DNA of 64,000 bases from an uncultured Actinomycetes bacterium (GTDB lineage Bacteria; Actinomycetota; Actinomycetes; Streptosporangiales; Streptosporangiaceae): contig CAWKOA010000031.1 in the NCBI GenBank assembly GCA_963851025.1, forward strand, positions 19,374 through 83,373, in the 5' to 3' direction. The notes below the pieces were generated by a model that was not told the origin of the DNA, made no database searches, and was given only the letters and a program-made list of their open reading frames with translations. Below, piece after piece: positions 1 to 64,000 of this stretch (the stretch's first letter is position 1; every line of letters begins with the position of its first letter). The position numbers were made by a program, and so were the translations under genes.

Positions 1-1372
1 GAGGGCGGCCGCGGCCGCGTAGGCCTGGAAGTAGGTCCGCGCCCGGTCCCGCTCGATGGCGTTAGAGAGCGGCCGTCCTTCTTTGTCCTGCGGGATCTTC
101 CACTCGAAGGTGACCTCGGGCTTGGTGACCGTCCGCGGCAGGTTGATCAGGACGCTGTGGCCGGTGGACTTGATGTAGCCGATGTCCACCAGGCCGCCCT
201 GCGCGGTCGCCCAGAGCCGGGCGATCGGGCCGCCGCCGGTGTCGGCGGCCAGGTAGTTGGTGCCGTCGAACCAGCGCGGCGACATGACCCAGCTGTACTT
301 CTCGTCGAAGTTCCGCTTCTGCGGCCGGGGGATGGTGTGCTGGTTCCACGGGTGCCTGCGGTCCACCGGGTTGCCCAGCGGGTCGCGGGTCACGAACATC
401 TCCTGGTCTTCCCAGTCCTCGTAGTACGAGCTGCCGAGCAGGATGCGGATGCCCAGGTTGATGTCGACCAGGTCGTTGGTGAGCAGCTGGCCGTCCCGGA
501 TGACCCCGGGGCTGACGAACATCTTCCGGCCCCAGTCGCTCATGTGGTCGTAGCGGAAGTCGCAGTGCTCGGGGTCGTTGAGGCTGCCCCAGCAGACCAT
601 GTCCGCCCGGCGGCGGCCGACCTCCTCGTAGCCCGGGCAGGGCCTCGTAGAAGAAGTCGAACAGGTCATCGTGCATGGGCACGACGCGCTTCATGAACTC
701 CACGTAGCGCATCAGCCGGGTCAGGTAGTCGGTGAACAGCTGCACGGTGGGGGTGGTGCCCACGCCGCCCGGGTAGAGCGTGGACGGGTGCACGTGGCGC
801 CCCTCCATCAGGCAGAACATCTCCCGGGTGGACCGGCTGACCTGGAGGGCCTCGCGGTAGAACTCGCCTTCCAGCGGGTTCAGCGAGCGCATGATGTCGC
901 CGATGAACTTGTAGCCGTGATCGGCGGCGTGCGGGGCCTCGGTCCGGTTGGCCAGTTCCAGCACGCCGGGGTTGGTCTCGCCGACCATCTTGGCGCAGAA
1001 GTCCACGCCGACCAGGTTCTCCTGGAAGATGTTGTGGTCGAACATGTACTCGGCGGCCTCGCCCAGGTTGATGATCCACTCGGCGAGGTGCGGCGGGCGG
1101 ACCCCGTAGGCCATGTTCTGGTTGTAGACCGAGCAGGTCGCGTGGTTGTCACCGCAGATGCCGCAGATGCGGCTGGTGATGAAGTGCGCGTCCCGCGGGT
1201 CCTTGCCCTTCATGAAGATGCTGTAGCCGCGGAAGATCGACGAGGTGCTGTAGCACTCGATGACCTTCTTCTGCTTGAAGTCGATCTTGGTGTAGATGCC
1301 CAGGCTCCCCACGATGCGCGTGATGGGATCCCAGTTCATCTCCCTGACGTCGGTGTCTTCGGCAGTCGTCAT
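1..1372 (-). pseudogene. hhyL: [NiFe]-hydrogenase large subunit, group 1h/5 (Hhy-type); C-terminal end runs off the window; one frame break at about 632-637
   Basis: ORF 62..1372 begins MTTAEDTDVREMNWDPITRIVG and carries the L1 motif TSRICGICGDNHATC. After FFYEALPG the homologous sequence (YEEVGRRRADMVCWGSLNDPEHCDFRYDH...NPVDRRHPWNQHTIPRPQKRNFDEKYSWVMSPRWFDG...) continues in another minus frame down to base 1. The break maps to ctgCCCGGGctac. Confidence 0.9.
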
Positions 1373-1446
1373 GCCTCTTCCCCTCGGTACTCAGCGGCGC
1401 CACGGCCGGCCCGGCCTGCGCCTGCAGTCGTTACAGGTACTGCCGG

Positions 1447-2522
1447 TCACCAGGGCTTCTGGTAGCCCGTGAGCAGGTCGTTGCCCCTCTTCCGCCACTT
1501 CGGCTCCTCGTCGGCCGTCTTGGCCGTGAAGCCGCGGAGGGTGCGGATGACGGTGCCGTACAGGGTGCTCGCGGTCGCGGACACCTTCGAGCCGGGGGGC
1601 TCGTCCATGAACGGCATGAACTTGTCCGGGAACCCCGGCATGGTGCAGGCGATGCAGATCCCGCCCACGTTGGGGCACCCGCCGACGCCGTTGATCCAGC
1701 CGCGCTTGGGCACGTTGCACTTGACCACCGGGTCCCCAGCAGCCCAGCTTGACCAGGCACTTGGGCGAGCCGTACTCGTCGGCGAAGTCGCCCTGCTCGT
1801 AGTAGCCGCCGCGGTCGCAGCCCTCGTGCACGGTCGCGCCGAACAGCCAGGTCGGCCGCAGTGCCTCGTCCAGCGGGATCATCGGGGCCTGCGCCGGCCA
1901 CCTGGTAGAGCAGGTAGAGGATGGTCTCCGAGAGGTTGTCCGGGTGGGTCGGGCAGCCCGGCACGCAGACGATCGGCAGCCCGGCCTTGGACCGCCAGTC
2001 CCAGCCCAGGTAGTCGGGGACCCCCATCGCCCCGGTGGGATTGCCGGCCATGGCGTGGATGCCGCCGTAGGTGGCGCAGGTGCCGGCGGCCAGGATCGCG
2101 GTGGCCTTCGGCGCGAGCCGGTCCAGCCACTCGTTGGTGGTCATCGGCTGGCCCGTGGCCGGGTTGTTGCCGAAGCCGCACCAGTAGCCCTCGGGCTTGA
2201 TCGCCTCGTTGGGGATCGAGCCCTCGACCACCAGGACGAACGGCTCGAGTTCACCCCGGTCGGCCTTGTGCCACCACTCGATGAAGTTGTCGGCGCCCTG
2301 CTCCGGGCCGCACTCGAAGTCGATCAGCGGCCAGTGCACGGCCACCTTGGGCAGGCCCGGGAGCGCCCCCAGGACGATTTCCTCGATGCTGGGCTGGGTG
2401 GCGGCGGTCAGCGCCACCGAATCCCCGTCGCAGCCCAGCCCCCCGTTCATCCACAGGATGTGCACCACGGGCTCGGCCGCGGACTGGGCCGAACCGTCGC
2501 TGGTCTCCGTGGCAGTGGCCAT
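1447..2522 (-). pseudogene. hhyS: [NiFe]-hydrogenase small subunit, group 1h/5; two frame breaks (about 1884-1897 and about 1727-1731)
   Basis: Three minus-frame pieces join into one small subunit. They are MATATETSDG...HILWMNGGLGCDGDSV...CVPGCPTHPDNLSETILYLLYQVAG, then MIPLDEALRPTWLFGATVHEGCDRGGYYEQGDFADEYGSPKCLVKLGCWGP, then VKCNVPKRGWINGVGGCPNVGGICIACTMPGFPDKFMPFMD...GYQKPW. No twin-arginine signal at the N-terminus, which is typical of cytosolic group 1h enzymes. Confidence 0.9.
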
Positions 2523-2858
2523 CTGCAGGCCACCCCCTCCCTCTTATCTGAGTGGCTGGGATCTAGGTGATCCGGCTGGCTGCGATTTCGGCGGGAAGGC
2601 CGGGGTGCCTGGCGTGCGCGCGACGCGCGCGGCAGGGCGGGGCGTCAGCGGTGCGGGGAGAGCATGAGCTGGCCATCGTGGCTGGTGGGCCACCAGAAAC
2701 GGCCGCCCGGCGGACCCCGATGACCGCCCGGCGACCTGAACCATGGAGGGCGCGTTGACGCCGGGAAGATGGTTCATAGAGGCCTTACCTGCATCATGCG
2801 CAAGTGCCGTCATGCTAAACCCGTCCACCATGCGTATCAAGGTGGTAGCGGCAGGTTG

Positions 2859-2876
2859 CCAGACATAAATGTCTGG
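2859..2876. promoter_or_regulatory. Perfect 18-bp palindrome CCAGACATAAATGTCTGG in the hhyS-upstream divergent intergenic region (candidate operator)
   Basis: Read directly. It lies in a local low-GC patch (about 2760-2880) of the 520-bp gap between the hhyS start (2522) and the next plus-strand gene. Confidence 0.3.
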
Positions 2877-3042
2877 CGGGGGCGGACAGACATGGGGGTG
2901 GCGCCTTCCGCACCCAGCCCCGGCCATCCGCGGCCATCCCCGGCCCGCCCGGGCGGCGTTCCGGCCCGCGGCCACGGGGGCTTGCGGCCCGGGACGGGCC
3001 GGTCGGCTGGGGACTCGCCGCCGCGGTGGTGAACTGACGAAA

Positions 3043-3558
3043 GTGGCCCACGGTGACGGCGCGATCTCGTCCAGACGCGTACCCTGGGTTCCAGACTGGG
3101 CGGTTTGCGGTCGGGACGGGCCGGACGAGCCGGAGGAGATAGTGGCTGAGCTGGCCAACGGGCACGGGGATGAGCCGATCGAGGTCGTCCCCGTGGTGGT
3201 GCTGTCCCAGACCTTCCCGGCCCGGCCCTCGTGGATCCCGGAGATCCGCGACTTCGTCCGGCGGTGCCTGGCCGAATCCCCGCTGACCGAGGACGGCAAC
3301 CGCAGCGTCCAGGAGACGGTGTTCCGCGCCCTGCTGGACGCGGCCGGGCCGACCGGGGCCATCCAGGTCTCCTTCCGGATCTTCCCTGAGCACGTCGAGG
3401 TGGACGTGCTGCACTCCAACCAGCCGCCGTCCGAGATAGGCGGCCGGATGCCCGCCGCCGCGCCCCGGCCGGCCACGCGCCGCGGCCCGGCCGGGGATGA
3501 CGCGGCCCGGCCACGTTCGCGGACTGGATGTCCACCGCCCTGCGCCGCGAGGGGCTGA
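3043..3558 (+). CDS. Hypothetical protein, weakly anti-sigma/HATPase-like (SpoIIAB/RsbW-like N-terminal region)
   Basis: Part of ORF 2869..3558, with a candidate GTG start at 3043. The segment FPARPSWIPEIRDFVRRCLAESPL...IQVSFRIFPEHVEVDVLH resembles actinomycete ATP-binding regulatory proteins by eye only. Confidence 0.35.
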   Translation: MAHGDGAISSRRVPWVPDWAVCGRDGPDEPEEIVAELANGHGDEPIEVVPVVVLSQTFPARPSWIPEIRDFVRRCLAESPLTEDGNRSVQETVFRALLDAAGPTGAIQVSFRIFPEHVEVDVLHSNQPPSEIGGRMPAAAPRPATRRGPAGDDAARPRSRTGCPPPCAARG

Positions 3559-3836
3559 CCCAGGAAGCCGCCGCCCGGCAGCTGGGCGTGTCGGTCAAGA
3601 CCGTGGGACGCTGGGTCGGCGGCGAGACCGAGCCCCGGCTCCGGGATCTGCGCCGCATCCAGGAACTGTTCGGAGAGCTTCCGTTCTCCTCCAGGCCCTC
3701 GCCAGGCCCGCCGCGGCCTGCCCAGGCAGGCCCGCCAGGACAGGACTGTCTCGTCTCAATTGCTGGACGTCCCCCCACAAGTGTCCTACGGTGCTGCCAT
3801 GGCCCTTCCTACGGGACGCTACCGGCTGGGCACTGA
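3528..3836 (+). CDS. XRE/Cro-type helix-turn-helix protein
   Basis: MSTALRREGLTQEAAARQLGVSVKTVGRWVGGETEPRLRDLRRIQELFG. ATFADW precedes the ATG in frame right after a TGA, so it may originally have been fused to the upstream ORF (a 1-bp indel would do it). The 3' tail overlapping the next gene is low-complexity and doubtful. Confidence 0.5.
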   Translation: MSTALRREGLTQEAAARQLGVSVKTVGRWVGGETEPRLRDLRRIQELFGELPFSSRPSPGPPRPAQAGPPGQDCLVSIAGRPPTSVLRCCHGPSYGTLPAGH

Positions 3837-4362
3837 GAGCGGCCGGATCGTCCTGCGCACGTTTCGCGACGGGCTGGCGGCCACCGCCGGCCACGATCTG
3901 GTCATCGAACTGCCCCGCTGGTCCGGCGAGCTGGTCGTCGACGACGACAAGGCCCCGGAATCCCTCGAGGTCCGCATCGACGCGGGCGCGCTCGTCGTCC
4001 GCGAGGGCACCGGCGGCCTCAAGCCGCTGACCGACCGGGACCGCCGCGAGATCGCGACGACCGCGCGGCGGCAGCTGTCCACCGACCAGCACCCGGAGGC
4101 GGTCTTCACCGCCACCCGCTTCGAGCTTTCGGGTGACAACGGGGTGATCGAGGGGAACCTCTCTATCCGGGGGGTGACGCGGCCGTTCCGGCTGCAGGTG
4201 AGCCAGCCCGAGCCGGGCAGCTACCGGGGCACCGGGACGCTGGTGCAGTCGGCCTACGGCATCAAGCCGTACACCGCGTTCTTCGGCGCGCTGAAGGTGC
4301 GGGACGCCGTCGATATCGAGGTAAATGCGGTCATTTCCGGGCCTGCGGACGACAGCGGATGA
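3799..4362 (+). CDS. YceI-like domain protein
   Basis: MALPTGRYRLGTESGRIVLRTFRDGLAATAGHDLVIE...IRGVTRPFRLQV...YGIKPYTAFFGALKVRDAVDIEV is the typical YceI family pattern. Confidence 0.8.
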   Translation: MALPTGRYRLGTESGRIVLRTFRDGLAATAGHDLVIELPRWSGELVVDDDKAPESLEVRIDAGALVVREGTGGLKPLTDRDRREIATTARRQLSTDQHPEAVFTATRFELSGDNGVIEGNLSIRGVTRPFRLQVSQPEPGSYRGTGTLVQSAYGIKPYTAFFGALKVRDAVDIEVNAVISGPADDSG

Positions 4363-4477
4363 GGCCGGCTTGGCCCATGGCCTTGCGGAGCCGGGCCGGG
4401 GGGAAGTAAGCCAGAGAAGGTAACCCGGGGCCGCCGGTCCTGGGGGCAGAGAGCGCAGCGGAAATGGCCGCGAGGAG

Positions 4478-5107
4478 ATGAGCGCAGCGCCATCGGCACC
4501 GGCAGGGGACAACGAGGTCGCCACACTGTTCGAGCGGCGCGCGGCCTCGGTTGACGAGCTGGCCGGGCACGCGGGCACGGTCGCGGCCGCCTGCCATGAC
4601 ATGGCCGTGCGCTTCCACCAGGGCGGCAAGCTGGTGGTGTTCGGCACCGGCGCGTCGAGCACCGACGCGCTGCACGTGGCGGTGGAATTCGTGCACCCGG
4701 TGATCGTCGGCAAGCGGGCCCTGCCGGCCATCTCGCTCACCGCCGACACCGCCACGGTGACCGGCATCGCCGAGCGCGAGGGCATGGGCGCGATCTTCGC
4801 CCATCAGATCCGCCACCTCGCCACCCCCGCCGACATCGCGCTGGGCCTGTCCGCCGACGGCAACTCCGAGAGCGTGCTGAACGGGCTGCTGACCGCGCAC
4901 GGCATGGGCATGCTGACGATCGCGCTGGCGGGCGCGGGCGGCGGCGTGATCGGCGGCAGCCCGGCGGTGGACCACATCCTGGTCACCACGGAAGCCGATC
5001 CCCGGGTGGTCAAGGAGGCGCACGTGACCGCGTACCACGTGCTGTGGGAGCTGGTCCACGTCTTCTTCGAGCAGCCCGGGGTGCTCGGCCCGGCGGTGGT
5101 CTCATGA
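4478..5107 (+). CDS. SIS-domain protein (GmhA/phosphoheptose-isomerase-like), hydrogenase-cluster associated
   Basis: GGKLVVFGTGASSTDALHVAVEFVHP...ALGLSADGNSESV...VKEAHVTAYHVLWELVHVFF. GAGGAG Shine-Dalgarno sequence before the ATG. Confidence 0.75.
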   Translation: MSAAPSAPAGDNEVATLFERRAASVDELAGHAGTVAAACHDMAVRFHQGGKLVVFGTGASSTDALHVAVEFVHPVIVGKRALPAISLTADTATVTGIAEREGMGAIFAHQIRHLATPADIALGLSADGNSESVLNGLLTAHGMGMLTIALAGAGGGVIGGSPAVDHILVTTEADPRVVKEAHVTAYHVLWELVHVFFEQPGVLGPAVVS

Positions 5108-5343
5108 GCGAGAGCGAGCCCGGCCCCGGCGGCGTGCAGCCACCCGAATGCCACGACGAGGTCTGCATCACCTGCTCGGACACCGCCGTCGCGGTGACCA
5201 TCGCCCGGCTGCTGCCGGACGGCCTGGCCGTGGTGGACACCGGGGCGGGCCAGGAAGAGGTCAGCGTGGCGCTGGTCGACGCCGGGGTCGGCGACACCAT
5301 CCTGGTGCACGCCGGCGAGGCCATCGCCGTGGTGCCGGCATGA
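5104..5343 (+). CDS. HupF/HypC-family hydrogenase assembly chaperone-like protein
   Basis: MSESEPGPGGVQPPECHDEVCITCSDTAVAVTIARLLPDGLAVVDTGAGQEEVSVALVDAGVGDTILVHAGEAIAVV. ATGA overlap with the previous stop. Confidence 0.7.
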   Translation: MSESEPGPGGVQPPECHDEVCITCSDTAVAVTIARLLPDGLAVVDTGAGQEEVSVALVDAGVGDTILVHAGEAIAVVPA

Positions 5344-6119
5344 CGAAGCGCAGCAGCGGCCAGGCCCGCGCCGGCCGTCGGCCAGGCCAGACCGGCCCGG
5401 CCGGTACCGGCCCGCGCAGCACCGGGCGGCGCAGCACCGCGCAGGACAGCAACGCGCAGGACAGCGCGACCGCCATGGAGGCGCTGTACCCGTTCCTGTA
5501 CTCCGGGGCCGCGCCCGACCTCGACGCGGTACTGGCCGAGGTGCGCGCGTCCACCGTGGCCAAGGCCCGGGAGATCACCGAGCTGCGGCAGGTCATCGCG
5601 GCCCGGGACGCGGCCCGGCTCGCCGCGTGCGCCGCGGAGATGGCGGAGCGGTTCGCGGCCGGCGGGCGGCTGCTCGCCTTCGGCAACGGGGGCAGCGCCA
5701 CCGACGCACAGGAGCTGGCCACGCTGTTCCTCGATCCGGGCCCCGGCGAGCGGGCGCTGCCCGCGTTCTGCCTGGCCAACGACACAGCGGTGGTCACCGC
5801 GCTGTGCAACGACGTCGGCGTCGAGGTGGTGTTCGCCCGCCAGATCGCCGCGTTCGGGCAGCCCCGGGACGTGGCCATCGGCCTGTCCACCAGCGGCAAC
5901 TCCGAGAACCTGCTCCGCGCCCTGGACGAGGCGGCCCGCGGTGGCCTGCTCACCGTGGGCATCGCCGGGTACGACGGCGGGAAGATGGCCGAGCTGGACA
6001 GCCTGGACTACCTGTTCGTGGCGCCATCGTCCTCGGTGCACCGGATCCAGGAGGCGCAGACCACCGTGTACCACACGCTGTGGGAGCTGACCGTGGCGTC
6101 GCTGGCCGGGGCCGGGTGA
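5340..6119 (+). CDS. Second SIS-domain protein with a basic, low-complexity N-terminal extension
   Basis: GGRLLAFGNGGSATDAQELATLF...AIGLSTSGNSENLLRAL...RIQEAQTTVYHTLWEL. ATGA overlap with the upstream gene. Confidence 0.75.
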   Translation: MTKRSSGQARAGRRPGQTGPAGTGPRSTGRRSTAQDSNAQDSATAMEALYPFLYSGAAPDLDAVLAEVRASTVAKAREITELRQVIAARDAARLAACAAEMAERFAAGGRLLAFGNGGSATDAQELATLFLDPGPGERALPAFCLANDTAVVTALCNDVGVEVVFARQIAAFGQPRDVAIGLSTSGNSENLLRALDEAARGGLLTVGIAGYDGGKMAELDSLDYLFVAPSSSVHRIQEAQTTVYHTLWELTVASLAGAG

Positions 6120-6655
6120 CCGGCGTGAGCGAGGCCGCGGGCCTGCCCGCCACCACGGGACGCACGCTCGTGGCCTGCCTGGGCAACATCTTCCTGGGCG
6201 ACGACGGCTTCGGCGTCGAGGTGGCACGGCGGCTGGCCCGCGAGCAGTTCCCCGAGGGGGTGCGGGTCACCGACTACGGCATCCGCGGCATGCACCTCGC
6301 CTACGACCTGGCCGAGGGATTCGACACGACGATCCTGGTCGACACCGCGCAGCGTGGTGACGCGCCCGGCACCGTCTACCTGATCGAGCCCGAGCGGGAC
6401 GCGGGCCAGGGCGGCCAGGGCCAGGGCGACGCCGCCCAGCTGAGCTTGTTCAACGCGCACGGCATGCAGCCAGACCTGGTGCTCAGCCTGGCTGGCTCGC
6501 TCGGCGGGGACGCCGGGCGGGTGCTGGTGGTGGGCTGCGAGCCTGCCACCCTGGAGGAGGGGATCGGGCTGAGCGCCCCGGTGACGGCCGCGGTGGACGA
6601 GGCCGTGGCCATGATTACCCGGCTGGTGACAGCCGGCCAGAACACTCACTCGTAG
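6116..6655 (+). CDS. Hydrogenase maturation endopeptidase (HupD/HyaD/HybD family)
   Basis: TLVACLGNIFLGDDGFGVEVARRL...VRVTDYGIRGMHLAYDL...ILVDTAQRGDAPGTVYLIEP...NAHGMQP...VLVVGCEP. GTGA overlap with the upstream stop. Confidence 0.85.
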   Translation: MTGVSEAAGLPATTGRTLVACLGNIFLGDDGFGVEVARRLAREQFPEGVRVTDYGIRGMHLAYDLAEGFDTTILVDTAQRGDAPGTVYLIEPERDAGQGGQGQGDAAQLSLFNAHGMQPDLVLSLAGSLGGDAGRVLVVGCEPATLEEGIGLSAPVTAAVDEAVAMITRLVTAGQNTHS

Positions 6656-6675
6656 ACCTGCGAAGAGGTGATCGC

Positions 6676-6948
6676 ATGTGCCTTGGCATCCCAGGCGAGG
6701 TGATCGAGTTCCTGCCCGATCAGCCCGACCTGGCCAGGGTGGACGTCAGCGGGGTCCGGCGGGTGATCAATGTCGGGCTGCTCTCCGACGACCTGCCGAA
6801 GCCGGGGGAATGGGTCCTCATTCACGTGGGCTTCGCGCTATCCAAGATCGACGAGGCTGAGGCGGCGGCCGCGCTGCAGTTCCTGGAGGGTATCGGCCAG
6901 GCCTACGCGGACGAGCTGGAAGCCCTCCAGGCATCCCAAATCGAGTAG
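6676..6948 (+). CDS. hypC: Hydrogenase assembly chaperone HypC
   Basis: Starts [12 protein letters not shown]...[13 protein letters not shown]...[17 protein letters not shown], the canonical HypC N-terminal Cys motif. Confidence 0.9.
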
Positions 6949-6959
6949 AGGGGGGCAGT

Positions 6960-8088
6960 ATGCGCTTCGTTGACGAATTCCGCTCTGCGGACAAGGCGCA
7001 CGCCCTGGCCGCGAAGATCGCCGGGCTGTGCGAGCCCGGGCGGCAGTACAAGCTGATGGAGGTGTGCGGCGGGCACACGCACACCATCTACAAGCACGGG
7101 CTCGAGGACTACCTGCCCGAGTCGATCACGCTGGTGCACGGCCCCGGCTGCCCGGTCTGCGTCATCCCGATGGGCCGGGTGGACGACGCGATGGCGCTGG
7201 CGTCCCAGCCGGACACCATCATGACCTCGTTCGGGGACATGATGCGGGTTCCCGGGCAGCCAGGGCTCGTTCTTCGACGCCAAGGCGCAGGGCACCGACA
7301 TCCGCATGGTGTACTCCCCGCTGGACTCGCTGAAGATCGCCCGGCAGAACCCGGACAAGCGGGTCGTGTTCATGGCCATCGGGTTCGAGACCACCACCCC
7401 GTCCACCGCGATGACCGTGCTCCGCGCGGCCGCCGAGAAGCTGGACAACTTCTCCATCTTCTGCAACCACGTCACGATCATCCCGGCCATCAAGGCCATC
7501 CTGGACTCGCCCGACCTGCGCCTGGACGGGTTCATCGGCCCGGGTCACGTGTCCACGGTGATCGGCTGCCGCCCGTACGAGTTCATCGCCCGCGACTACG
7601 GCAAGCCCGTGGTGGTGGCCGGGTTCGAGCCGCTGGACATCCTGCAGTCCATCTACATGCTGATGCTCCAGCTGTCCGAGGGCCGCAGCGAGGTGGAGAA
7701 CCAGTACACCCGGGTGGTGCCCTGGGACGGCAACCTGGCCGCGCTGAACGCGATCAACCAGGTCCTGGAGCTGCGCCCGTACTTCGAGTGGCGGGGGCTC
7801 GGTTTCATCTCGCACTCGGCGATGCGGGTCCGCCCCGAGTTCGCCAAGTACGACGCGGAACTGCTCTTCGAGGTGCCCGGCGTCCGGGTCGCCGACCCGA
7901 AGGCCTGCCAGTGCGGTGAGGTGCTCAAGGGCGTGCTGAAGCCGTGGGAGTGCAAGGTGTTCGGCACCGCGTGCACGCCGGAGACCCCCATCGGCACCTG
8001 CATGGTCTCCCCGGAGGGCGCCTGCGCCGCCTACTACAACTTCGGCCGGATGAACCGCCGCCGGGTGGTGGAAGTGAGCATCTCATGA
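6960..8088 (+). pseudogene. hypD: Hydrogenase maturation factor HypD; one frame break at 7261-7266
   Basis: [20 protein letters not shown]...[16 protein letters not shown]...[17 protein letters not shown]...GDMMRVPG, then [27 protein letters not shown]... continues in ORF 7306..8088 (...[10 protein letters not shown]...MVSPEGACAAYY). The shift sits at CCCGGGC. Confidence 0.9.
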
Positions 8089-9263
8089 CCGAGACCGGCA
8101 CCGGCCGGGGCAGCTGGGTCGACCAGGCCCTGCGCGAGCACGAGGAGCACGCCGGCCCAGAGCCGGCCAGCACCGGGCAGGCCGGCCGGACTTCCGACCG
8201 TGAGCAGCAGGTGCTCGACCGGATCGACCGGGCGCGGCGCCGGCGGCCCCGGGTCCGCGAGGACCGGATCACCATGTCCCATGGGGCCGGCGGGAAGGCC
8301 ACCAGGACCCTGGTCGAGGCGGTCTTCGTGGACGCGTTCAGCAACCCGCTGCTGGAGCCCCTGGAAGACTCCGCGCAGCTGCACGTGAACGGCGGCCGGG
8401 TCGCGCTGACCACCGACTCCTACGTGGTCTCGCCGCTGTTCTTCCCCGGCGGTGACATCGGCGACCTCGCGGTCAACGGCACCGTGAACGACCTGGCCGT
8501 GTCCGGCGCGACCCCGCTCTACCTGTCCGCCGGGTTCATCCTGGAGGAGGGCTTCCCGGTCACCGACCTGGTCGAGATCGTGGCCTCGATGAAGGCCGCG
8601 GCCCAGGTGGCCGGGGTGCAGGTGGTCACCGGGGACACCAAGGTGGTGCAGCGGGGCAAGGCCGACGGCTGCTACATCAACACCGCGGGCGTCGGCGTGA
8701 TCGAGCACGACATGTCGCTCGGCGTGGCCAACGCCCGGCCCGGCGACGCGGTGATCGTGTCCGGCCCGATCGGCGAGCACGGCGTGACCATCATGCTGGC
8801 CCGCGGCGAGCTGGACATCGAGGCCGACATCACCTCCGACACCGCGGCGCTCAACGGGCTGATCGCGGACCTGCTGGCGGCCACCCCCGGCGTCCGCGCG
8901 CTGCGCGACGCCACCCGCGGCGGCGTGGCGACCATCCTCAACGAGGTGGCCACGGCGGCCGGGGTCGGCGTGCTGGTCAACGAGGACGCGATCCCGGTGA
9001 GCACCGTGGTGCGCGGCGCCTCCGAACTGCTCGGCATCGACCCCATGTACGTGGCCTGCGAGGGCCGCATGGTCGCCGTGGTCGACGGCGGCGAGGCGGA
9101 CAAGGCCCTGGCCGCGCTGCGGGCCCACCCGCTGGGCGCGGACGCCGCGATCATCGGTCACATCACCGCGGACCCGCCGGGCCTGGTCCTGCTGAACACC
9201 GCGTTCGGCGGGACCCGCATCGTGGACCTGCTGGTCGGTGACCCACTGCCGCGCATCTGCTGA
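8086..9263 (+). CDS. hypE: Hydrogenase maturation carbamoyl dehydratase HypE, with an N-terminal extension
   Basis: ITMSHGAGGKATRTLVE...DLAVNGTVNDLAVSGATPLYLSAGFILEEG...VVTGDTKVV...DATRGGVATILNE...LVGDPLPRIC (C-terminal PRIC motif). ATGA overlap with hypD. Confidence 0.9.
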
Positions 9264-9273
9264 CGGGGGCACC

Positions 9274-9603
9274 GTGCACGAACTGGCGATCACCGAGGGG
9301 GTGGTGCAGGCGGTGACCGAGCGGCTGCCCGGCACGCCCATCGCCTGCGTGCACCTGGAGATCGGGGCCATGTCCGGGGTGGTCGCGGACTCCGTGCGGT
9401 TCTGCTTCGACCTGGTCACCGAGGGCACGACGCTGGAGGGCGCACGGCTGGACATCATCCAGCCCGCGGCCCGCTGCCGGTGCCGGGACTGCGGCGCGGA
9501 GTTCGAGCCGGCTGACGTGATCGCGCTGTGTGCCTGCGGCAGCGCCGACGTGGCCGTGCTGGCCGGCCAGGAACTGCGGATCACGTCCGTGGAGGTGGTG
9601 TGA
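9274..9603 (+). CDS. hypA: Nickel insertion protein HypA
   Basis: VHELAITEGVVQAV...CRCRDCGAEF...CACGS...GQELRITSVEVV. Zinc-site CxxC...CxxC pattern. Confidence 0.85.
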   Translation: MHELAITEGVVQAVTERLPGTPIACVHLEIGAMSGVVADSVRFCFDLVTEGTTLEGARLDIIQPAARCRCRDCGAEFEPADVIALCACGSADVAVLAGQELRITSVEVV

Positions 9604-9604
9604 C

Positions 9605-10417
9605 ATGTGCGCGACCTGCGGCTGCGGCGTGGCCGGCGTCCGGGTGTTCGGCCCGGGCCAGCTCGGCCCGGACGGCCACGACCACGCGGACGGCCATGAC
9701 CACGGAACCGATCACGCGCCCAGCCACGACCACGACCACGGCGGGCCCGCGCACGAGCACGGGCTGGACGGCCGCACCGTCCAGATCCAGCAGAACATCC
9801 TGGCCAAGAACGACCGCCTGGCCGGGGACAACCGGGCCTGGCTCACCGCCCGCGGCATCCTGGCCGTCAACCTGATGAGCTCACCGGGGGCCGGCAAGAC
9901 GACGCTGCTGGAGCGCACCGCCCGCGAGGCCGGCCCCGGGCTGGGCCTGACCGTGATCGAGGGCGATCAGGAGACCACGCTGGACGCGTCCCGCATCGAG
10001 GCGGCGGGCTGCGCGGTCGCGCAGATCAACACGGGCGCGGGCTGCCATCTGGACGCCAGCATGGTGGCCCGCGGGCTGCGCGCGCTCGACCCGCGCCCCG
10101 GCTCGGTGCTGGTCATCGAGAACGTCGGGAACCTGGTCTGCCCGGCCCTGTTCGACCTGGGCGAGGCGGCCCGCGTGGTGCTGTCCTCGGTCACCGAGGG
10201 CGCCGACAAGCCGGTCAAGTACCCGCAGATGTTCCGCGGCGCGGACCTGGTCCTGCTGACCAAGGTGGACCTGCTGCCGTACGTGGATTTCGACACCGGG
10301 CGGCACGCGCGGGACCTGCGGCTGATCAGCCCCGGCGCGCGGATCCTGCCTCTCTCGGCCACCTCGGGCGAGGGCCTGCCGGCCTGGTACGCCTGGCTCG
10401 CCGAGCGCGCCCGCTAG
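9605..10417 (+). CDS. hypB: Nickel metallochaperone GTPase HypB with a His-rich N-terminal stretch
   Basis: MCATCGCG, His-rich HDHADGHDHGTDHAPSHDHDHGGPAHEHG, P-loop SSPGAGKTTLL, ENVGNLVCPA, TKVDLLP. Confidence 0.9.
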   Translation: MCATCGCGVAGVRVFGPGQLGPDGHDHADGHDHGTDHAPSHDHDHGGPAHEHGLDGRTVQIQQNILAKNDRLAGDNRAWLTARGILAVNLMSSPGAGKTTLLERTAREAGPGLGLTVIEGDQETTLDASRIEAAGCAVAQINTGAGCHLDASMVARGLRALDPRPGSVLVIENVGNLVCPALFDLGEAARVVLSSVTEGADKPVKYPQMFRGADLVLLTKVDLLPYVDFDTGRHARDLRLISPGARILPLSATSGEGLPAWYAWLAERAR

Positions 10418-10478
10418 GCCTTAAAACCCCAGGCCATTCCGCAACGAAGACCGCCCCGGCCCGGCCCTTCTGGCCCCG

Positions 10479-10500
10479 CCATCAATGGTAAATGGACCGC
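10479..10500. repeat. Left copy of an imperfect direct repeat CATCAAT-GGTAAATGGAC flanking the HATPase gene
   Basis: ccatcaatggtaaatggaccgc at 10479-10500 versus catcaattcgtaaatggacgcc at 11304-11325. Both lie in AT-rich patches. Confidence 0.4.
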
Positions 10501-10660
10501 AAATTAACGGTGAGCCATTATTGGTGACGTTCCGTGTCTTATTCAAACGTGGCGTTATTCAAATGATCATGAACGGTTGGCATCGCCCTGACCTGCACCG
10601 GCCGCTCGGGCAGGTCCTCCGCACCTGCCCGCGCTACCCGGTTTGAGCAATGCTCCGGCG

Positions 10661-11203
10661 TCAGGCGGGATTCCAGTCGAGCCGGAACCACACGGCCGTG
10701 CCGCGGGTGGAACCGTCCCGGTAGGTGTGGTGGCCCCACCAGGCCGCCAGCGTCTGGACGGTGAGCAGCCCGTGCCCGGATTCCGCGAGCCTCCCGGGCG
10801 GGCCCGGGGACGGCGTGGGGGTGGTGGCGGACCCGTCGTCCAGCACGGCCACGCACGCGGACGTCCGCCCGCACCACACGAGGACCTGGAATTTCCCGCT
10901 CAGGCCGGTCCGGGTGTGCCGGATCGCGTTACTGGCCAGTTCCGACGCGCAGAGCAGGGCGTCGTCCACCACGGGACAGCCGTCCAGGACCCGGGCCACG
11001 AACCGGCGGGCCTGCGCGACCTGGTCCGGCCGCCCCGGGAACACGCGCCGTTTCGGCGTGGTGACCAGCCACGCGCCGTGCCAGGCCAGCTGGGTCAGCG
11101 AGCCCGCCGGCCGGGTGTGCGGCGGGACACCGGACGGCACCGGCGGCGCGAAAGCCGCCGCGGCCCGGGCCGCGGGGGCGGCAGTTGGTGAGCTGCCCAA
11201 CAT
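10661..11203 (-). CDS. ATP-binding regulatory protein (anti-sigma-factor-like HATPase_c_2 family), orphan copy
   Basis: MLGSS...RRVFPGRPDQVAQARRFVARVLDGCPVVDDALLCASELASNAIRHTRTG...FQVLVW...ACVAVLDDG...ESGHGLLTVQTLAAWWG. GGAGAGG lies upstream of the ATG at 11203. Confidence 0.75.
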   Translation of the reverse strand: MLGSSPTAAPAARAAAAFAPPVPSGVPPHTRPAGSLTQLAWHGAWLVTTPKRRVFPGRPDQVAQARRFVARVLDGCPVVDDALLCASELASNAIRHTRTGLSGKFQVLVWCGRTSACVAVLDDGSATTPTPSPGPPGRLAESGHGLLTVQTLAAWWGHHTYRDGSTRGTAVWFRLDWNPA

Positions 11204-11303
11204 GTCGCCTCTCCCCATCGAGATGTGGTATGTCCGCTTTTGCCTCCCCCACTCTGCCGGTAACTGGTGCTGTTTTGCTAGAGGCTGGATGCACAAAAGG
11301 CAT

Positions 11304-11325
11304 CATCAATTCGTAAATGGACGCC
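11304..11325. repeat. Right copy of the imperfect direct repeat flanking the HATPase gene
   Basis: See the 10479..10500 entry. 16 of 18 aligned positions are shared, with a 1-nt gap. Confidence 0.4.
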
Positions 11326-11370
11326 GTGCCGGTTGACTTTGCCCCCGGGGCCAGCCCCAGCATCGGGGCT

Positions 11371-12273
11371 CATGACCGGCCGTTCCTGGCGCCTGTGCCC
11401 GCCCCCCGGCTTCGCGGGACCGGGGCCGCCCCGCCTGGCTCCCCCGCAGCCAGGGCCACCCAGCCCGCTATCGCGCCCGCCGCGTTCCGCCGGCTCGCGT
11501 CCGCGGCCACGATCTCCGGCCTCGGGGACAGCGTCACCCAGGTCGCGGGCGCCCTGCTGGCCCTGTCGCTGACCCGCAGCCCGCTCCGCCTGACCGGGCT
11601 GCCCGCCGCGGAGCAACTCCCCTGGGCCCTGGGTGCCCTGCCCGCCGGCGCGGGCGCATCCGCCCGGGTCCCCCGCGGCACCTGGCGGGCATCCATTGGG
11701 CGAGGGCCTGGCCTGGCTGCCCGGGCACCGGCCGCTCCGTGCGCTGGCCCTGGCCGCGGCCCTGTCCAACCTGGGGCTGGGTGCCCTGTTCTCGGTGTTC
11801 ACGTTGTTCGCCCGGGCCCGGCTGGGCAGCGGCCCGCTCGGCTACGGCGTGCTGCTGGCGGTGATAGCCGCCGGGGGCCTGCCCGGCGGCCTGGCCGCGG
11901 GCCGGGTGATCCCGGCCGTGGGCGCGGGCCCGGCGCTGCGGGCAGAACTCGTCCTGGAAGCGCTCAGCTACCTGGGCCTGCTGCTCACCCGGAGCCCGGG
12001 GGCGGCGGCCGCGCTGCTGGCCTTCCTGGCCGCGAACCTGACCCTGTTCTCGTCCGTGGGCGCGGCGCTGCGGCAGTCCCTGGCCCCGCCCGGGATGCTG
12101 GTCCGGGTCCAGGGCGCCTACCGGGCGGTCAGCAACGGCGGGATGCTGGCCGGCGCGGCCCTGGGCGGCCTGCTCACCACGGTGGCCGGCCTGACGCCCC
12201 GCTCTGGCTCGGCCTGGCCGCCAGCACCGCGGTCAGCGCCCTCACCTGGCGCGCCTTCGGCACCCTGCGCTAG
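11371..12273 (+). pseudogene. MFS transporter (MFS_3/EntS-like) remnant: frame breaks plus an apparent loss of central helices
   Basis: Pieces in three frames: FRRLASAATISGLGDSVTQVAGALLALSLTRSPLRLTGLPAAEQLPWALGALPAGA; LAWLPGHRPLRALALAAALSNLGLGALFSVFTLFARARLGSGPLGYGVLLAVIAAGG...MLVRVQGAYRAVSNGGMLAGAALGGLL; APLWLGLAASTAVSALTWRAFGTLR. The total span is about 300 codons, against the roughly 400 expected. Confidence 0.6.
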
Positions 12274-12433
12274 CGGGTCAGGGCCCGCTTCGTCCAGCGG
12301 CGCCCTCCCAGCCGGCTCGGTCCCGGACCGCGCCCACCCGGCCCGCAGGCAGACCGGGTGATCCAGCCGATCGCGCCGGCCGGATAGAGGCACAAAATCT
12401 GCCATTGCGCGCTGGCTGCGGTATGGCGTACTT

Positions 12434-13228
12434 TTGATTTTGGAGGGCTTGGGGGGTGTTTCAGCCTTGGCTGGTGACCAGCGGTGTGCTGCGTGCGGAG
12501 AGCAAAATAGGGATTTAGCCCGCTTTTGCCGCAATTGTGGTTCCCCGCTCGAGGTTTCTTCCGGGCAGGAATCGGTGGACCGCAGCCGGGACACCGATCC
12601 CGGGCCGGTCAACATTGGCCCAGAGCCGCCAGTGTACGAAACGGCCCCGGGCGCCAGGCGAGGGCGATCTGGGTGGTTTCCGGTCGCCGTGCCACTAGCC
12701 ATCGTCCTTTTGGCTGGGACGCTGGCGGTCGTCGGGTGGCAGACTCACTGGCCGCGCGCCATCTTCGGGGTCAGGCAGGCCGCCGCGGCGAAACAGATCC
12801 CGACGCGGCCGGTGTCCACTGCGGCTTCCGGAATTGCGGGCTCTGGCGGGTCCAGCTCGCCACCCGCTCCCAACTCGGCGGGATCAGGGAGCCCGACCGC
12901 ATCGGCCACGGCCACAGCCAGTGCCACTGGCCCGCCCGTAACCACGGCCGTCATCATCGTGAAGGAATACTTCGCGGCCATTAATCATGGGCATTACGCG
13001 AAAGCCTGGCGGCTGGGTGGCAGTAACTTCAGCCCTTCCTTCGCGGCCTATGTCGCCGGCTTCCAGGGCACTGTTCATGATGTCGTCACTATTATCTCGG
13101 TCAAGGGCAGTGTCGTGACCGCCGGCCTGTCCGCACTCCAGGCCGACGGTACCACAAAAGTCTACCAGGGTACCTACACCGTCGTTAATGGCGTCATCAC
13201 CAAGTCGAGCATTCGTCAGGTGTCCTGA
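12434..13228 (+). CDS. Zinc-ribbon membrane protein (N-terminal CxxC-x11-CxxC, one TM helix, Ser/Pro linker, small C-terminal extracytoplasmic domain)
   Basis: DQRCAACGEQNRDLARFCRNCGSPL; TM helix WFPVAVPLAIVLLAGTLAVVGW; C-terminal IIVKEYFAAINHGHYAKAWRLGGSNFSPSFAAYVAGFQGTVHDVVTIISVKGS...YQGTYTVVNGVITKSSIRQV. The start codon is uncertain (TTG at 12434). Confidence 0.7.
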   Translation: MILEGLGGVSALAGDQRCAACGEQNRDLARFCRNCGSPLEVSSGQESVDRSRDTDPGPVNIGPEPPVYETAPGARRGRSGWFPVAVPLAIVLLAGTLAVVGWQTHWPRAIFGVRQAAAAKQIPTRPVSTAASGIAGSGGSSSPPAPNSAGSGSPTASATATASATGPPVTTAVIIVKEYFAAINHGHYAKAWRLGGSNFSPSFAAYVAGFQGTVHDVVTIISVKGSVVTAGLSALQADGTTKVYQGTYTVVNGVITKSSIRQVS

Positions 13229-13275
13229 GCAGCATCAGCAGCCGGTGACCGGGGACCGCCGAAAGGGTTAGTTAA

Positions 13276-14397
13276 ATGACGTGCTCTAATTGCAGCAGGA
13301 CGATCGATCCTTCGTCGAGTTTCTGTGATTTCTGCGGCACCCCGGTGGAGACCGGGACCAGCGGGGATACGGCCGGTTACCGTGCGCCCTACTCCCGGGA
13401 GGCGCAAGGCGATCCCTGGGTCACCGGCCCGCCTGACCTGGGCCCGCCTGACCTGGGCCCGCCTGACCTGGGGCCGCCGGACATGGGGCCGCCCGACATG
13501 GGGCCGCCCGACATGGGACGGGCGGACGCGGGGCCGCCGGCGGTGGCCCCGGGCACGCTCCCCGTCCCGCAGCCCGGTGCTCCGCTCGACCGTCACTGGC
13601 CCGGCGGGCCAGCCGGAATGGGACCGGCCGGGACACCCGCCCCCAGGGCGGCGGAGGCGTTTCCCAGCCCGTCTCCTCCTCCCAGCCCCTCTCCTGCTCC
13701 CGGCCCGCCTGCTCCGCCCAGCCCCGCGGTCCTGCGCGGATCGCCCATCCTGCTCGGCTACCAGGAGCGCGTACTGCGGGAGTACGGGGCCGTGCAGTTG
13801 CGTAACCGGGCCCACGGTGAAGGCATCCTCTACGTCACCGATTCCCGGGTGGTCTTCTACGCCAAGGCCAGGGGCCGGGGCACGCAGCGCGGCAGCACAC
13901 TCATACAGCAGACCAACGTGGCCGACATCACCGGCATTACCGCGTACGTCTCCCGCCGGGTGAGCCTGGCCCTCTTCTTCCTGACCTGCATCTTCCTGCT
14001 GTTCGGCCTGTCTGCTCTCTTCGTGTTCCCCCCAGTAGCGATCTTCTGGTTCATCCTGGCCGTCATCTGCGTCATCGCGCTGGTGGGGGGCGCAGCCAGG
14101 CGCGGCAGCACCGGGGTGATCATCAATTCCCGCAACGACGGGCACAGCCCGATCTCGTTCGGGACGTTCCAGACCCGGCGTGGCTTCATCGGCAGCCTGA
14201 CCCAGGCGCTCGGTGCCCCGTTCTTCTCCCTGTTCGGCATCTTCACCGTGTTCGACGTGCTCGACGGCTACCCCGGGCGGGACTCCAGCCAGATCATCAG
14301 CGAGCTGGGCGCCCTGATCCTCGACATCCAGACCCGGGGCGATCTCGCCTACGACCATTACGGCCGGGAACATGACCAGCAGCCTGCCCGCGGGTAA
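13276..14397 (+). CDS. Zinc-ribbon / Pro-rich repeat / PH-GRAM-like / two-TM membrane protein
   Basis: MTCSNCSRTIDPSSSFCDFCGTPV; (GPPDL)3(GPPDM)3; GEGILYVTDSRVVFYAKARGRGTQRGSTLIQQTNVADITGITAYVSRR. Two hydrophobic helices: LALFFLTCIFLLFGLSALFVF and VAIFWFILAVICVIALVGGA. AAAGGG Shine-Dalgarno sequence before the ATG. Confidence 0.8.
   Translation: MTCSNCSRTIDPSSSFCDFCGTPVETGTSGDTAGYRAPYSREAQGDPWVTGPPDLGPPDLGPPDLGPPDMGPPDMGPPDMGRADAGPPAVAPGTLPVPQPGAPLDRHWPGGPAGMGPAGTPAPRAAEAFPSPSPPPSPSPAPGPPAPPSPAVLRGSPILLGYQERVLREYGAVQLRNRAHGEGILYVTDSRVVFYAKARGRGTQRGSTLIQQTNVADITGITAYVSRRVSLALFFLTCIFLLFGLSALFVFPPVAIFWFILAVICVIALVGGAARRGSTGVIINSRNDGHSPISFGTFQTRRGFIGSLTQALGAPFFSLFGIFTVFDVLDGYPGRDSSQIISELGALILDIQTRGDLAYDHYGREHDQQPARG
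13426..13515 (+). repeat. Six tandem 15-bp repeats (ggcccgcctgacctg x3, gggccgccSgacatg x3) encoding GPPDL/GPPDM; two degenerate units follow to 13545
   Basis: Read directly from the sequence. In frame within CDS 13276..14397. Confidence 0.9.
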
Positions 14398-14415
14398 GCC
14401 GGAAAGGCCACCAGC

Positions 14416-15768
14416 GTGACATCCATGCCCAGCGCCCGTGGTCCGGCAGAGGAGCAGGCGTGGGCCAAGGTGTCCCTGCTGGAGGGAATGACCGTCCAGG
14501 CGCCGCCGCAGGACGTTGGCCCCCGGAACGAGGGCCAGCCCATGCTGGCCATGGTGCCCGGGCAGTTCGGGCGCCTCTGGTTCGATGCCGAGTACCTCAG
14601 CCGCCACGTGCTCTTCCTCGGCGGGATCGGCACCGGCAAGTCGAATGCGATGTACCAGCTGCTCGACCCGCTGCGGCGGAGCGCCGGAAGGGACGACATC
14701 TTCGTTATCTTCGACACGAAGGGGGATTTCCTGGATAACTTCTACCGCGACGGGGACGCCGTTATCTCCAGCACCCCGGATAAAGACCAGGGCGGGGTAC
14801 GGTGGAACCTGTTCTGCGACCTGCTGGAGCCGGACGCCCACGAGCGCGCCGAGCAGGTCCACGAGATTGCCTCCACCGTGTTCGGCGAGGCCCTGGAGCA
14901 GGAGCGCGAGAACATCTTCTTCGCGATGGCCGCCCGGGACATCTTCGCGGCCGTGGTGGAGGCCATGTCCGGGCAAGGCAAGAATTATTCCAATGCGGAT
15001 CTGCGAAGCCAGCTCGAATTGCCCGCCGAGGAATTGCTCGAATTCCTGGACGTCGCGGAAAACCCGCACCTGGCCGGGGTGGCCCGGTACCTCGAGGGGG
15101 ACCGCAGGCCCGAGGACATCCTGGCCTTCCTGCAGCAGACGCTGAACAAATCGTTCTCCGGGGTCTTCCGCCTGCCCGGCTCTTTCTCGGTGCGCAACTT
15201 CATACGCGGCAAGGGCGCCCGGGCGCTCTTCGTCGAGTACGACATAGCGTCAGGGAACCGCCTGCTCCCGGTGTACCGCGTTCTTATTGACATGGCGATC
15301 AAGGAGGCACTCGGCCTGGGCCGGGCCAAATCGCCCGGGAACGTGTTCTTCGTTCTCGATGAATTCGCGCTCCTGCCCCAGCTGGCCCACATCAGTAACG
15401 GCATCAATTTCGGCCGGTCCCTGGGGCTGAAGTTCATCGTCGGAACGCAGAACGTCAACCAGGTCCTCAAGGCCTACGGGGCGGAGAGCGGGTCCAGCAT
15501 CCTGTCCGGTTTTGGCAGTGTCCTGGCCTTCCGGCTCATGGATGACGCCAGCCGTGAGCTGGTGCGCCAGCGCTTCGGCGCCAACCGCAAGCAGATCACC
15601 ATCAACGCCCATGTCAGGACGGAAGGGGTTCAGCAGCTCGTCGTCGCGGGAAACGTGATCGAAGACTGGGTGCTATCCAGCCTGATGGTCGGCCAGTGTG
15701 TCGTCTCGCTGCCCGAAGGCGGCCCTTTCTTCTTCGCCGTCCAGAGGTACCAGCCGCCGGGCCGGTGA
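14416..15768 (+). CDS. Soluble FtsK/HerA-superfamily P-loop ATPase with type IV coupling protein (VirD4/TraG/TraD/TrwB)-like motif order
   Basis: Walker A LFLGGIGTGKSNAMY (about 14620-14643). Walker B VFFVLDEFALLP (15343-15366). FIVGTQNVNQVLKAYG resembles the T4CP Q-motif. No N-terminal TM segment. GTG start 18 nt after the upstream stop, with GGAAAGG upstream. Confidence 0.85.
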   Translation: MTSMPSARGPAEEQAWAKVSLLEGMTVQAPPQDVGPRNEGQPMLAMVPGQFGRLWFDAEYLSRHVLFLGGIGTGKSNAMYQLLDPLRRSAGRDDIFVIFDTKGDFLDNFYRDGDAVISSTPDKDQGGVRWNLFCDLLEPDAHERAEQVHEIASTVFGEALEQERENIFFAMAARDIFAAVVEAMSGQGKNYSNADLRSQLELPAEELLEFLDVAENPHLAGVARYLEGDRRPEDILAFLQQTLNKSFSGVFRLPGSFSVRNFIRGKGARALFVEYDIASGNRLLPVYRVLIDMAIKEALGLGRAKSPGNVFFVLDEFALLPQLAHISNGINFGRSLGLKFIVGTQNVNQVLKAYGAESGSSILSGFGSVLAFRLMDDASRELVRQRFGANRKQITINAHVRTEGVQQLVVAGNVIEDWVLSSLMVGQCVVSLPEGGPFFFAVQRYQPPGR

Positions 15769-15773
15769 AACGC

Positions 15774-16481
15774 TCAGTGGATTCGGGGTCCCGAGTAGGG
15801 CGGGGCCACCCGCAGGCCCGGCTCGGCGCGGTCAGCGATGTAATGAACCGTGATCACCTCGACCGCCCGGACCGTCGCGTCGCCCCATTCGACGGCGTTG
15901 TGGGCTACGGCATGAGGACCGGCCCCCGCCATGGCCAGGGTCACCGCCAGGAGAAGCCCCCTGACCTTGCCGAGTGCTTTCCGGGCCTTCCGCCGCCAGG
16001 CCGGGCTCCCGGCGGGACGTGACGCGTCGCCGATCTGGCTCGCCAGCCCGCACACTTCCGCCTGAAGGGACTTCACCCGGTCAGCCGCCTGGCTGAACAA
16101 CTGCTGGCGCCCCATCCGGGGAAAGCGCCGGGCCGTGGCTGCGACCTTCTCGCGTGCTTCGTCCACGAGCGACTCCGGGACCACGACCCCGCCCTGGCTG
16201 GCCCGGGCCAGGGCATCCTTCAGCGCCGGGCCGAGAAAGCTGGCCAGCTCCTTCTGGGTGGGCACCAGGTCCCTGATGGGGATGTCACTTGCGGGGCGGG
16301 CCTGGTCCCACCAGGCGTCGGCCAGCCAGTCCTTGAGCAGGTCGCATGCTTCGGCGCAGCCCTGAGCTAACAGCCTGTCCTGTTCCGGCCCCGGCAAGGT
16401 GCTGCTGGCGGAGGTCCTGGTGACCGCCTCGCCAATGTGGGCTTGCACGAGGGCGATCCGCTCGACAGTCACGCTGGGCAC
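15774..16481 (-). CDS. Hypothetical helical protein with one C-proximal TM helix, 36 nt downstream of proS
   Basis: ORF of 235 aa. GGGGGGA lies 5-6 nt before the GTG start. LLLAVTLAMAGAG is a hydrophobic segment near the C-terminus. No recognisable family. Confidence 0.6.
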   Translation of the reverse strand: MPSVTVERIALVQAHIGEAVTRTSASSTLPGPEQDRLLAQGCAEACDLLKDWLADAWWDQARPASDIPIRDLVPTQKELASFLGPALKDALARASQGGVVVPESLVDEAREKVAATARRFPRMGRQQLFSQAADRVKSLQAEVCGLASQIGDASRPAGSPAWRRKARKALGKVRGLLLAVTLAMAGAGPHAVAHNAVEWGDATVRAVEVITVHYIADRAEPGLRVAPPYSGPRIH

Positions 16482-16517
16482 GATGTTCCCCCCTGGCCGG
16501 CCGAAGTCTCTTCGAGC

Positions 16518-17957
16518 CTAATAGGCGCGGCCGAAGATGACGCGGGTGCCGTAGGCGGATGGCTGACCGCACCGGATGCAGGTCCCCTGCTCCGGCTCGC
16601 CGCCGGCGGGGATGACGCGCGGCGTGGCGGACGTGGCGGCCTTGATGTCGTCCTCGCACGCGGGCGAGCTGCAGTGCAGGGCCCGGGCCCAGCCGGCCGC
16701 GACCGCCGCGGCGAACTCGTCCCAGGTGTCCGCCGTGACGGTCCGCTGATCGCGGAACTCGGTCGCCCGCCGCAGCAGCAGGTCCTGGAAGGCGGTCAGC
16801 TCGGAGCTGAGCCGGGCCGGGGCGGAGTCCAGCGGGACCGGCGTCTTCTCGTGACCCAGCCGGGTGGCCATCAGCGCCGTGCCCGCGGCCAGGTCCCGCG
16901 GCCCGAGCTCCAGCCGGATCGGGACGCCGCGCATCTCCCAGTCGTTGAACTTGAACCCCGGGGAGAGCTGCGGCCGGTCGTCCACGTGCGTGCGGATACC
17001 GGCGTCGCGCAGCCGGGCCGCCAGTTCCCGGGCGGGCGGCAGCACCTGGTCGGCCGCTTCGCCGCGGCCGATCGGGACGATCACCACCTGGTAGGGGGCC
17101 AGCCGCGGCGGCAGGACGAGGCCCTTGTCGTCCCCGTGGGTCATGATCACTCCGCCGATCATGCGGGCGCTCATGCCCCACGACGTGGTGTGGCACAGCT
17201 CCAGCTCGCCGCTCTCCGCGGCGTACTGGATGCTGAAGGCCTGGGCGAAGTTCGTGCCCATGTAGTGCGACGTGCCAGACTGCAGCGCCCGCCCGTCGCG
17301 CATCATCGCCTCGACCGTGTAGGTCCGCCTGGCGCCGGGGAACCGCTCGCCCGCCGTCTTCTCCCCCGCGATCACCGGCATGGCGGCCATGTCCCTGGAC
17401 ACCTGCTCGTAGAGGTCGAGCGCGAGCAGGGTCTCCCGCATGGCGTCTGCCTCATCGGCGTGCGCGGTGTGACCCTCCTGCCACAGGAACTCGGTGGTGC
17501 GCAGGAACATCCGCGGCCGCATCTCCCAGCGGACCACGTTGGCCCACTGGTTGAGCAGCAAGGGCAGATCCCGGTGCGAGCCGATCCACTTGGCCATCAT
17601 CTCGCCGATGATCGTTTCCGAGGTCGGCCGGACGATGAGCGGCTCCTCCAGCTCCTTGCCGCCGGCGTGGGTGACGACCGCCAGCTCCGGCGCGAAACCC
17701 TCGACGTGCTCGGCCTCGCGCTGCAGGTAGCTCTGCGGGATGAGCAGCGGGAAGTAGGCGTTGACGTGACCGGTTTCCTTGATCCGCCGGTCGATGTCGG
17801 CCTGCAGCAGCTCCCACATCCGGTATCCGTAGGGGCGGATCACCATCGTGCCCCGGACCGGGCCGCGGTCCACCAGCTCGGCCTTGAAGACGACCTCGTT
17901 GTACCAGGCCGAGAAGTCCTCGCTCTGCGCGGTTACTCCGCGTTCATCGTGCGCCAC
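16518..17957 (-). CDS. proS: Prolyl-tRNA synthetase (archaeal/eukaryote-like class IIa type)
   Basis: SEDFSAWYNEVVFKAELVD...VIRPYGYRMWE...FPLLIP...RPTSETIIG...NQWANVVRWEMRPRMFLRTTEFLWQEGHTAH...TSHYMGTNFA...SWGMSARMIG...C-terminal CIRCGQPSAYGTRVIFGRAY. Intact. Confidence 0.9.
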   Translation of the reverse strand: MAHDERGVTAQSEDFSAWYNEVVFKAELVDRGPVRGTMVIRPYGYRMWELLQADIDRRIKETGHVNAYFPLLIPQSYLQREAEHVEGFAPELAVVTHAGGKELEEPLIVRPTSETIIGEMMAKWIGSHRDLPLLLNQWANVVRWEMRPRMFLRTTEFLWQEGHTAHADEADAMRETLLALDLYEQVSRDMAAMPVIAGEKTAGERFPGARRTYTVEAMMRDGRALQSGTSHYMGTNFAQAFSIQYAAESGELELCHTTSWGMSARMIGGVIMTHGDDKGLVLPPRLAPYQVVIVPIGRGEAADQVLPPARELAARLRDAGIRTHVDDRPQLSPGFKFNDWEMRGVPIRLELGPRDLAAGTALMATRLGHEKTPVPLDSAPARLSSELTAFQDLLLRRATEFRDQRTVTADTWDEFAAAVAAGWARALHCSSPACEDDIKAATSATPRVIPAGGEPEQGTCIRCGQPSAYGTRVIFGRAY

Positions 17958-18023
17958 GCCCAGAGGATAGGGGATCACGCCTGCCAGCACCGCCTGGTTT
18001 TCGGCGGCCCCCGCTCGTCCGTG

Positions 18024-18911
18024 ATGCGCGAGAATGGGGCCGTGGCTGACACGTTCGCATCCCGGTTCGCCCGGGCGCGGTCTGGCCCCGGGCCGCTGGT
18101 GTGGGGCCTGGACCCATCGGGAGCCCTGCTCCAGGCGTGGGGGCTGGGCGATGACCCGGATGGCCTGGATCGCTTCGCCGACATCATGCTCGACGCCGCG
18201 TCCGGGACCGTGGGACTGGTCAAGCCTCAGTCCGCCTTCTTCGAGCGGCACGGCTGGCGTGGGTTCCGGACGCTCAGCCGGCTCATCGCAGAAGCCCGGA
18301 GCGCCGGGCTGCTGGTCGTCCTGGACGTCAAGCGCGGCGACGTGGGCAGCACCAACGACGCCTACGCGGAGGCGTTCCTCGGCCCGGCCGCCCCGCTGGA
18401 GGCCGACGCCGTCACCGTCCACCCCTATCTCGGGCTGGCGGCCATGGACGCCTTCGTCTCGCGGGCCCACCAGGCCGGGAGCTGCCTGCTGGTCGTCACC
18501 CGTTCCTCCAACCCGGAGGGCCGGGCGATCCAGTCCGCCCGCGGCGAGGGCGGCCGCCAGGTCGATGAAGCGCTGCTGGGCGAGATCGGGGCCCTGAACC
18601 GGATGCTGGCGGGGGGCGAGATCGGCCCGGTCGGTGCCGTGATCGGGCCGGCCCGCATCGAGCCTGAGCTCGACCTGGCCCGTGCCCAGGCGCTGTTCCT
18701 GGCCCCCGGCGTCGGCGCGCAGGGGGCGACCCCCGAGGACGTGGCCCAGGTCTTCGCGTCCTGCCCCGACCGGGTCATGCCCAGCGCGTCGAGGTCACTG
18801 CTGCTGGCCGGCCCCGGCATCAGCGCCCTGCAGGACGGGGCCGCCGCCCTGGCCGCCGAGTTCCGCAGGCTACTTCCCGCCCGGGGGAACGCCGCCGCAC
18901 AGACTCCCTGA
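18024..18911 (+). CDS. pyrF: Orotidine 5'-phosphate decarboxylase (type 2, long form)
   Basis: PLVWGLDPS...VGLVKPQSAFFERHGWRG...VVLDVKRGDVGSTNDAYA...DAVTVHPYLG...LLVVTRSSNPEG...FLAPGVGAQG. Confidence 0.85.
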   Translation: MRENGAVADTFASRFARARSGPGPLVWGLDPSGALLQAWGLGDDPDGLDRFADIMLDAASGTVGLVKPQSAFFERHGWRGFRTLSRLIAEARSAGLLVVLDVKRGDVGSTNDAYAEAFLGPAAPLEADAVTVHPYLGLAAMDAFVSRAHQAGSCLLVVTRSSNPEGRAIQSARGEGGRQVDEALLGEIGALNRMLAGGEIGPVGAVIGPARIEPELDLARAQALFLAPGVGAQGATPEDVAQVFASCPDRVMPSASRSLLLAGPGISALQDGAAALAAEFRRLLPARGNAAAQTP

Positions 18912-18920
18912 ACGAGGGCG

Positions 18921-19487
18921 TCACCGGACGGGGCGGACGTGGCCCGCTGCGGCACCCGGCAGTGCATCAGCAGGCCAGGCCAGCTGGAACCAGACGGCGC
19001 GGCCGGGTAAGCCGGCCGGGCCGAGTTCCTGCTGGCCCCAGGTGGCCGCGAGGTCGGTGACCACGCGCAGCCCGTGACCGGATTCGGCCAGGTCCTCCGG
19101 CCCGGGCGCGCGGGGCGCGGGGCCGTGCGGCGCACCTTCATCGATGACCGCCACGCAGGCCGAGACACGGCCCCGCCAGACCAGGACCTCGAACCGGCCG
19201 CCCTGGCCGGAGCGGGTGTGCTGGATCGCGTTGCTGGCCAGCTCGGATACGCAGAGCACCGCGTCGTCCGCCGCCGGGCAGCCTGCCAGGGCCCGGGCCA
19301 CGAACCGGCGGGCCTGGCGGACCTGGTCCGGGCGGCCGGGAAAGACCCGCCGCCGGGGGCTGGCCACCAGCCGCGCACCCTGACCGGCGATCTGGGCCAG
19401 GGACCCGGCGGGGGCGGCCGGCCCGGCCATGGCGCTGGACCGGGCCGGAACGCGGGCGGCGGCGCGCGTTGACATCCGGGCCTCCAA
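18921..19487 (-). CDS. ATP-binding regulatory protein (anti-sigma-like HATPase), paralog of 10661..11203
   Basis: RRVFPGRPDQVRQARRFVARALAGCPAADDAVLCVSELASNAIQHTRSG...FEVLVW...ACVAVIDEG...ESGHGLRVVTDLAATWG. Near-identical motif string to the 10.7-kb copy. Confidence 0.75.
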   Translation of the reverse strand: MEARMSTRAAARVPARSSAMAGPAAPAGSLAQIAGQGARLVASPRRRVFPGRPDQVRQARRFVARALAGCPAADDAVLCVSELASNAIQHTRSGQGGRFEVLVWRGRVSACVAVIDEGAPHGPAPRAPGPEDLAESGHGLRVVTDLAATWGQQELGPAGLPGRAVWFQLAWPADALPGAAAGHVRPVR

Positions 19488-19632
19488 TCTGGTTGGTCGC
19501 GAAGGGCTGGCACGGACTAGGTTTTCGTTATCTGCCTACGGGGCGCTAGGGAGCGCGCACGGTCAGCGAACCGGTCAGATCAGCCCGCGCGGTTGTAGGG
19601 CGCGGTAGGGACGCACGCGGAGGAGGAACGCG

Positions 19633-20478
19633 ATGGCGTTACGGGACCCTGAGGCGGGTGCGAGCCCGCTCGCGCTGTTCGGCGCGGAGCTGCGGCACTA
19701 CCGGACGGCCGCGGGGCTGAGCCAGGAGCAGCTCGGCGAGCGGATCGGCTACTCGGCCGCCCTGGTCGGCGCGGTGGAGACCGCGCGGCGGATGCCCACC
19801 GAGGACTTCACCGCCCGCTGCGACGTGGTCGGGGAGCTGGGTACCGGCGGTGCGCTGCTGCGGTTGCGGGCGCACCTGAGGGATCAGCTGCACCGGCAGG
19901 TCTGGCCGCCGTGGTTCCGGGAATGGCCGAGCATCGAGCGTGAGGCGCTGTCGCTGCGGTCCTGGGAGCTGCCCTGTTGTTCCCGGGCTCCTCCAGACGG
20001 CCGGCGTACGCCCGGGCGGTGCTCGTGGCGTATTGCCGGACGACACGAGCGAGGAGCAGGTCGAGGAGCAGGTGAGATGCCCGGCATCAGCGGCAGGAGA
20101 TCTTGAGCGGCGGGACCCGCCGATGCTGTGGGCGATCATGGACGAGGGAGCACTGCGGCGCCGGGTTGGCGGCGCCGAAGATCGATGCGTGCAGCAGCTC
20201 GACCACCTCCTGCGCGGCGTCCAGGAGCCCAAGGTCAAGGTGCTGGTCGTGCCGGCCTCGGCGGGTGCGCACGTGGGGTGTCCGGCGCGTTCGCCATCGC
20301 CGAGTTCCGCGAGGGACCGGACGTGGTGTACCTGGACACGGCCGCGCAGGGCCAGATCGCGGACCACCCCGACATCGTGAGGGCGTGCGACCAGGTCTTC
20401 GATACCCTGCGGGCAGAGGCCCTGCCCCCGCGGGCTTCGCTCGACCTGATCGCTGAGGTGAGAGACACATGGACCTGA
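19633..20478 (+). pseudogene. XRE-family HTH regulator with a DUF5753-like C-terminal domain (WhiJ-like); at least four frame changes
   Basis: LFGAELRHYRTAAGLSQEQLGERIGYSAALVGAVETARRMPT in frame 1. Then VVPGLLQTAG / YARAVL / LPDDTSEEQVEEQV / ARHQRQEIL / ERRDPPMLWAIMDEGALRRRVGG / KVKVLVVPASAGAHVG / GAFAIAEFREGPDVVYLDTAAQG...DLIAEVRDTWT are scattered over all three plus frames. Confidence 0.75.
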
Positions 20479-20767
20479 CCAGTGCCGACTGGCGTAAGGC
20501 GTCGTCAGCTCTAATGCCGGGAACTGCGTGGAGGTCGCGGTCAACCTGCCCGGCGTGGTCGCCGTCCGCGATTCCAAGGACCCGGCCGGCCCCGCGCTGA
20601 CCTTCACCCCCGCCGCCTGGGACGCGTTCACCGCCCGGCTCCGCCGGGAGACGCCGGCCTGGCAGCAGAACGCGGCGCGCGCCTGGTGCGGCGCGCGCCC
20701 GCCAGGCCTGGCCCGCCGCTCAGGCCGCGGTCCGGTGCCGGAACAGCCAGGACGCCGCGGCGAGTGA
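20469..20767 (+). pseudogene. DUF397-family small protein; 1-bp frame break near 20505; 3' end uncertain
   Basis: MDLTSADWRKASS (frame of the ATG at 20469) then SSNAGNCVEVAVNLPGVVAVRDSKDPAGPALTFTPAAWDAFTARL in the next frame. The ATG overlaps the XRE stop. Confidence 0.6.
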
Positions 20768-21498
20768 CACCGCCAGGATGCCGCGCACCAGGCGCAGGCG
20801 ATCCACGCTTCGTGACCCACGGCGGCGCCGGTCGAGGTGCGCCCCATCCACAGGCCGCGCATGGTCTCCACGATGGGCGTGAACGGCTGGTGCTCCGCGA
20901 ACCCGCGCATCCAGCCCGGCAGGGTCTGGGCGGGCACGAACGCCGTGCTGACGTAGGGCAGGAACATGAGCACGAACGTGAACGAGTTCGCCGCCTCGGC
21001 GCTGCCCGCCAGCAGGCCGACCGCGGCGGCCAGCCAGGACAGGGCCAGCACGAAGAACACGATCATGGCGGCGGCCGCGGCCCAGCCGGCCCCGCCCGCC
21101 GTCGGGCGCCAGCCGACCGCCAGGCCCACGCCGATGACCAGGGCGGTGGCCACGAGGTTGCGGGCCAGGCTGGCCACGACGTGGCCGACCAGGACCAGGG
21201 AGCCGCTGATCGGCATGGACCGGAACCGGTCCACGATGCCGTTGCTCATGTCGGTGGCCACCGCGACGGCGGTGGTGCCCGCGCCGAACCCGGCGCACAG
21301 CACGATCAGGCCGGGCACCACGTAGTTGGCGTAGCTCCCGCCGGCGTTGAACGCGCCGCCGAACACGTACACGAACAGCAGCATCAGCACCACGGGCAGC
21401 ATCAGCGCGGTGAAGAACGCTTCCGGGTCGCGCAGCGACCGGCGGACGCAGCGGGTGACCATCACCCGCGAGTCGGTGAGCGCGTAGGCCATGCTCAT
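20720..21498 (-). pseudogene. ABC-2 type exporter permease (DrrB-like); 1-bp deletion near 20781
   Basis: MSMAYALTDSRVMVTRCVRRSLRDPEAFFTALMLPVVLMLLFVYVFGG...HEAWIACAWC, then GILAVSLAAASWLFRHRTAA in a second frame. GCGGGC reads as GCGGC at the junction. Confidence 0.8.
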
Positions 21499-22472
21499 CG
21501 GGCCATCTCCTTCGCTTCGTGCTGGGCTGCGGGGTGGGCGGCTGACCCGTCGCCGGCGGCGCCGGTGACGGACAGGAACACGTCGTCCAGGCTGGGGCGG
21601 TAGGTGGACACCTTGTGCGCGGGCGCGCCGGCCTGCTGGAGCCGGCCCAGGATCTGGAGGACCTCGCGCGCCGTGCCGCCGGTGGCCACGTCGATGGTGT
21701 GCAGCCGGCCGTCGGCCCGCACCGGGTCGAGCTCGCGGAGCGCCCGCTCGTAGCCGGCCAGGTCGGTGAACTGGAGCCGGACGACCTCCGCGCCGAGCCT
21801 GGCCTTCAGCTCGTCCGGTGTGCCGCGGGCCACGACCCGGCCGTGGTCGAGCACCGCGACCGTGTCCGCGAGCTGGTCCGCTTCCTCCAGGTACTGGGTG
21901 GTCAGCAGGACCGTGACCCCCTCGTCGACCAGGCGCCGGACCGTGCTCCAGACCTGCTCGCGGCTGCGCGGGTCGAGCCCGGTGGTCGGCTCGTCCAGGA
22001 ACACGAGCGGGGGCCGGGCGATCATGCTGATGGCCAGGTCCAGCCGCCGCCGCAGGCCGCCTGAGTACTTGGCGGCCCGCCGGTCGGCCGCGTCGGCCAG
22101 GTCGAACTCGGCCAGCAGTTCCGCGGCCCGTCCCTGGGCCGCCCGCCGGGGCAGGCGCAGCAGCCGGGCCATCATCTCCAGGTTCTCCCGGCCGGTCAGC
22201 ACCTCGTCCACCGCGGCGAACTGCCCGGTCAGGCTGATCGACCGCTTGACCCCGGCCGGGTCGGTGCGCAGGTCGTGCCCGGCGATGGTGGCGGTCCCCG
22301 CGTCGGGGCGCATCAGGGTGGCCAGGATCCGGATCATCGTCGTCTTGCCCGCGCCGTTCGGGCCGAGCAGGGCGAGCACCGAGCCGGTCCCGGCCGCCAG
22401 GTCCACGTGATCCAGGACGGTGTGGCCGCCGAAGGACTTGCAGATGCCCTCGGCCTTAACTGTGTATGTCAT
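21495..22472 (-). CDS. ABC transporter ATP-binding protein (DrrA/daunorubicin-resistance-like)
   Basis: LLGPNGAGKTTMIR, YSGGLRRRLDLA, LVFLDEPTTGLDP. ATGA overlap with the permease. Confidence 0.9.
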   Translation of the reverse strand: MTYTVKAEGICKSFGGHTVLDHVDLAAGTGSVLALLGPNGAGKTTMIRILATLMRPDAGTATIAGHDLRTDPAGVKRSISLTGQFAAVDEVLTGRENLEMMARLLRLPRRAAQGRAAELLAEFDLADAADRRAAKYSGGLRRRLDLAISMIARPPLVFLDEPTTGLDPRSREQVWSTVRRLVDEGVTVLLTTQYLEEADQLADTVAVLDHGRVVARGTPDELKARLGAEVVRLQFTDLAGYERALRELDPVRADGRLHTIDVATGGTAREVLQILGRLQQAGAPAHKVSTYRPSLDDVFLSVTGAAGDGSAAHPAAQHEAKEMAR

Positions 22473-22577
22473 ACACTGAATCGTATGCGCCGTACACAGT
22501 TACCGTCAAGCGGGTATCGCGCGGCGCCCGGCCGGGGCGCGGCGCCCCCGTAAGGTGGCGGGATGAGGGAGGAGCCG

Positions 22578-22658
22578 ATGCCTGCGGAGCCCGTGCCTGC
22601 GGAGCGGCCTGATGCCTGCGGAAGCCCGTGACCTGCGGAGCCCGTGCCTGCGGAGCCG
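22578..22658 (+). repeat. Five degenerate 15-17-nt tandem repeats RTGCCTGCGGAGCCS at the 5' end of the TetR gene
   Basis: atgcctgcggagccc / gtgcctgcggagcgg / (cctg)atgcctgcggaagccc / gtgacctgcggagccc / gtgcctgcggagccg. The strong Shine-Dalgarno sequence GGGAGGAG precedes the first copy. An in-frame TGA lies at 22629-22631. Confidence 0.7.
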
Positions 22659-23426
22659 TCCCCGCCGCTGCCCCCCGGCCTGGACCTGCTCTGGGGCCGC
22701 CGCGGGCGGGGCCAGCGCGGGCCGAAGCCGGGCCTGTCGGTGGACGCGATCGTCGGGGCGGCCATCCGGCTGGCTGACGCCGAGGGACTCGACGCGGTCT
22801 CCATGGCGCACGTCGCCGAGCAGCTCGGGTTCACCACGATGTCGCTGTACCGGCACGTCACCAGCAAGGACGAGCTACTCCAGCTGATGTGGAACGGGAG
22901 CGCGCAGGGCGCCGAGGACATCGTGCTGACCGGGGATGACTGGCGGTCGCGGCTGCGGACGTGGGCCATGATCCAGCGCGAGATGATCGACCGGCATCCG
23001 TGGATCACCCAGATGCCGATGGCCGCGCCGCCGATGGCGCCCAACTCGCTGGCGTTCGTGGAGCGCGGGCTGGAGGCGATGGACGGGACCGGCCTGGCCG
23101 ACGCGGACAAGCTCCGGGTCATCGGCCTGCTCAGCTCGTACACGCTGAGCGAGGCGCGGATGGCGCACGACGCGGCCCGGGCCGCGCAGGCGGCCGCGGC
23201 GGCCGCCGACGCCGGCCACCCGGTGCCCGTCTGGACCTACGAGGCGCTGCTCCGCGAGTTCGCCGACGAGCAGGCCTATCCCCGGCTGCACCGGCTGGCC
23301 TGGTCCGAGCGCATCGGCGGACACCCGGCCGGCTTCGACGAGCAGGAAGAGTTCCGGTTCGGCCTGGACCGCATCCTCGACGGCGTCGAGGTCTTGATCG
23401 CCGGGGCTCAGGCGCAGCGACCTTGA
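22644..23426 (+). CDS. TetR/AcrR-family transcriptional regulator (TetR_C_6-like tetracycline-repressor-type C-terminal domain)
   Basis: GLSVDAIVGAAIRLADAEGLDAVSMAHVAEQLGFTTMSLYRHVTSKDELL. Divergent from the DrrAB-like exporter. The true start may be the ATG at 22578 (same frame, interrupted by TGA). Confidence 0.85.
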   Translation: MPAEPSPPLPPGLDLLWGRRGRGQRGPKPGLSVDAIVGAAIRLADAEGLDAVSMAHVAEQLGFTTMSLYRHVTSKDELLQLMWNGSAQGAEDIVLTGDDWRSRLRTWAMIQREMIDRHPWITQMPMAAPPMAPNSLAFVERGLEAMDGTGLADADKLRVIGLLSSYTLSEARMAHDAARAAQAAAAAADAGHPVPVWTYEALLREFADEQAYPRLHRLAWSERIGGHPAGFDEQEEFRFGLDRILDGVEVLIAGAQAQRP

Positions 23427-23427
23427 C

Positions 23428-23949
23428 TCAGCGGCACAGGGCAGTTACCTTGCGCGGCCGTCCCGGCTTGCGCTCCCAGCGCTGACCGAACGCCACGATC
23501 GCGTCACGCAGCCACAGCTTCCCGGTCCGGAGATCGTAGGCGGCTTCGGGAAACCGGGGATTAGCCGCGGCCAGCTCGTGAACCCGCTGGGCCGACACCC
23601 CCAGGATCTCCGCTGCTTCGGGAGCGGAGACCAGGGCCGGGAGCGTCGGCCGTTCGTTCCCGGCCTCGAGTACGTCATGGCGGACAGCCTCCAGGCGGAC
23701 GACCGGCCACCCGGGCAATCCGGCCTCGGACGACCGGGCCTCGATAAGCGCGCCGCCCCTGTCCGCCGCTGATCGGGCCTGCTCGGCCTGCACACTGACG
23801 GTGGCGCTCCAGGCCCCGGCATCCGCGGAGACGACTCCATCGTGCGCGGCGAGCAGGTCCATGAGCCGGTCCCCGGCTACGTCCAGCTCCGTGCCGCCGA
23901 TATGGGTCTCGGGTGCACGAGTGGCCAGATGGACGCTGAACCAGTCCAT
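23428..23949 (-). CDS. Hypothetical protein with a C-terminal excisionase/MerR-like HTH
   Basis: The strong Shine-Dalgarno sequence GAGGAGG precedes the ATG at 23949. C-terminal LVSAPEAAEILGVSAQRVHELAAANPRFPEAAYDLRTGKLWLRDAIVAF. The N-terminal about 110 aa have no recognisable family. Confidence 0.6.
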   Translation of the reverse strand: MDWFSVHLATRAPETHIGGTELDVAGDRLMDLLAAHDGVVSADAGAWSATVSVQAEQARSAADRGGALIEARSSEAGLPGWPVVRLEAVRHDVLEAGNERPTLPALVSAPEAAEILGVSAQRVHELAAANPRFPEAAYDLRTGKLWLRDAIVAFGQRWERKPGRPRKVTALCR

Positions 23950-24192
23950 GTTCCTACCTCCTCGCGAGCGGCCAATGACCACCCTTGCGCCGGATATCCG
24001 CTAACCAGTTACTGAACGTTCGCTGTGAGCTTGGGGTCTTGGGGACCTTGATCGGCGGCTGCACAGGGTCGGCCGGGGCCTCAGATAACACAATACTTTT
24101 TCCCTTGCTACATCTCAAGGAATAAATATGGACCGGGCTGCCTCCGGAGAAAGCTGTGCTGACCCATGACCGTGGTCTACCTGAGGGCACCG

Positions 24193-24206
24193 ACACAATC
24201 TTGTGT
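24193..24206. promoter_or_regulatory. Palindrome ACACAATCTTGTGT in an AT-rich intergenic region
   Basis: Read directly. It lies in the 290-bp low-GC gap between the LuxR-type regulator stop (24241) and the start of gene 23428..23949. Confidence 0.25.
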
Positions 24207-24240
24207 TGACCTGGCTGGGTTCCGGCTGGCCGTCCTGGTC

Positions 24241-25011
24241 TCAGCGGCCCAGTTCAGCTGGGCCTGATCCGCCGGGCGTGACGAGGCCGGTTTCGTAGGC
24301 GAAGACGACGGCCTGGGCCCGGTCGCGGAGGTCCAGCTTGGCCAGGATGCGGCCGACGTAGGTCTTGGTCGTCTGCTGGGCGATGACCAGGGTGTCGCTG
24401 ATCTCGGTGTTGGACAGGCCGCGGGCGATCAGCCGCAGCACCTCGGACTCGCGGTGGGTGAGCGCGCCGAGCGCAGCCGGGAAGGGCGGGTCCGGGCGCG
24501 GCTGGCGGGCGAAGTCGGCGATCAGCCGCCGGGTTACCGCGGGGGCGAGCAGCGCGTCACCGGCGGCCACCACGCGGACCGCGTGGACCAGTTCGGCCGC
24601 GGTGGCGTCCTTGAGCAGGAAGCCGCTGGCCCCGGCCCGCAACGCCGCATACACGTAATCGTCGAGGTCGAACGTGGTGAGCATCAGCACCCGCGGCCGG
24701 TCCGGGCCAGTTGCGGAGGCGAGGATCTGGCGGGTGGCCTGCAGGCCGTCCAGCACCGGCATCCGCACGTCCATCAGGACCACGTCGGGGTGCAGGTGCC
24801 GCGCCAGGCGGACCGCGTCGGCGCCGTCCGCGGCCTGGCCTGCCACCACCAGGCCCGGCTGGGCCGCGAGGACCGCGGCGAAGCCCTCCCGCACCATCGC
24901 CTGGTCATCGGCGATCAGGCATCGTGTGGCCTCGTCGCCCACCACCGGGCCGCCGCCCGCCGCCGCGCCGCTGGCCGCCGCGCCGCTGGCCGCCGGGCCG
25001 CCGGCCGTCAT
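24241..25011 (-). CDS. NarL/LuxR-family response regulator
   Basis: CLIADDQAMVREGF...DVVLMDVRMPVLDG receiver domain. C-terminal LTHRESEVLRLIARGLSNTEISDTLVIAQQTTKTYVGRILAKL. Confidence 0.9.
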   Translation of the reverse strand: MTAGGPAASGAAASGAAAGGGPVVGDEATRCLIADDQAMVREGFAAVLAAQPGLVVAGQAADGADAVRLARHLHPDVVLMDVRMPVLDGLQATRQILASATGPDRPRVLMLTTFDLDDYVYAALRAGASGFLLKDATAAELVHAVRVVAAGDALLAPAVTRRLIADFARQPRPDPPFPAALGALTHRESEVLRLIARGLSNTEISDTLVIAQQTTKTYVGRILAKLDLRDRAQAVVFAYETGLVTPGGSGPAELGR

Positions 25012-26300
25012 GCCGTCTTGCCGAGCGGGAGCACCGCCGACACCACGAAGCCGCCCCCGGCCGACGGCCCGGCCGAGAGCGAGCCGCCGAGCAGCGCGAC
25101 CCGCTCACGCATCCCGGTCAGCCCGTGACCAGGCCCGGGTTCGCTCGGGGACGGCCCGGCGGGCCCGCCAGGCCCGTTGGCCACCCGCAGCCGGACCGCC
25201 CCGCCGTCATGGCCCACCGACACGCTGACCGCCGCTCCGGGCGCGTGCTGGCTGGCATTGGACAGCGATTCCTGCACAATCCGGTAGGCGCACACCGCGA
25301 CGCCGGGAGGCACGTCGCCCATCGCCCGGGGTACGGCCAGCTCGACCGCGACCCCGGCGCGGCGGGTGGCGTCGACGAGCGCGGGCAGGTCTGATAGCCG
25401 GGGCTGCGGCGCGAGCCCGGCGGGCTGGTCGTAGCGCAGCACGCCGAGCAGCCGCCGCATCTCCGCCAGCGCCTCGCGGGCCACCCCGCTCAGCGAGGCG
25501 AACTCGGCGCGGGCTGATTCGGGCAGGTCGCTGAGGCGGTAGGGCGCGGTCTCCGCCTGGACCGCGATCAGCGACATGTGATGGGCGACCACGTCATGCA
25601 GTTCCCGCGCGATCCGGGTGCGCTCTTCCAGGACGGCCCGCCGGGCCCGCTCCAGCTCGGTGCGCTCGGTCTGGGCGGCCAGGTCCAGCTGGGTGCGCCA
25701 CCGGGAACTAATGCTGTCCAGGACGATCGTCCCGGCGGTGAACACGATGGTGGCGCCGAGTGGGCCATTCAAGTCGGCCAGGTCCGTGACTAGCCATATC
25801 CACCAGGGGATAAGGCTCAGCGCCCACATCCACCACAGCACCGGCCGCCCATAGCGGAACCCGGCCACGCCGAAGACCACCAGCAGCACCAGCACCTGGG
25901 CCGGGCCCCAGGGCCAGCCTCCCCACCACTCACCGGGTACGAGCGGGACCAGGAGCAGCGCCAGCCACCCGGCACGCCAGCCCAGCAGCGGATACCGGGC
26001 CGCCAGCAGCAGCGGCACCACCACCACCGACACGGCCAGCAGCATCCGCCCCATGCTGAGCACCGAGCTGAACGGCATGGGAGGGACCCTGAGCTGCGCA
26101 TGCAGGCTGGCCAGGTTCATCACGCAAAGCCCCAGCGCCGTCACGCTCAGCGCTAGATAGGCCCGGCGCGGCCACGGCGGGTGCCACCAGGCCGGGGGCG
26201 TGTCCGGGCCGGCCAGCACCTGGATCAGCCCGCGCCACGCCCGGCGCGCCACCGGGCCGGCGCTGCCCGCCACCCGTGCGTAGCCAGGCATCCGTTTCAC
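25008..26300 (-). CDS. Sensor histidine kinase (HisKA_3 / NarX-DesK type) with a multi-TM N-terminus
   Basis: RTRIARELHDVVAHHMSLI (H-box), ...ESLSNASQHAPG..., GHGLTGMRERVALLGGSL. 4-nt overlap with the response regulator. Confidence 0.85.
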   Translation of the reverse strand: MKRMPGYARVAGSAGPVARRAWRGLIQVLAGPDTPPAWWHPPWPRRAYLALSVTALGLCVMNLASLHAQLRVPPMPFSSVLSMGRMLLAVSVVVVPLLLAARYPLLGWRAGWLALLLVPLVPGEWWGGWPWGPAQVLVLLVVFGVAGFRYGRPVLWWMWALSLIPWWIWLVTDLADLNGPLGATIVFTAGTIVLDSISSRWRTQLDLAAQTERTELERARRAVLEERTRIARELHDVVAHHMSLIAVQAETAPYRLSDLPESARAEFASLSGVAREALAEMRRLLGVLRYDQPAGLAPQPRLSDLPALVDATRRAGVAVELAVPRAMGDVPPGVAVCAYRIVQESLSNASQHAPGAAVSVSVGHDGGAVRLRVANGPGGPAGPSPSEPGPGHGLTGMRERVALLGGSLSAGPSAGGGFVVSAVLPLGKTA

Positions 26301-26531
26301 GATGTCAGCGTAGGCCGCCAGGGGCCAGCGCTCATCACACCGGCATGGTCATACCCAGGTATGCACCAGCCCTGCCGCCGGGCCGGGCTACCTGCGTGGT
26401 ATGACCGCCAATCCGGCTCCCTGGTGCGATGACCGGCACCAGCCCAGCGGACAGCCTTAACCACGGTGCTTCTTTCACGCACCGCCCGGTAGCCAATCGC
26501 CCTGTATCTAACCCGTCCCGGGAGGCACATC

Positions 26532-27290
26532 ATGAATGTCGAGATCACCGGGCTGACCCGGCGCTTCGGCCGCACCATGGCGGTGGCGGGGGCGGACCTG
26601 CAGGCTGGCCCGGGAGTGTTCGGGCTGCTGGGCCCCAACGGGGCGGGCAAGACCTCGCTGCTGCGGGTGATGGCGACGGCGGTCCCGCCGACCTCGGGCC
26701 GGCTGCGGCTGCTGGGCCGCGATCCGGGCCGCTACGGTCCGCGGCAGGAGATCCGGCGCCGGCTCGGGTACCTGCCGCAGAACCTCGGCTATTACCCGGG
26801 CTTCACGGTGGCGGAGTTCGTGGAGTATTTCGCGCTGCTGAAGGAGATGCCCGCGGCGCGGGTTCCGGCCGCGGTGGCGGAGGCCGTCGAACGGGTCGAG
26901 CTGGGCGGCCAGGCGAGGGCCCGGCTGCGCACCCTGTCGGGCGGGATGCTGCGCCGGGTGGGGATCGCGCAGGCCATCGTCAACGAGCCGGAGTTGCTGC
27001 TGCTGGACGAGCCGACCGCCGGGCTGGATCCGCAGCAGCGGATGGTGTTCCGGGGCCTGCTCCGCGACCTCGGCCAGCGCGCCACGGTCGTGGTCAGCAC
27101 CCACCTGGTGGAAGACGTCGGCGCCGCCTGCGCTCAGGTCGCGCTGATGGACCAGGGCAGGATCGTGTTTCACGGCACCCCGGCTGACCTGGTCGCCCGC
27201 GGTGCGGATCGCGCCGCGAAAGGCCAGGACATAGGCGATTCGCCGCTGGAGCGCGGGTACAGCGCCGTCCTGGCCGGAGGCCGGTCATGA
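26532..27290 (+). CDS. ABC transporter ATP-binding protein
   Basis: LLGPNGAGKTSLLR, LSGGMLRRVGIAQA, LLLLDEPTAGLDP. Confidence 0.9.
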   Translation: MNVEITGLTRRFGRTMAVAGADLQAGPGVFGLLGPNGAGKTSLLRVMATAVPPTSGRLRLLGRDPGRYGPRQEIRRRLGYLPQNLGYYPGFTVAEFVEYFALLKEMPAARVPAAVAEAVERVELGGQARARLRTLSGGMLRRVGIAQAIVNEPELLLLDEPTAGLDPQQRMVFRGLLRDLGQRATVVVSTHLVEDVGAACAQVALMDQGRIVFHGTPADLVARGADRAAKGQDIGDSPLERGYSAVLAGGRS

Positions 27291-28832
27291 CCACTGCGAA
27301 CGCCCCGGCCGTCTCCCGGCCGCGGCCGGTCCCCCGGCATGCCGCACTGGTGACGGCCCGGCTGCTGCGCCTGGAGCTGCGCCATAACGCCATGCTGTGG
27401 ATGCTGCCGGTGGTCTTCGCCCTGTTCTGGCTCACCACGTACCGCAAGACCATGGCCCTGCCGCCCTTGTGGAACATGCGTGCCGTCAGCCTGCAAAGCG
27501 GCGCGATCCTGGATTTCATCACTCCGGTGGTCGGCGCGGCCGCGTGGATGGGGTCCCGGGAGGCCCGCCGCCACACCTCCGAACTGATTCAGGTCACCGC
27601 CCGGCCGCGGTGGGCCCGCCTGCTGCCGACGTGGGCCGCCACCACCTGCTGGGCCCTGGTGGGGTACCTGGTCTGCCTGGCCGTCCTGTACGGGATGACC
27701 GCGCACCAGGCCAGCTGGGGCGGGCCGCTGTGGTGGCCGGCCGCGGTCGTGGCCGCGAGCCTGCTGGCCTTCTCGGCGCTGGGATTCACCGCTGGGGCTC
27801 TCCTGCCCAGCCGGTTCACCGCCCCGCTGGCCGCCATCGCGGCGTTCTTCGTGCTCGCGCTCAGCACCCAGCTCATCGTCGGCAGCCAGTCGTACTGGCA
27901 GGTCTCGCCGGTGGTCGCCGCCCCCTGGGACGTCGGATCGAACGCGAGCATGGCGACCTTTTACCCCTACGTTCCTGACCTGGCGATGGCCCAGGTGATG
28001 TTCCCCGCCGGGCTGACCGTGGCGCTGCTGGCGGCCCTGGCCCTGCCGCGGGGCTCCGGCGGGCGGCGCCTGCGCGCCGCCGCTGTGGCGGTCACCGCGG
28101 CCGGCCTGGCGGCCGCCGGGACCGCCGTCGCGCTGACCGGAACCGGCCAGCTGGACCGCCAGGGCATGATCGCCATCCCGGCGCTGCATGATGCGGCCAG
28201 CGACCGGACGGTCCGCTTCGTCCCGGTCTGCAGCCATACCGCGATACCGGTCTGCCTGAATCCCGCCTACGCGAGCTATCTTCCGGTCACGGTCACCGCC
28301 CTCAGACCGTTGCTCAGCGAGGTGGCCGGCCTGCCGGGCGCACCGGCCCGCATCAGCCAGGCCGCGGCAGCCTACCGGCAGGGCACCGGTAACTCGGTCA
28401 GCATCGGGCTGGCTGGCCCGGCTGCCAGCGGCCGGCCACCGGTGTTCCGCCTGCTTCTTCCGGTCCAGCTGGCAGGACCCGCCCTGACCACCAGCCAGCT
28501 GGCCGCCCAGATCCGGTCGAGTGCCGGGCTCGGCATCGTCTCCAGCCTCGTCGGCGCGGGCCGCCACCCGTCCCCGGCCCAGCAGGCAGTGCTGGCGGTC
28601 CTGGCCCGGGTGTCCGGCCTGCCGCAGCCCACCTCGCTTCCCCGCAGCACAGCGTCGGGCAGCCGGAGGCGGGCGCCGCTGAGCCCGCCGGCGCCGAGCC
28701 GGCCCCCGGATCACCGGCCTACGCCGCCGCCCAGCGGTTCGCGGCGCTGGCCCCGCCGGCCCGCCGCGCCTGGCTCGCGGCGCACCTGCCCGCGCTGCGG
28801 GCGGGCCGGATCACGCTGGCGCAGCTGCCATG
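27287..28832 (+). pseudogene. Large polytopic membrane protein (presumed permease partner of the ABC ATPase); frame break between about 28560 and 28700
   Basis: About 440 aa, hydrophobic, in ORF 27287... The C-terminus ...PAYAAAQRFAALAPPARRAWLAAHLPALRAGRITLAQLP ends at the TGA at 28830-28832 in another frame and overlaps the next ATG (ATGA). Confidence 0.6.
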
Positions 28833-29552
28833 ACCGCCGGCGGGGCAGGCCACGTGGGGGCGCCGGCCGAACGGGCCCGCGAGGCGCGCGCCGAACGGGC
28901 GCGCCCGGCGCGGCCGAACCGCCCGGCGCGGCGGCCCCAGCCAGTCGCGGCGCGAGTGCGCCTGGTGCGGCTGTACGCCACCAGCCGGCGCATCCCGGCG
29001 GCCCTGGCCGCGATAGTGGCGTGCGCTATCGGGCTGAGGATCGCGCTGGCCTGGCCCTGGGACAGCTACGGCGCCCTGCAGCTGCCGCTGGTGTTCGAGG
29101 CCGGCGCCGCGGCCGCCATCACCGCCCCGACCGCGAGCCGGCTCGGCGAGCCGGAACGGGTGGCCGGCCGGTGGCTGCCGTTCCTGCGGCTGGCCACCGC
29201 AGCGGCGCTGACCGCGGTGGCGGTCAGCGCGCTGGCCGCCGCCGGGGCCGGCGGGCACCTGGCCGGCGGCACCCTGGACGTACTGCGCAACGTGGCCGGG
29301 CTGACCGGCCTCGGCCTGCTCTGCGCGGCCGTTCTCGGCGGCGGCCTGGCCTGGGCCGGCCCGACCGGCTACCTGGTGGTCGGCGTGTACGCGCTGTACA
29401 CGCAGTGGCACCACCCAGCGCTGACCACGCCGTGGATCTGGCCGGCCCGGCCCCCGCACGACCTGGGCGGGGCGCTCTGCGCCGGGCTGGTGTTCACCGC
29501 CGGGATGGTGGTCTTCGCGGTGCGCGGAGCCCGCGATCGCGCCGACGAGTGA
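28830..29552 (+). CDS. Polytopic membrane protein, unknown family
   Basis: 240-aa ORF with about 6 hydrophobic segments. ATGA coupling to the upstream gene. Confidence 0.6.
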   Translation: MTAGGAGHVGAPAERAREARAERARPARPNRPARRPQPVAARVRLVRLYATSRRIPAALAAIVACAIGLRIALAWPWDSYGALQLPLVFEAGAAAAITAPTASRLGEPERVAGRWLPFLRLATAAALTAVAVSALAAAGAGGHLAGGTLDVLRNVAGLTGLGLLCAAVLGGGLAWAGPTGYLVVGVYALYTQWHHPALTTPWIWPARPPHDLGGALCAGLVFTAGMVVFAVRGARDRADE

Positions 29553-29583
29553 TCCACGGGCGCGCCGGGCTATTGTCAGGCCC

Positions 29584-30852
29584 ATGCGGACGCTGGCCGT
29601 GATCGGTGCGGGCGCCAAGGGCATCGCGATCGCCGCGAAGGCCCGGGCGCTCGCCGACACGGGATTCGACCCGCCCCGGGTGGTGCTCCTGGAACGGAGC
29701 GCACCCGCCGCGGCCTGGACCGGCCGGCAGGGCTACACCGACGGCTCGCTGCCGCTGGGCACCCCGCCCGAGAAGGACGTCGGCTACCCCTACCAGCCGA
29801 GCTGGGGGCCGGCCTCGGACGCGGTGACCGGCGCCATGATGGCCTACAGCTGGCCGCGGCACCTGATCGCCGGCGGCGCGTACGCCGACTGGGTGGATCG
29901 CGGCCGCCAGCGGCCCACGCATCACGAGTGGGGCGCCTACCTGCGGGAGGCCGCGCTGAAGTGCGGGGCCGAGACCCTCGTGGCCGAGGTGACCGCGCTG
30001 GACACCGAGGGCGGCCGCTGGCGGCTCGGGCTGGCCGGCGGCGGCACGCTCGAAGCGGACGGGGTCGTCGTGACCGGCCCCGGCCCGCCGGTCACGGTGC
30101 CGGGCCAGCCGGCCGGTCATCCGCTGGTCCTGGACGGCCGCAGTTACTGGCAGCACCTGGGTGAGCTGCGCCACCGGGCACGGAACATCTGTGTCATCGG
30201 CAGCGGCGAGACGGCCGCCTGGGTCGTGATCACCCTGGCCAGGCAATGCCACCGGCACTCGGCCATCGACGTGCTGACCAGCCGCGGCGTCCTCTACTCG
30301 CGCGGCGAGAGCTTCGACGAGAACCGTTTCTACTCCGATCCAGGCGACTGGCCCCGGCTGGCCGAATCGCACCGCCGCGAGTTCCTCGAGCGCACCGACC
30401 GGGGCGTGTTCTCGGTCCAGGCCGAGGCGACCCTCAATCAGCTGCGCGGCTTCCGCACCCTGGCCGGGCGGGCGCTGCACATCGAGGCCGGGCCGCGGCA
30501 GGTCGTGGTCACCGCCGGCTACGGGGAAGAGCGCGAGCGCGTCGCCTATGACCTGGTGGTCGTGGCGCGCGGCTTCGACGGGCACTGGTTCGAGCGCCTG
30601 CTGGGCCGGGAGGCGAAGGCCCGGCTCACCGCCGCCCGCGCCGGGGATGAGCTGGAGCGCCGCATCGACGTGGACCTGGCCGTGGCGGGCCTGGAGCCGC
30701 CGCTGCACCTGCCGGTGCTCGCCGGACTCGCCCAGGGACCGGGCTTCCCCAACCTCAGCTGCCTCGGCCTGCTCAGCGACCGTGTCCTGCGGCGCTACGT
30801 CCGGCTGCCGATCGCAGCCCGGGAGCTCGCCGAAAGGAGCCAGCATGTCTGA
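29584..30852 (+). CDS. FAD/NAD(P)-binding flavoprotein with two dinucleotide-binding motifs (class-B / SidA-IucD-PvdA-like architecture)
   Basis: MRTLAVIGAGAKGIAIAAK (GxGxxG) and ICVIGSGETAAWVV (second Rossmann motif). 422 aa. Confidence 0.7.
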   Translation: MRTLAVIGAGAKGIAIAAKARALADTGFDPPRVVLLERSAPAAAWTGRQGYTDGSLPLGTPPEKDVGYPYQPSWGPASDAVTGAMMAYSWPRHLIAGGAYADWVDRGRQRPTHHEWGAYLREAALKCGAETLVAEVTALDTEGGRWRLGLAGGGTLEADGVVVTGPGPPVTVPGQPAGHPLVLDGRSYWQHLGELRHRARNICVIGSGETAAWVVITLARQCHRHSAIDVLTSRGVLYSRGESFDENRFYSDPGDWPRLAESHRREFLERTDRGVFSVQAEATLNQLRGFRTLAGRALHIEAGPRQVVVTAGYGEERERVAYDLVVVARGFDGHWFERLLGREAKARLTAARAGDELERRIDVDLAVAGLEPPLHLPVLAGLAQGPGFPNLSCLGLLSDRVLRRYVRLPIAARELAERSQHV

Positions 30853-31024
30853 GCCGGCCTACGGAGCCTGGGAGCACGACGACTACGTGCATCGCAGCGT
30901 GATGCTGCCCGCCGGCCTGGCCGAACGCCTGGCCGCCGAGGCCGAGCGGCGCGACATCTCGGTGAGCGACCTGCTGGCCGAGTACGCCGAAGCGGGCCTG
31001 CGCGCCCAGCCCCCCGATGCCTGA
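30846..31024 (+). CDS. Small ribbon-helix-helix (CopG/Arc-like) protein
   Basis: MSEPAYGAWEHDDYVHRSVMLPAGLAERLAAEAERRDISVSDLLAEYAEAGL. The ATG overlaps the flavoprotein stop (ATGTCTGA). Confidence 0.55.
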
Positions 31025-31071
31025 TCCAAGCCGCGACTCAGGTCGTAGCCCGGGGCCGAACGTTGCCTCGC

Positions 31072-31680
31072 TCAGAGCCGGTCGAATGGGCCGGCGTAGT
31101 GGAAGCGGCCGGTCAAGCCCTCGTACCGGGTAAGGGTCCGGACCTGGAAGTAGTCACCCCATGAGGAGTCGGGCGCGGCTACCCCGATCGACTCTGCTGG
31201 AACAAAGCCGAAGCGACGGTAGTAGGCAGGGTCGCCAAGCAGCCCCACCAGAGGCTCGCCGAGCGCGTCGGCCGCACCAAGAACAGCGTGCATCAGGGCA
31301 GCACCGATACCAGCTCTCCAGCGGTGCGGGAGAACACTCAGCGGCCCGAGACCCAGAGCTGGCTGGGCATCGACATGGGCACGCGTAGCTACAACGTGTC
31401 CGACCACCAGGTCGTCCTCGACCGCGACCAACGACAACTCCGGAACCCAACCAGCATCGTCTCGCAGCCACGAGACCAGCGTCGCATGGAACCGTCAGAC
31501 CTTTCGCTGACCGTCGTCAACGCATTTTCGCGCGGTAGTCCCACCACATCGCCCGATCCCTACGTGAGACCGCGGGACACTGAGACCCTCGACTACACCC
31601 TCATCTGCGAAGAGTCTCCAAACCACCACCCATGCCCCGGGCCCGGCTCCCGCCGGCCACTCAGATACCACCGGACTCAC
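31072..31680 (-). pseudogene. GNAT-family N-acetyltransferase (YhbS/COG3153-like) with an in-frame TGA at 31495-31497
   Basis: C-terminal 140 aa are clear: LVSWLRDDAGWVPELSLVAVEDDLVVGHVVATRAHV...LGPLSVLPHRWRAGIGAALMHAVL...GDPAYYRRFGF. ORF 31495..31680 is in the same frame, directly upstream of the stop. No ATG or GTG lies between the stop and the TTG at 31437. Confidence 0.6.
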
Positions 31681-31727
31681 CAGCCCCGGGACCGGCGCGG
31701 CCGGGGGAAACGCGGCAGACTGGCCTG

Positions 31728-34084
31728 GTGGCCAGCAACGTCCGGACCAGCAACGTCCGGACCTCCATCCGGGTCGAGGGCGTGGTCCAGGGAGTCGGGT
31801 TCCGCCCGTTCGTCTACTCCCTGGCCACCCGGCTGGGCCTGGCCGGCTGGGTCGGCAACGACGTGGACGGCGTGTTCGCCGAGGTGGAGGGGCCCGCCGA
31901 GCAGATCCAGGACTTCCTGGCCGCGCTGGAGCGGGACGCGCCGCCGCTGGCCCGGGTGGAGCGGGTCAGCGCGGAACCGATAGACCCGGACGGCCGCCCG
32001 GGCTTCGCGATCGTGGCCAGCGGCACGGCCGGCCCCCGCCGGGCCCTGATCTCCGCGGACAGCGCGACCTGCGCCGACTGCCTGCGTGAACTGGCCGACC
32101 CGGCCGACCGCCGGTTCGGCTACCCGTTCATCAACTGCACGAACTGCGGGCCCCGGTTCACCATCGTCCGCGGCGTGCCCTACGACCGGCCGCTGACCAC
32201 GATGGCGGCCTTCGCCATGTGCGCCGCGTGCGCGGCGGAGTACCACGACCCGGCCGACCGCCGGTTCCACGCCCAGCCGGTGTGCTGCCCGGCCTGCGGG
32301 CCCCGGCTGCGGCTGCTCGCCGCGGACGGGACGCAGCTGTCCGGCCCGGACGGCGCCCTGGCCGGGGCGGTGGCGGCGCTGGGCGCCGGGCAGGTCCTCG
32401 CGGTGAAGGGCCTGGGCGGTTATCACCTGGCGGTGGACGCGGCCAGCGAGGAGGCCGCGGCGCGGCTGCGGGCCCGCAAGCACCGGGAGGACAAGCCGTT
32501 CGCGGTGATGGCCGCGGACCTGGCCGCCGTGCGCAGCCTCTGCGAGGTGGACGACGTGGCGGCCGGCCTGCTGGCCAGCCCCCGGCGGCCCATCGTGCTG
32601 CTGCCCCGCCGGGATGCGGCGACGGGCCAGGCCGCCGGGACCGGGGGCGCCCCGCCCGCCGCGGGCGTGTCCCGCCGCTCGCCGCGGCCGTGGCCCCGGG
32701 CAACCGGCAGCTGGGCGTGATGCTGCCCTACACCCCGCTGCATCATCTGCTGCTCCGCGACTTCGGCCGGCCGATCGTGCTGACCAGCGGCAACGTTTCC
32801 GACGAGCCGATCGCGTACCAGGACGGGGACGCGCTGGCCCGGCTGGGCGGCCTCGCGGACGCGTTCCTCACCCACGACCGGCCGATCCATATCCGGACCG
32901 ACGACTCCGTGGTCCGCCCGTTCCGCGGCCGGGAGGCCGTGCTGCGCCGCTCGCGCGGGTACGTGCCGGAGCCGCTGGCCGTGGCCAGCCGGTTCAGGCG
33001 GCCGGTGCTGGCCTGCGGCGCCGAGCTGAAGAACACGTTCTGCCTCGGCCGCGGGGACCGGGCCTTCGTCTCCCATCACGTAGGGGACCTGGAGAACTAC
33101 GAGACGCTGCGCTCCTTCACCGAGGGCATCGCGCACTTCCGGCGGCTGTTCGACGTGACCCCGCAGATCGTGGCGCACGACCTGCACCCCGACTACCTGT
33201 CCACGAAGTACGCGCTGGAGCAGGACGGCTGCGTGCTGGCCGGCGTGCAGCACCATCACGCGCACATCGCCTCGTGCCTGGCCGACAACGGGGAGGCCGG
33301 GCCGGTCATCGGGGTGGCCTTCGACGGCACCGGCTACGGGCCGGACGCCACCATCTGGGGCGGTGAGTTCCTGGTGGCGGACCTGGCCGACGCGGAGCGG
33401 GCCGGCCACCTGGCGGGCGTGCCGATGCCCGGCGGCGCGGCCGCTATCCGCCAGCCGTGGCGGATGGCCGCCGCCTACCTGGACGCCGCCTTCCCCGGCG
33501 GCCTGCCCGCGGGCCTGGACGTGGCCACCCGGAACTCCGGCGCCTGGGACAGCGTGCTCACGCTGGCCCGGCGGGGGGTGAACGCCCCGGTGACGTCCAG
33601 CGCGGGACGCCTGTTCGACGCGGTCGCCGCGCTGCTGGGCGTGCGCGACTCGATCAACTACGAGGGCCAGGCCGCGGTGGAGCTGGAGCAGCTGGCCGCC
33701 ACGTCACGCCACGAGCCGTACCCGGCGGCCATCACGGACGGCCGGCCGCTCACCGTGGCGGGCTGTGACCTGGTCCGCGCCGCCGCCGAGGACCTGCTGG
33801 CCGGGGTCCCCCGGGCGGTCATCGGCGCCCGGTTCCACCAGGGCGTGGCCGCGATGATCGGTGCGGCCTGCGGGCTGCTGCGGGACCGCACCGGGCTGGG
33901 CACGGTGGCGCTCTCCGGCGGGGTGTTCCAGAACCTGCTCCTGCTCGGCACCGTCGTGGACCTGCTGGAGGGCAGCGGCTTCCGGGTCCTGACCCATTCC
34001 CGGGTCCCCCCGAACGACGGCGGGATCAGCCTCGGACAGGCTGTGGTGGCCGCGGCGCGGGACCGGGCGGGGCGGCTGGCCTAA
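31728..34084 (+). pseudogene. hypF: Carbamoyltransferase HypF; one frame break at about 32640-32680
   Basis: Acylphosphatase domain IRVEGVVQGVGFRPFVYSLA. Zinc fingers CADCLREL...NCTNCGPRF and CAACAAEY...CPACGP. YrdC-like LAVKGLGGYHLAV. After the break: VAPGNRQLGVMLPYTPLHHLL...TSGNVSDEPI...GAELKNTF...HHHAHIAS...GVAFDGTGYG...WGGEF...LSGGVFQN...PPNDGGISLGQ. Confidence 0.9.
31734..31763 (+). repeat. Perfect 15-bp tandem duplication agcaacgtccggacc x2 (SNVRT SNVRT) at the hypF 5' end
   Basis: Read directly. Confidence 0.8.
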
Positions 34085-34259
34085 CCCTCAGCCGGCCTGG
34101 CCTCAGCGGCTGGCCTGGCCGGGTGGCGCTCGCTGAGCTGGGCCAGCAGTTTTCCGGACCCGCGGGATGGCTTTCAGGGTGCCTGGCGACCATCTCAGTC
34201 CCCGCCGCGCCTCCAGTCGCTGCCGACCTGCCGGGGCGCCGCATTTCCTTGACGGCCAT

Positions 34260-34294
34260 CTAGATACGTAGCTATAGTGCTAGTCACCTAGATA
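34260..34294. promoter_or_regulatory. AT-rich candidate operator with direct CTAGATA repeats (34260, 34288) and TAGC-N6-GCTA, immediately upstream of the GntR gene
   Basis: ctagatacgtagctatagtgctagtcacctagata. A strongly AT-rich island in a roughly 70% GC context, abutting the GTG start. Confidence 0.3.
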
Positions 34295-34296
34295 AA

Positions 34297-34704
34297 GTGA
34301 GGCTCACGGTGATCGAGTTCCACCTGGACAGCCGGTCCGGCGTCGCGCCGTACCTGCAGCTGATCCATCAGGTGCGGCAGGCGCTGCGGCTGGGCCTGCT
34401 GCGCAAGGGCGACCAGTTGCCGAAGGTCAAGGACGTCGCGGCCGGGCTGGCGATCAACCCGAACACGGTGCTCAAGGCCTATCGGGAGCTGGAATACGAG
34501 GGGCTGGCGGCGGCCCGGCCGGGGATCGGGACGTTCGTGACCGGGACGCTGGGCGGCGGCGCGTCGCTGGCCGCGCACGGGCCGCTGCGCCGTGATCTGC
34601 AGCGGTGGCTGGCCAAGGCGCGCCGTGCCGGTCTGGACGAGGAGTCCATCGAGGCCCTGTTCGCCAGTACCTTTCGGTCCGCCGGCGAGGAGGAGATAGC
34701 GTGA
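34297..34704 (+). CDS. GntR-family regulator, YtrA subfamily (short C-terminal domain)
   Basis: YLQLIHQVRQALRLGLLRKGDQLPKVKDVAAGLAINPNTVLKAYRELEYEGLAAARPGIGTFV. An alternative GTG start lies at 34309. Confidence 0.85.
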   Translation: MRLTVIEFHLDSRSGVAPYLQLIHQVRQALRLGLLRKGDQLPKVKDVAAGLAINPNTVLKAYRELEYEGLAAARPGIGTFVTGTLGGGASLAAHGPLRRDLQRWLAKARRAGLDEESIEALFASTFRSAGEEEIA

Positions 34705-35591
34705 CCGCCGTCATAGAAACCGGAGGGCTGGGCAAGCGGTACCGGCGGCTGTGGGCGCTGTCAGACTGCACGCTGTCGGTCCCGGCCGGACACGTGGTGG
34801 GCCTGGTCGGGCCGAACGGGGCCGGGAAGACGACCCTGCTGGGCCTGGCCACCGGGATGCTGGCGCCCACCGCCGGCACCATCGAAGTGCTCGGCGGCCG
34901 ACCCGGAGCCGGCCCGGCGCAGCTGGCCCGGGTCGGGTACCTGGCCCAGGACGCGCCGGTCTACGCCGGGCTGCCGGTCGGCGACCACCTGAAGCTGGGC
35001 AAGCACCTTAACCCGGGCTGGGACGCAGCGCTGGCAGGAGCCCGGATCAAGCGGCTTGACCTGGACCCGGGGCAGAAGGCCGGGACGTTGTCCGGGGGGC
35101 AACGCGCCCAGCTCGCGCTGACCCTGGCTGTCGCGAAACGGCCCGAGCTGCTGATCCTGGACGAGCCGGTGGCCAGCCTGGACCCGCTGGCCCGGCGGGA
35201 GTTCTTGCAGGACCTGATGGAATCCGTCGCCGAGCATGGCCTGTCGGTGGTGCTGTCCTCCCACCTGGTCGCCGACCTGGAACGGGTCTGCGACTACCTG
35301 ATCGTGCTGGTCGGCTCCCGGGTCCAGATCGCCGGGCCGGTTGAGGAACTGCTGGCCACTCACCACCTGCTGTCCGGTCCGCGCCGCGATCCCGGCAGCC
35401 TCCCGGACGGCATGCGGGTCATCTCGGCCAGCCACACCGACGTGCAGAGCACGCTGCTGGTGCGGACCAGCGGGCCGGTGCTCGACCCGGCCTGGATGGT
35501 GTCCGAGGTGGGCCTGGAGGACCTGGTGCTGGCCTACATGAGCCAGGCCGCCGGACGCGGCCGCCGCAACCACCTGGAGGTGCAGAGATGA
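34701..35591 (+). CDS. ABC transporter ATP-binding protein
   Basis: LVGPNGAGKTTLL, LSGGQRAQLALTLA, LLILDEPVASLDP. GTGA overlap with the GntR gene. Confidence 0.9.
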   Translation: MTAVIETGGLGKRYRRLWALSDCTLSVPAGHVVGLVGPNGAGKTTLLGLATGMLAPTAGTIEVLGGRPGAGPAQLARVGYLAQDAPVYAGLPVGDHLKLGKHLNPGWDAALAGARIKRLDLDPGQKAGTLSGGQRAQLALTLAVAKRPELLILDEPVASLDPLARREFLQDLMESVAEHGLSVVLSSHLVADLERVCDYLIVLVGSRVQIAGPVEELLATHHLLSGPRRDPGSLPDGMRVISASHTDVQSTLLVRTSGPVLDPAWMVSEVGLEDLVLAYMSQAAGRGRRNHLEVQR

Positions 35592-36644
35592 CGTGGCTGA
35601 CCTGGCGGCAGTTCCGCGTCCAGGCTTTCACCGCGGCCGCGGCGCTGGCCGCGTTCGCGGTCCTGCTCGCGGCCACCGGGCCGCACCTGGCCAGCCTGTA
35701 CGCCGCCAGCGGCATCCGCGGCTGCCAGCCCGCCAGCTGCGGGCACCTGGCCAGCAACTTCCTCCAGCAGCTCTACGCGGCCGGCACGTACTGGGTGCTG
35801 TACCTGCTCGGCGTCGTGATCATCCTCCTGACGGCCGCTGTCATCGGCCTGTTCTGGGGCGCGCCGCTGATCGCCCGCGAGCTGGAGACCGGGACCTCCG
35901 CCCTGGCCTGGAACCAGTCCATCACCCGGACCCGGTGGCTGGCGGTCAAGCTCACCCTCACCGGCCTGGCCGCCATGGCTGTCACCGAGGGACTGAGCCT
36001 GATGCAGGCCTGGTGGGCGGCACCGATCGGCCGGGCCGTCGGCCACGGCGGTGGCGGCACCAACCTCGCCATGGGCCGGTTCAGCTCGCTGGTCTTCGCC
36101 ACCCACGGCATCACCCCGCTCGGCTACGCCGCGTTCGCGTTCGCCCTCGGCGTCACCGCCGGGGCGCTGATCCGGCGCACCGTCCCGGCCATGGCCATCA
36201 CCCTGGCCATCTTCGCCATTATCCAGATCGCCATGCCGCTGTGGATCCGCCCGAACCTGTTCCCGGCCCGCCACACGGTCATCTCGGTCGCCTCGCTGGA
36301 CAGCATCATCGCTCCAGCAAGGCGGCCTGAACGGCAGCCAATTTAACCTCGGCACCGAGGACCTCCCCGGCCAGCCCGGCGCCTGGCTCCTGTCCAGCGG
36401 AGCCGTCAACGCCGCAGGGCAGGCAACCAGCACCACCCCGGCCGCCTGCACCACGCAGCCGATGCGGAACAACACCCCTGCGTTCATGGACTGCCTGGCC
36501 AGCCACGGCACCCGGGAGGCCATCAGCTACCAGCCCGCCAGCCGCTACTGGTCCTTCCAGTGGACCGAGACCGCGATCTACCTCGCCCTGGCCCTGGCCC
36601 TGGCCGGGTCCTGCTTCTGGCGGCTCACCCGCCGCCTCACCTGA
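35588..36644 (+). pseudogene. ABC-2-type permease; frame break at about 36305-36320
   Basis: MTWLTWRQFRVQAFTAAAALAAF...ARELETGTSALAWNQSITRTRWLAVKL...SLDSIIA, then QQGGLNGSQFNLGTEDLPG...YWSFQWTETAIYLALALALAGSCFWRLTRRLT in a second frame. Confidence 0.75.
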
Positions 36645-36835
36645 CGGACCGCGCAACTACCTGGCCGCCGGTATGAAACGTTGCGACCTGCGGCCTGTGC
36701 CTGGAACGCTCCATGAGTCCGGCTACCCCGGGACAATCGATGACACCGTGCCCGCCGAGGTTGAGCACGTGCTCGCGCCAGTCAGCCGGTGACCATCGGC
36801 TGATGCACGTGCCGTTCGTGGCCGATACTCGAGTC

Positions 36836-37519
36836 ATGCGAGTGCTGGTGGTGGACGATGACCCCGGGGTGCGGACGTCAGTGGCAGCCGCGCTGCGCCG
36901 CGACGGCTGTTCAGTCGAATTAGCCTGCGACGGCACCGAGGCTCTTGGCCGGCTGGCCTCGGGGAAGTTCGACTCCGTCGTGCTGGATGTGCTGATGCCC
37001 GGGCTGGACGGGCTGGCGGCGTGCCGGCAGTTGCGGGCCCGGGGTGATCTCACCCCGATTCTGATGCTCACCGCGCGCAATCTGGTGGCCGACCGGGTCG
37101 ACGGGCTGGACGCCGGGGCCGACGACTATCTGGTCAAGCCGTTCGCAGTTGACGAACTACGGGCCCGGCTGCGGGCCCTGGCGCGGCGCCACGCCGCCTC
37201 CTGGGTCCCGGCGGGCCGCCCGCTGAGCCTCGCGGACCTGCGGCTGGACCCCGCCACTCGTGAGGTACGCCGCGGGACCCGGCCGATCGACCTGACCAGG
37301 ACCGAGTTCGCGCTGCTCGAACTCTTCCTGGCCCATCCAGGGCAGGTCCTGACCCGCGCCGTCATCTACGAGCAGATCTGGGGTTACGACTTCGGCCCGC
37401 AGTCCAACGCCCTGTGGGTCTACGTTTCCTACCTGCGCCGCAAGCTGGAGGCCGGCGGGGAGCCGCGCCTGCTGCACAATGTGCGCGGGGTCGGCTATGT
37501 CCTGCGGGAGGACGGATGA
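36836..37519 (+). CDS. OmpR/PhoB-family response regulator
   Basis: MRVLVVDDDPGVR...VVLDVLMPGLDG...LMLTAR...DDYLVKPF...LTRTEFALLELF...VYVSYLRRKL...VRGVGYVL. Confidence 0.9.
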   Translation: MRVLVVDDDPGVRTSVAAALRRDGCSVELACDGTEALGRLASGKFDSVVLDVLMPGLDGLAACRQLRARGDLTPILMLTARNLVADRVDGLDAGADDYLVKPFAVDELRARLRALARRHAASWVPAGRPLSLADLRLDPATREVRRGTRPIDLTRTEFALLELFLAHPGQVLTRAVIYEQIWGYDFGPQSNALWVYVSYLRRKLEAGGEPRLLHNVRGVGYVLREDG

Positions 37520-38955
37520 GCCTGCGCGCCCGCCTCGCGCTGCTGTGTGCCTGCGCGCTCGCGATCGCGCTCGGGGCCGCAGGCATGGCCGCCTACACCG
37601 CTGAACGGGACGCGCTGGGCCAGGAACTCGACGCCCTGCTGCGGGCCCGGGCCCAGCAGGTCACTCCCGGGACGGTGCAAGACATCCTGGCGGCCAGCGA
37701 TCTGCTGCCCAAGCAGCACGGCCGGCTGGCCGCGCATCCGGGCCGCCTGGGTTCGCCCGCAGCGGCGACCGTGGTGAGCCCGGCTCAGCTTGAGCTTGTC
37801 ACGTCCCGCGGCCAGCACGCGGTAGCGACGCCGTCTGGCCCGGCGGCAGCCGTCCCCGCCAGCGCGGTCGTGCGCGAGATCGCGGCGGGACGGCATCCGG
37901 CCGCCTTCCGCACGGTCGTCCTGGCGGGCGTGCCGACGAGGGTGTATGCCTTCCCGGCCGCGGCCGGAGTGGCCGGGCAGGTCGCGGCGCCACTGACCCA
38001 GGTCGAGGCGTCCCTGGATGAGCTGCGCATCAGGCTCGCCGGGCTGGCCGGCGTGACCCTGCTGCTGGTCGTGCTGCTCGGTGCCGGAGTGGCCCGCCAG
38101 GCCCTTCGGCCGGTCGCCGCGCTGACCACCGCCACCGAGCGGGTGATGCGGACCGGTGACCTGCGCCAGCGGGTCGCGGTGGCCAGCCGTGGCCGGGACG
38201 AGGTCGGCCGCCTCGCGGTGAGCGTGAACACGATGCTCAGCGCGCTGGAGCGGTCCGTCGCCGCGCAGCGCCAGCTCGTCGCGGACGCTTCGCATGAGCT
38301 GCGTACCCCGCTCACCAGCCTCAGCGCGAACCTGCAGCTCCTGGACGAGCCGGGCGGCCTGGCGGCGGACGACGCGGCCGATCTCGTCGCCCAGGCCCGC
38401 GCCCAGGCTGACGAGCTGATCGCACTGGTGAACGGGCTGGTCGAGCTGGCCCGCGGCGGCGAGGTCGAGATGCACCAGGAGGCGGTGCGCCTCGACCTGA
38501 TCACGGCCGCGGCCGCCGACCGTGTGAGCCGGGCCAGGCCACCGGTCCGCATCTGCGCACGGCTGGTGCCATGCACGGTGCAGGGAGACGCCGAGATGCT
38601 CGAGCGGGCGGTCGGGAACCTGCTCGACAACGCCATCAAGTGGAGCCCGGCTGGCGGTCAGGTCGATCTGGCCGTCAGCGGGGGCGAGGTCATGGTGTCC
38701 GACGAAGGTCCCGGGATCGCGGCCGCGGATCTGCCGTTCGTCTTCGAGCGGTTCTACCGCTCCGCGGCGGCCCGCGGGCGGCCCGGCTCCGGGCTGGGCC
38801 TGGCTATCGTCCGGCAGATCGCGGAGCTGCACGGCGGCACGGCGGCCGCGGAGAATTCCGCCCGGGGAGCGATCCTGCGGCTCCGGCTGCCGGTCACGGG
38901 TACCGCGCCGGCCCCAGCGGGCGAACCTGGCGCCGCGAGACCGCCCCGCGGGTGA
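37516..38955 (+). CDS. Sensor histidine kinase (HAMP-HisKA-HATPase_c)
   Basis: QRQLVADASHELRTPLTSL (H-box), NLLDNAIKWSP, DEGPGI, GSGLGLAIVRQIAELHGG. ATGA overlap with the response regulator. Confidence 0.9.
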   Translation: MSLRARLALLCACALAIALGAAGMAAYTAERDALGQELDALLRARAQQVTPGTVQDILAASDLLPKQHGRLAAHPGRLGSPAAATVVSPAQLELVTSRGQHAVATPSGPAAAVPASAVVREIAAGRHPAAFRTVVLAGVPTRVYAFPAAAGVAGQVAAPLTQVEASLDELRIRLAGLAGVTLLLVVLLGAGVARQALRPVAALTTATERVMRTGDLRQRVAVASRGRDEVGRLAVSVNTMLSALERSVAAQRQLVADASHELRTPLTSLSANLQLLDEPGGLAADDAADLVAQARAQADELIALVNGLVELARGGEVEMHQEAVRLDLITAAAADRVSRARPPVRICARLVPCTVQGDAEMLERAVGNLLDNAIKWSPAGGQVDLAVSGGEVMVSDEGPGIAAADLPFVFERFYRSAAARGRPGSGLGLAIVRQIAELHGGTAAAENSARGAILRLRLPVTGTAPAPAGEPGAARPPRG

Positions 38956-38966
38956 CCGCCCGCGGG
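38945..38966. terminator. Hairpin formed by two self-complementary CCCGCGGG octamers between convergent genes
   Basis: cCCCGCGGGtgaccgCCCGCGGGtt spans the histidine kinase stop (38953-38955) and ends 1 nt before the convergent hydrolase stop. No U-tract. Confidence 0.3.
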
Positions 38967-40410
38967 TTACCTGGCCCGGAGCCCGATCATCGCCGCGAGC
39001 CGGTCGGTGATCGTCCGCACATCGCTCGACTCGAGGTTAGCCAGCACGATGACCTGCGCGCCGGCCCGCGGGAAGACCGAGTTCTGCGTGGCGAAGCCGT
39101 TGATCAGGCCGTCATGGTCATATTCGGCCCCGCCGCGGTCGATGAACCACCCGTACCCGTAGCTGCCCTCGGCGGGCTGGCCGGCCACGACAGCCACCCG
39201 CGGCCGGAACATCTGGCGCAGCGTCGCAGGCCGGAGCAGCTGGGGGGCGCCGGTCAGCAGGGCGTCATCCCACCGGGACAGGTCGTCGACGGTCGAGTAG
39301 AGCGCGCCTGCCGCGTACGGGACCGACATATCGAGGTAAGGCGCGGGCTGGCCGTTGCTCACGTATCCGATCGCATGCGCGGGCGGCGACGGGTGGCTGC
39401 TGTCGTATCCGGTGTTCCGCAGACCCAGCGGCGCGAACACGTGCCGGGCCAGGAACGTGGGATAGCCCAGGCCGGACACCCGGGCTATGGTCATGCCGAG
39501 CAGGACGTATCCGGTATTCGAGTAGCGCCACCGCGTCCCTGCCGGGAAGAGCAGCGGACGGCCGGCCACCAGCGCGGCGAGCTGGGCGGGCGTGGTGCGC
39601 TGCCGGCTGCAGCCGGCCGTAGCCAGGCAAGGTCGTGTAGTCCGGGATCCCGGACGTGTTGGTCAGCAGTTCCGCCAGCGTTACCGGCCGCCAGGCCGCG
39701 GGGCAGCGGCCGAGGAACCGGCACAGCCGGTCGGCGACGTTAAGGCGGCCCTCGTCCTGGAGCTGGAGGACAGCCATCGCCGTGAACTGCTTGGTCAGCG
39801 ACGCGATGCGGAATCTGGTCGAGGGCGTGTTCGGCTCGTGGCGGGCCTGGTCAGCCAGGCCGAAACCGGCGCGCAGCAGCACCCGCCCATGCTCGGCGAT
39901 CAGTACGGCCCCGCTGAACTGGTGCGCGGCCACCAGGCCGCCGAGGTAGCGCCGGGCGGTCGCGGCGACGCCGCCGGAGCCGCCAGCCTGGCCAGGAGCG
40001 GGGGTTGCGGCCGGACCGGATACCTGATGAGGACCGCCCTGCTGCTTGGCCAGCACACGGAAGTGATCGCAGGCCCGGTAGGCGGCGTTCGTGGCCGGGT
40101 CCCGCGGCGGATAGTGGACGATCAGCCGCCCGGGCCGCCATGCGGCCGGCTCCGGCATCTGCACACCGTGCCGGCGCATGCACCGGGTGAAGGCGAGCAA
40201 GGCCGGCCGCGCCCCCTGCGGCGGATGGTTGACCGAAAACCCAGTCGGCGCCGCGGCCGGTCCCGCACCCCGTGGCGCCGCACCGCAGCCCGCCACGCCC
40301 AGCACCACCGCGCAGGCCGACACCGCGCCGGCCAGTACCGCCACGCGCCTGGCTCTCACCCGGGACCTCCTCACGCCGCCGCGGCCCTGAGCGGCCACAG
40401 GGAGAGTCAA
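38967..40410 (-). pseudogene. Serine hydrolase / beta-lactamase-family lipoprotein with an extra N-terminal domain; 1-bp insertion near 39604
   Basis: Lipobox LGVAGCG. SxxK motif FRIASLTKQFTAMAV...IPDYTTLPGYG, then QRTTPAQLAALVAGRPLLFPAGTRWRYSNTGYVLLG...GYGWF in ORF 38967..39569. Confidence 0.8.
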
Positions 40411-40472
40411 CCGGGCATCCCTTAAAGCGGCCTTTGACCGGCCGCGAATTCGCCTTTCAGGTTCGGCCCGGG

Positions 40473-41159
40473 TCAGAAGCCGTGCAGCTCCGGGTGGTCA
40501 TCGCGCCACCACAGCAGCACCACCCGGCCGACGATGCTGCTGCCCTGGATCGGGCCCCAGTAACGGCTGTCACACGAGTCCTGCCGGTTGTCGCCCATCA
40601 TGTAGAACTCCCCGCGCGGCACGCGGAAGGGATCCTTCCGGGTGGCACCGGGGATCGGGGGCCCGAGCGGGTCTATGCGGGGCAGGTACGGTTCGGCCAG
40701 CCGCCGGCCGTCCACGTAGATGGTGCCGCCCGCCGAATAGATGGTCTGCCCGGGGAGGGCGATGACGCGTTTGACGAGGTCGTCATCGGCGGGGCCGCCG
40801 CACTGGTCGCGTGGTGGCCGGGTGAACACCACGATGTCGCCTTCGCGCAGATCGCGGGAGTTGAAGAAGGCCTTCAGCACCAGGATCCGGTCCCCACGCT
40901 GCAGCGTCGGCACCATTGATGTGCTCGGAATGGAGAAGGGCTGGGCCACGAATTCCTGCATGCCTGCGGCGAGCAGCACGGCGGCCACGATGGCCGCGGC
41001 CATCTCCGCCAGGGCGCGGCGGCGCCGGGCGGCCGGCGGCCCGGCCGCGGGCTCGCTTCCGGGCCTGCCCGTCCCGGGCGGCCCAGGCGGCCCGGCCGCC
41101 CCCGCTGGCCCGGCCGGGCCAGGCCGGTCAGCAGTGCCCGGCATGGCCGTCCGCACCAT
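40473..41159 (-). CDS. lepB: Signal peptidase I
   Basis: PFSIPSTSMVPTLQRGDRILV (catalytic Ser box), GDIVVF, VKRVIALPGQ, YMMGDNRQDSCDSRYWGP. The start was chosen at MVRTAM; the longer ORF runs to 41219. Confidence 0.85.
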   Translation of the reverse strand: MVRTAMPGTADRPGPAGPAGAAGPPGPPGTGRPGSEPAAGPPAARRRRALAEMAAAIVAAVLLAAGMQEFVAQPFSIPSTSMVPTLQRGDRILVLKAFFNSRDLREGDIVVFTRPPRDQCGGPADDDLVKRVIALPGQTIYSAGGTIYVDGRRLAEPYLPRIDPLGPPIPGATRKDPFRVPRGEFYMMGDNRQDSCDSRYWGPIQGSSIVGRVVLLWWRDDHPELHGF

Positions 41160-41719
41160 CGTGGCCCGCCGGGCGGGCCGCGGTAACCCGGATGGAGATG
41201 GAGCCCGGGCCAAGGGCACGCCCGCCGGCCACGTAGGACGAACCGCTGGGCCCGGCGTCCCCGTCTGCCCGGCCAGCGGTGGTGACCCAGGTGATCTTCA
41301 CGTGCAGGGCCTCAAGCGCGGGAAGCGCCTTCGTTACCGTGGCGCCGAGCAGGTCCCCGCACCCCAGCAGCCTGGCGAGTCGCCCGGCTGTGTCATCCCG
41401 GCGGGTGATGCGGGCCTGGGCTGAGCTGGCCGCGCTGGCCGGGACGGATGCCGACAGCACGGCCAGCGCCACCCCCAGCGAACTAGCCGCGGCCAGCACG
41501 GCCGCCGCCGCGGCCGCGAACCGGCGGCCCGGCCCCGGGGTCAGCCGCTCCCGGGCCGCGCCCTTCAGGTAGCTCCACGCGATCGAGCGCGCTGGCACGC
41601 CGTCCCGCATCAGCAGCACGGCCACCTCGGCGGCTTCATCGCCGTGCCGCCTGCGCCACCGCCGCGAATAGCAGCGCAGCACCGCGGCGACCAGGCCAGC
41701 CGGCTGTGGCCCCGGCATC
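41128..41719 (-). CDS. PadR-associated membrane protein (permease-prefix-like N-terminus)
   Basis: VLRCYSRRWRRRHGDEAAEVAVLLMRDG is typical of proteins encoded after PadR genes. One central TM helix. TGATG overlap with the PadR stop. Confidence 0.55.
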
Positions 41720-42068
41720 AGATTCCACCGAGCCGCAGGCGCAGCCGGCCGACCGCGCTGACCCGTTCGAGTGAATCGAGATGTGCGCGAAGAGCCGCCG
41801 CTCCGGGCGCTGTGATCCGGTACGGCTGACGCCGGTCCTCGCTGGCCAGCGGCTCGATCAGGCCCAGGCGCTCGAGCCGGTCCAGCGCCCCGTACAGCGT
41901 CCCGGGTCCCAGTTGCAGCCCCGCGAACCCCTTGATGTCCTGGATCAGCGCGTAACCGTGCTTCGGGCCGTCGGCCAGGCTGGTGAGTATCAGGACCGAG
42001 GCGTCCCCGGCCCGGCGCAGGACATCCTGGCCGGCTGGGTCTTCGCGGTTCCCCTGGGCTGAAACCAT
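41718..42068 (-). CDS. PadR-family transcriptional regulator
   Basis: LILTSLADGPKHGYALIQDIKGFAGLQLGPGTLYGALDRLERLGLIE...RRQPYRITAPG. Confidence 0.85.
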   Translation of the reverse strand: MVSAQGNREDPAGQDVLRRAGDASVLILTSLADGPKHGYALIQDIKGFAGLQLGPGTLYGALDRLERLGLIEPLASEDRRQPYRITAPGAAALRAHLDSLERVSAVGRLRLRLGGI

Positions 42069-42266
42069 GCAGCGCTCCTAGTACGGCTATCGATCTATCA
42101 GTCAACGTACTAGAGGCGGGGCGCGCCCGCCACCATGAGGGCGAATCCGGCCGGTCACGCGGCGAAGCGCGCCAGTGGGCACCGCCCCGCGATTAAGCAA
42201 TCACGGAGCATAAAGCGATCGGTTCTAGCTGTTGGACAGGAGAACCGGCCTCGCCGAGCATGGGGG

Positions 42267-43281
42267 CATGAGCGAGACACTGACGCAGGTTCCTTTCGGG
42301 CAGACAGACATGACCATCACCCGGGCCGGCTTCGGCGCCTGGGCGATCGGCGGCGGGGGCTGGGCCTTCGCCTGGGGTGACCAGGAAGACGACGACTCGG
42401 TGGCCGCGATCCGGCACGCGGTCGAGTCCGGGATCAACTGGGTCGACACCGCCGCCGTGTACGGCCTGGGTCACTCGGAGGAGGTCGTGGCGCGGGCCCT
42501 GCGGGACCTGCCCGCCGCGGACCGCCCGTACGTCTTCACCAAGGGCGGCCTGGTGTGGGACGAGTCCGACCGGTCGAAGGCGCCCCGCCGGGTGGGCAGC
42601 CCGGCCAGCCTGCGCCGGGAGGTGGAGGCGTCGCTGCGCCGTCTCGGGGTGGACCGCATCGACCTCTATCAGCTGCACTGGCCCGCGGAGGACGGCACGC
42701 CGCTGGAGGAGTACTGGCAGACGTTCGCGGACCTGCGGGCCGAGGGCAAGATCCGGGCCGCGGGGCTCTCGAACCACTCCGTGGCCCAGCTCACCGCGGC
42801 CGAGGCGGTGGCCCACGTGGACTCCCTGCAGCCGCAGTTCAGCCTGATCCACCGGGACGCCGCCGCTGAGCTCATCCCGTGGTGCGCGGCGCACGGTACC
42901 GGCGTCATCGTGTACAGCCCGATGGGCGCCGGCCTGCTGACCGGCGCGTTCAACCCGGAGCGGGCGGCGGGCCTGGACCAGGGTGACTGGCGCAGCCGCA
43001 GCGGCGACTTCACCGGCGACGGCCTGACCCGGAACCTGGCGCTGGTCGAGGGGCTGCGCCCGGTCGCCGACCGGCTCGGCGCCAGCCTGGGCGCGGTCGC
43101 GGTCGCCTGGACCCTGGCCTTCCCCGGGGTGAGCGGCGCGATCGTCGGCGCCCGCAGCCCGCAGCAGGTGGACGGCTGGCTGGCCGCTGCGGAACTGGTC
43201 CTGGACGACAAGGACCTGGCCGAGATCGCGGCCGCCGTGGCCAGCAGCGGCGCCGGCACTGGCCCCTCCCGCCCCGTGTAA
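42267..43281 (+). CDS. Aldo/keto reductase
   Basis: GFGAWAIGG...INWVDTAAVYGLGHSEEVV...IDLYQLHWP...GKIRAAGLSNHS...QPQFSLI...VIVYSPMGAGLLTG...IVGARSPQQV. Confidence 0.9.
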
Positions 43282-43294
43282 CCGGCCCGCAGGC

Positions 43295-43348
43295 CCCGTG
43301 ATCAGACGATTGGTGTCGCCGGAGCAACACTATTCGTCTGATCACGGG
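43295..43348. terminator. Perfect 15-bp inverted repeat (CCCGTGATCAGACGA / TCGTCTGATCACGGG) with a 24-nt loop between convergent genes
   Basis: Read directly. It starts 14 nt after the AKR stop and overlaps the last codons of the convergent TetR ORF. No U-tract, so terminator versus protein-binding site is unresolved. Confidence 0.45.
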
Positions 43349-43967
43349 CGGCCGGGGCGTCCAGCAGCGAGCAGGCCAGGGCGCGCAGCGCCGCGGCCAC
43401 CCGGCCCGGTCCGGAGGTGGCCAGCTCGGTCAGGATCGGCTCGCCGTGCAAGGCGCCCAGCAGCAGATGGGCCATCATGTCCGCGTCAGCATCCGGCCGC
43501 TGGGCCGCGATGAGCCCGCTGATGTGGCCGTGCCAGAACCAGTAGACCGGGTGCTCGTCCCGCTCCGCGGTACCGTCGTCCGCGGCGGCCGGCAGCGCCG
43601 CGGCGGACGCGGCGGAGTACGCGAGCTCGGCCATCAGGCTCTTGTTCCGGCTGACCACCTCGACGATCGCGTCCAGGAAGGCGAGCAGCCGGGCGCGGTC
43701 CGGGGCGCCCGGGCCCAGCGGCGGGGGGCCGGCCGTGACCGCCTCTTCCAGCGCCTGCGCGCGCTGCACCATGAGCGCGTACATCAGGCCCATCCGGCTG
43801 CCGAAGCGGTGGAAGACCGTCCCCTTGCCGACGCCCGCCGCCGCGGCGACCTGCTCCATGGAGATGTCCTGGGGCCGGTGGGTGGCCAGCAGCCCCTCGG
43901 TGGCGGCCAGGATCGCGCGCCGGTTGCGTGCGGCGTCGGCACGCTCGGGCGGTCCCGCACTCACCAC
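43302..43967 (-). CDS. TetR-family transcriptional regulator
   Basis: RNRRAILAATEGLLATHRPQDISMEQVAAAAGVGKGTVFHRFGSRMGLM. Confidence 0.85.
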   Translation of the reverse strand: MVSAGPPERADAARNRRAILAATEGLLATHRPQDISMEQVAAAAGVGKGTVFHRFGSRMGLMYALMVQRAQALEEAVTAGPPPLGPGAPDRARLLAFLDAIVEVVSRNKSLMAELAYSAASAAALPAAADDGTAERDEHPVYWFWHGHISGLIAAQRPDADADMMAHLLLGALHGEPILTELATSGPGRVAAALRALACSLLDAPAARDQTNSVAPATPIV

Positions 43968-43991
43968 GGCTGCCCTCTCCCGGTAGACAAG

Positions 43992-44040
43992 TGGACCAGC
44001 GGTCCAGTACGTTAGGGAACCTAAGTTGACCGCTGGTCCA
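43992..44040. promoter_or_regulatory. Two copies of a TGGACCAGCGGTC(C)A palindromic box in opposite orientation (candidate TetR operators)
   Basis: tggaccagcggtcca at 43992-44006 and tgaccgctggtcca at 44027-44040, in the divergent TetR / oxidoreductase intergenic region. Confidence 0.45.
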
Positions 44041-44088
44041 TTTTAGCCGTGGCTCCCGTCCCGGCATCCCTGTCCCAGGAGACTATTC

Positions 44089-45057
44089 ATGCGACGCGTG
44101 CGCTACCACACCCACGGCGGCCCCGAGGTGCTGGCGATCGAGGACGGCGACGTCCCCGAGCCAGGTCCCGGGCAGGTGCTGCTCCGCACCGAGGCGATCG
44201 GCGTGAACTACGTCGACGTCCAGCTCCGCCGCGAGACCTCACCGGACTCGATCTGGTTCCGCCCGCCGCCCGGCACGCTGACCGGTGACGTGGTCGGCAC
44301 GGTCGAGAAGGCCGGGCCCGGCGCCGATCCCGCCCTGGCCGGGACCCGGGTGGCGGTCCTGCTCGAGGACGCCTGCGCGGATTACGTCGTGGCCGGCACC
44401 GACTGGCTGGTCACCGTGCCCGGCGGGCTCGACGCCGGCGCGGCCAGCATGGTGCCGACCGCGGGGGCCGTGGCCCTCGGCGCGCTGCGGGCCGGGCGGC
44501 TGGCCGGCGGGGAGACCGTCCTGGTCACCGCGGGCGCGGGGGCGATCGGCCATCTCGCCATCCAGCTGGCCCGGCGGCAGGGCGCGGGCACGGTCATCGC
44601 CACCGCTTCCCCGGCCAAGCTCGGCTTCCTCAAGGAACTGGGCGCGGACGTGGCCATCGACCACACCCAGCCCGGCTGGGCCGGGCAGGTCCGGGAGGCC
44701 GCGCCCGCCGGCCTGGACCTGGTCCTGGAGGCCGTGGGCGGTGACGTGCTGCACGAGAGCCTGGGCCTGCTCGCCCCCATGGGCCGCGCGGTCGTTTTCG
44801 GTGCCTCGGCCGGAGACCTGACCAGCGTGCCGGTCACCAGCCTGTTCGCGCTGAAGACCGTCACGGGGTTCTCGCTGCTGGCCTGGCGCGCCGCCCGCCC
44901 GGAACAGGCCCGCAGCGACCTCAGCGAGCTGGCCGGCCTGTTCCAGGCGGGTGAGCTGCGGGCGGTCACGACCCGCCTGCCGCTGGCCGACGTAGCCCGG
45001 GCCCACCGGATGCTGGAGGACCGCACGGTCATCGGCCGGCTGCTGCTCGTGCCCTAG
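44089..45057 (+). CDS. Zn-independent medium-chain dehydrogenase/reductase (quinone oxidoreductase-like)
   Basis: MRRVRYHTHGGPEVLAIEDGDVPEPGPGQVLLRTEAIGVNYVD...VLVTAGAGAIGHLAIQLA...GRLLLVP. Confidence 0.9.
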   Translation: MRRVRYHTHGGPEVLAIEDGDVPEPGPGQVLLRTEAIGVNYVDVQLRRETSPDSIWFRPPPGTLTGDVVGTVEKAGPGADPALAGTRVAVLLEDACADYVVAGTDWLVTVPGGLDAGAASMVPTAGAVALGALRAGRLAGGETVLVTAGAGAIGHLAIQLARRQGAGTVIATASPAKLGFLKELGADVAIDHTQPGWAGQVREAAPAGLDLVLEAVGGDVLHESLGLLAPMGRAVVFGASAGDLTSVPVTSLFALKTVTGFSLLAWRAARPEQARSDLSELAGLFQAGELRAVTTRLPLADVARAHRMLEDRTVIGRLLLVP

Positions 45058-45083
45058 CCTGCGGCCCGGGACAGCCCGGTAGG

Positions 45084-45804
45084 TCAGCGCAGCCGCCAGA
45101 CCGTGCTGGGCTTGATCTCCGTGTCCTCGATGACCCGCTCGACCGGGACGTCGTAGGTGGCGACCTGCTCGAAGCGGTCCCGCGGCAGGTAGGCCCGGCC
45201 CGGATCGCCCACCAGCACCAGCGCGCCGTCCCGGCGGGCCCGCTCCAGGAACGGCAGCATCAGGCCGGCCATGGCCCGGTCGTAGAACGCGTCCCCGGCC
45301 AGGACCACGTCCGCCCGCACCACGTCCGCCCGCACCGCCGCCACGTCCGCCGGCACCGCATCCGCGGGCCCCGGGACGTCCAGGAGGTCACCGAGCACGG
45401 GCTCCAGCCGGACCCGGTTCACCCGGGCGTTGAGCGCGATGGCGGCGACCGCGAGCGGGTCGGTTTCGCTCGGGGTGACCGGCGCCGCGCCCGCCGCGGC
45501 GGCCGCGATCGCGACGAGGCCGGACCCGGACGCGAGGTCGAGCACGGCCCGGCCGCGGACGCAGCCGGGGTGGTCGAGCAGGTACCGGGCCAGCGCCTGG
45601 CCGCCCGCCCACGGGAACGCCCAGAACGGCGGGGGCAGCTGGGCCTGCCCGCTGTCATGCTCGATGCGCTCCCACAGCCCGAACGCGTCCCGGGCCAGGT
45701 AGAGCCGGATCTCCGGCAGCAGCGGCGGGGCGGCCAGCCAGGTGTTGGCCCGGATGAACGCCGCGGGTGCGTGCCGCGGCGACTGCTGTTTCAGCCCTGC
45801 TCAC
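45084..45804 (-). pseudogene. Class I SAM-dependent methyltransferase (COG3897-like); frame break near 45765-45775
   Basis: FIRANTWLAAPPLLPEIRLYLARDAFGLWERIEHDSGQAQLPPPFWAFPWAGGQALARYLLDHPGCVRGRAVLDLASGSGLVAIAAA... is one open frame with no start codon. The GTG at 45804 (VSRAETAVAAARTRG) is in a neighbouring frame. Confidence 0.7.
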
Positions 45805-46546
45805 CCCGTCTGCCGCCGGGGCTGGCCTGGCCGTCGAGCAGACCGTAGGCCACCGCCTCGGGGACGGTCAGGAACCGTCCCTGCCGGGCGTCCGCCCGGA
45901 TCTCGTCCACTTCGCGCCCGGTCACCTCGGCCAGCCGGATGTAGAGCATGTCGACCATGGTCTCGACCTGCTCCTCCTGGCCCCGGACCTGGGTGGCGGT
46001 GCCGTCCAGGTTCATCCGCGGTTCGGTGAGCCCCAGGACCGCGCTCGGGTAGCCGAGGCGCTGACCGCACGCGGCGAGCACGCCCAGGGCCGGGCCGCCG
46101 ACCTGGCCGGCCACGTACCCGGTGACCGGGGCGCGGAGCACGTCCAGGACGCCCATGATGGTCAGCGCGGCGGGCAGCTCGGCGTCCAGGCCCTGCAGTT
46201 CGAGCCGGACCGGGCCGTCACCCTCAGCATCCAGGGTGAGCAGCTGGGCGCTCAGCACGCTGGCCGCCGGGCCGTCGAGCAGGCCGGACGCCATCACGAT
46301 GCGCCTCTCCAGCAGCCGCTGGTAGAGCCCGCCCGGCCAATCGCCCTGGTCGGTCCAGACCCGGGACGGCGGCACGGCGGGATACGCGGGCGGCTCCCGG
46401 TGCGGGGCCGGCCAGCCGGGTGCCCCGGGCCAGCCCGGGCCGCCGGGGCGGCCAGGGCGGCCAGGGCGGGACGGCGGCTCCCCCGGCCCGGGCGGGCCGG
46501 GCCACGGGCGGCCGGGCGGGAACGAGTCAGCCACGGGAACGGCCAT
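45791..46546 (-). CDS. ClpP/S14-fold protein with a Pro/Gly-rich N-terminal region and substituted catalytic triad (pseudo-protease candidate)
   Basis: LYQRLLERRIVMASGLLDGPAASVLSAQLLTLDAEGDGPVRLELQG...YVAGQVGGPALGVLAACG...RLGYPSAVLGLTEP...ADARQGRFLTVPEAVAYGLLD aligns by eye to ClpP. It has G at the Ser position (GQAASMG), T at the His position (MIHQP) and G at the Asp position. Confidence 0.75.
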   Translation of the reverse strand: MAVPVADSFPPGRPWPGPPGPGEPPSRPGRPGRPGGPGWPGAPGWPAPHREPPAYPAVPPSRVWTDQGDWPGGLYQRLLERRIVMASGLLDGPAASVLSAQLLTLDAEGDGPVRLELQGLDAELPAALTIMGVLDVLRAPVTGYVAGQVGGPALGVLAACGQRLGYPSAVLGLTEPRMNLDGTATQVRGQEEQVETMVDMLYIRLAEVTGREVDEIRADARQGRFLTVPEAVAYGLLDGQASPGGRRGEQG

Positions 46547-47060
46547 GGAAGTCCTCCTGTCGTGGGCCATAGGGCTGGTGCTGCGCGGCGGGCGCGAGCG
46601 GCCCGGCCGCCGGGCTCAGGCCGGGCGAGCCGGAATACCCCGGGCGCGCTGGCCGCCCGGGCCCGCGATCGGGCCCGGGGCCGAATCCGGGACCCGGGGC
46701 CGGCTCCGGCCCGGGCGGCGGCAGCTCACCCCCGGGCGGCGTGTCCTGCAGCCGCCAGCTGATCTCGCTGCCGATCGCCGCGGCGTACCGTTCCAGGGTC
46801 GAGGCCCGTACGTCCGCCGCCCCGGCTTCGAGCCGGGCCACGGCCGACTGCGAGGTACCCATCCGCGCCGCGACCTGGGTCTGGGACAGCCCGGCCGCCT
46901 GCCGCTGCGCGGCCAGCTCGCCGACCAGCCGCTGCCGCCCGGCCGCCATCCGGCGCAGGGCCATCTCGCGGAACCCGGGGAGCCGCGGCAGGCTCCCGTC
47001 GTCCGGGGCGCCGGGAACAGCCGCATTCACGGGCCCGAACGGTCCGCCCGGTGCACTCAT
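46527..47060 (-). CDS. XRE-family HTH regulator with a Pro/Gly-rich C-terminal tail
   Basis: LAAQRQAAGLSQTQVAARMGTSQSAVARLEAGAADVRASTLERYAAAIG. The tail overlaps the ClpP-like gene start, so the 3' end is uncertain. Confidence 0.7.
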   Translation of the reverse strand: MSAPGGPFGPVNAAVPGAPDDGSLPRLPGFREMALRRMAAGRQRLVGELAAQRQAAGLSQTQVAARMGTSQSAVARLEAGAADVRASTLERYAAAIGSEISWRLQDTPPGGELPPPGPEPAPGPGFGPGPDRGPGRPARPGYSGSPGLSPAAGPLAPAAQHQPYGPRQEDFHGRSRG

Positions 47061-47342
47061 ACTCCTGACGATATCTCATTAACGAGATCACGCCAGAGTG
47101 ATACATGGGGCGGGGCGGGGCCGGACCGGGCTCGGGCTGAGCAGACCCGGCCCGGTCCAGCGCGAGGAGACCGGCCAGGTACGTCCCAGCCACCACGGGG
47201 CCGCCGGGGCGACGAAGCCGGGCCGGACTGTCATCAGTCCCGGCGGCCGCGTCCCCGCGTCCGCGGGCGGCCGGGCGGCCGGGCGGCCGGGACGACAATC
47301 ATGTGACTTGAAGTAACAGTTACTTTTGGTAGCATCCGTGCC

Positions 47343-48083
47343 ATGCGTACCCAGGCGGAGACGCCGCCGCGGCCGCACGACGCGCGCCGCGACCGCTGGA
47401 CCGCGCACCGCGCGCAGCGGCGCCGCGAGTTCGTGGCCGCCGCCCTGCGCGTGCTCACGGCGCACGGGCCCGAGCTGCCCATGGACGCGGTGGCCGCCGA
47501 GGCCGGCGTGACCAAGCCGGTGCTGTACCGCTATTTCGCGGACAAGGCGGCCCTGGTCGGCGCGCTGGGAGAGTACGCGTCGGCCCTGCTCCAGGAACGG
47601 CTGGTGCCCGCGCTCACCGCGGACGGCCCGGCCATGGCCCGGATCCGGGACGGCGTGGGCGCCTACTTCGCGATCATCGACGACAACCCGGACCTGTACT
47701 GGCTGCTGGCCCGGCACGGCGGCGCGGACAGCAGCCCGGGACCCGGAGTGGTGGCCCGGCAGAAGGAGTTCATCGCCACTACGCTGACCGCGGTGTACGG
47801 CGATTACCTGCGCAGCTTCGGGCTCGATTCCGGGGCCGCCGAACCGTGGGCGTTCGGCATCACCGGCCTGGTGCAGAGCACCGGGGAATGGTGGCTGGAC
47901 CGGCGCTCGATGAGCCGCGCGCACGTCATCGACTACGTCAGCCAGCTGATCTGGTGGGCGCTGACCGGGGTGCTGCACGAGGCGGGGATCGCCGCCGACC
48001 CGGACGCCCTGGTCCCGGCGGCCCGGCCGGTCCTGACGCTCCGCACCGGCGGCGCGGCCGCCAGCCCGCGGGGGCCGCGGTGA
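47343..48083 (+). CDS. TetR-family transcriptional regulator
   Basis: EFVAAALRVLTAHGPELPMDAVAAEAGVTKPVLYRYFADKAALV. Confidence 0.85.
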   Translation: MRTQAETPPRPHDARRDRWTAHRAQRRREFVAAALRVLTAHGPELPMDAVAAEAGVTKPVLYRYFADKAALVGALGEYASALLQERLVPALTADGPAMARIRDGVGAYFAIIDDNPDLYWLLARHGGADSSPGPGVVARQKEFIATTLTAVYGDYLRSFGLDSGAAEPWAFGITGLVQSTGEWWLDRRSMSRAHVIDYVSQLIWWALTGVLHEAGIAADPDALVPAARPVLTLRTGGAAASPRGPR

Positions 48084-49690
48084 CCGCCCCGGCCAGCGGC
48101 TCACCGGCGGCCGCCCCGGCCACGGCCGCGCCCCGGCCCGGACCCGGACCGCCGCGGCGGACCCGGACCCGGACCCGGCCGCCGGGCACGGACCCGGACC
48201 CGGCCGCCGGAGCCGCCCCGCTGCCAGCGCACGTCCGGGTGGCGGTCATCGGCGCCGGGTTCGCCGGGATCGGGGCGGGCATCCGGCTGCGCCAGGCGGG
48301 CCGGACCGACTTCGTCATCCTGGAACGGGCGGACGCCGTCGGGGGGACCTGGCGCGACAACACCTACCCCGGCTGCACCTGTGACGTCCCGTCCCACCTG
48401 TACTCGTTCTCGTTCGCGCCGAACCCCGGCTGGTCGCACAGCTTCTCCCGGCAGCCCGAGATCTGGGCCTACCTCGACGCGGTGACCGACCGCTACGGCG
48501 TGCGCCCGCATATCCGGTTCGGGACCGAGCTGGCCGGGGCCCGCTGGGACGCCGGCGGTGCCCGGTGGCAGCTGCGGACATCGCGCGGGGACCTGACCGC
48601 CGACGTGGTCATCGCGGCCGGCGGCCCGCTGTCTGCCCCGTCCCTGCCGGACCTCCCGGGGCTGGACACCTTCCCGGGCGAGATCTTCCACTCGGCCCGC
48701 TGGGATCACCGGGCGGACCTGGCCGGCCAGCGGGTCGCGGTCGTCGGCACCGGGGCGTCGGCCATCCAGATCGTGCCCGCGATCCAGCCCGTCGCCGGCC
48801 GGCTGACCCTGTTCCAGCGCACCCCGGCCTGGGTCATGCCGCGCCGCGACCGCCGGATCTCCGGCACCGAGAAATGGCTGTACCGGCAGGTCCCGGTGAC
48901 CGAGCGGCTGGTGCGGCTGGGCCTGCACGCCAGCCGGGAAACGCTGGTGGTCGCGTTCGTGAAGCAGCCCGGCCTGTTCCGCGCGGCCCAGCGGATCGCG
49001 CTGCGGCATCTGGCCCGGTCGGTGCCGGACCCGGGCCTGCGCGCCCGGCTGACCCCCCGCTACACGATCGGCTGCAAGCGGATCCTGCTGTCCAACCACT
49101 ACTATCCCGCGCTCACCCAGCCGAACACCGAACTGGTCGCGGCGGGCCTGGCCAAGGTGGACGGGAGCACGCTCACCGCCCAGGACGGCACGGCCCGGGA
49201 CGCCGACGTGATCGTCTTCGCGACCGGGTTCCACGTCGTCGACATGCCGCTGGCCCGGCGGATCACCGGGGCGGACGGCGTGACGCTGGCCCAGGTCTGG
49301 GGCGAGGACATGCGCGCGCTGCGCGGCACGACGATCGCCGGGTTCCCCAACCTCTGCCTGCTGATCGGGCCGAACACCGGGCTCGGCCACAACTCGCTGA
49401 TCCACATCATCGAGGCCCAGCTCGACTACACGCTGGACTACCTGGCCGCACTGGACCGGCTGGGCGCGGCGGCCCTGGACGCGACGCCGGAGGCGGAGCA
49501 GCGCTGGTGCGATGACGTGCAGCGCCGGATGGCCTCGACGGTCTGGGCCACCGGCGGCTGCATGAGCTGGTACATGAACGCGGCGGGCCGCAACCCGACG
49601 CTGTGGCCCGGGTCGGTCGGCCGGTTCCGCCGCGCCACGCGGCGCGTGGACCTGGGCGAGTACCGGGTCATCCGGGCGGAGGCCGCGTGA
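48080..49690 (+). CDS. Flavin-containing (Baeyer-Villiger type) monooxygenase
   Basis: VAVIGAGFAGIGAG...GGTWRDNTYPGCTCDVPSHLYSFSF...VAVVGTGASAIQ...FATGF. GTGA overlap with the TetR gene. Confidence 0.9.
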   Translation: MTAPASGSPAAAPATAAPRPGPGPPRRTRTRTRPPGTDPDPAAGAAPLPAHVRVAVIGAGFAGIGAGIRLRQAGRTDFVILERADAVGGTWRDNTYPGCTCDVPSHLYSFSFAPNPGWSHSFSRQPEIWAYLDAVTDRYGVRPHIRFGTELAGARWDAGGARWQLRTSRGDLTADVVIAAGGPLSAPSLPDLPGLDTFPGEIFHSARWDHRADLAGQRVAVVGTGASAIQIVPAIQPVAGRLTLFQRTPAWVMPRRDRRISGTEKWLYRQVPVTERLVRLGLHASRETLVVAFVKQPGLFRAAQRIALRHLARSVPDPGLRARLTPRYTIGCKRILLSNHYYPALTQPNTELVAAGLAKVDGSTLTAQDGTARDADVIVFATGFHVVDMPLARRITGADGVTLAQVWGEDMRALRGTTIAGFPNLCLLIGPNTGLGHNSLIHIIEAQLDYTLDYLAALDRLGAAALDATPEAEQRWCDDVQRRMASTVWATGGCMSWYMNAAGRNPTLWPGSVGRFRRATRRVDLGEYRVIRAEAA

Positions 49691-50604
49691 CGGGTCCTGC
49701 GGCCGGCGCCGGCCTGGTGCCGCCGGAGCCGGTCAGCAGCACCTGGGCGACGTCCCGCGACGGGACCCGGCTGCACGTGGAGATCCACGGGCGGCCGGCC
49801 GGCTCCGCGCCGACCGTGGTGCTCATCCACGGCTGGACCTGCTCGATCCCGTTCTGGGCGCCGGTGATCCACGCCCTGCGCGACAGCTTCCGCGTGGTCG
49901 CCTACGACCTGCGCGGGCACGGGCGCAGCGACCACGGCGAGGCCGGCGGCAGCAGCGTGCAGGCCCTGGCCGACGACCTCGAGGCGGTGCTGGACCACAC
50001 CCTCCCGCCCGGCCAGCAGGCGGTGCTGGCCGGGCACAGCATGGGCGGCATGGCCATCATGGCCGCCGCCCCGCGCGAGTCCGTGCTGAGCCGGGCGGCC
50101 GGTGTCCTGCTCGCCTCCACCGGCGCGTCGAACCTGATCGCCGACGCCCTGGCCGTCCCGTTCGGCGCGTTCATCCCGCCGTTCGTGATGCTGCAGCACT
50201 GGCTGCTGACGTCGGCGGCACCGCTCGGCCCGTTCAGCCAGCTGACCCGGCCGATGCTCGGCTACCTGACCCTCGGCCCGGACGCGCCGGACGAGCTGGC
50301 CGCGGTCAACGCGGACATCATCCAGGCCTGCGACCGCCGGGCCCGGGCCGCCTGGGGCCACGTCCTGGCCAGCATGGACGTGGCCGACGGAGCCCGCCAG
50401 CTCGACGTGCCCGTGCAGGTCCTGGTCGGATCCGCGGACCGGCTCACCCCGCCCGGGCACGCCCGGCGGCTGGCCCGGCTGGTGCCCCAGCTGGCCGGGC
50501 TGACCGAGCTGCCCCGGATCGGGCACATGACCCCGCTGGAGGCGCCCGGGATGGTGAGCGACCTGATCCGCAAGCTCGCCGCGGACACCGGGACGCCCGG
50601 ATGA
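49687..50604 (+). CDS. Alpha/beta hydrolase
   Basis: VVLIHGWTCS...YDLRGHGRS...LAGHSMGGMAI (nucleophile elbow)...IGHMTPLE. GTGA overlap with the monooxygenase. Confidence 0.85.
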   Translation: MTGPAAGAGLVPPEPVSSTWATSRDGTRLHVEIHGRPAGSAPTVVLIHGWTCSIPFWAPVIHALRDSFRVVAYDLRGHGRSDHGEAGGSSVQALADDLEAVLDHTLPPGQQAVLAGHSMGGMAIMAAAPRESVLSRAAGVLLASTGASNLIADALAVPFGAFIPPFVMLQHWLLTSAAPLGPFSQLTRPMLGYLTLGPDAPDELAAVNADIIQACDRRARAAWGHVLASMDVADGARQLDVPVQVLVGSADRLTPPGHARRLARLVPQLAGLTELPRIGHMTPLEAPGMVSDLIRKLAADTGTPG

Positions 50605-50643
50605 GCGGTACGCAGCCCGGGCCGGGGCGCCTGCGCGGCCAGA

Positions 50644-50724
50644 CCGGATGAGCCCGCCGCCCCCGCCGGGCCGGATGAGCCCGCCACCACAGCCGGCCTG
50701 CATGAGCCCGCCGCGCCGGCCCTT
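50644..50724. repeat. Three tandem 27-bp units beginning CCGGATGAGCCCGCC / CTGCATGAGCCCGCC in a convergent intergenic region
   Basis: Units at 50644, 50671 and 50698. A related CCGGATGAGCGG sits at the hydrolase stop (50597). Confidence 0.5.
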
Positions 50725-50795
50725 CCGGGCCGCCCCGGGCCACACGCCCCGGGCGGGGGACCGGGACCAGCCGGTCTTCGTTAGGGAAAGAAAAG

Positions 50796-51851
50796 TCAGG
50801 CGACCTGGGGACGGGCCGCGGCGGCAGCGAACGCGGCCGGCGCGGTGTGCAGCGAGAGGTCCAGCACCGGCTGGCGCCGGCGGGGATCCATGAGGTTGAA
50901 GCCCATCGCGGCCAGGTCCTCGGGGCCGGGGGTGAGCACGGTGACCCGGGTGCCGCCGGCCCGCAGTGCCTCGGCCTCGCGCAGCAGCGTGCGGGTGACC
51001 AGCCGCCGCACCCGGCGCTCCAGCCGCTCGGTGGTCCGGGCCGGCCGGTCGGGGACGACGCTGGCCATCGGGGCGAGCACGTAGATCTCGTCCAGGCCGG
51101 CCTGGGCCAGCGACCGCAGCGAGGTGGACGAGCGCACGCCGCCGTCCACGTAGCGGCGGCCGTCGATGACGGCGGGCTCGTACCAGCCCGGGATGGAGCA
51201 GGACGCGACCACGGCGTCGGCCAGGGGCACCCGCGGGGCACCCGCCCGGCCGAACATCACCCGGCGGCCCGTGGCGTAGTCCACGGCGACGATCCAGGTC
51301 CGGCCGTCCGCCCAGGACAGGGGGGACCAGTCCGCGGTGTGCTGGGCCTGGAGCGCGCCGAGGGCCGTGACGGTGGCGCGCAGGGCCTCGTGGCGCCCCC
51401 GGCCGCGGGGCAGCCAGGCACTGGCCCCGACCGAGGGGTGGATGGTGTGCGGGGCGAGCAGGGTGGTGAGCATCAGCCGGGGCGAGCCCGCCCGCAGGTG
51501 CGGCCGGGGCGGCAGCGGCCCCTCGTCCAGGTCGCGCACGCCCGCGTCGTGCAGGGCGGCCACCGGGTCGCCGCGCTGCATGGCGGTCATCTCGTCCAGG
51601 GTGACACCGCAGCGCAGCGCGGCCGCGAGCACGCTGCCCGCGCTGGTGCCGACGATCATGTCGAGGTCGCCGACCGGTTCGGGCAGGCGTTCCTGCACCG
51701 CGTGCAGGGTCCCGGTCATCCAGGCCGCCCCGACCACCCCGCCGGCGCCGAGCACCAGGCCCGTCCGTTTCCTGGACCGCCCCCCGCCGGGCCGGGCCCT
51801 CCCGATCTGCTGGCAGGTGCCCCCCGGCACCCGTGGCGCAGCCATGGTCAC
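50796..51851 (-). CDS. Patatin-like phospholipase
   Basis: LVLGAGGVVGAAW (oxyanion GxGxxG), IVGTSAGSV (GxSxG), YVDGG. Confidence 0.85.
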   Translation of the reverse strand: MTMAAPRVPGGTCQQIGRARPGGGRSRKRTGLVLGAGGVVGAAWMTGTLHAVQERLPEPVGDLDMIVGTSAGSVLAAALRCGVTLDEMTAMQRGDPVAALHDAGVRDLDEGPLPPRPHLRAGSPRLMLTTLLAPHTIHPSVGASAWLPRGRGRHEALRATVTALGALQAQHTADWSPLSWADGRTWIVAVDYATGRRVMFGRAGAPRVPLADAVVASCSIPGWYEPAVIDGRRYVDGGVRSSTSLRSLAQAGLDEIYVLAPMASVVPDRPARTTERLERRVRRLVTRTLLREAEALRAGGTRVTVLTPGPEDLAAMGFNLMDPRRRQPVLDLSLHTAPAAFAAAAARPQVA

Positions 51852-51952
51852 CTCCTGACCCAGCCCCCGGCCCCGGCTCCCGGGACGCCGCCCCGGGGTG
51901 CCGAGCCTGTTACTGCTGGGTAAACCCGAGATATACCCGCTTTGACCAGCAG

Positions 51953-53317
51953 CTATCCCAGCTCGGCCAGGCCGCGGCGGATGCCCTTGGCCAGCACGGC
52001 CACGTCGGGCACGGCGTCACGGTCGGCGGTGATGCCGAACGAGAACCGCTCCAGGTAGGAGATGATCGCGACCGAGATCCGCACGTTGTCTCCGATCGGC
52101 ACGTACGGGTAGATGCGGGCCAGCCTGCGGCCGAGCAGGAACAGCGGCAGCCGCGGGCCCGGGACGTTGGTGGTGACGGTCTGGACCAGGGGCTGCGGGA
52201 TCTGGAAGGCGGTGTGTGAGCCCAGGGCGAGCAGCGCAGGGGCCGCGAAGCCCAGCATCCCGGTCAGTACTTCCGCGCCGACGGCCTGGGAGGTGCTCTT
52301 CAGCTCGTCCATCTGCCCGCGGATCAGCTCGAGCCGCCGCAGCGGGTCAGGCTCCCCGGCGGGCAGGTTGGCGAGCACCGCGGACACCTTGTTGGTGATC
52401 ATGCCCTGCTCGTCCTGGCGGCGGACCGAGACCGGCACGAGAGACCGCACGACCAGCCCGTCAGCCAGTTCCCCGCGTGCTTCCAGCAGGTCACGGAAGC
52501 CGCTGGTGATCGCCGCCAGCAGCACGTCGTTGACCGTGCCGCCGTGCGCGGAGCGGATCTCCTTCACCTCGGCCAGCGGGGCGGCGGCCCACGCCCACCG
52601 GCGGTCCGGGCCGATCGGGCCGTTCAGCGAGGCGGCCGACGGCACCGTGAGGCGGCGCGCGCTGGCGGCCAGGCCCCGGGCGTAGGCCACGATCTCCTCC
52701 GCGGGCGGCATCGGCTGGCGGAGCAGCGCGGACAACCCGGCGAGCTGGCGCGCCACACCGGCGGACGCCTGCTGCAGGCCGGCCGTCATCAGGTCCAGCA
52801 TGGCCGGCTCAGGCTCCGGCACCCAGGGGGCGGGCGCCGGGCATTCAGCGTCGGGGGCGAGATCGAAAACCGCGGTCATCAGGTCGTTGCCGCCGATGCC
52901 GTCCACCACGCAGTGGTGCACCTTGGACAGGATCGCCCACCGGCCGCCCTTCAGGCCGTCCAGCAGCCACCCTTCCCACAACGGCCGGGACCGGTCCAGC
53001 GGGGTCGCGAAGATCCCGGCGGCCAGCTCGCGAAGCTGCCGTTTCCCGCCGGGGGCGGGGACCGTGGCGCGCCGCACGTGATGACCGATCTCGAAATGCT
53101 CGTCGTCCACCCACATGGGGCGCAGGATCTCCAGCGGCATGGTCCGGACCACCTGGTGGTACCGCGGGACCAGCGGGAGTTTCGCCGCGAACAGCCGGGT
53201 CAGCTCCTCGTAACTGGGCGCGGGCCCGTCGAACAGCGCGAGCGAGCCGAGGTGCATCGGGACGTTGTCGTGCTCGACGTAGAAGAACCCGGCGTCGAGG
53301 GTGCTCATGCGTTCCAT
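51953..53317 (-). CDS. Wax ester synthase / diacylglycerol acyltransferase (WS/DGAT)
   Basis: MERMSTLDAGFFYVEHDNVPMHLGSLALF...SKVHHCVVDGIGG (HHxxxDG)...NVPGP...ISYLERFSFGITAD. Confidence 0.9.
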   Translation of the reverse strand: MERMSTLDAGFFYVEHDNVPMHLGSLALFDGPAPSYEELTRLFAAKLPLVPRYHQVVRTMPLEILRPMWVDDEHFEIGHHVRRATVPAPGGKRQLRELAAGIFATPLDRSRPLWEGWLLDGLKGGRWAILSKVHHCVVDGIGGNDLMTAVFDLAPDAECPAPAPWVPEPEPAMLDLMTAGLQQASAGVARQLAGLSALLRQPMPPAEEIVAYARGLAASARRLTVPSAASLNGPIGPDRRWAWAAAPLAEVKEIRSAHGGTVNDVLLAAITSGFRDLLEARGELADGLVVRSLVPVSVRRQDEQGMITNKVSAVLANLPAGEPDPLRRLELIRGQMDELKSTSQAVGAEVLTGMLGFAAPALLALGSHTAFQIPQPLVQTVTTNVPGPRLPLFLLGRRLARIYPYVPIGDNVRISVAIISYLERFSFGITADRDAVPDVAVLAKGIRRGLAELG

Positions 53318-54918
53318 GACTCGTCCTTTCCGCCGTGCCCGGCCAAGGCCCCCGGCTCCTCCTGCTCCTCGTTCGGGATGAGCTGGTCCTTCAGGACCTT
53401 GCCGAGGGAGTTCTTGGGCAGCTCGGTGCGGAACTCGAAGCGGCGCGGGTACTTGTAGGCGGCCATCCGCTCCCGGCAGTAGGCGTGCAGCCCGGCCTCG
53501 GTGACGGCGGCCCCTTCCCGGAGGGTGATCACGGCCATCACCTCTTCGCCGAGCCGCTCGTGCGGGACCCCGATCACGGCCGCCTCGGCCACCGCGGGGT
53601 GGGCGTGCAGCACGTCCTCGATCTCGCGCGGGTACACGTTGTAGCCGCCGCGGATGATGAGTTCCTTCTGGCGGCCCACGATGAACAGGAAACCGTTCTC
53701 GTCGAAGTAGCCCAGGTCGCCGGTGTGCAGCCAGCCCCCGGTGAACGCGCGGGCGGTGGCCTCCGGGTCGTTCAGGTAGCCCTTCATCACGTGCAGCCCG
53801 CGGGTGACCACCTCGCCGACGTGGTCCTTCCCGGGCGGGAGCGGCCGGCCCTCGCCGTCCCACACCTGCGTCTGCGTGCCCCAGATGGGCTTGCCGACAC
53901 TGTAGACGCGGCGCTCGCTCTCGCTGAGGTTGAACGTGGTGGTGGAGGCCGTCTCCGTCATGCCGTACCCCTCGAGGATCAGCACCCCGAAGCGCCGCTC
54001 GAAGGCGTCCAGCACGGGGGCGGGGATGGACGCACCGCCCGAGATCGCCACCCGCAGCGACGACACGTCGTAGCGGTCCAGGTCCGGGTATTCCAGCAGG
54101 GCGATGAACATGGTGGGAACACCCTCGTAGATGGTGGCCCGGTCCCGCTGGATCGCGGTGAGGACCGTGGCCGGGTCGAACCGGGGGATCAGCGACATGG
54201 TGCAGCCGAACCGCACGCAGACGTTCAGGATGCTGGACAGGCCGAACACGTGAAATAGCGGCAGCGCGGTGATGACCACGTCGTCGGGCCGCACGCCGAA
54301 CAGGCGCCCGGGAATGTCGGCGTTCATGTAGAGCTGGATGTGGGTGAGCATGGCGCCCTTGGGGCGGCCGGTGGTGCCTGAGGTGTAGACGACGACCGCG
54401 GTGTCGGTCATCGCCCGCGGGGCCAGCGGGTAGCCGTCCGCGGGCTCGGCCAGCAGCTGCTCGAAGGGCAGGACGCTGACTGGTTCCCCGCTGACCGGTT
54501 CCGCGGGACGCGGGGGCGGGGCCTGGTGGCCGACGGCGTAGACCGCGCTGACCCCGGCGGCCGCGGCGCCCTGGACCGCGTCGGCCAGGATCCCCGCCCA
54601 GGTGATCAGCAGCGCCGCCGCCGAATCACTGAGCTGGAAAGCGATCTCGGGGGGCTTGAGCATCACGTTCAGCGGCACCGCCACCGCCCCGGCCTTCAGG
54701 ATCCCGAAGTAGGCGATCAGGAACTGGGGGATGTTGGGCAGCTGCAGGGCGACGAAGTCCCCGGGCCTGATCCCGGCCGCCTCCAGCCCGGCCGCCAGCC
54801 GGGACGACAAGGCGTCCAGGTCCGCGTAGCTGAGCTGGCCGCCCGGGTACACGGCGGCGGGCCGGTCCGGGGAGGCGAGCGCCGTCTCCCGGAGGATCAC
54901 CGCGAGGTTGAAGTTCAT
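53305..54918 (-). CDS. Long-chain fatty acid-CoA ligase (FadD-type adenylate-forming enzyme)
   Basis: VVYTSGTTGRPKGAMLTH, EGYGMTE, WLHTGDLGYFDENGFLFIVGRQKELIIRGGYNVYPREIE, KNSLGKVLK. Confidence 0.9.
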   Translation of the reverse strand: MNFNLAVILRETALASPDRPAAVYPGGQLSYADLDALSSRLAAGLEAAGIRPGDFVALQLPNIPQFLIAYFGILKAGAVAVPLNVMLKPPEIAFQLSDSAAALLITWAGILADAVQGAAAAGVSAVYAVGHQAPPPRPAEPVSGEPVSVLPFEQLLAEPADGYPLAPRAMTDTAVVVYTSGTTGRPKGAMLTHIQLYMNADIPGRLFGVRPDDVVITALPLFHVFGLSSILNVCVRFGCTMSLIPRFDPATVLTAIQRDRATIYEGVPTMFIALLEYPDLDRYDVSSLRVAISGGASIPAPVLDAFERRFGVLILEGYGMTETASTTTFNLSESERRVYSVGKPIWGTQTQVWDGEGRPLPPGKDHVGEVVTRGLHVMKGYLNDPEATARAFTGGWLHTGDLGYFDENGFLFIVGRQKELIIRGGYNVYPREIEDVLHAHPAVAEAAVIGVPHERLGEEVMAVITLREGAAVTEAGLHAYCRERMAAYKYPRRFEFRTELPKNSLGKVLKDQLIPNEEQEEPGALAGHGGKDESWNA

Positions 54919-55179
54919 GGCCCTGCTCCTCCCCGTGCCGCGCGTCCGTGGCGTGAGCATGCGCGCCGGGCCGGCGCGCGGGATACCGGCGGACAATGCG
55001 TGCCACGGGCACAGGCCCCGCCCAGGGAGCAGCCACCCGTCCAGGACCAGCGGCCGTGTAACGGACGCGGTTACCGGCGGGAACGACGCCACGGCCCGGG
55101 TGAGCCTGGCCCGCTTATTCCAGCATGGGACGGCCGGCCTGCCCGGGGTACGGGCGTCGTTCCCTTCCTGGCCGGGACC

Positions 55180-56214
55180 TTAGGCACGCGGTGCCGGCGG
55201 AGCGGCGGCGCCCGGGGCCTGGGCCGTCACGGCCGAGGCGGCGCCGCGGCCGGCCGGGCCGAGCCATTCGCGGATCTCGGCCGCACAGGCCTGCGGGGCT
55301 TCCAGTTGCGGCACATGGCCCACGCCGGGCATGACCACGAGCGACCAGGCCGGGTGGGCGCGCGCCACCATCCGGGCCGCCGCGACCGGGATCAGCCGGT
55401 CCAGCGTGCCGTGCAGGACGAGGACCGGGCACCGGACCGCGTTGATCGCACGCCGGTAGGCGCGCCCGGTGATGTAGCCCGCCGCGGACACGACCGAGCG
55501 GGCCGCGAGCGTGAATTCGCGGTCGGCCTCACTGAAGCCGAACCGCCTGCGCGCCACCTCCACGTGCTGCTCCACCACGTCCGGGCTGACCCGGGACGGG
55601 TCGGCGCAGACCGTGGCCAGGATCCCGGCCACGAGCTCGTCCGGGGAGAACTGGCGGCGGCGCCTGATCACCCGCTGGCTCACCCCGGGAATCATGTTGA
55701 GCAGGAACATCCCGACCACCGAGGGATCGGGCCGGACGGGCATGAACGGCAGCGCCGGGTCGAGCAGGATGAGCCCGGCCACCGTGCCCGGCGCGGCGGC
55801 CGCCTCGCGAAGGGAGATCATCCCGCCCATCGAGTTGCCCATCAGGATCACCGGCGAGCCCGCCACCGCCTCGATGAACCGGTGCAGCAGCACCCGGTTG
55901 GCGGACACGTCGACCCCCCGCCCGGCGGAGCGGGTGAAGCCGTGCCCGGCCAGGTCGGGGGCGAGCAGCCGGTAGCGGTCGGTCAGCAGCGGCGCGAGCG
56001 CCGACCAGTTGACCGCGCAGCCCTCCAGGCCGTGCACGGCCACGATGACCGGCGCGCCCGCCGGGCCGCCATAGTCGAGGTAGTGCACCGGCCCGCCGAG
56101 GTCGACCCAGCAGGACTCGCCGCCGAATCTCGGCCCCGTCCCGGTCGCTGCGGGCTGGTCGTCCTCAGTTGCGCGCGTCTGTGACATTCGGTGATCCCTG
56201 CGGGTCGTGGGCAT
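55180..56214 (-). CDS. Alpha/beta hydrolase
   Basis: VIVAVHGLEG...APDLAGHGFT...LMGNSMGGMISL...GVGHVPQLE. The start may be the ATG at 56187. Confidence 0.85.
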   Translation of the reverse strand: MPTTRRDHRMSQTRATEDDQPAATGTGPRFGGESCWVDLGGPVHYLDYGGPAGAPVIVAVHGLEGCAVNWSALAPLLTDRYRLLAPDLAGHGFTRSAGRGVDVSANRVLLHRFIEAVAGSPVILMGNSMGGMISLREAAAAPGTVAGLILLDPALPFMPVRPDPSVVGMFLLNMIPGVSQRVIRRRRQFSPDELVAGILATVCADPSRVSPDVVEQHVEVARRRFGFSEADREFTLAARSVVSAAGYITGRAYRRAINAVRCPVLVLHGTLDRLIPVAAARMVARAHPAWSLVVMPGVGHVPQLEAPQACAAEIREWLGPAGRGAASAVTAQAPGAAAPPAPRA

Positions 56215-56219
56215 CGGGC

Positions 56220-56915
56220 CTAGCGCTCATCCGCCATGGCCTGGACGCCGCGGATGAACAGGTCGATGCCGAGCCGGTAGTGGAAATCCGGGTCGTCGCA
56301 GGCGGTCATCGGCTCGGCCGCCTCGACCAGGCAGGGGTAGCGGTCCGGCGGCAGCATGGCCAGCCGGATCCGGTTGCGGCGCTGATACTCAGCCCGGTCG
56401 GGCTCGCTCAGCGACGGGCCGTACCCGGGCTCGCTCATGGCGAGCATCAGCCCGGTCCACAGCGCGTTGCGGGCGATGGCGCTGGCGTGCCGCGGGTCGA
56501 ACCCGCCGCGGCGCAGCACCTCCAGGGTGACCTCGGTGGCCTCCAGCGCGGCCGGGGACTGCTTCTCCCCCGCGATGAGCAGCTGGGACGCGCTCGGGTG
56601 GGTGCGGAGGACCTGCACCAGCGACTCCAGCATGGCGCGCAGCTGGGCGGGCCAGGGGGCCGCCTCGTCCACGTCCGTGTCGATCTCGCTCCAGAACTGG
56701 TCGGCCAGCCCGGTGAGCAGCTCGTCCTTGTTGCGGAAGTGCCAGTACAGCGCCATCGGGGTGACCCCGAGTTCCTGGGCCAGCCGGCGGATGGTCAGCG
56801 CGTCCAGGCCCTCGGCGTCGGCCAGCGCGATAGCCCGCCCGACCACGGCGGCCTTGCTCAGCCGGGGCCGCTGCGTGTCCGCCGGGGCGGTGCCCGGGGC
56901 AGGTGTCGTAGCCAT
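56220..56915 (-). CDS. TetR-family transcriptional regulator
   Basis: LSKAAVVGRAIALADAEGLDALTIRRLAQELGVTPMALYWHFRNKDELL. The start was chosen at MATTPAPG (56915) so the inverted repeat is intergenic; the longer ORF runs to 56945. Confidence 0.85.
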   Translation of the reverse strand: MATTPAPGTAPADTQRPRLSKAAVVGRAIALADAEGLDALTIRRLAQELGVTPMALYWHFRNKDELLTGLADQFWSEIDTDVDEAAPWPAQLRAMLESLVQVLRTHPSASQLLIAGEKQSPAALEATEVTLEVLRRGGFDPRHASAIARNALWTGLMLAMSEPGYGPSLSEPDRAEYQRRNRIRLAMLPPDRYPCLVEAAEPMTACDDPDFHYRLGIDLFIRGVQAMADER

Positions 56916-56926
56916 CACTTGACAAC

Positions 56927-56972
56927 TATACGTCGTACAAGTCATCCTGTCACCGTGCCTGTACGACGTATA
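56927..56972. promoter_or_regulatory. Perfect 12-bp inverted repeat TATACGTCGTAC ... GTACGACGTATA (22-nt spacer), each arm containing a TACGNCGTA palindrome; candidate TetR operator pair
   Basis: Read directly (56927-56938 and 56961-56972). TTGACA sits at 56918-56923. It lies between the divergent TetR gene and the truncated MFS gene. Confidence 0.5.
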
Positions 56973-57052
56973 AGAACGAAGTACAAGTGCTCAGTACAGG
57001 AGCGCCGTACAGGACAGCCGAACATCTGGTGGACCGTGGGAGGAGTGGGCTC

Positions 57053-57133
57053 GTGCCCAGACGCTGGTGGACCCTGGTGGCCGTGGGACTGGCCACCTTC
57101 ATGACCTATCTGGACAGGACTCACACAACCTAA
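57053..57133 (+). pseudogene. 5' fragment of an MFS (DHA2-like) transporter gene, truncated after about 21 codons
   Basis: VPRRWWTLVAVGLATFMTYLD resembles the conserved N-terminus and first TM helix of drug-efflux MFS proteins that pair with divergent TetR genes. The reading frame then runs RTHTT-stop into the lower-GC element sequence. Confidence 0.45.
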
Positions 57134-57178
57134 AGGTGTTAGAGTCGTCCTTGAACAGGACGAACTCGGGGAGGCACA

Positions 57179-58615
57179 GTGAGGCTGCTGCTGGCGGCGA
57201 GGCTATCGCAGGACCGGGCTGGACAGACGGGCCTGGACACCCAGGACACCGACGCCCGTGCCTGGGCAGAGCGCAACGGGCACGACGTGATCGCCACGGC
57301 GGCCGACAAGATCTCCGGGCGCACGAGCCCGTTCGACCGTCCGAACCTCGGGCCGTGGCTGACCGAGCCCCACCTGGTTACCCAGTACGACGGCATCGTG
57401 GTCAGCAAACTGGACAGACTCTCCCGTGGCCGCGACTGGGGCATCCGCGCGTGGGCCGAGGAGAACCGCAAGAAGATCGTCGTGGTCAACCCGGAGCTGT
57501 CCTGGCCGCCCGAGAAGGGTGACGCCGTGACTCCGCTCATCTGGGACAACCTGGTGAACATCGCGTCGGCCGAGTGGGAGAATACGTCCCTGCGGTACCG
57601 GCGCATGCAGGAGCACCTTCGCGGCATGAAGTCGTTCGTCGGCCGCCCCCCGTTCGGCTACCGGATCGTCGGTGAGGCGAAGTCCAAGGCGCTGGCGATC
57701 GACCCCGTCCAGGCCGCTGCGATTACCGAGGTCGTCGCGATGTACCTCGCGGGCAGGTCCCTCCGTCAGGTCTGCGCCTACCTGGACGCCCAGGGCATCC
57801 CTACGCGCCGTGGCGGTGCCTGGGTACCCAAGACACTCTCCGACGTCCTCCGGAACCCTGTGCTGTCCGGGCGGCGCGTGGACGGCAACGGGCGGACGAT
57901 CCTCCGGGTCCCGCCGATCCTGGACGTGGACACCTGGCGGAAGCTCCAGGCCGAGCTGGACCGGAAGGCGACCAAGAAGGGCGCGGTGCGCGCGGGCTCA
58001 CCGATGCTCGGCGGGGTCGCGGTCTGCCAAACCTGCGGCGGCCCGATGTACAAGCTCCGCACTCAGAACGTCCGCAAGGACGGGACCAAGCAGTTCAACT
58101 TCTACTACCGCTGCTGGGGCACCGAGACGAACCCGTCCACGTGCAAGAACATGTTCCCGCTGGACGAGCTGGACGCGTGGACCGAGGCGAGGATGGCCCG
58201 GATCAAGTTCCCCCGGTACGAGATCGTGGTCACCCCCGGCCACGGGCACGAAGACAAAATCTACGAGGTCGAGCGGGATCTCCGCGAGCTGGACTTGGAC
58301 GCTCCCGACTACGACGAGCGCCACGCCGAACTCCGGACCGAGCGGGCACGTCTGCGGGCGCTCCCGTCCACGGCCGACAAGGTCGAGCGGCGCAAGACCG
58401 GGGACTCGATCGGGCAGTACTGGGAGACGCTCCAGACCGAGGCGGACAAGCGGGCCTTCCTGCTCAAGCTGGACGTAAAGGTCTACGTCCGACGTGGTGC
58501 GACTCGCGACGAGGACCACGTCTTCCTGGAGCTGGGCGACGGCCTGGCTCAGGGGCGAGAGCTAGCCCCGGAGATGGCCGACGACACGGCGGCCGATGAT
58601 CCTCGTGTCAGCTAG
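57179..58615 (+). CDS. Large serine recombinase (phage-integrase type)
   Basis: N-terminal resolvase domain with the Ser nucleophile context LLLAARLSQDRAGQ and VVSKLDRLSRG. Recombinase domain PPFGYR. Zinc-ribbon CQTCGGPMY...YYRCWG...C. C-terminal coiled coil. GGGGAGG precedes the GTG. Confidence 0.9.
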   Translation: MRLLLAARLSQDRAGQTGLDTQDTDARAWAERNGHDVIATAADKISGRTSPFDRPNLGPWLTEPHLVTQYDGIVVSKLDRLSRGRDWGIRAWAEENRKKIVVVNPELSWPPEKGDAVTPLIWDNLVNIASAEWENTSLRYRRMQEHLRGMKSFVGRPPFGYRIVGEAKSKALAIDPVQAAAITEVVAMYLAGRSLRQVCAYLDAQGIPTRRGGAWVPKTLSDVLRNPVLSGRRVDGNGRTILRVPPILDVDTWRKLQAELDRKATKKGAVRAGSPMLGGVAVCQTCGGPMYKLRTQNVRKDGTKQFNFYYRCWGTETNPSTCKNMFPLDELDAWTEARMARIKFPRYEIVVTPGHGHEDKIYEVERDLRELDLDAPDYDERHAELRTERARLRALPSTADKVERRKTGDSIGQYWETLQTEADKRAFLLKLDVKVYVRRGATRDEDHVFLELGDGLAQGRELAPEMADDTAADDPRVS

Positions 58616-58933
58616 CCCGCGATGCCGGGCCGTAGCGCGGCCCCGGACCACGGGGTGCATATCGCGGACCAGGTTCCCCACGGTGGGCGTCTCGCCCATG
58701 TAGGCCGCACGAACGGGGCGTTCGGACTCGACCGCGTAGTCCGGCGCAGGCGTGAGCGGCCGGTCTGGCGGGGCTATTTCCCCGCCGCGCGGGCTCCAGA
58801 TCTCGTCCGGGTGCACGGCGCGCGTTGGGGTGAACGTCCCAGCCGTCTTACTCACGCTGGGCGCGGCCGGGCCACGTAATGTGCCACCACCCACAAGGGT
58901 TATCTCATCCGGGTTCATCGGGGCTCCGTTCAT
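58562..58933 (-). CDS. Hypothetical protein (element cargo)
   Basis: 123-aa ORF with GC-biased third codon positions. Convergent, with a 54-nt overlap with the recombinase 3' end. No recognisable motifs. Confidence 0.35.
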   Translation of the reverse strand: MNGAPMNPDEITLVGGGTLRGPAAPSVSKTAGTFTPTRAVHPDEIWSPRGGEIAPPDRPLTPAPDYAVESERPVRAAYMGETPTVGNLVRDMHPVVRGRATARHRGLADTRIIGRRVVGHLRG

Positions 58934-58996
58934 GAGGTACCTAGATCCAATTGTCCCAGGTCGGCCGTCACTGTTCAGGTACGCGAACGGCCCGGA

Positions 58997-59692
58997 TCAC
59001 ATGCCGGGCGGCCTCACCGCTGCCCGCCGCCTCGCCACCCACTGCCACAGTGCGGCAGGCACGCATACGGCTATTGCGATGATGGCCACCATCCACAGCA
59101 GAGCCCCAGCCGTCGTCGCCGGGCTGTGCTGGCTGGCTCCCCCGGACATGGCAACGATGAGGCCCAGGACCAATGCGCTCATCGCGCCGATCAGCCCCCA
59201 CACCGGCCAGCCCAGGCCCCGGCGTTCCCCCGGGGCGGGGGCCGTGCGCGGGGAAGGTGCCGACCCACTCGGCCAGGAACCTGGCTGCCCGGCCTTCCGC
59301 GCGGCACGGGCCGCCTTCCTGGCTGCCTTCTCCGCAGCCCGCGCCTGCCGCTCGGCCTGGCGCTCGGCCTCCAGCGCCAGCCGCCGCTGCCGGGCGGCCT
59401 CGCTCTCCTGCACCCCGGTGATCAGGTGGTTGCCCTCTCCCCGCCGGATCTTCCGCTGGCAGGCGGCTACGCACTCAAGGGCCGCCGACTGAGTCCTGTG
59501 GCCGTGCTCGCAGCGGAAGTGGGCGACGCTCCCGTCTGCCAGCGTCACCGAACCCGTGGCGTGGTAACCGCTCCGCGCAGGAGTCCGCCTGCGCCTGTGA
59601 TGGCTGCGGTGCCCGGAATGCTCGACTATCTCCCCGAGGAGTTTCAACGGCAGCCATACCGGTAGCAACAGCAGCTTGATCAGGAAGAACAT
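58997..59692 (-). CDS. Hypothetical membrane protein: N-terminal TM helix, Cys/His cluster, Ala/Arg/Lys coiled-coil, two C-terminal TM helices
   Basis: Canonical AAGGAG lies 6 nt before the ATG at 59692. MFFLIKLLLLPVWLPLKLLGEIV; HFRCEHGHRTQSAALECVAACQ; EAERQAERQARAAEKAARKAARAARKA; WPVWGLIGAMSALVLGLIVAM and LLWMVAIIAIAVCVPAALW. Confidence 0.6.
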   Translation of the reverse strand: MFFLIKLLLLPVWLPLKLLGEIVEHSGHRSHHRRRRTPARSGYHATGSVTLADGSVAHFRCEHGHRTQSAALECVAACQRKIRRGEGNHLITGVQESEAARQRRLALEAERQAERQARAAEKAARKAARAARKAGQPGSWPSGSAPSPRTAPAPGERRGLGWPVWGLIGAMSALVLGLIVAMSGGASQHSPATTAGALLWMVAIIAIAVCVPAALWQWVARRRAAVRPPGM

Positions 59693-60166
59693 CTGGGCTC
59701 CTTTGTGAGCCGTGAATACTAGCGCCAAGTGAGCACCTTCTGCCCATGTAGGACGCCCAGCAGGCGCATCAGGAGCACCGGACACAACGTTGCCCAGCAC
59801 TGATGGTCCCGGCGTAGTTCGTGGTCACGCGCATGCCCTGTTCATCGGCCCTGCGCGGCATCTGACCGGGCCCGCCTAACCTGACGCTGCCACTGTTCGC
59901 CCGCGCATAGACCCAGATCCTGGGCGCATGGGAGGTGGCATTCCTCGTGCCAGGACAAGGGGGTGGGGTCCCGCGGATGCCACTGTGCTTTGGCGCAAAT
60001 CCTCCAGCCGCCTGGGTTACCAGGAGGTACGGAGAGTCACAGGCAATTGCTTAATGATGGTACCCCTAAGTTACGGAATAAGTACGTTGCGCAGCAGGGC
60101 ACTGAGTAGCTAGGAATTCCCCTTGCCAACCGCCATTGCTCGACTTGTGTTCGATCAACAGGACAA

Positions 60167-60198
60167 GCAAAAGCCCGGCCCCGAACATGGGACCGGGC
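60167..60198 (-). terminator. Rho-independent terminator for gene 60254..60457
   Basis: Minus strand: GCCCGGTCCC-atgttc-GGGGCCGGGC stem (10 bp, one mismatch) followed by TTTTGCTTG. Confidence 0.55.
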
Positions 60199-60253
60199 CT
60201 GGTCTACCGCGTACCCGGTTTGGGGTACTACGTGGCCGAGCGCAAGAGCTGAC

Positions 60254-60457
60254 CTACATTTCGTCCAGCTTGCCCAGGTCGGCCAGCGCATCCAGTGCGG
60301 CCAGGTCGTCCAGCATGCGCTCTGCGGCCTCGACCGGATCGGCCAGCTTGGCAAGCTCGGGGTTGTCCTCGATCGTGTCGGCCACCGCGCGCAGCTCGCG
60401 CACGATGCGCGCGGCCTTTTCCGTGTCCGACTCCACCAGCGGCTCCAGCTCGTCCAT
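60254..60457 (-). CDS. Small acidic helical protein (67 aa), unknown function
   Basis: MDELEPLVESDTEKAARIVRELRAVADTIEDNPELAKLADPVEAAERMLDDLAALDALADLGKLDEM. AAAGGA Shine-Dalgarno sequence. Followed by a terminator. Confidence 0.55.
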   Translation of the reverse strand: MDELEPLVESDTEKAARIVRELRAVADTIEDNPELAKLADPVEAAERMLDDLAALDALADLGKLDEM

Positions 60458-60855
60458 TTCAGATCCTTTCTAACGTCCTTCCTTTGGCCGGAAGACTAGC
60501 GGGGTCCTGCGCACCCGTCAACGCTCTGACCTGCGGTTATGCATGCCCTGGAATACAAGAGCTGGAATGTAGATGATGGAATAGAAAAGCCCCGACCAGT
60601 GAGACCGGAGCTACTTCGTGAGAACACCTACTCGTTGCGCTCCGCGTCCGTCTGGATAACCACGGGCCGCGGCTTGGCCGCCCCGATAGCCTGTGGCCGG
60701 AACGCTGAGACGACCGTAGCTGCCCCGGCACCCATCAGTACTGGCCCTGCCCCGTTCGCCCGGCGCTCGCGCGTACGCCTCGCAGGCGTGACCGTTCCTG
60801 GCCGTCCTCCCGATAGGCTGGGCATAAGGCCACGACCGGCCGCTGCCGTTCGGCT

Positions 60856-61530
60856 GTGAACAAGTGGAAGGTAGCCGGACTGGTCGCGCTCGGGTTCGTG
60901 GCAGGTGGCGTCATCGGCGGCCTGATCGGGTTCGCATGGCACGCGCCGGGCGGCCCGAAGACCTGGAATGACGTTCGCTCCTGGGCGACGTTCGTCGTGC
61001 TCGTGCTCGGGTTTTCCGTCGCCGCGTTCGAGCTGAATCTGCAGCGGGTCCAGTTCGCCAGGCAGGCCGCACGGCAGGAGGTGACCGACGACCTGCTGGA
61101 ACGGCAGCGCCGGGAGATCATACAGACCGAATTGGCCCGGCAGCGCAAGCAGGCCGAGCGCGTCACTGTCGAGTGGGTCAAGGCTCCGGGCTACGGGCTT
61201 ACGGAGGCGAGGATCAACAACGGTTCACACCGCCCTATCACCAAGATTGCAGCTGGAATAGCAATTCCGCTACCTGATGGCGGCGTGGAAACTCAGGGCT
61301 CCGATGGGTGGACCTTGTTCGATAGCTTGGGGCAGGAACGTCACGCGAGCCGGACCCAACGTGACGTCCTCTCAGTGATCCTGGCCAAAGAAATGGGACT
61401 GTGCAGCTTCCGGCATGGCGGCGGCCAGAAGGATGCTCGGCTGCTTGTCCGTTTCTGCGACGACGCTGGGCAACGATGGCAACTCGACAACGACATGCAC
61501 CTTGAGGCCGCACCGGATAGCGACTGGTAG
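60856..61530 (+). CDS. Hypothetical membrane protein: two TM helices, coiled-coil, C-terminal beta-rich domain
   Basis: VAGLVALGFVAGGVIGGLIGFAW and WATFVVLVLGFSVAAFEL, then QEVTDDLLERQRREIIQTELARQRKQAERV, then a soluble domain of about 120 aa. GTG start, weak ribosome-binding site. Confidence 0.55.
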   Translation: MNKWKVAGLVALGFVAGGVIGGLIGFAWHAPGGPKTWNDVRSWATFVVLVLGFSVAAFELNLQRVQFARQAARQEVTDDLLERQRREIIQTELARQRKQAERVTVEWVKAPGYGLTEARINNGSHRPITKIAAGIAIPLPDGGVETQGSDGWTLFDSLGQERHASRTQRDVLSVILAKEMGLCSFRHGGGQKDARLLVRFCDDAGQRWQLDNDMHLEAAPDSDW

Positions 61531-61698
61531 CTGGACCGCCCGGGCGCTGCGGTTTCCGCGATGCCCGCTGACCTGCGCATACCCGCCGCCCCACACAGCC
61601 ACGCGGGCAGGATTGGCTTCCGCCACCCGGTGCGGTCACGTCGGCGTACGCCACGGGTGCGCGTGTCTCGGACTCAGCCACGATGACCAAGTTGGGGG

Positions 61699-62148
61699 TC
61701 AGACATCGGCTGTCACCTCCCGCCCGGCCACGGCGCTCTGGAGGTCCGCGAGGATGACCCGGGCGCGATCGGTGCCACACCGCATACTGGTCTTGATGGC
61801 CCGCAGGCTCGGAAGCTCGCCACGGCTGATCTCTTCCGCGAAGATCCGCTCCGGTGATGTCTGCTTGCGCCCGGAGGCACGCCCCCGAGCACGGCCGGAT
61901 GCCACTGTCCTGGGCACGGTCACGGGCGTGGGGGGTACACCAGGCACGGCCACGGGCGCAATTTCGGGCACGTCCCCGGGTCCGGCACTGGGCATGGTCG
62001 CAGGCTCGACCTCGGGCACGGTGGCCGCCACTGTCTGGCCGGCTGCCGGTGCTGGCCCCGGCCGCCGTGCCCGCCGCGGCGGCTGGGCCGGCCTCCGGCC
62101 AGGCGCTCGGGCCGGCCGCTGGCCCGGAGCTGGCCGGCCGCCGGTCAT
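61699..62148 (-). CDS. Pro/Arg-rich protein with a C-terminal HTH-like segment
   Basis: C-terminal ERIFAEEISRGELPSLRAIKTSMRCGTDRARVILADLQSA resembles DNA-binding tails seen in actinomycete integrative-element and phage proteins. The ATG overlaps the upstream stop (ATGA). Confidence 0.45.
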   Translation of the reverse strand: MTGGRPAPGQRPARAPGRRPAQPPRRARRPGPAPAAGQTVAATVPEVEPATMPSAGPGDVPEIAPVAVPGVPPTPVTVPRTVASGRARGRASGRKQTSPERIFAEEISRGELPSLRAIKTSMRCGTDRARVILADLQSAVAGREVTADV

Positions 62149-63005
62149 AGGCCCCGGCTGACCCGGCGGGCGGCCTCGGCCTGCCCGCCGGGTCCCGGGT
62201 GGGCCGTCTCGATCCACCAGGTGGCGCCGGCCGCGGTGTAGGCCGGCGCCACCAGTTCCACGTCTCCGGGCTCCTGCTCCAGCTCGGCCCACACCACCAG
62301 GTCGAAGCCCTCCGGGGTGCCGCGGCAGGACCAGGCCTGGTCCCGGACCGCGGCGATGTCCGCCGGGGTGGGCCCGGCCAGCGACATGCTGCCGTCGGGA
62401 CGCGCCGAGCCGCGCAGCGGGACCATGCCGTCCCAGCGGCAGGCCCGCCGGACCGGGCCGGCCGCGGGCAGCACCCCGCCGACCCAGACCGGGATGCGGG
62501 GCTGCTGCACCGGCACCGGGCTGAACCGGACCGGGTCCAGCGTGAAGTGCGTGCCCTGGTAGGAGAACCATTCCCCGGTCCACAGCCCGGCCAGCACCTC
62601 CAGGCCCTCGTCCAGCAGCGCGGCGCGCTCCCGGTTGCCCGTGGGCTCATGGAAGATCCCGAAGTCGGCGTGGGGCGGCGAGCCGAGGCCGACGCCCAGG
62701 ATGACCCGGCCGCCGCTGAGCCGGTCCAGGGTGACGGTCTCCTTGGCCAGCTGCCAGGGGCGCCTGCGCGGCACCGGCGTGATCATCGTGCCGAGGCGGA
62801 TCCGCGAGGTCTGGGTGGCCACGACGGCCAGGATCTGCCAGGGGTCCAGGATCGGCGGCCCCTGACCGGTGTCCGTGAACACGAGGTGATCCCAGAGGAA
62901 GAAGCCGTCGAACCCGGCCTCTTCCGCAGCCACCCCGAGGCCGATCACGCCGGCCGGATCATCGGTGAAGGGCGGGACGGCCAGCGCCCGGCGCAGCGTG
63001 CTCAC
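62145..63005 (-). CDS. LLM-class (luciferase-like) F420-dependent oxidoreductase
   Basis: FDGFFLWDHL...RIRLGTMITPVPRRRPWQLAKETVTLDRLSGGRVILGVGLG...YQGTHFTLDPV. Confidence 0.85.
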   Translation of the reverse strand: MSTLRRALAVPPFTDDPAGVIGLGVAAEEAGFDGFFLWDHLVFTDTGQGPPILDPWQILAVVATQTSRIRLGTMITPVPRRRPWQLAKETVTLDRLSGGRVILGVGLGSPPHADFGIFHEPTGNRERAALLDEGLEVLAGLWTGEWFSYQGTHFTLDPVRFSPVPVQQPRIPVWVGGVLPAAGPVRRACRWDGMVPLRGSARPDGSMSLAGPTPADIAAVRDQAWSCRGTPEGFDLVVWAELEQEPGDVELVAPAYTAAGATWWIETAHPGPGGQAEAARRVSRGL

Positions 63006-63014
63006 GGGCCGGCC

Positions 63015-63809
63015 TCAGTAGATCCGCGAGACGGGCGACGTCCCGTCCGACCCGGCCAGCATGCGCTTCAGCTGGGCCGGGCCGCCCGCCCGGACAGCCA
63101 GGTGCTGGGCGGCCAGGCCGCGCTGGGCCGCGGCGTCCCCGCCCCAGGCGCGGATACAGGCCTCCGGGGCCAGGTTGGCCAGGGCCAGCAGCGCACCGGC
63201 CGCCCCCATCGGCCCGGCCAGGGCCAGCAGGGCGGATGAGCCCACGTAGGTGCGGCCGGGATAGCTGGCCAGCTCGTCCAGCAGCCGGTCCGGGCTGCCG
63301 GAGGAGTCCTTGATGCCGTTCACCGGCAGTGCGGCCAGGCGGTCCACCGGGATGTCCGCGCAGGCGATGAAGGGGTTGTGGTAGGCGAGCACCGGCCGGC
63401 CGCCCGCGGCCTCGCCGACCGCCGCGAAGTACCCGTCCAGGTCCGCGCAGCGGGGCGGGCACCAGGCGAGCACCGCGTCGGCCCCGGCGCTCACCGCCGC
63501 CCGGGTCAGCGCGGACGCCTGGCGCAGGGACGGGGCGCCCGTCCCCGCGATCACCGGCACCGCGGCCGGGAGCGCGGCCCGCACGGCCTCGATCAGCGCG
63601 GTGCGCTCCGCGCCGGTCAGGGTGCCGGCCTCGCCGGTGGTGCCGTTGACCAGGATCGCCCCGATGCCCTGGCCGGCCAGGCTGGCCGCGAGCTTGCCGG
63701 TCGAGGCCGGGTCGATCTCGCCGTCCGCGCCGAACAGGGTGACCAGCGCCACGCCGACGCCGCTGAACAGGATCGCTGGATTCGGTTCCGCCACGTTCGG
63801 TGCCGCCAT
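63015..63809 (-). CDS. Dihydrodipicolinate synthase / N-acetylneuraminate lyase family protein
   Basis: ILVNGTTGEAGTLT (GTTGE motif), VIAGTG, NGIKDSSG (Schiff-base Lys context). Confidence 0.85.
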   Translation of the reverse strand: MAAPNVAEPNPAILFSGVGVALVTLFGADGEIDPASTGKLAASLAGQGIGAILVNGTTGEAGTLTGAERTALIEAVRAALPAAVPVIAGTGAPSLRQASALTRAAVSAGADAVLAWCPPRCADLDGYFAAVGEAAGGRPVLAYHNPFIACADIPVDRLAALPVNGIKDSSGSPDRLLDELASYPGRTYVGSSALLALAGPMGAAGALLALANLAPEACIRAWGGDAAAQRGLAAQHLAVRAGGPAQLKRMLAGSDGTSPVSRIY

Positions 63810-64000
63810 CGTCGCCTCGTTCCGGGCTTTCAGCGCACTGGTAAGTCAAGGCTACGTGGCGTCCCCCGTCCCGGCGAGAGCCGCGGCGGCCGGTCTACGG
63901 TGGTGGGCAACGGCCGCCGGCGCAGCGCTGGCGGCCCAGGCTGCGGCGCCGCAGACGGCGCCGGGGACGACGGGGAGCAGGTACATGCCAGAGTCTGGTC

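Follow-up and report, generated by a model that had tools for sequence, protein, structure and literature searches.

The coupling proteins (T4CPs) TrwB of R388, TraD of F and VirD4/TraG are the closest described relatives of the system considered here, and several further systems offer points of comparison. Streptomyces TraB, a membrane-associated ATPase from the FtsK/HerA superfamily, moves DNA without a T4SS. In the T7SS of single-membrane phyla an ATPase of the same superfamily, EccC/EssC, works with small membrane partners and reads C-terminal signals of the substrates. In the Dot/Icm system the T4CP ATPase DotL works alongside a partner anchored in the membrane and the zinc-binding protein DotN. 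Signals at the C-terminus guide substrates to T4CP complexes; DotL-DotM-DotN of Legionella binds Glu-rich C-termini (PMC5802825, PMC7280309). CedD of the archaeal Ced/Ted DNA-import system, finally, is a VirD4-like ATPase functioning outside bacterial conjugation together with small membrane proteins; some of its homologues have no TM domain, and membrane binding through partners has been proposed (10.1101/2024.09.27.615169).

Here we analysed a stretch of 64,000 nucleotides (the window) from an uncultured member of the Streptosporangiaceae that carries a cassette of four genes, g1 to g4 (Table 1). The closest relatives are found among Streptosporangiaceae-type MAGs and not in Streptomyces, and the host itself is no Streptomyces.

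Layout and surroundings of the cassette

The genes g1, g2 and g3 are co-oriented with gaps of 47 nt and 18 nt, in agreement with an earlier note on this DNA. That note had taken them for a three-gene unit and missed g4, which is convergent with g3, the two stop codons lying 5 nt apart. A convergent g4 directly downstream of the ATPase gene is conserved in 21 loci according to HMM searches (20 of 50 by BLAST clustering), such that the unit comprises four genes. All of them are under purifying selection when compared with three orthologous loci, with Ka/Ks values of 0.10–0.28 (g1 0.26–0.28, g2 0.17–0.22, g3 0.10–0.12, g4 0.13–0.19). The GC content of the module is 0.670 compared to 0.724 for the window.

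The larger ORFs scanned within approximately 10 kb on each side encode YceI, SIS-domain, hypothetical and HATPase_c_2 proteins, a decayed MFS protein, ProS and PyrF as well as XRE, ABC, TetR and two-component proteins. None of these ORFs encodes a relaxase, VirB4, FtsK or integrase, and such genes were also absent from the recurrent neighbours in related loci. The lack of a conjugation context within 10 kb had been pointed out before.

Table 1. Features of the cassette in window positions (all-helical g4 on the opposite strand).
Feature	Positions	Strand	Details	Basis
g1	12434-13228	+	264 aa, TTG start; start position uncertain by a few codons	ORF list
g1 zinc ribbon CxxC-x10-CxxC	12485-12538	+	residues 18-35	Pfam, alignment A6, motif check
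g1 TM helix	12668-12745	+	residues 79-104; Kyte-Doolittle maximum 2.44	
g1 C-terminal domain, predicted extracytoplasmic	12947-13225	+	about 90 aa; conserved block	alignment A6
g2	13276-14397	+	373 aa	ORF list
g2 zinc ribbon CxxC-x10-CxxC	13282-13335	+	residues 3-20	Pfam scan, motif check
g2 15-nt tandem repeat	13426-13517	+	6.1 copies	TRF
g2 PH/GRAM-like beta strands 1-5	13753-13953	+	residues ~160-226; pLDDT ~90 or higher	AF2
g2 TM helical hairpin	13966-14097	+	residues 231-274; helices 231-250, 252-274	AF2
g2 strands 6-7 and cytoplasmic helices	14107-14361	+		AF2 model, alignment A2
g3	14416-15768	+	450 aa	ORF list
g3 Walker A GGIGTGKS	14620-14643	+	residues 69-76; G69, I71, G72, G74, K75 invariant	alignment A1
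g3 Walker B VFFVLDEF	15343-15366	+	residues 310-317; D315, E316 invariant	alignment A1
g3 GTQN motif	15442-15453	+	residues 343-346; Q345, N346 invariant	alignment A1
g4	15774-16481	-	235 aa; convergent with g3	ORF list

The ATPase and its membrane partner

g3 is a soluble P-loop ATPase of the T4CP family (TrwB/TraD/VirD4-like) with intact catalytic motifs and without a TM segment. It scored above the cut-offs of all three T4CP families in Pfam, i.e. TrwB_AAD_bind (148.6 bits, E=3.1e-43), TraG-D_C (41.5 bits, E=1.5e-10) and T4SS-DNA_transf (38.9 bits, E=6.4e-10), and its best match in the PDB was TrwB (1e9r, E=4e-18). No TM segment was seen by hydropathy (Kyte-Doolittle maximum 1.48). The T4CP-like character and the missing anchor had both been recognized in the earlier note. 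At least 1912 homologues of g3 were found, one of which (P0086) is a fusion with an XRE HTH domain.

With the T4CPs, g3 shares a homologous ATPase domain and the identical order of the Walker A, Walker B and GTQN motifs. In contrast to them, it has no N-terminal TM stalk and no relaxase or VirB4/mating-pair genes nearby, and it is paired with a PH-like hairpin protein (see below). It is only about 26–27% identical to plasmid T4CPs and remains far under the NCBIfam equivalog cut-offs (85 versus 521 for TraD_Ftype). The single conjugative T4CP that we inspected was longer than g3 and adjoined a relaxase gene. TraB differs in having an FtsK_SpoIIIE domain and a TM domain of its own and in sitting on plasmids or AICEs, whereas g3 is TrwB-type and chromosomal with no mobile-element genes within 10 kb. 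CedD resembles g3 in its published description; the polytopic channel CedA, the pilins CedA1/A2 and the VirB4-like CedB that are needed there have no counterpart in the cassette. The likeness to the T7SS is a conceptual one; its ATPase belongs to a different family (T7SS_EccC_b matched g3 only at E=0.088), and its WXG100, EccB, EccD or EssB genes are absent here. For Dot/Icm there is a functional analogy only: acidic, aromatic-tailed proteins and zinc-ribbon partners (see below) resemble its Glu-rich signals and zinc-binding protein, but DotL has its own TM anchor and the cassette comes without the T4BSS apparatus. No Dot/Icm family was among the Pfam matches of g1 and g2.

According to its AF2 model, g2 is a cytoplasm-facing protein held at the membrane by a two-helix hairpin. 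A Pro-rich, disordered linker joins the zinc ribbon to a beta domain of PH/GRAM-like character, into which the TM hairpin is inserted, and a conserved helix lies towards the C-terminus. Hydropathy places the hairpin at residues 224–278 (Kyte-Doolittle maximum 2.85), such that the two TM helices ascribed to g2 before are found by both approaches; the ribbon spacing given for g2 was correct as well. The tandem repeat encodes a linker of six GPPD[L/M] units, the copy number of which differs between homologues (alignment A2). The C-terminal helix ELGALILDxQTRGD contains the invariant motif E343-G345-A346-L347-I348-D350-Q352-R354-G355. The PH/GRAM-like assignment, also proposed before, is weak but concordant. 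Each single test was weak: Pfam GRAM gave E=1.7e-3 for g2 and 1.6e-4 to 2.7e-3 for three homologues, the g2 profile matched the BBS5 PH-GRAM domain in the PDB with E=1.5e-3, and Foldseek with the AF2 model returned nearly exclusively PH domains as top matches, the best at an E of only 0.04. The g2 family comprises 453 representative clusters at E<=1e-10, some of which matched through the zinc ribbon only.

Distribution and partner genes

A scan with two peptide patterns provided 50 loci in 185,579 species genomes, which is a lower bound. Among the carriers are Chloroflexota, Clostridia, Kiritimatiellia, Bdellovibrionota and one archaeal MAG, and most carriers fall into phyla that we take to be largely single-membrane. 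A set of 54 ATPase loci spans Actinomycetota, Chloroflexota, Bacillota and others. A member of the g2 family stands beside the ATPase in 49 of these 54 loci by HMM and in 43 of 50 by BLAST clustering, in most cases as the next gene upstream with only a small gap or overlap. g2 and g3 together form the conserved core, which is adjacent across several phyla and occurs in many soil bacteria; this tight linkage fits a role of g2 as membrane partner.

The remaining partners differ by clade. The window represents type 1, with g1 and g4. Judged by its sequence, g1 is a single-pass membrane protein and a clade-specific accessory partner, such that its earlier listing as a module member holds for the window type but not for the core. 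The zinc ribbon matched the Pfam families DUF7577 (30.4 bits) and Zn_Ribbon_1 (27.2 bits) above the cut-offs; its spacing is x10 as in g2 rather than the x11 reported before, while the single TM helix was confirmed by hydropathy. A Ser/Pro linker separates the TM helix from the C-terminal domain, for which no sequence match was found in Pfam or the PDB. In the family alignment (A6), C18, C21, C32 and C35 are invariant and a motif GWQTxWPxAxFG is present. A phmmer search detected g1 homologues in 17 further loci, with E<=1e-20 in 14 of these, and ORFs combining a zinc ribbon with a TM helix are about 16-fold enriched near the ATPase.

g4, a clade-specific fourth component of the cassette, is predicted to be all-alpha (AF2 pLDDT 84, pTM 0.83). 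Cys42, Cys46 and Cys144 are conserved (alignment A3), as is a non-helical Arg/Pro tail at the C-terminus (RVAPPxxGPRxx). Pfam, PADLOC, NCBIfam and further searches gave no structural or family match.

In type 2 loci (11–12) the partner is a PqqD-like, peptide-binding protein, g5, whose profile matched PDB entry 3g2b with E=5e-5. Type 3 partners combine a nuclease-like or HExxH head with an acidic stretch and a C-terminal tail that is aromatic and conserved. The gene immediately upstream of the ATPase gene encodes, in 11 loci of several phyla, a protein that ends with an acidic stretch and an aromatic/Gly tail, in which Y283 and G286 are invariant among the six aligned sequences (A7). One tail-bearing head is a PD-(D/E)XK protein (PF12705, 27.3 bits versus a cut-off of 22), and four contain HExxH. 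The window-type cassette has no acidic-tailed enzyme. The tail-bearing and PqqD-like partners point to recruitment or translocation of proteins at least as strongly as they may point to defence. Nuclease and protease partners suit a role as defence effectors equally well.

An anti-phage or anti-plasmid function, for which a membrane-tethered T4CP-like ring would sense or grab DNA entering at the membrane and then activate effectors, is the main rival of the reading favoured below, and we regard it as somewhat less probable than that reading. The effectors would act by membrane damage via g2 or g1, or be nuclease or zincin partners in other clades, with g4 as a regulator or effector in the window. 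Such a function would agree with the patchy spread across phyla, the flanks, which are conserved only among the four closest genomes, the deviating GC content, the variable accessory genes including PD-(D/E)XK and HExxH proteins, and the presence of g3 homologues on megaplasmids. Some loci moreover adjoin DISARM DrmA/DrmD, DRT reverse transcriptase, Cas1, HEPN/MNT or methyltransferase genes. Among 130 nearest neighbours, however, no such defence match occurs in more than one or two loci, regulators and housekeeping genes make up the recurrent families, and the window itself is flanked by hypothetical genes, proS and pyrF. The conflict role suggested in the earlier note keeps the few defence neighbours on its side and has most of the neighbourhood against it. 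In PADLOC, g3 matched mad8 of MADS (E=2.3e-12), which would support defence, and HerA models (1e-4 to 9e-3 over the Walker A region). Both matches are partial P-loop similarities. The DNA-modification genes of MADS flagged by PADLOC (methylase, specificity subunit, kinase) and the Sir2 or DUF4297 partners of HerA-based defence are absent here. There was no PADLOC match at the system level and none to g1, g2 or g4, and we found no published description of the cassette, in agreement with the earlier note, which had not recognised it as a named defence or secretion system. Further against defence, no g3 homologue was found in phage records, purifying selection on the ATPase is strong, and its identity declines roughly with taxonomic distance.

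The position of the locus is syntenic among the closest genomes, suggesting vertical inheritance there. Together with the strong purifying selection and the frequent regulators nearby, including anti-sigma-type kinases and SpoIIE/STAS proteins, this would be expected for a lineage-specific housekeeping or developmental function in the envelope that has no part in conflict, e.g. the handling of DNA or protein at septa or in connection with sporulation of mycelial actinomycetes. We consider this unlikely, given the apparent rarity of the loci in the lower-bound scan, the non-mycelial carriers listed above, accessory genes and contexts that differ between loci, and a base composition atypical for the window.

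A split coupling protein as favoured reading

With a probability of roughly 40% we favour the reading that the cassette is a self-contained, T4SS-independent split coupling protein, whose ring would recruit partner proteins that bear tails, or translocate these or possibly DNA. The g2 hairpin would stand in, in trans, for the N-terminal two-helix stalk found in canonical T4CPs; with six copies the number of TM helices would be 12, as in TrwB. Through its PH/GRAM-like domain and C-terminal helix, g2 would dock the g3 hexamer at the inner face of the membrane, where g3 would spend ATP to engage and thread a polymer. From linkage and topology we infer that g2 acts as anchor and sensor. g1, which combines a zinc ribbon and a single TM helix with an outside domain, may be an accessory partner on the envelope side. 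The likeliest substrate would be a partner protein read through its conserved C-terminal tail. In the window the Arg/Pro tail makes g4 a candidate cargo; elsewhere its equivalents would be PD-(D/E)XK or HExxH heads with an acidic stretch and a Y-x-Y-G tail, or the PqqD-like protein as a peptide-binding adaptor.

DNA is the substrate established for T4CPs, and among solved structures TrwB comes closest. The cassette might then represent a conjugative or mobilisation translocase in minimal or degenerate form that acts across a single membrane like Streptomyces TraB or Ced/CedD. CedD works outside classical conjugation and has homologues without a TM domain (10.1101/2024.09.27.615169), the XRE HTH fusion of P0086 is compatible with DNA, and on Curtobacterium pS16 the g3 homologue precedes SSB, HNH, NlpC/P60, TraR/DksA and DEAD helicase genes, the NlpC/P60 cell-wall hydrolase being seen in this plasmid locus only. 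Nonetheless we hold DNA transfer to be unlikely. Relaxase, VirB4, FtsK/TraB, replication and integration genes are neither conserved with the core nor present within 10 kb, the plasmids with close g3 homologues were typed as non-mobilizable, the distance to true conjugative T4CPs is large (see above), and peptide-binding and tail-bearing partners suggest protein substrates.

For the split coupling protein speak the T4CP identity of g3, the topology of g2, the linkage, the variable partners, the tail-bearing proteins, the Dot precedent and the lineages. Against it stand the weak PH/GRAM tests, the window type without an acidic-tailed enzyme, and the absence of a conserved channel protein; no VirB6-like polytopic channel protein is conserved with the core in the related loci. 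Conduction of proteins by a ring made of 12 hairpin helices is not known either. Overall, the interpretation of the earlier note is partly supported.

In effect, the split coupling protein would recruit and translocate partner proteins, or deliver them to the membrane, plausibly in microbial conflict, with DNA as a possible substrate. With no conjugation machinery nearby, the cassette looks like an undescribed, stand-alone use of a coupling-type motor.

The T4CP-like ATPase and its cassette

By its sequence, the ATPase encoded by g3 is a member of the superfamily of type IV coupling proteins (T4CPs). The profile-HMM check proposed together with the earlier note's T4CP-like assignment placed all three families in question above their Pfam cut-offs: TrwB_AAD_bind (E=3.1e-43, 148.6 bits against 20.5), TraG-D_C (E=1.5e-10, 41.5 bits against 22) and T4SS-DNA_transf (E=6.4e-10, 38.9 bits against 20.1). 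When a profile of the family was compared with solved structures, TrwB (1e9r/1gl6, E=4e-18) was the only clear relative. In the predicted protein the catalytic motifs are intact and of T4CP type, with Walker A (GGIGTGKS) at residue 69, Walker B (VFFVLDEF) at 310 and GTQN at 343; the Walker A and Walker B motif residues were invariant across 22 homologues.

The protein differs from the conjugative members of the superfamily. No hydrophobic window reached 1.6 (maximum 1.48), such that no transmembrane (TM) segment was found, as had been stated in the earlier note. In NCBIfam, TraD_Ftype gave 85.3 bits where its cut-off asks for 521 and the remaining families fell far short of theirs; no equivalence to a named conjugative T4CP was found. 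Classical conjugative T4CPs from a search of 72,556 plasmids were only ~26-27% identical to g3; one inspected as a positive control is a protein of 674 aa, with a MobF relaxase gene coming after it. Since g3 has neither a TM stalk of its own nor linkage to a relaxase or a type IV secretion system (T4SS), we class it as T4CP-like rather than among the conjugative coupling proteins.

At least 1,912 homologous proteins were found at E<=1e-5, annotated either as hypothetical or under the generic label "type IV secretion system DNA-binding domain". The best 120 of these mostly have ~400-475 aa, apart from some shorter, partial entries and a fusion of 548 aa; g2-g3 fusions were not seen among these 120, the only fusion seen being one with XRE-HTH. 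Public gene calls often start g3-type ATPases at M43, which yields 408 aa. The 42 codons upstream of this position contain the motif L22-E23-G24, which is kept across the family and across phyla (in Chloroflexi in the form "VFEGxEL"), so that the 450-aa form is probably correct.

The three co-oriented ORFs g1 to g3 were present as claimed, with gaps of 47 nt (g1-g2) and 18 nt (g2-g3). The description as a three-gene unit had, however, overlooked the convergent g4, a 235-aa ORF whose stop codon lies 5 nt from that of g3. It occupies the same position in 20 of 50 related loci according to clustering and in 21 loci according to HMM search. Ka/Ks values against the orthologues of three related genomes were 0.26-0.28 for g1, 0.17-0.22 for g2, 0.10-0.12 for g3 and 0.13-0.19 for g4; for g1 to g3 this range (0.10-0.28) indicates real genes under purifying selection. 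The base composition of the cassette (12434-16481) is atypical for the window, with a GC content of 0.670 compared to 0.724 for the whole window and GC3 values of 0.71 for g1 and 0.85-0.87 for g2 to g4 compared to 0.88-0.96 for neighbouring genes. Scanning the cassette for promoters and terminators gave no informative signal.

Features of the cassette and its surroundings (window positions, unless a related locus is named)
Feature	Position	Strand	Remark
Hydrogenase-maturation set with the genes preceding it	3760-10417		upstream of the cassette
YceI gene	3760-4362		before the hyp genes
Two SIS-domain genes	4478-6119		before the hyp genes
HypC-like ORF	6676-6948		assigned by eye from the N-terminal sequence
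hypE	7944-9263
hypA	9238-9603
hypB	9530-10417
First HATPase_c_2 gene	10661-11296	-	anti-sigma-type kinase
Decayed MFS gene	11317-12361		two frames
g1	12434-13228	+	zinc-ribbon/TM protein
g2	13276-14397	+	zinc-ribbon/PH-like/TM-hairpin protein
15-nt tandem repeat	13426-13517		6.1 copies with 94% matches; codes for the GPPD[L/M] linker in g2
g3	14416-15768	+	T4CP-like ATPase
Upstream 42 codons of g3	14416-14541		before M43
g4	15774-16481	-	convergent
Prolyl-tRNA synthetase gene	16518 to ~18000	-	between g4 and the second kinase
OMP decarboxylase gene	~18150-18911	+
Second HATPase_c_2 gene	18921-19487	-	paralogue of the first
tRNA-Pro (CGG)	28874-28950	-	sole tRNA gene in the window
Large serine recombinase	57179-58615	+	Resolvase, Recombinase and Zn_ribbon_recom; 41 kb from the cassette
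Stretch after the recombinase	58000-62000		GC 0.65-0.69 against 0.72 for the window
Locus L053, Curtobacterium sp. plasmid pS16	9441-17224		45%-identical ATPase homologue
Locus L040, Chloroflexi	12644-14770		beside SNF2/DISARM-like helicase
Locus L041, archaeal	3690-5505		beside DNA-methyltransferase-like gene

Architecture of the cassette proteins g1, g2 and g4

In the protein encoded by g2, a zinc ribbon and a Pro-rich linker precede a beta-rich region, after which come a hydrophobic hairpin of two helices (residues 224-278) and a helical tail. Among g2 homologues the GPPD[L/M] repeat occurs in ~2 to ~10 copies, and the linker length thus varies between close relatives. The AlphaFold2 (AF2) model, which is confident from about residue 150 to 360, predicts a helical hairpin (231-250 and 252-274) that sits between five strands (166-226) and two further ones (278-296); helices follow, the last of them a long C-terminal one (337-362) that bears the family-invariant motif ELGALILDxQTRG. 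In the model both ends of the hairpin lie on the same side, which together with the N-terminal zinc ribbon predicts a wholly cytoplasmic, membrane-pinned protein.

For the PH/GRAM-like segment proposed in the earlier note, the signals were weak and agreed with one another, each being non-significant when taken alone. Pfam GRAM matched g2 with 18.6 bits, below the cut-off of 23.6, and was likewise sub-threshold in three homologues; bPH_3 gave a sub-threshold match in one homologue. The g2 profile matched the PH-GRAM domain of BBS5 in the PDB at E=1.5e-3, and the Foldseek list for the model consisted mostly of PH domains at low TM-scores (best E 0.04). This concordance points to a PH-like beta domain, a designation that we treat as unproven.

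In g1 the zinc ribbon exceeds the Pfam cut-offs (DUF7577, Zn_Ribbon_1) and is followed by a single hydrophobic helix (residues 79-104) and, beyond a Ser/Pro linker, by a conserved C-terminal domain of ~90 aa. Pfam and PDB searches returned no match for this domain, the zinc ribbon alone being matched. The zinc ribbons reported for g1 and g2 were both found; their spacing is CxxC-x10-CxxC in either protein, such that the x11 spacing given for g1 needs correction. For g1 the start codon (TTG) could be placed only to within a few codons. All-against-all clustering placed the g1 family in 13 of the 50 loci, and phmmer in 17 (14 at E<=1e-20). A second, g1-like protein with zinc ribbon and TM helix recurs upstream or downstream of the ATPase in many loci. 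It lay outside the g2 HMM matches in 14 loci, while further loci were matched via the zinc ribbon only. ORFs of this kind are ~16x commoner near the ATPase than in far flanks.

For g4 a confident, all-helical AF2 model was obtained (pLDDT 84, pTM 0.83), which found no match among solved or viral predicted structures. The protein has three conserved cysteines and a non-helical, conserved Arg/Pro C-terminal tail (consensus RVAPPRxGPRxR). Searches of Pfam, NCBIfam, PADLOC and PHROG gave no family match, and no sequence match was found in the PDB.

Distribution and genomic context

When 185,579 species, each represented by one genome, were scanned with two peptide patterns, 50 loci came up; as the scan rested on these patterns, the carrier count is a lower bound. 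Most of them belong to soil Actinomycetota (Streptosporangiaceae, Acidimicrobiia, Solirubrobacterales, Microbacterium, Sinomonas), and the remainder to Chloroflexota, Clostridia, Kiritimatiellia, Bdellovibrionota, Slackia and one archaeal MAG. All-against-all clustering of the flanking ORFs revealed only three conserved neighbour families, namely g2 (43 of 50 loci), g4 (20) and g1 (13); all others occurred in at most 5 loci each or were antisense shadow ORFs. A profile HMM detected a g2-family member beside the ATPase in 49 loci out of 54; of the other five, one is cut by a contig end. The g2-g3 pairing that the earlier note proposed to examine is conserved across genomes. The end of g2 overlaps the ATPase start or lies a few nt from it in most actinobacterial loci, the starts being ORF-derived and the ORF calls in high-GC loci heuristic. 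Cultured carriers of g2 plus ATPase include Sinomonas, Microbacterium, Curtobacterium (megaplasmid pS16) and Paenibacillus (megaplasmids). In a set of 1.8 billion representatives, the g2 family as a whole comprised 453 clusters at E<=1e-10, some of them matched via the zinc ribbon only.

Flanks shared with the window were confined to the four closest genomes. Two paralogous HATPase_c_2 genes bracket the cassette in the window; in the related loci L001 and L002 it sits directly between them. The prolyl-tRNA synthetase gene is found in the window and in L003, a 96%-identical relative, and the OMP decarboxylase gene in the window only. For the decayed MFS gene, matches came from the distal part only (MFS_3 close to, MFS_1 below the Pfam cut-off), and ~35 aa of it are left in L003.

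The larger ORFs scanned within ~10 kb of the cassette encode YceI, SIS-domain, hyp, HATPase_c_2, decayed MFS, ProRS and OMP decarboxylase proteins as well as XRE, ABC transporter, TetR and a two-component pair. Relaxase, VirB4, FtsK and integrase were not found among them. We also examined the 130 nearest non-core neighbours from 45 loci, tallying the most frequent Pfam families only: response regulators, HAMP, GAF, sigma-70, WD40 and DUF72 were the commonest, each with at most 4 of the 130 proteins, and the same four conjugation- and integration-type families were absent from the recurrent ones. No conserved neighbour besides g1, g2, g4 and g5, a PqqD-like gene of related loci, was seen across the 50 loci, and two loci with precomputed annotation likewise showed no conjugation or phage context. 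These results agree with the earlier note's view that a conjugation context is lacking, and on this basis we rejected a conjugative element or ICE. A role in DNA transfer, like that of TraB or Ced/CedD, is very unlikely in our judgement, and a lineage-specific role in the envelope is slightly less likely again.

A prophage origin was also rejected: none of 50,697 phage records contained a homologue, and the PHROG matches were weak P-loop matches only. Far from the cassette, the large serine recombinase and the lower-GC stretch after it may represent an integrated element.

Clade-specific partner genes and possible function

We regard the partner genes, which differ between clades, as the most informative clue to function. 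In type A (21 loci including the window) the ATPase is preceded by g1 and g2 and faces a convergent g4. In type B (11-12 loci including the archaeal MAG) a co-oriented g5 of 180-236 aa lies directly downstream of the ATPase (L007, L013, L017, L018, L020, L025, L029-L031, L041, L045). The C-terminal half of g5 is PqqD-like: its profile matched the PDB entry 3g2b over the whole PqqD domain (E=5.2e-5), with single sequences reaching 0.075 at best in Pfam; the profile match assigns g5 the PqqD, or RiPP-recognition-element, fold at the sequence level. PqqD is a peptide-binding fold that serves as the recognition element in RiPP pathways. No locus contains both g4 and g5, and profile-profile comparison found no relationship between them. 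Beside the archaeal locus L041, a gene with an SPPY motif was called DNA-methyltransferase-like and a small ORF GIY-YIG-like, in both cases by eye.

Type C comprises loci of Chloroflexota, Clostridia, Bdellovibrionota and Kiritimatiellia plus a Microbacteriaceae variant. These loci mostly carry two g2 paralogues without zinc ribbons, in some cases one, and a gene for a tailed protein ends immediately upstream of the ATPase (L035, L037-L040, L042, L044, L050, L028, L032, L053). Its product has a variable head, an acidic stretch and a conserved aromatic/Gly C-terminus. The heads contain HExxH in four loci and PD-(D/E)XK in L040 (PF12705, 27.3 bits against a cut-off of 22), and have no assignable family in the other loci; the HExxH-headed partners gave only sub-threshold Pfam matches (DUF6782, SprT) and no PDB relative. 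The tails end in ...DYYYSYGQ, YYGYGQ (...DYYGYGQ), QYGYGY, YYQSYGY, SYGFLR, VYSYGY or GYGMGM, and in Microbacteriaceae in (EP)n...SWGGGWA, ...EPDW or ...GPSGW. A shared acidic and aromatic/Gly tail on otherwise unrelated heads looks like a recognition tag. In L053, on a plasmid typed as non-mobilizable, genes downstream of the ATPase encode SSB, an HNH endonuclease, an NlpC/P60 protein of 745 aa, TraR/DksA and a DEAD/DEAH helicase; together they may form a replication- or transfer-type region. The helicase beside L040 was called by eye from its motifs.

Canonical T4CPs such as TrwB and VirD4 have two N-terminal TM helices, which form a stalk within one polypeptide. As g3 has no TM helix and the adjacent g2 is modelled with a matching two-helix hairpin, we infer that a T4CP may have been split across two genes, with the hairpin as a stand-in for the stalk. 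What we observed is an ATPase with a near-obligatory, hairpin-anchored neighbour and variable third and fourth genes, among them a putative peptide binder and tail-bearing putative enzymes, with no T4SS genes. Our main reading, to which we tentatively assign a probability of about 0.4, is that of a split coupling protein that engages tailed partners for unfolding, translocation or delivery. In such a complex g2 would tether a putative g3 hexamer to the membrane, providing the stalk in trans; g3 would grip partner proteins by their conserved C-terminal tails and spend ATP on unfolding, translocating or delivering them; and g1 would supply an envelope-side module. Substrate recruitment by T4CP complexes has a precedent in Legionella, where DotL-DotM-DotN binds Glu-rich C-terminal signals (PMC5802825, PMC7280309).

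The main rival is a defence system, in which the ring would sense or pump DNA as it comes in, with effectors in the form of the nuclease, zincin or membrane proteins. The patchy distribution and atypical composition of the cassette would fit such a role, as would the similarity of g3 to Mad8 (PDLC04140 mad8 in PADLOC-DB v2.0.0, E=2.3e-12, model positions 17-256 of 314), a generic P-loop similarity. Among the 130 nearest neighbours compared with PADLOC and Pfam, DISARM, DRT or Cas1 stood beside the cassette in one or two loci; the rest, however, were ordinary genes, and the cassette is strongly conserved. The proposed PADLOC check (v2.0.0) moreover returned no system, in line with the earlier statement that no named defence system is recognisable: g1, g2 and g4 matched no family, and g3 matched mad8 and HerA only. 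The HerA models covered only ~50 g3 residues around Walker A (E 1e-4 to 9e-3), and NCBIfam HerA_antiphage scored 17.9 against a cut-off of 800. We consider a defence role possible though rather unlikely.

Membership in MADS or in HerA-based defence was ruled out, the ATPase similarity being partial and the partner genes missing. MADS has a methylase, specificity subunit and kinase among its DNA-modification components (10.1101/2023.03.30.534895), none of which is in or beside the cassette. Likewise, the effector genes of Sir2-HerA and DUF4297-HerA are absent from it.

Going beyond a split coupling protein, g2 and g3 might be the core of an unrecognised, minimal, T4SS-independent system for protein translocation or effector delivery, mostly in single-membrane bacteria; we hold this to be unlikely. 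Here g2 would form the membrane stalk or conduit, cargo would be picked by its tails (acidic/aromatic Y-x-Y-G on nuclease- or zincin-headed proteins, Arg/Pro on g4), and PqqD-like proteins would serve as adaptors for peptides.

T4CPs have usually been studied as gatekeepers of a large type IV secretion apparatus, which receives DNA or effectors from them, and in the open-access literature we found no description of a PH-like hairpin protein as the partner of a T4CP. The setting is unusual: a well-conserved T4CP clade with at least 1,900 homologues in several phyla has lost the membrane stalk and has a near-obligatory neighbour in the PH-like hairpin protein, with no secretion apparatus or relaxase. 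In annotation, g3-type genes should not be taken to indicate a conjugative element. If the cassette were a defence system, it would add a new type of sensor and motor to the bacterial immune repertoire. If g2 and g3 form a working membrane motor, they would be the simplest known setting in which coupling-protein autonomy and the reading of substrate tails can be studied, and if minimal translocation were true, the family would be naturally suited to testing whether coupling proteins can translocate autonomously, a long-standing question.
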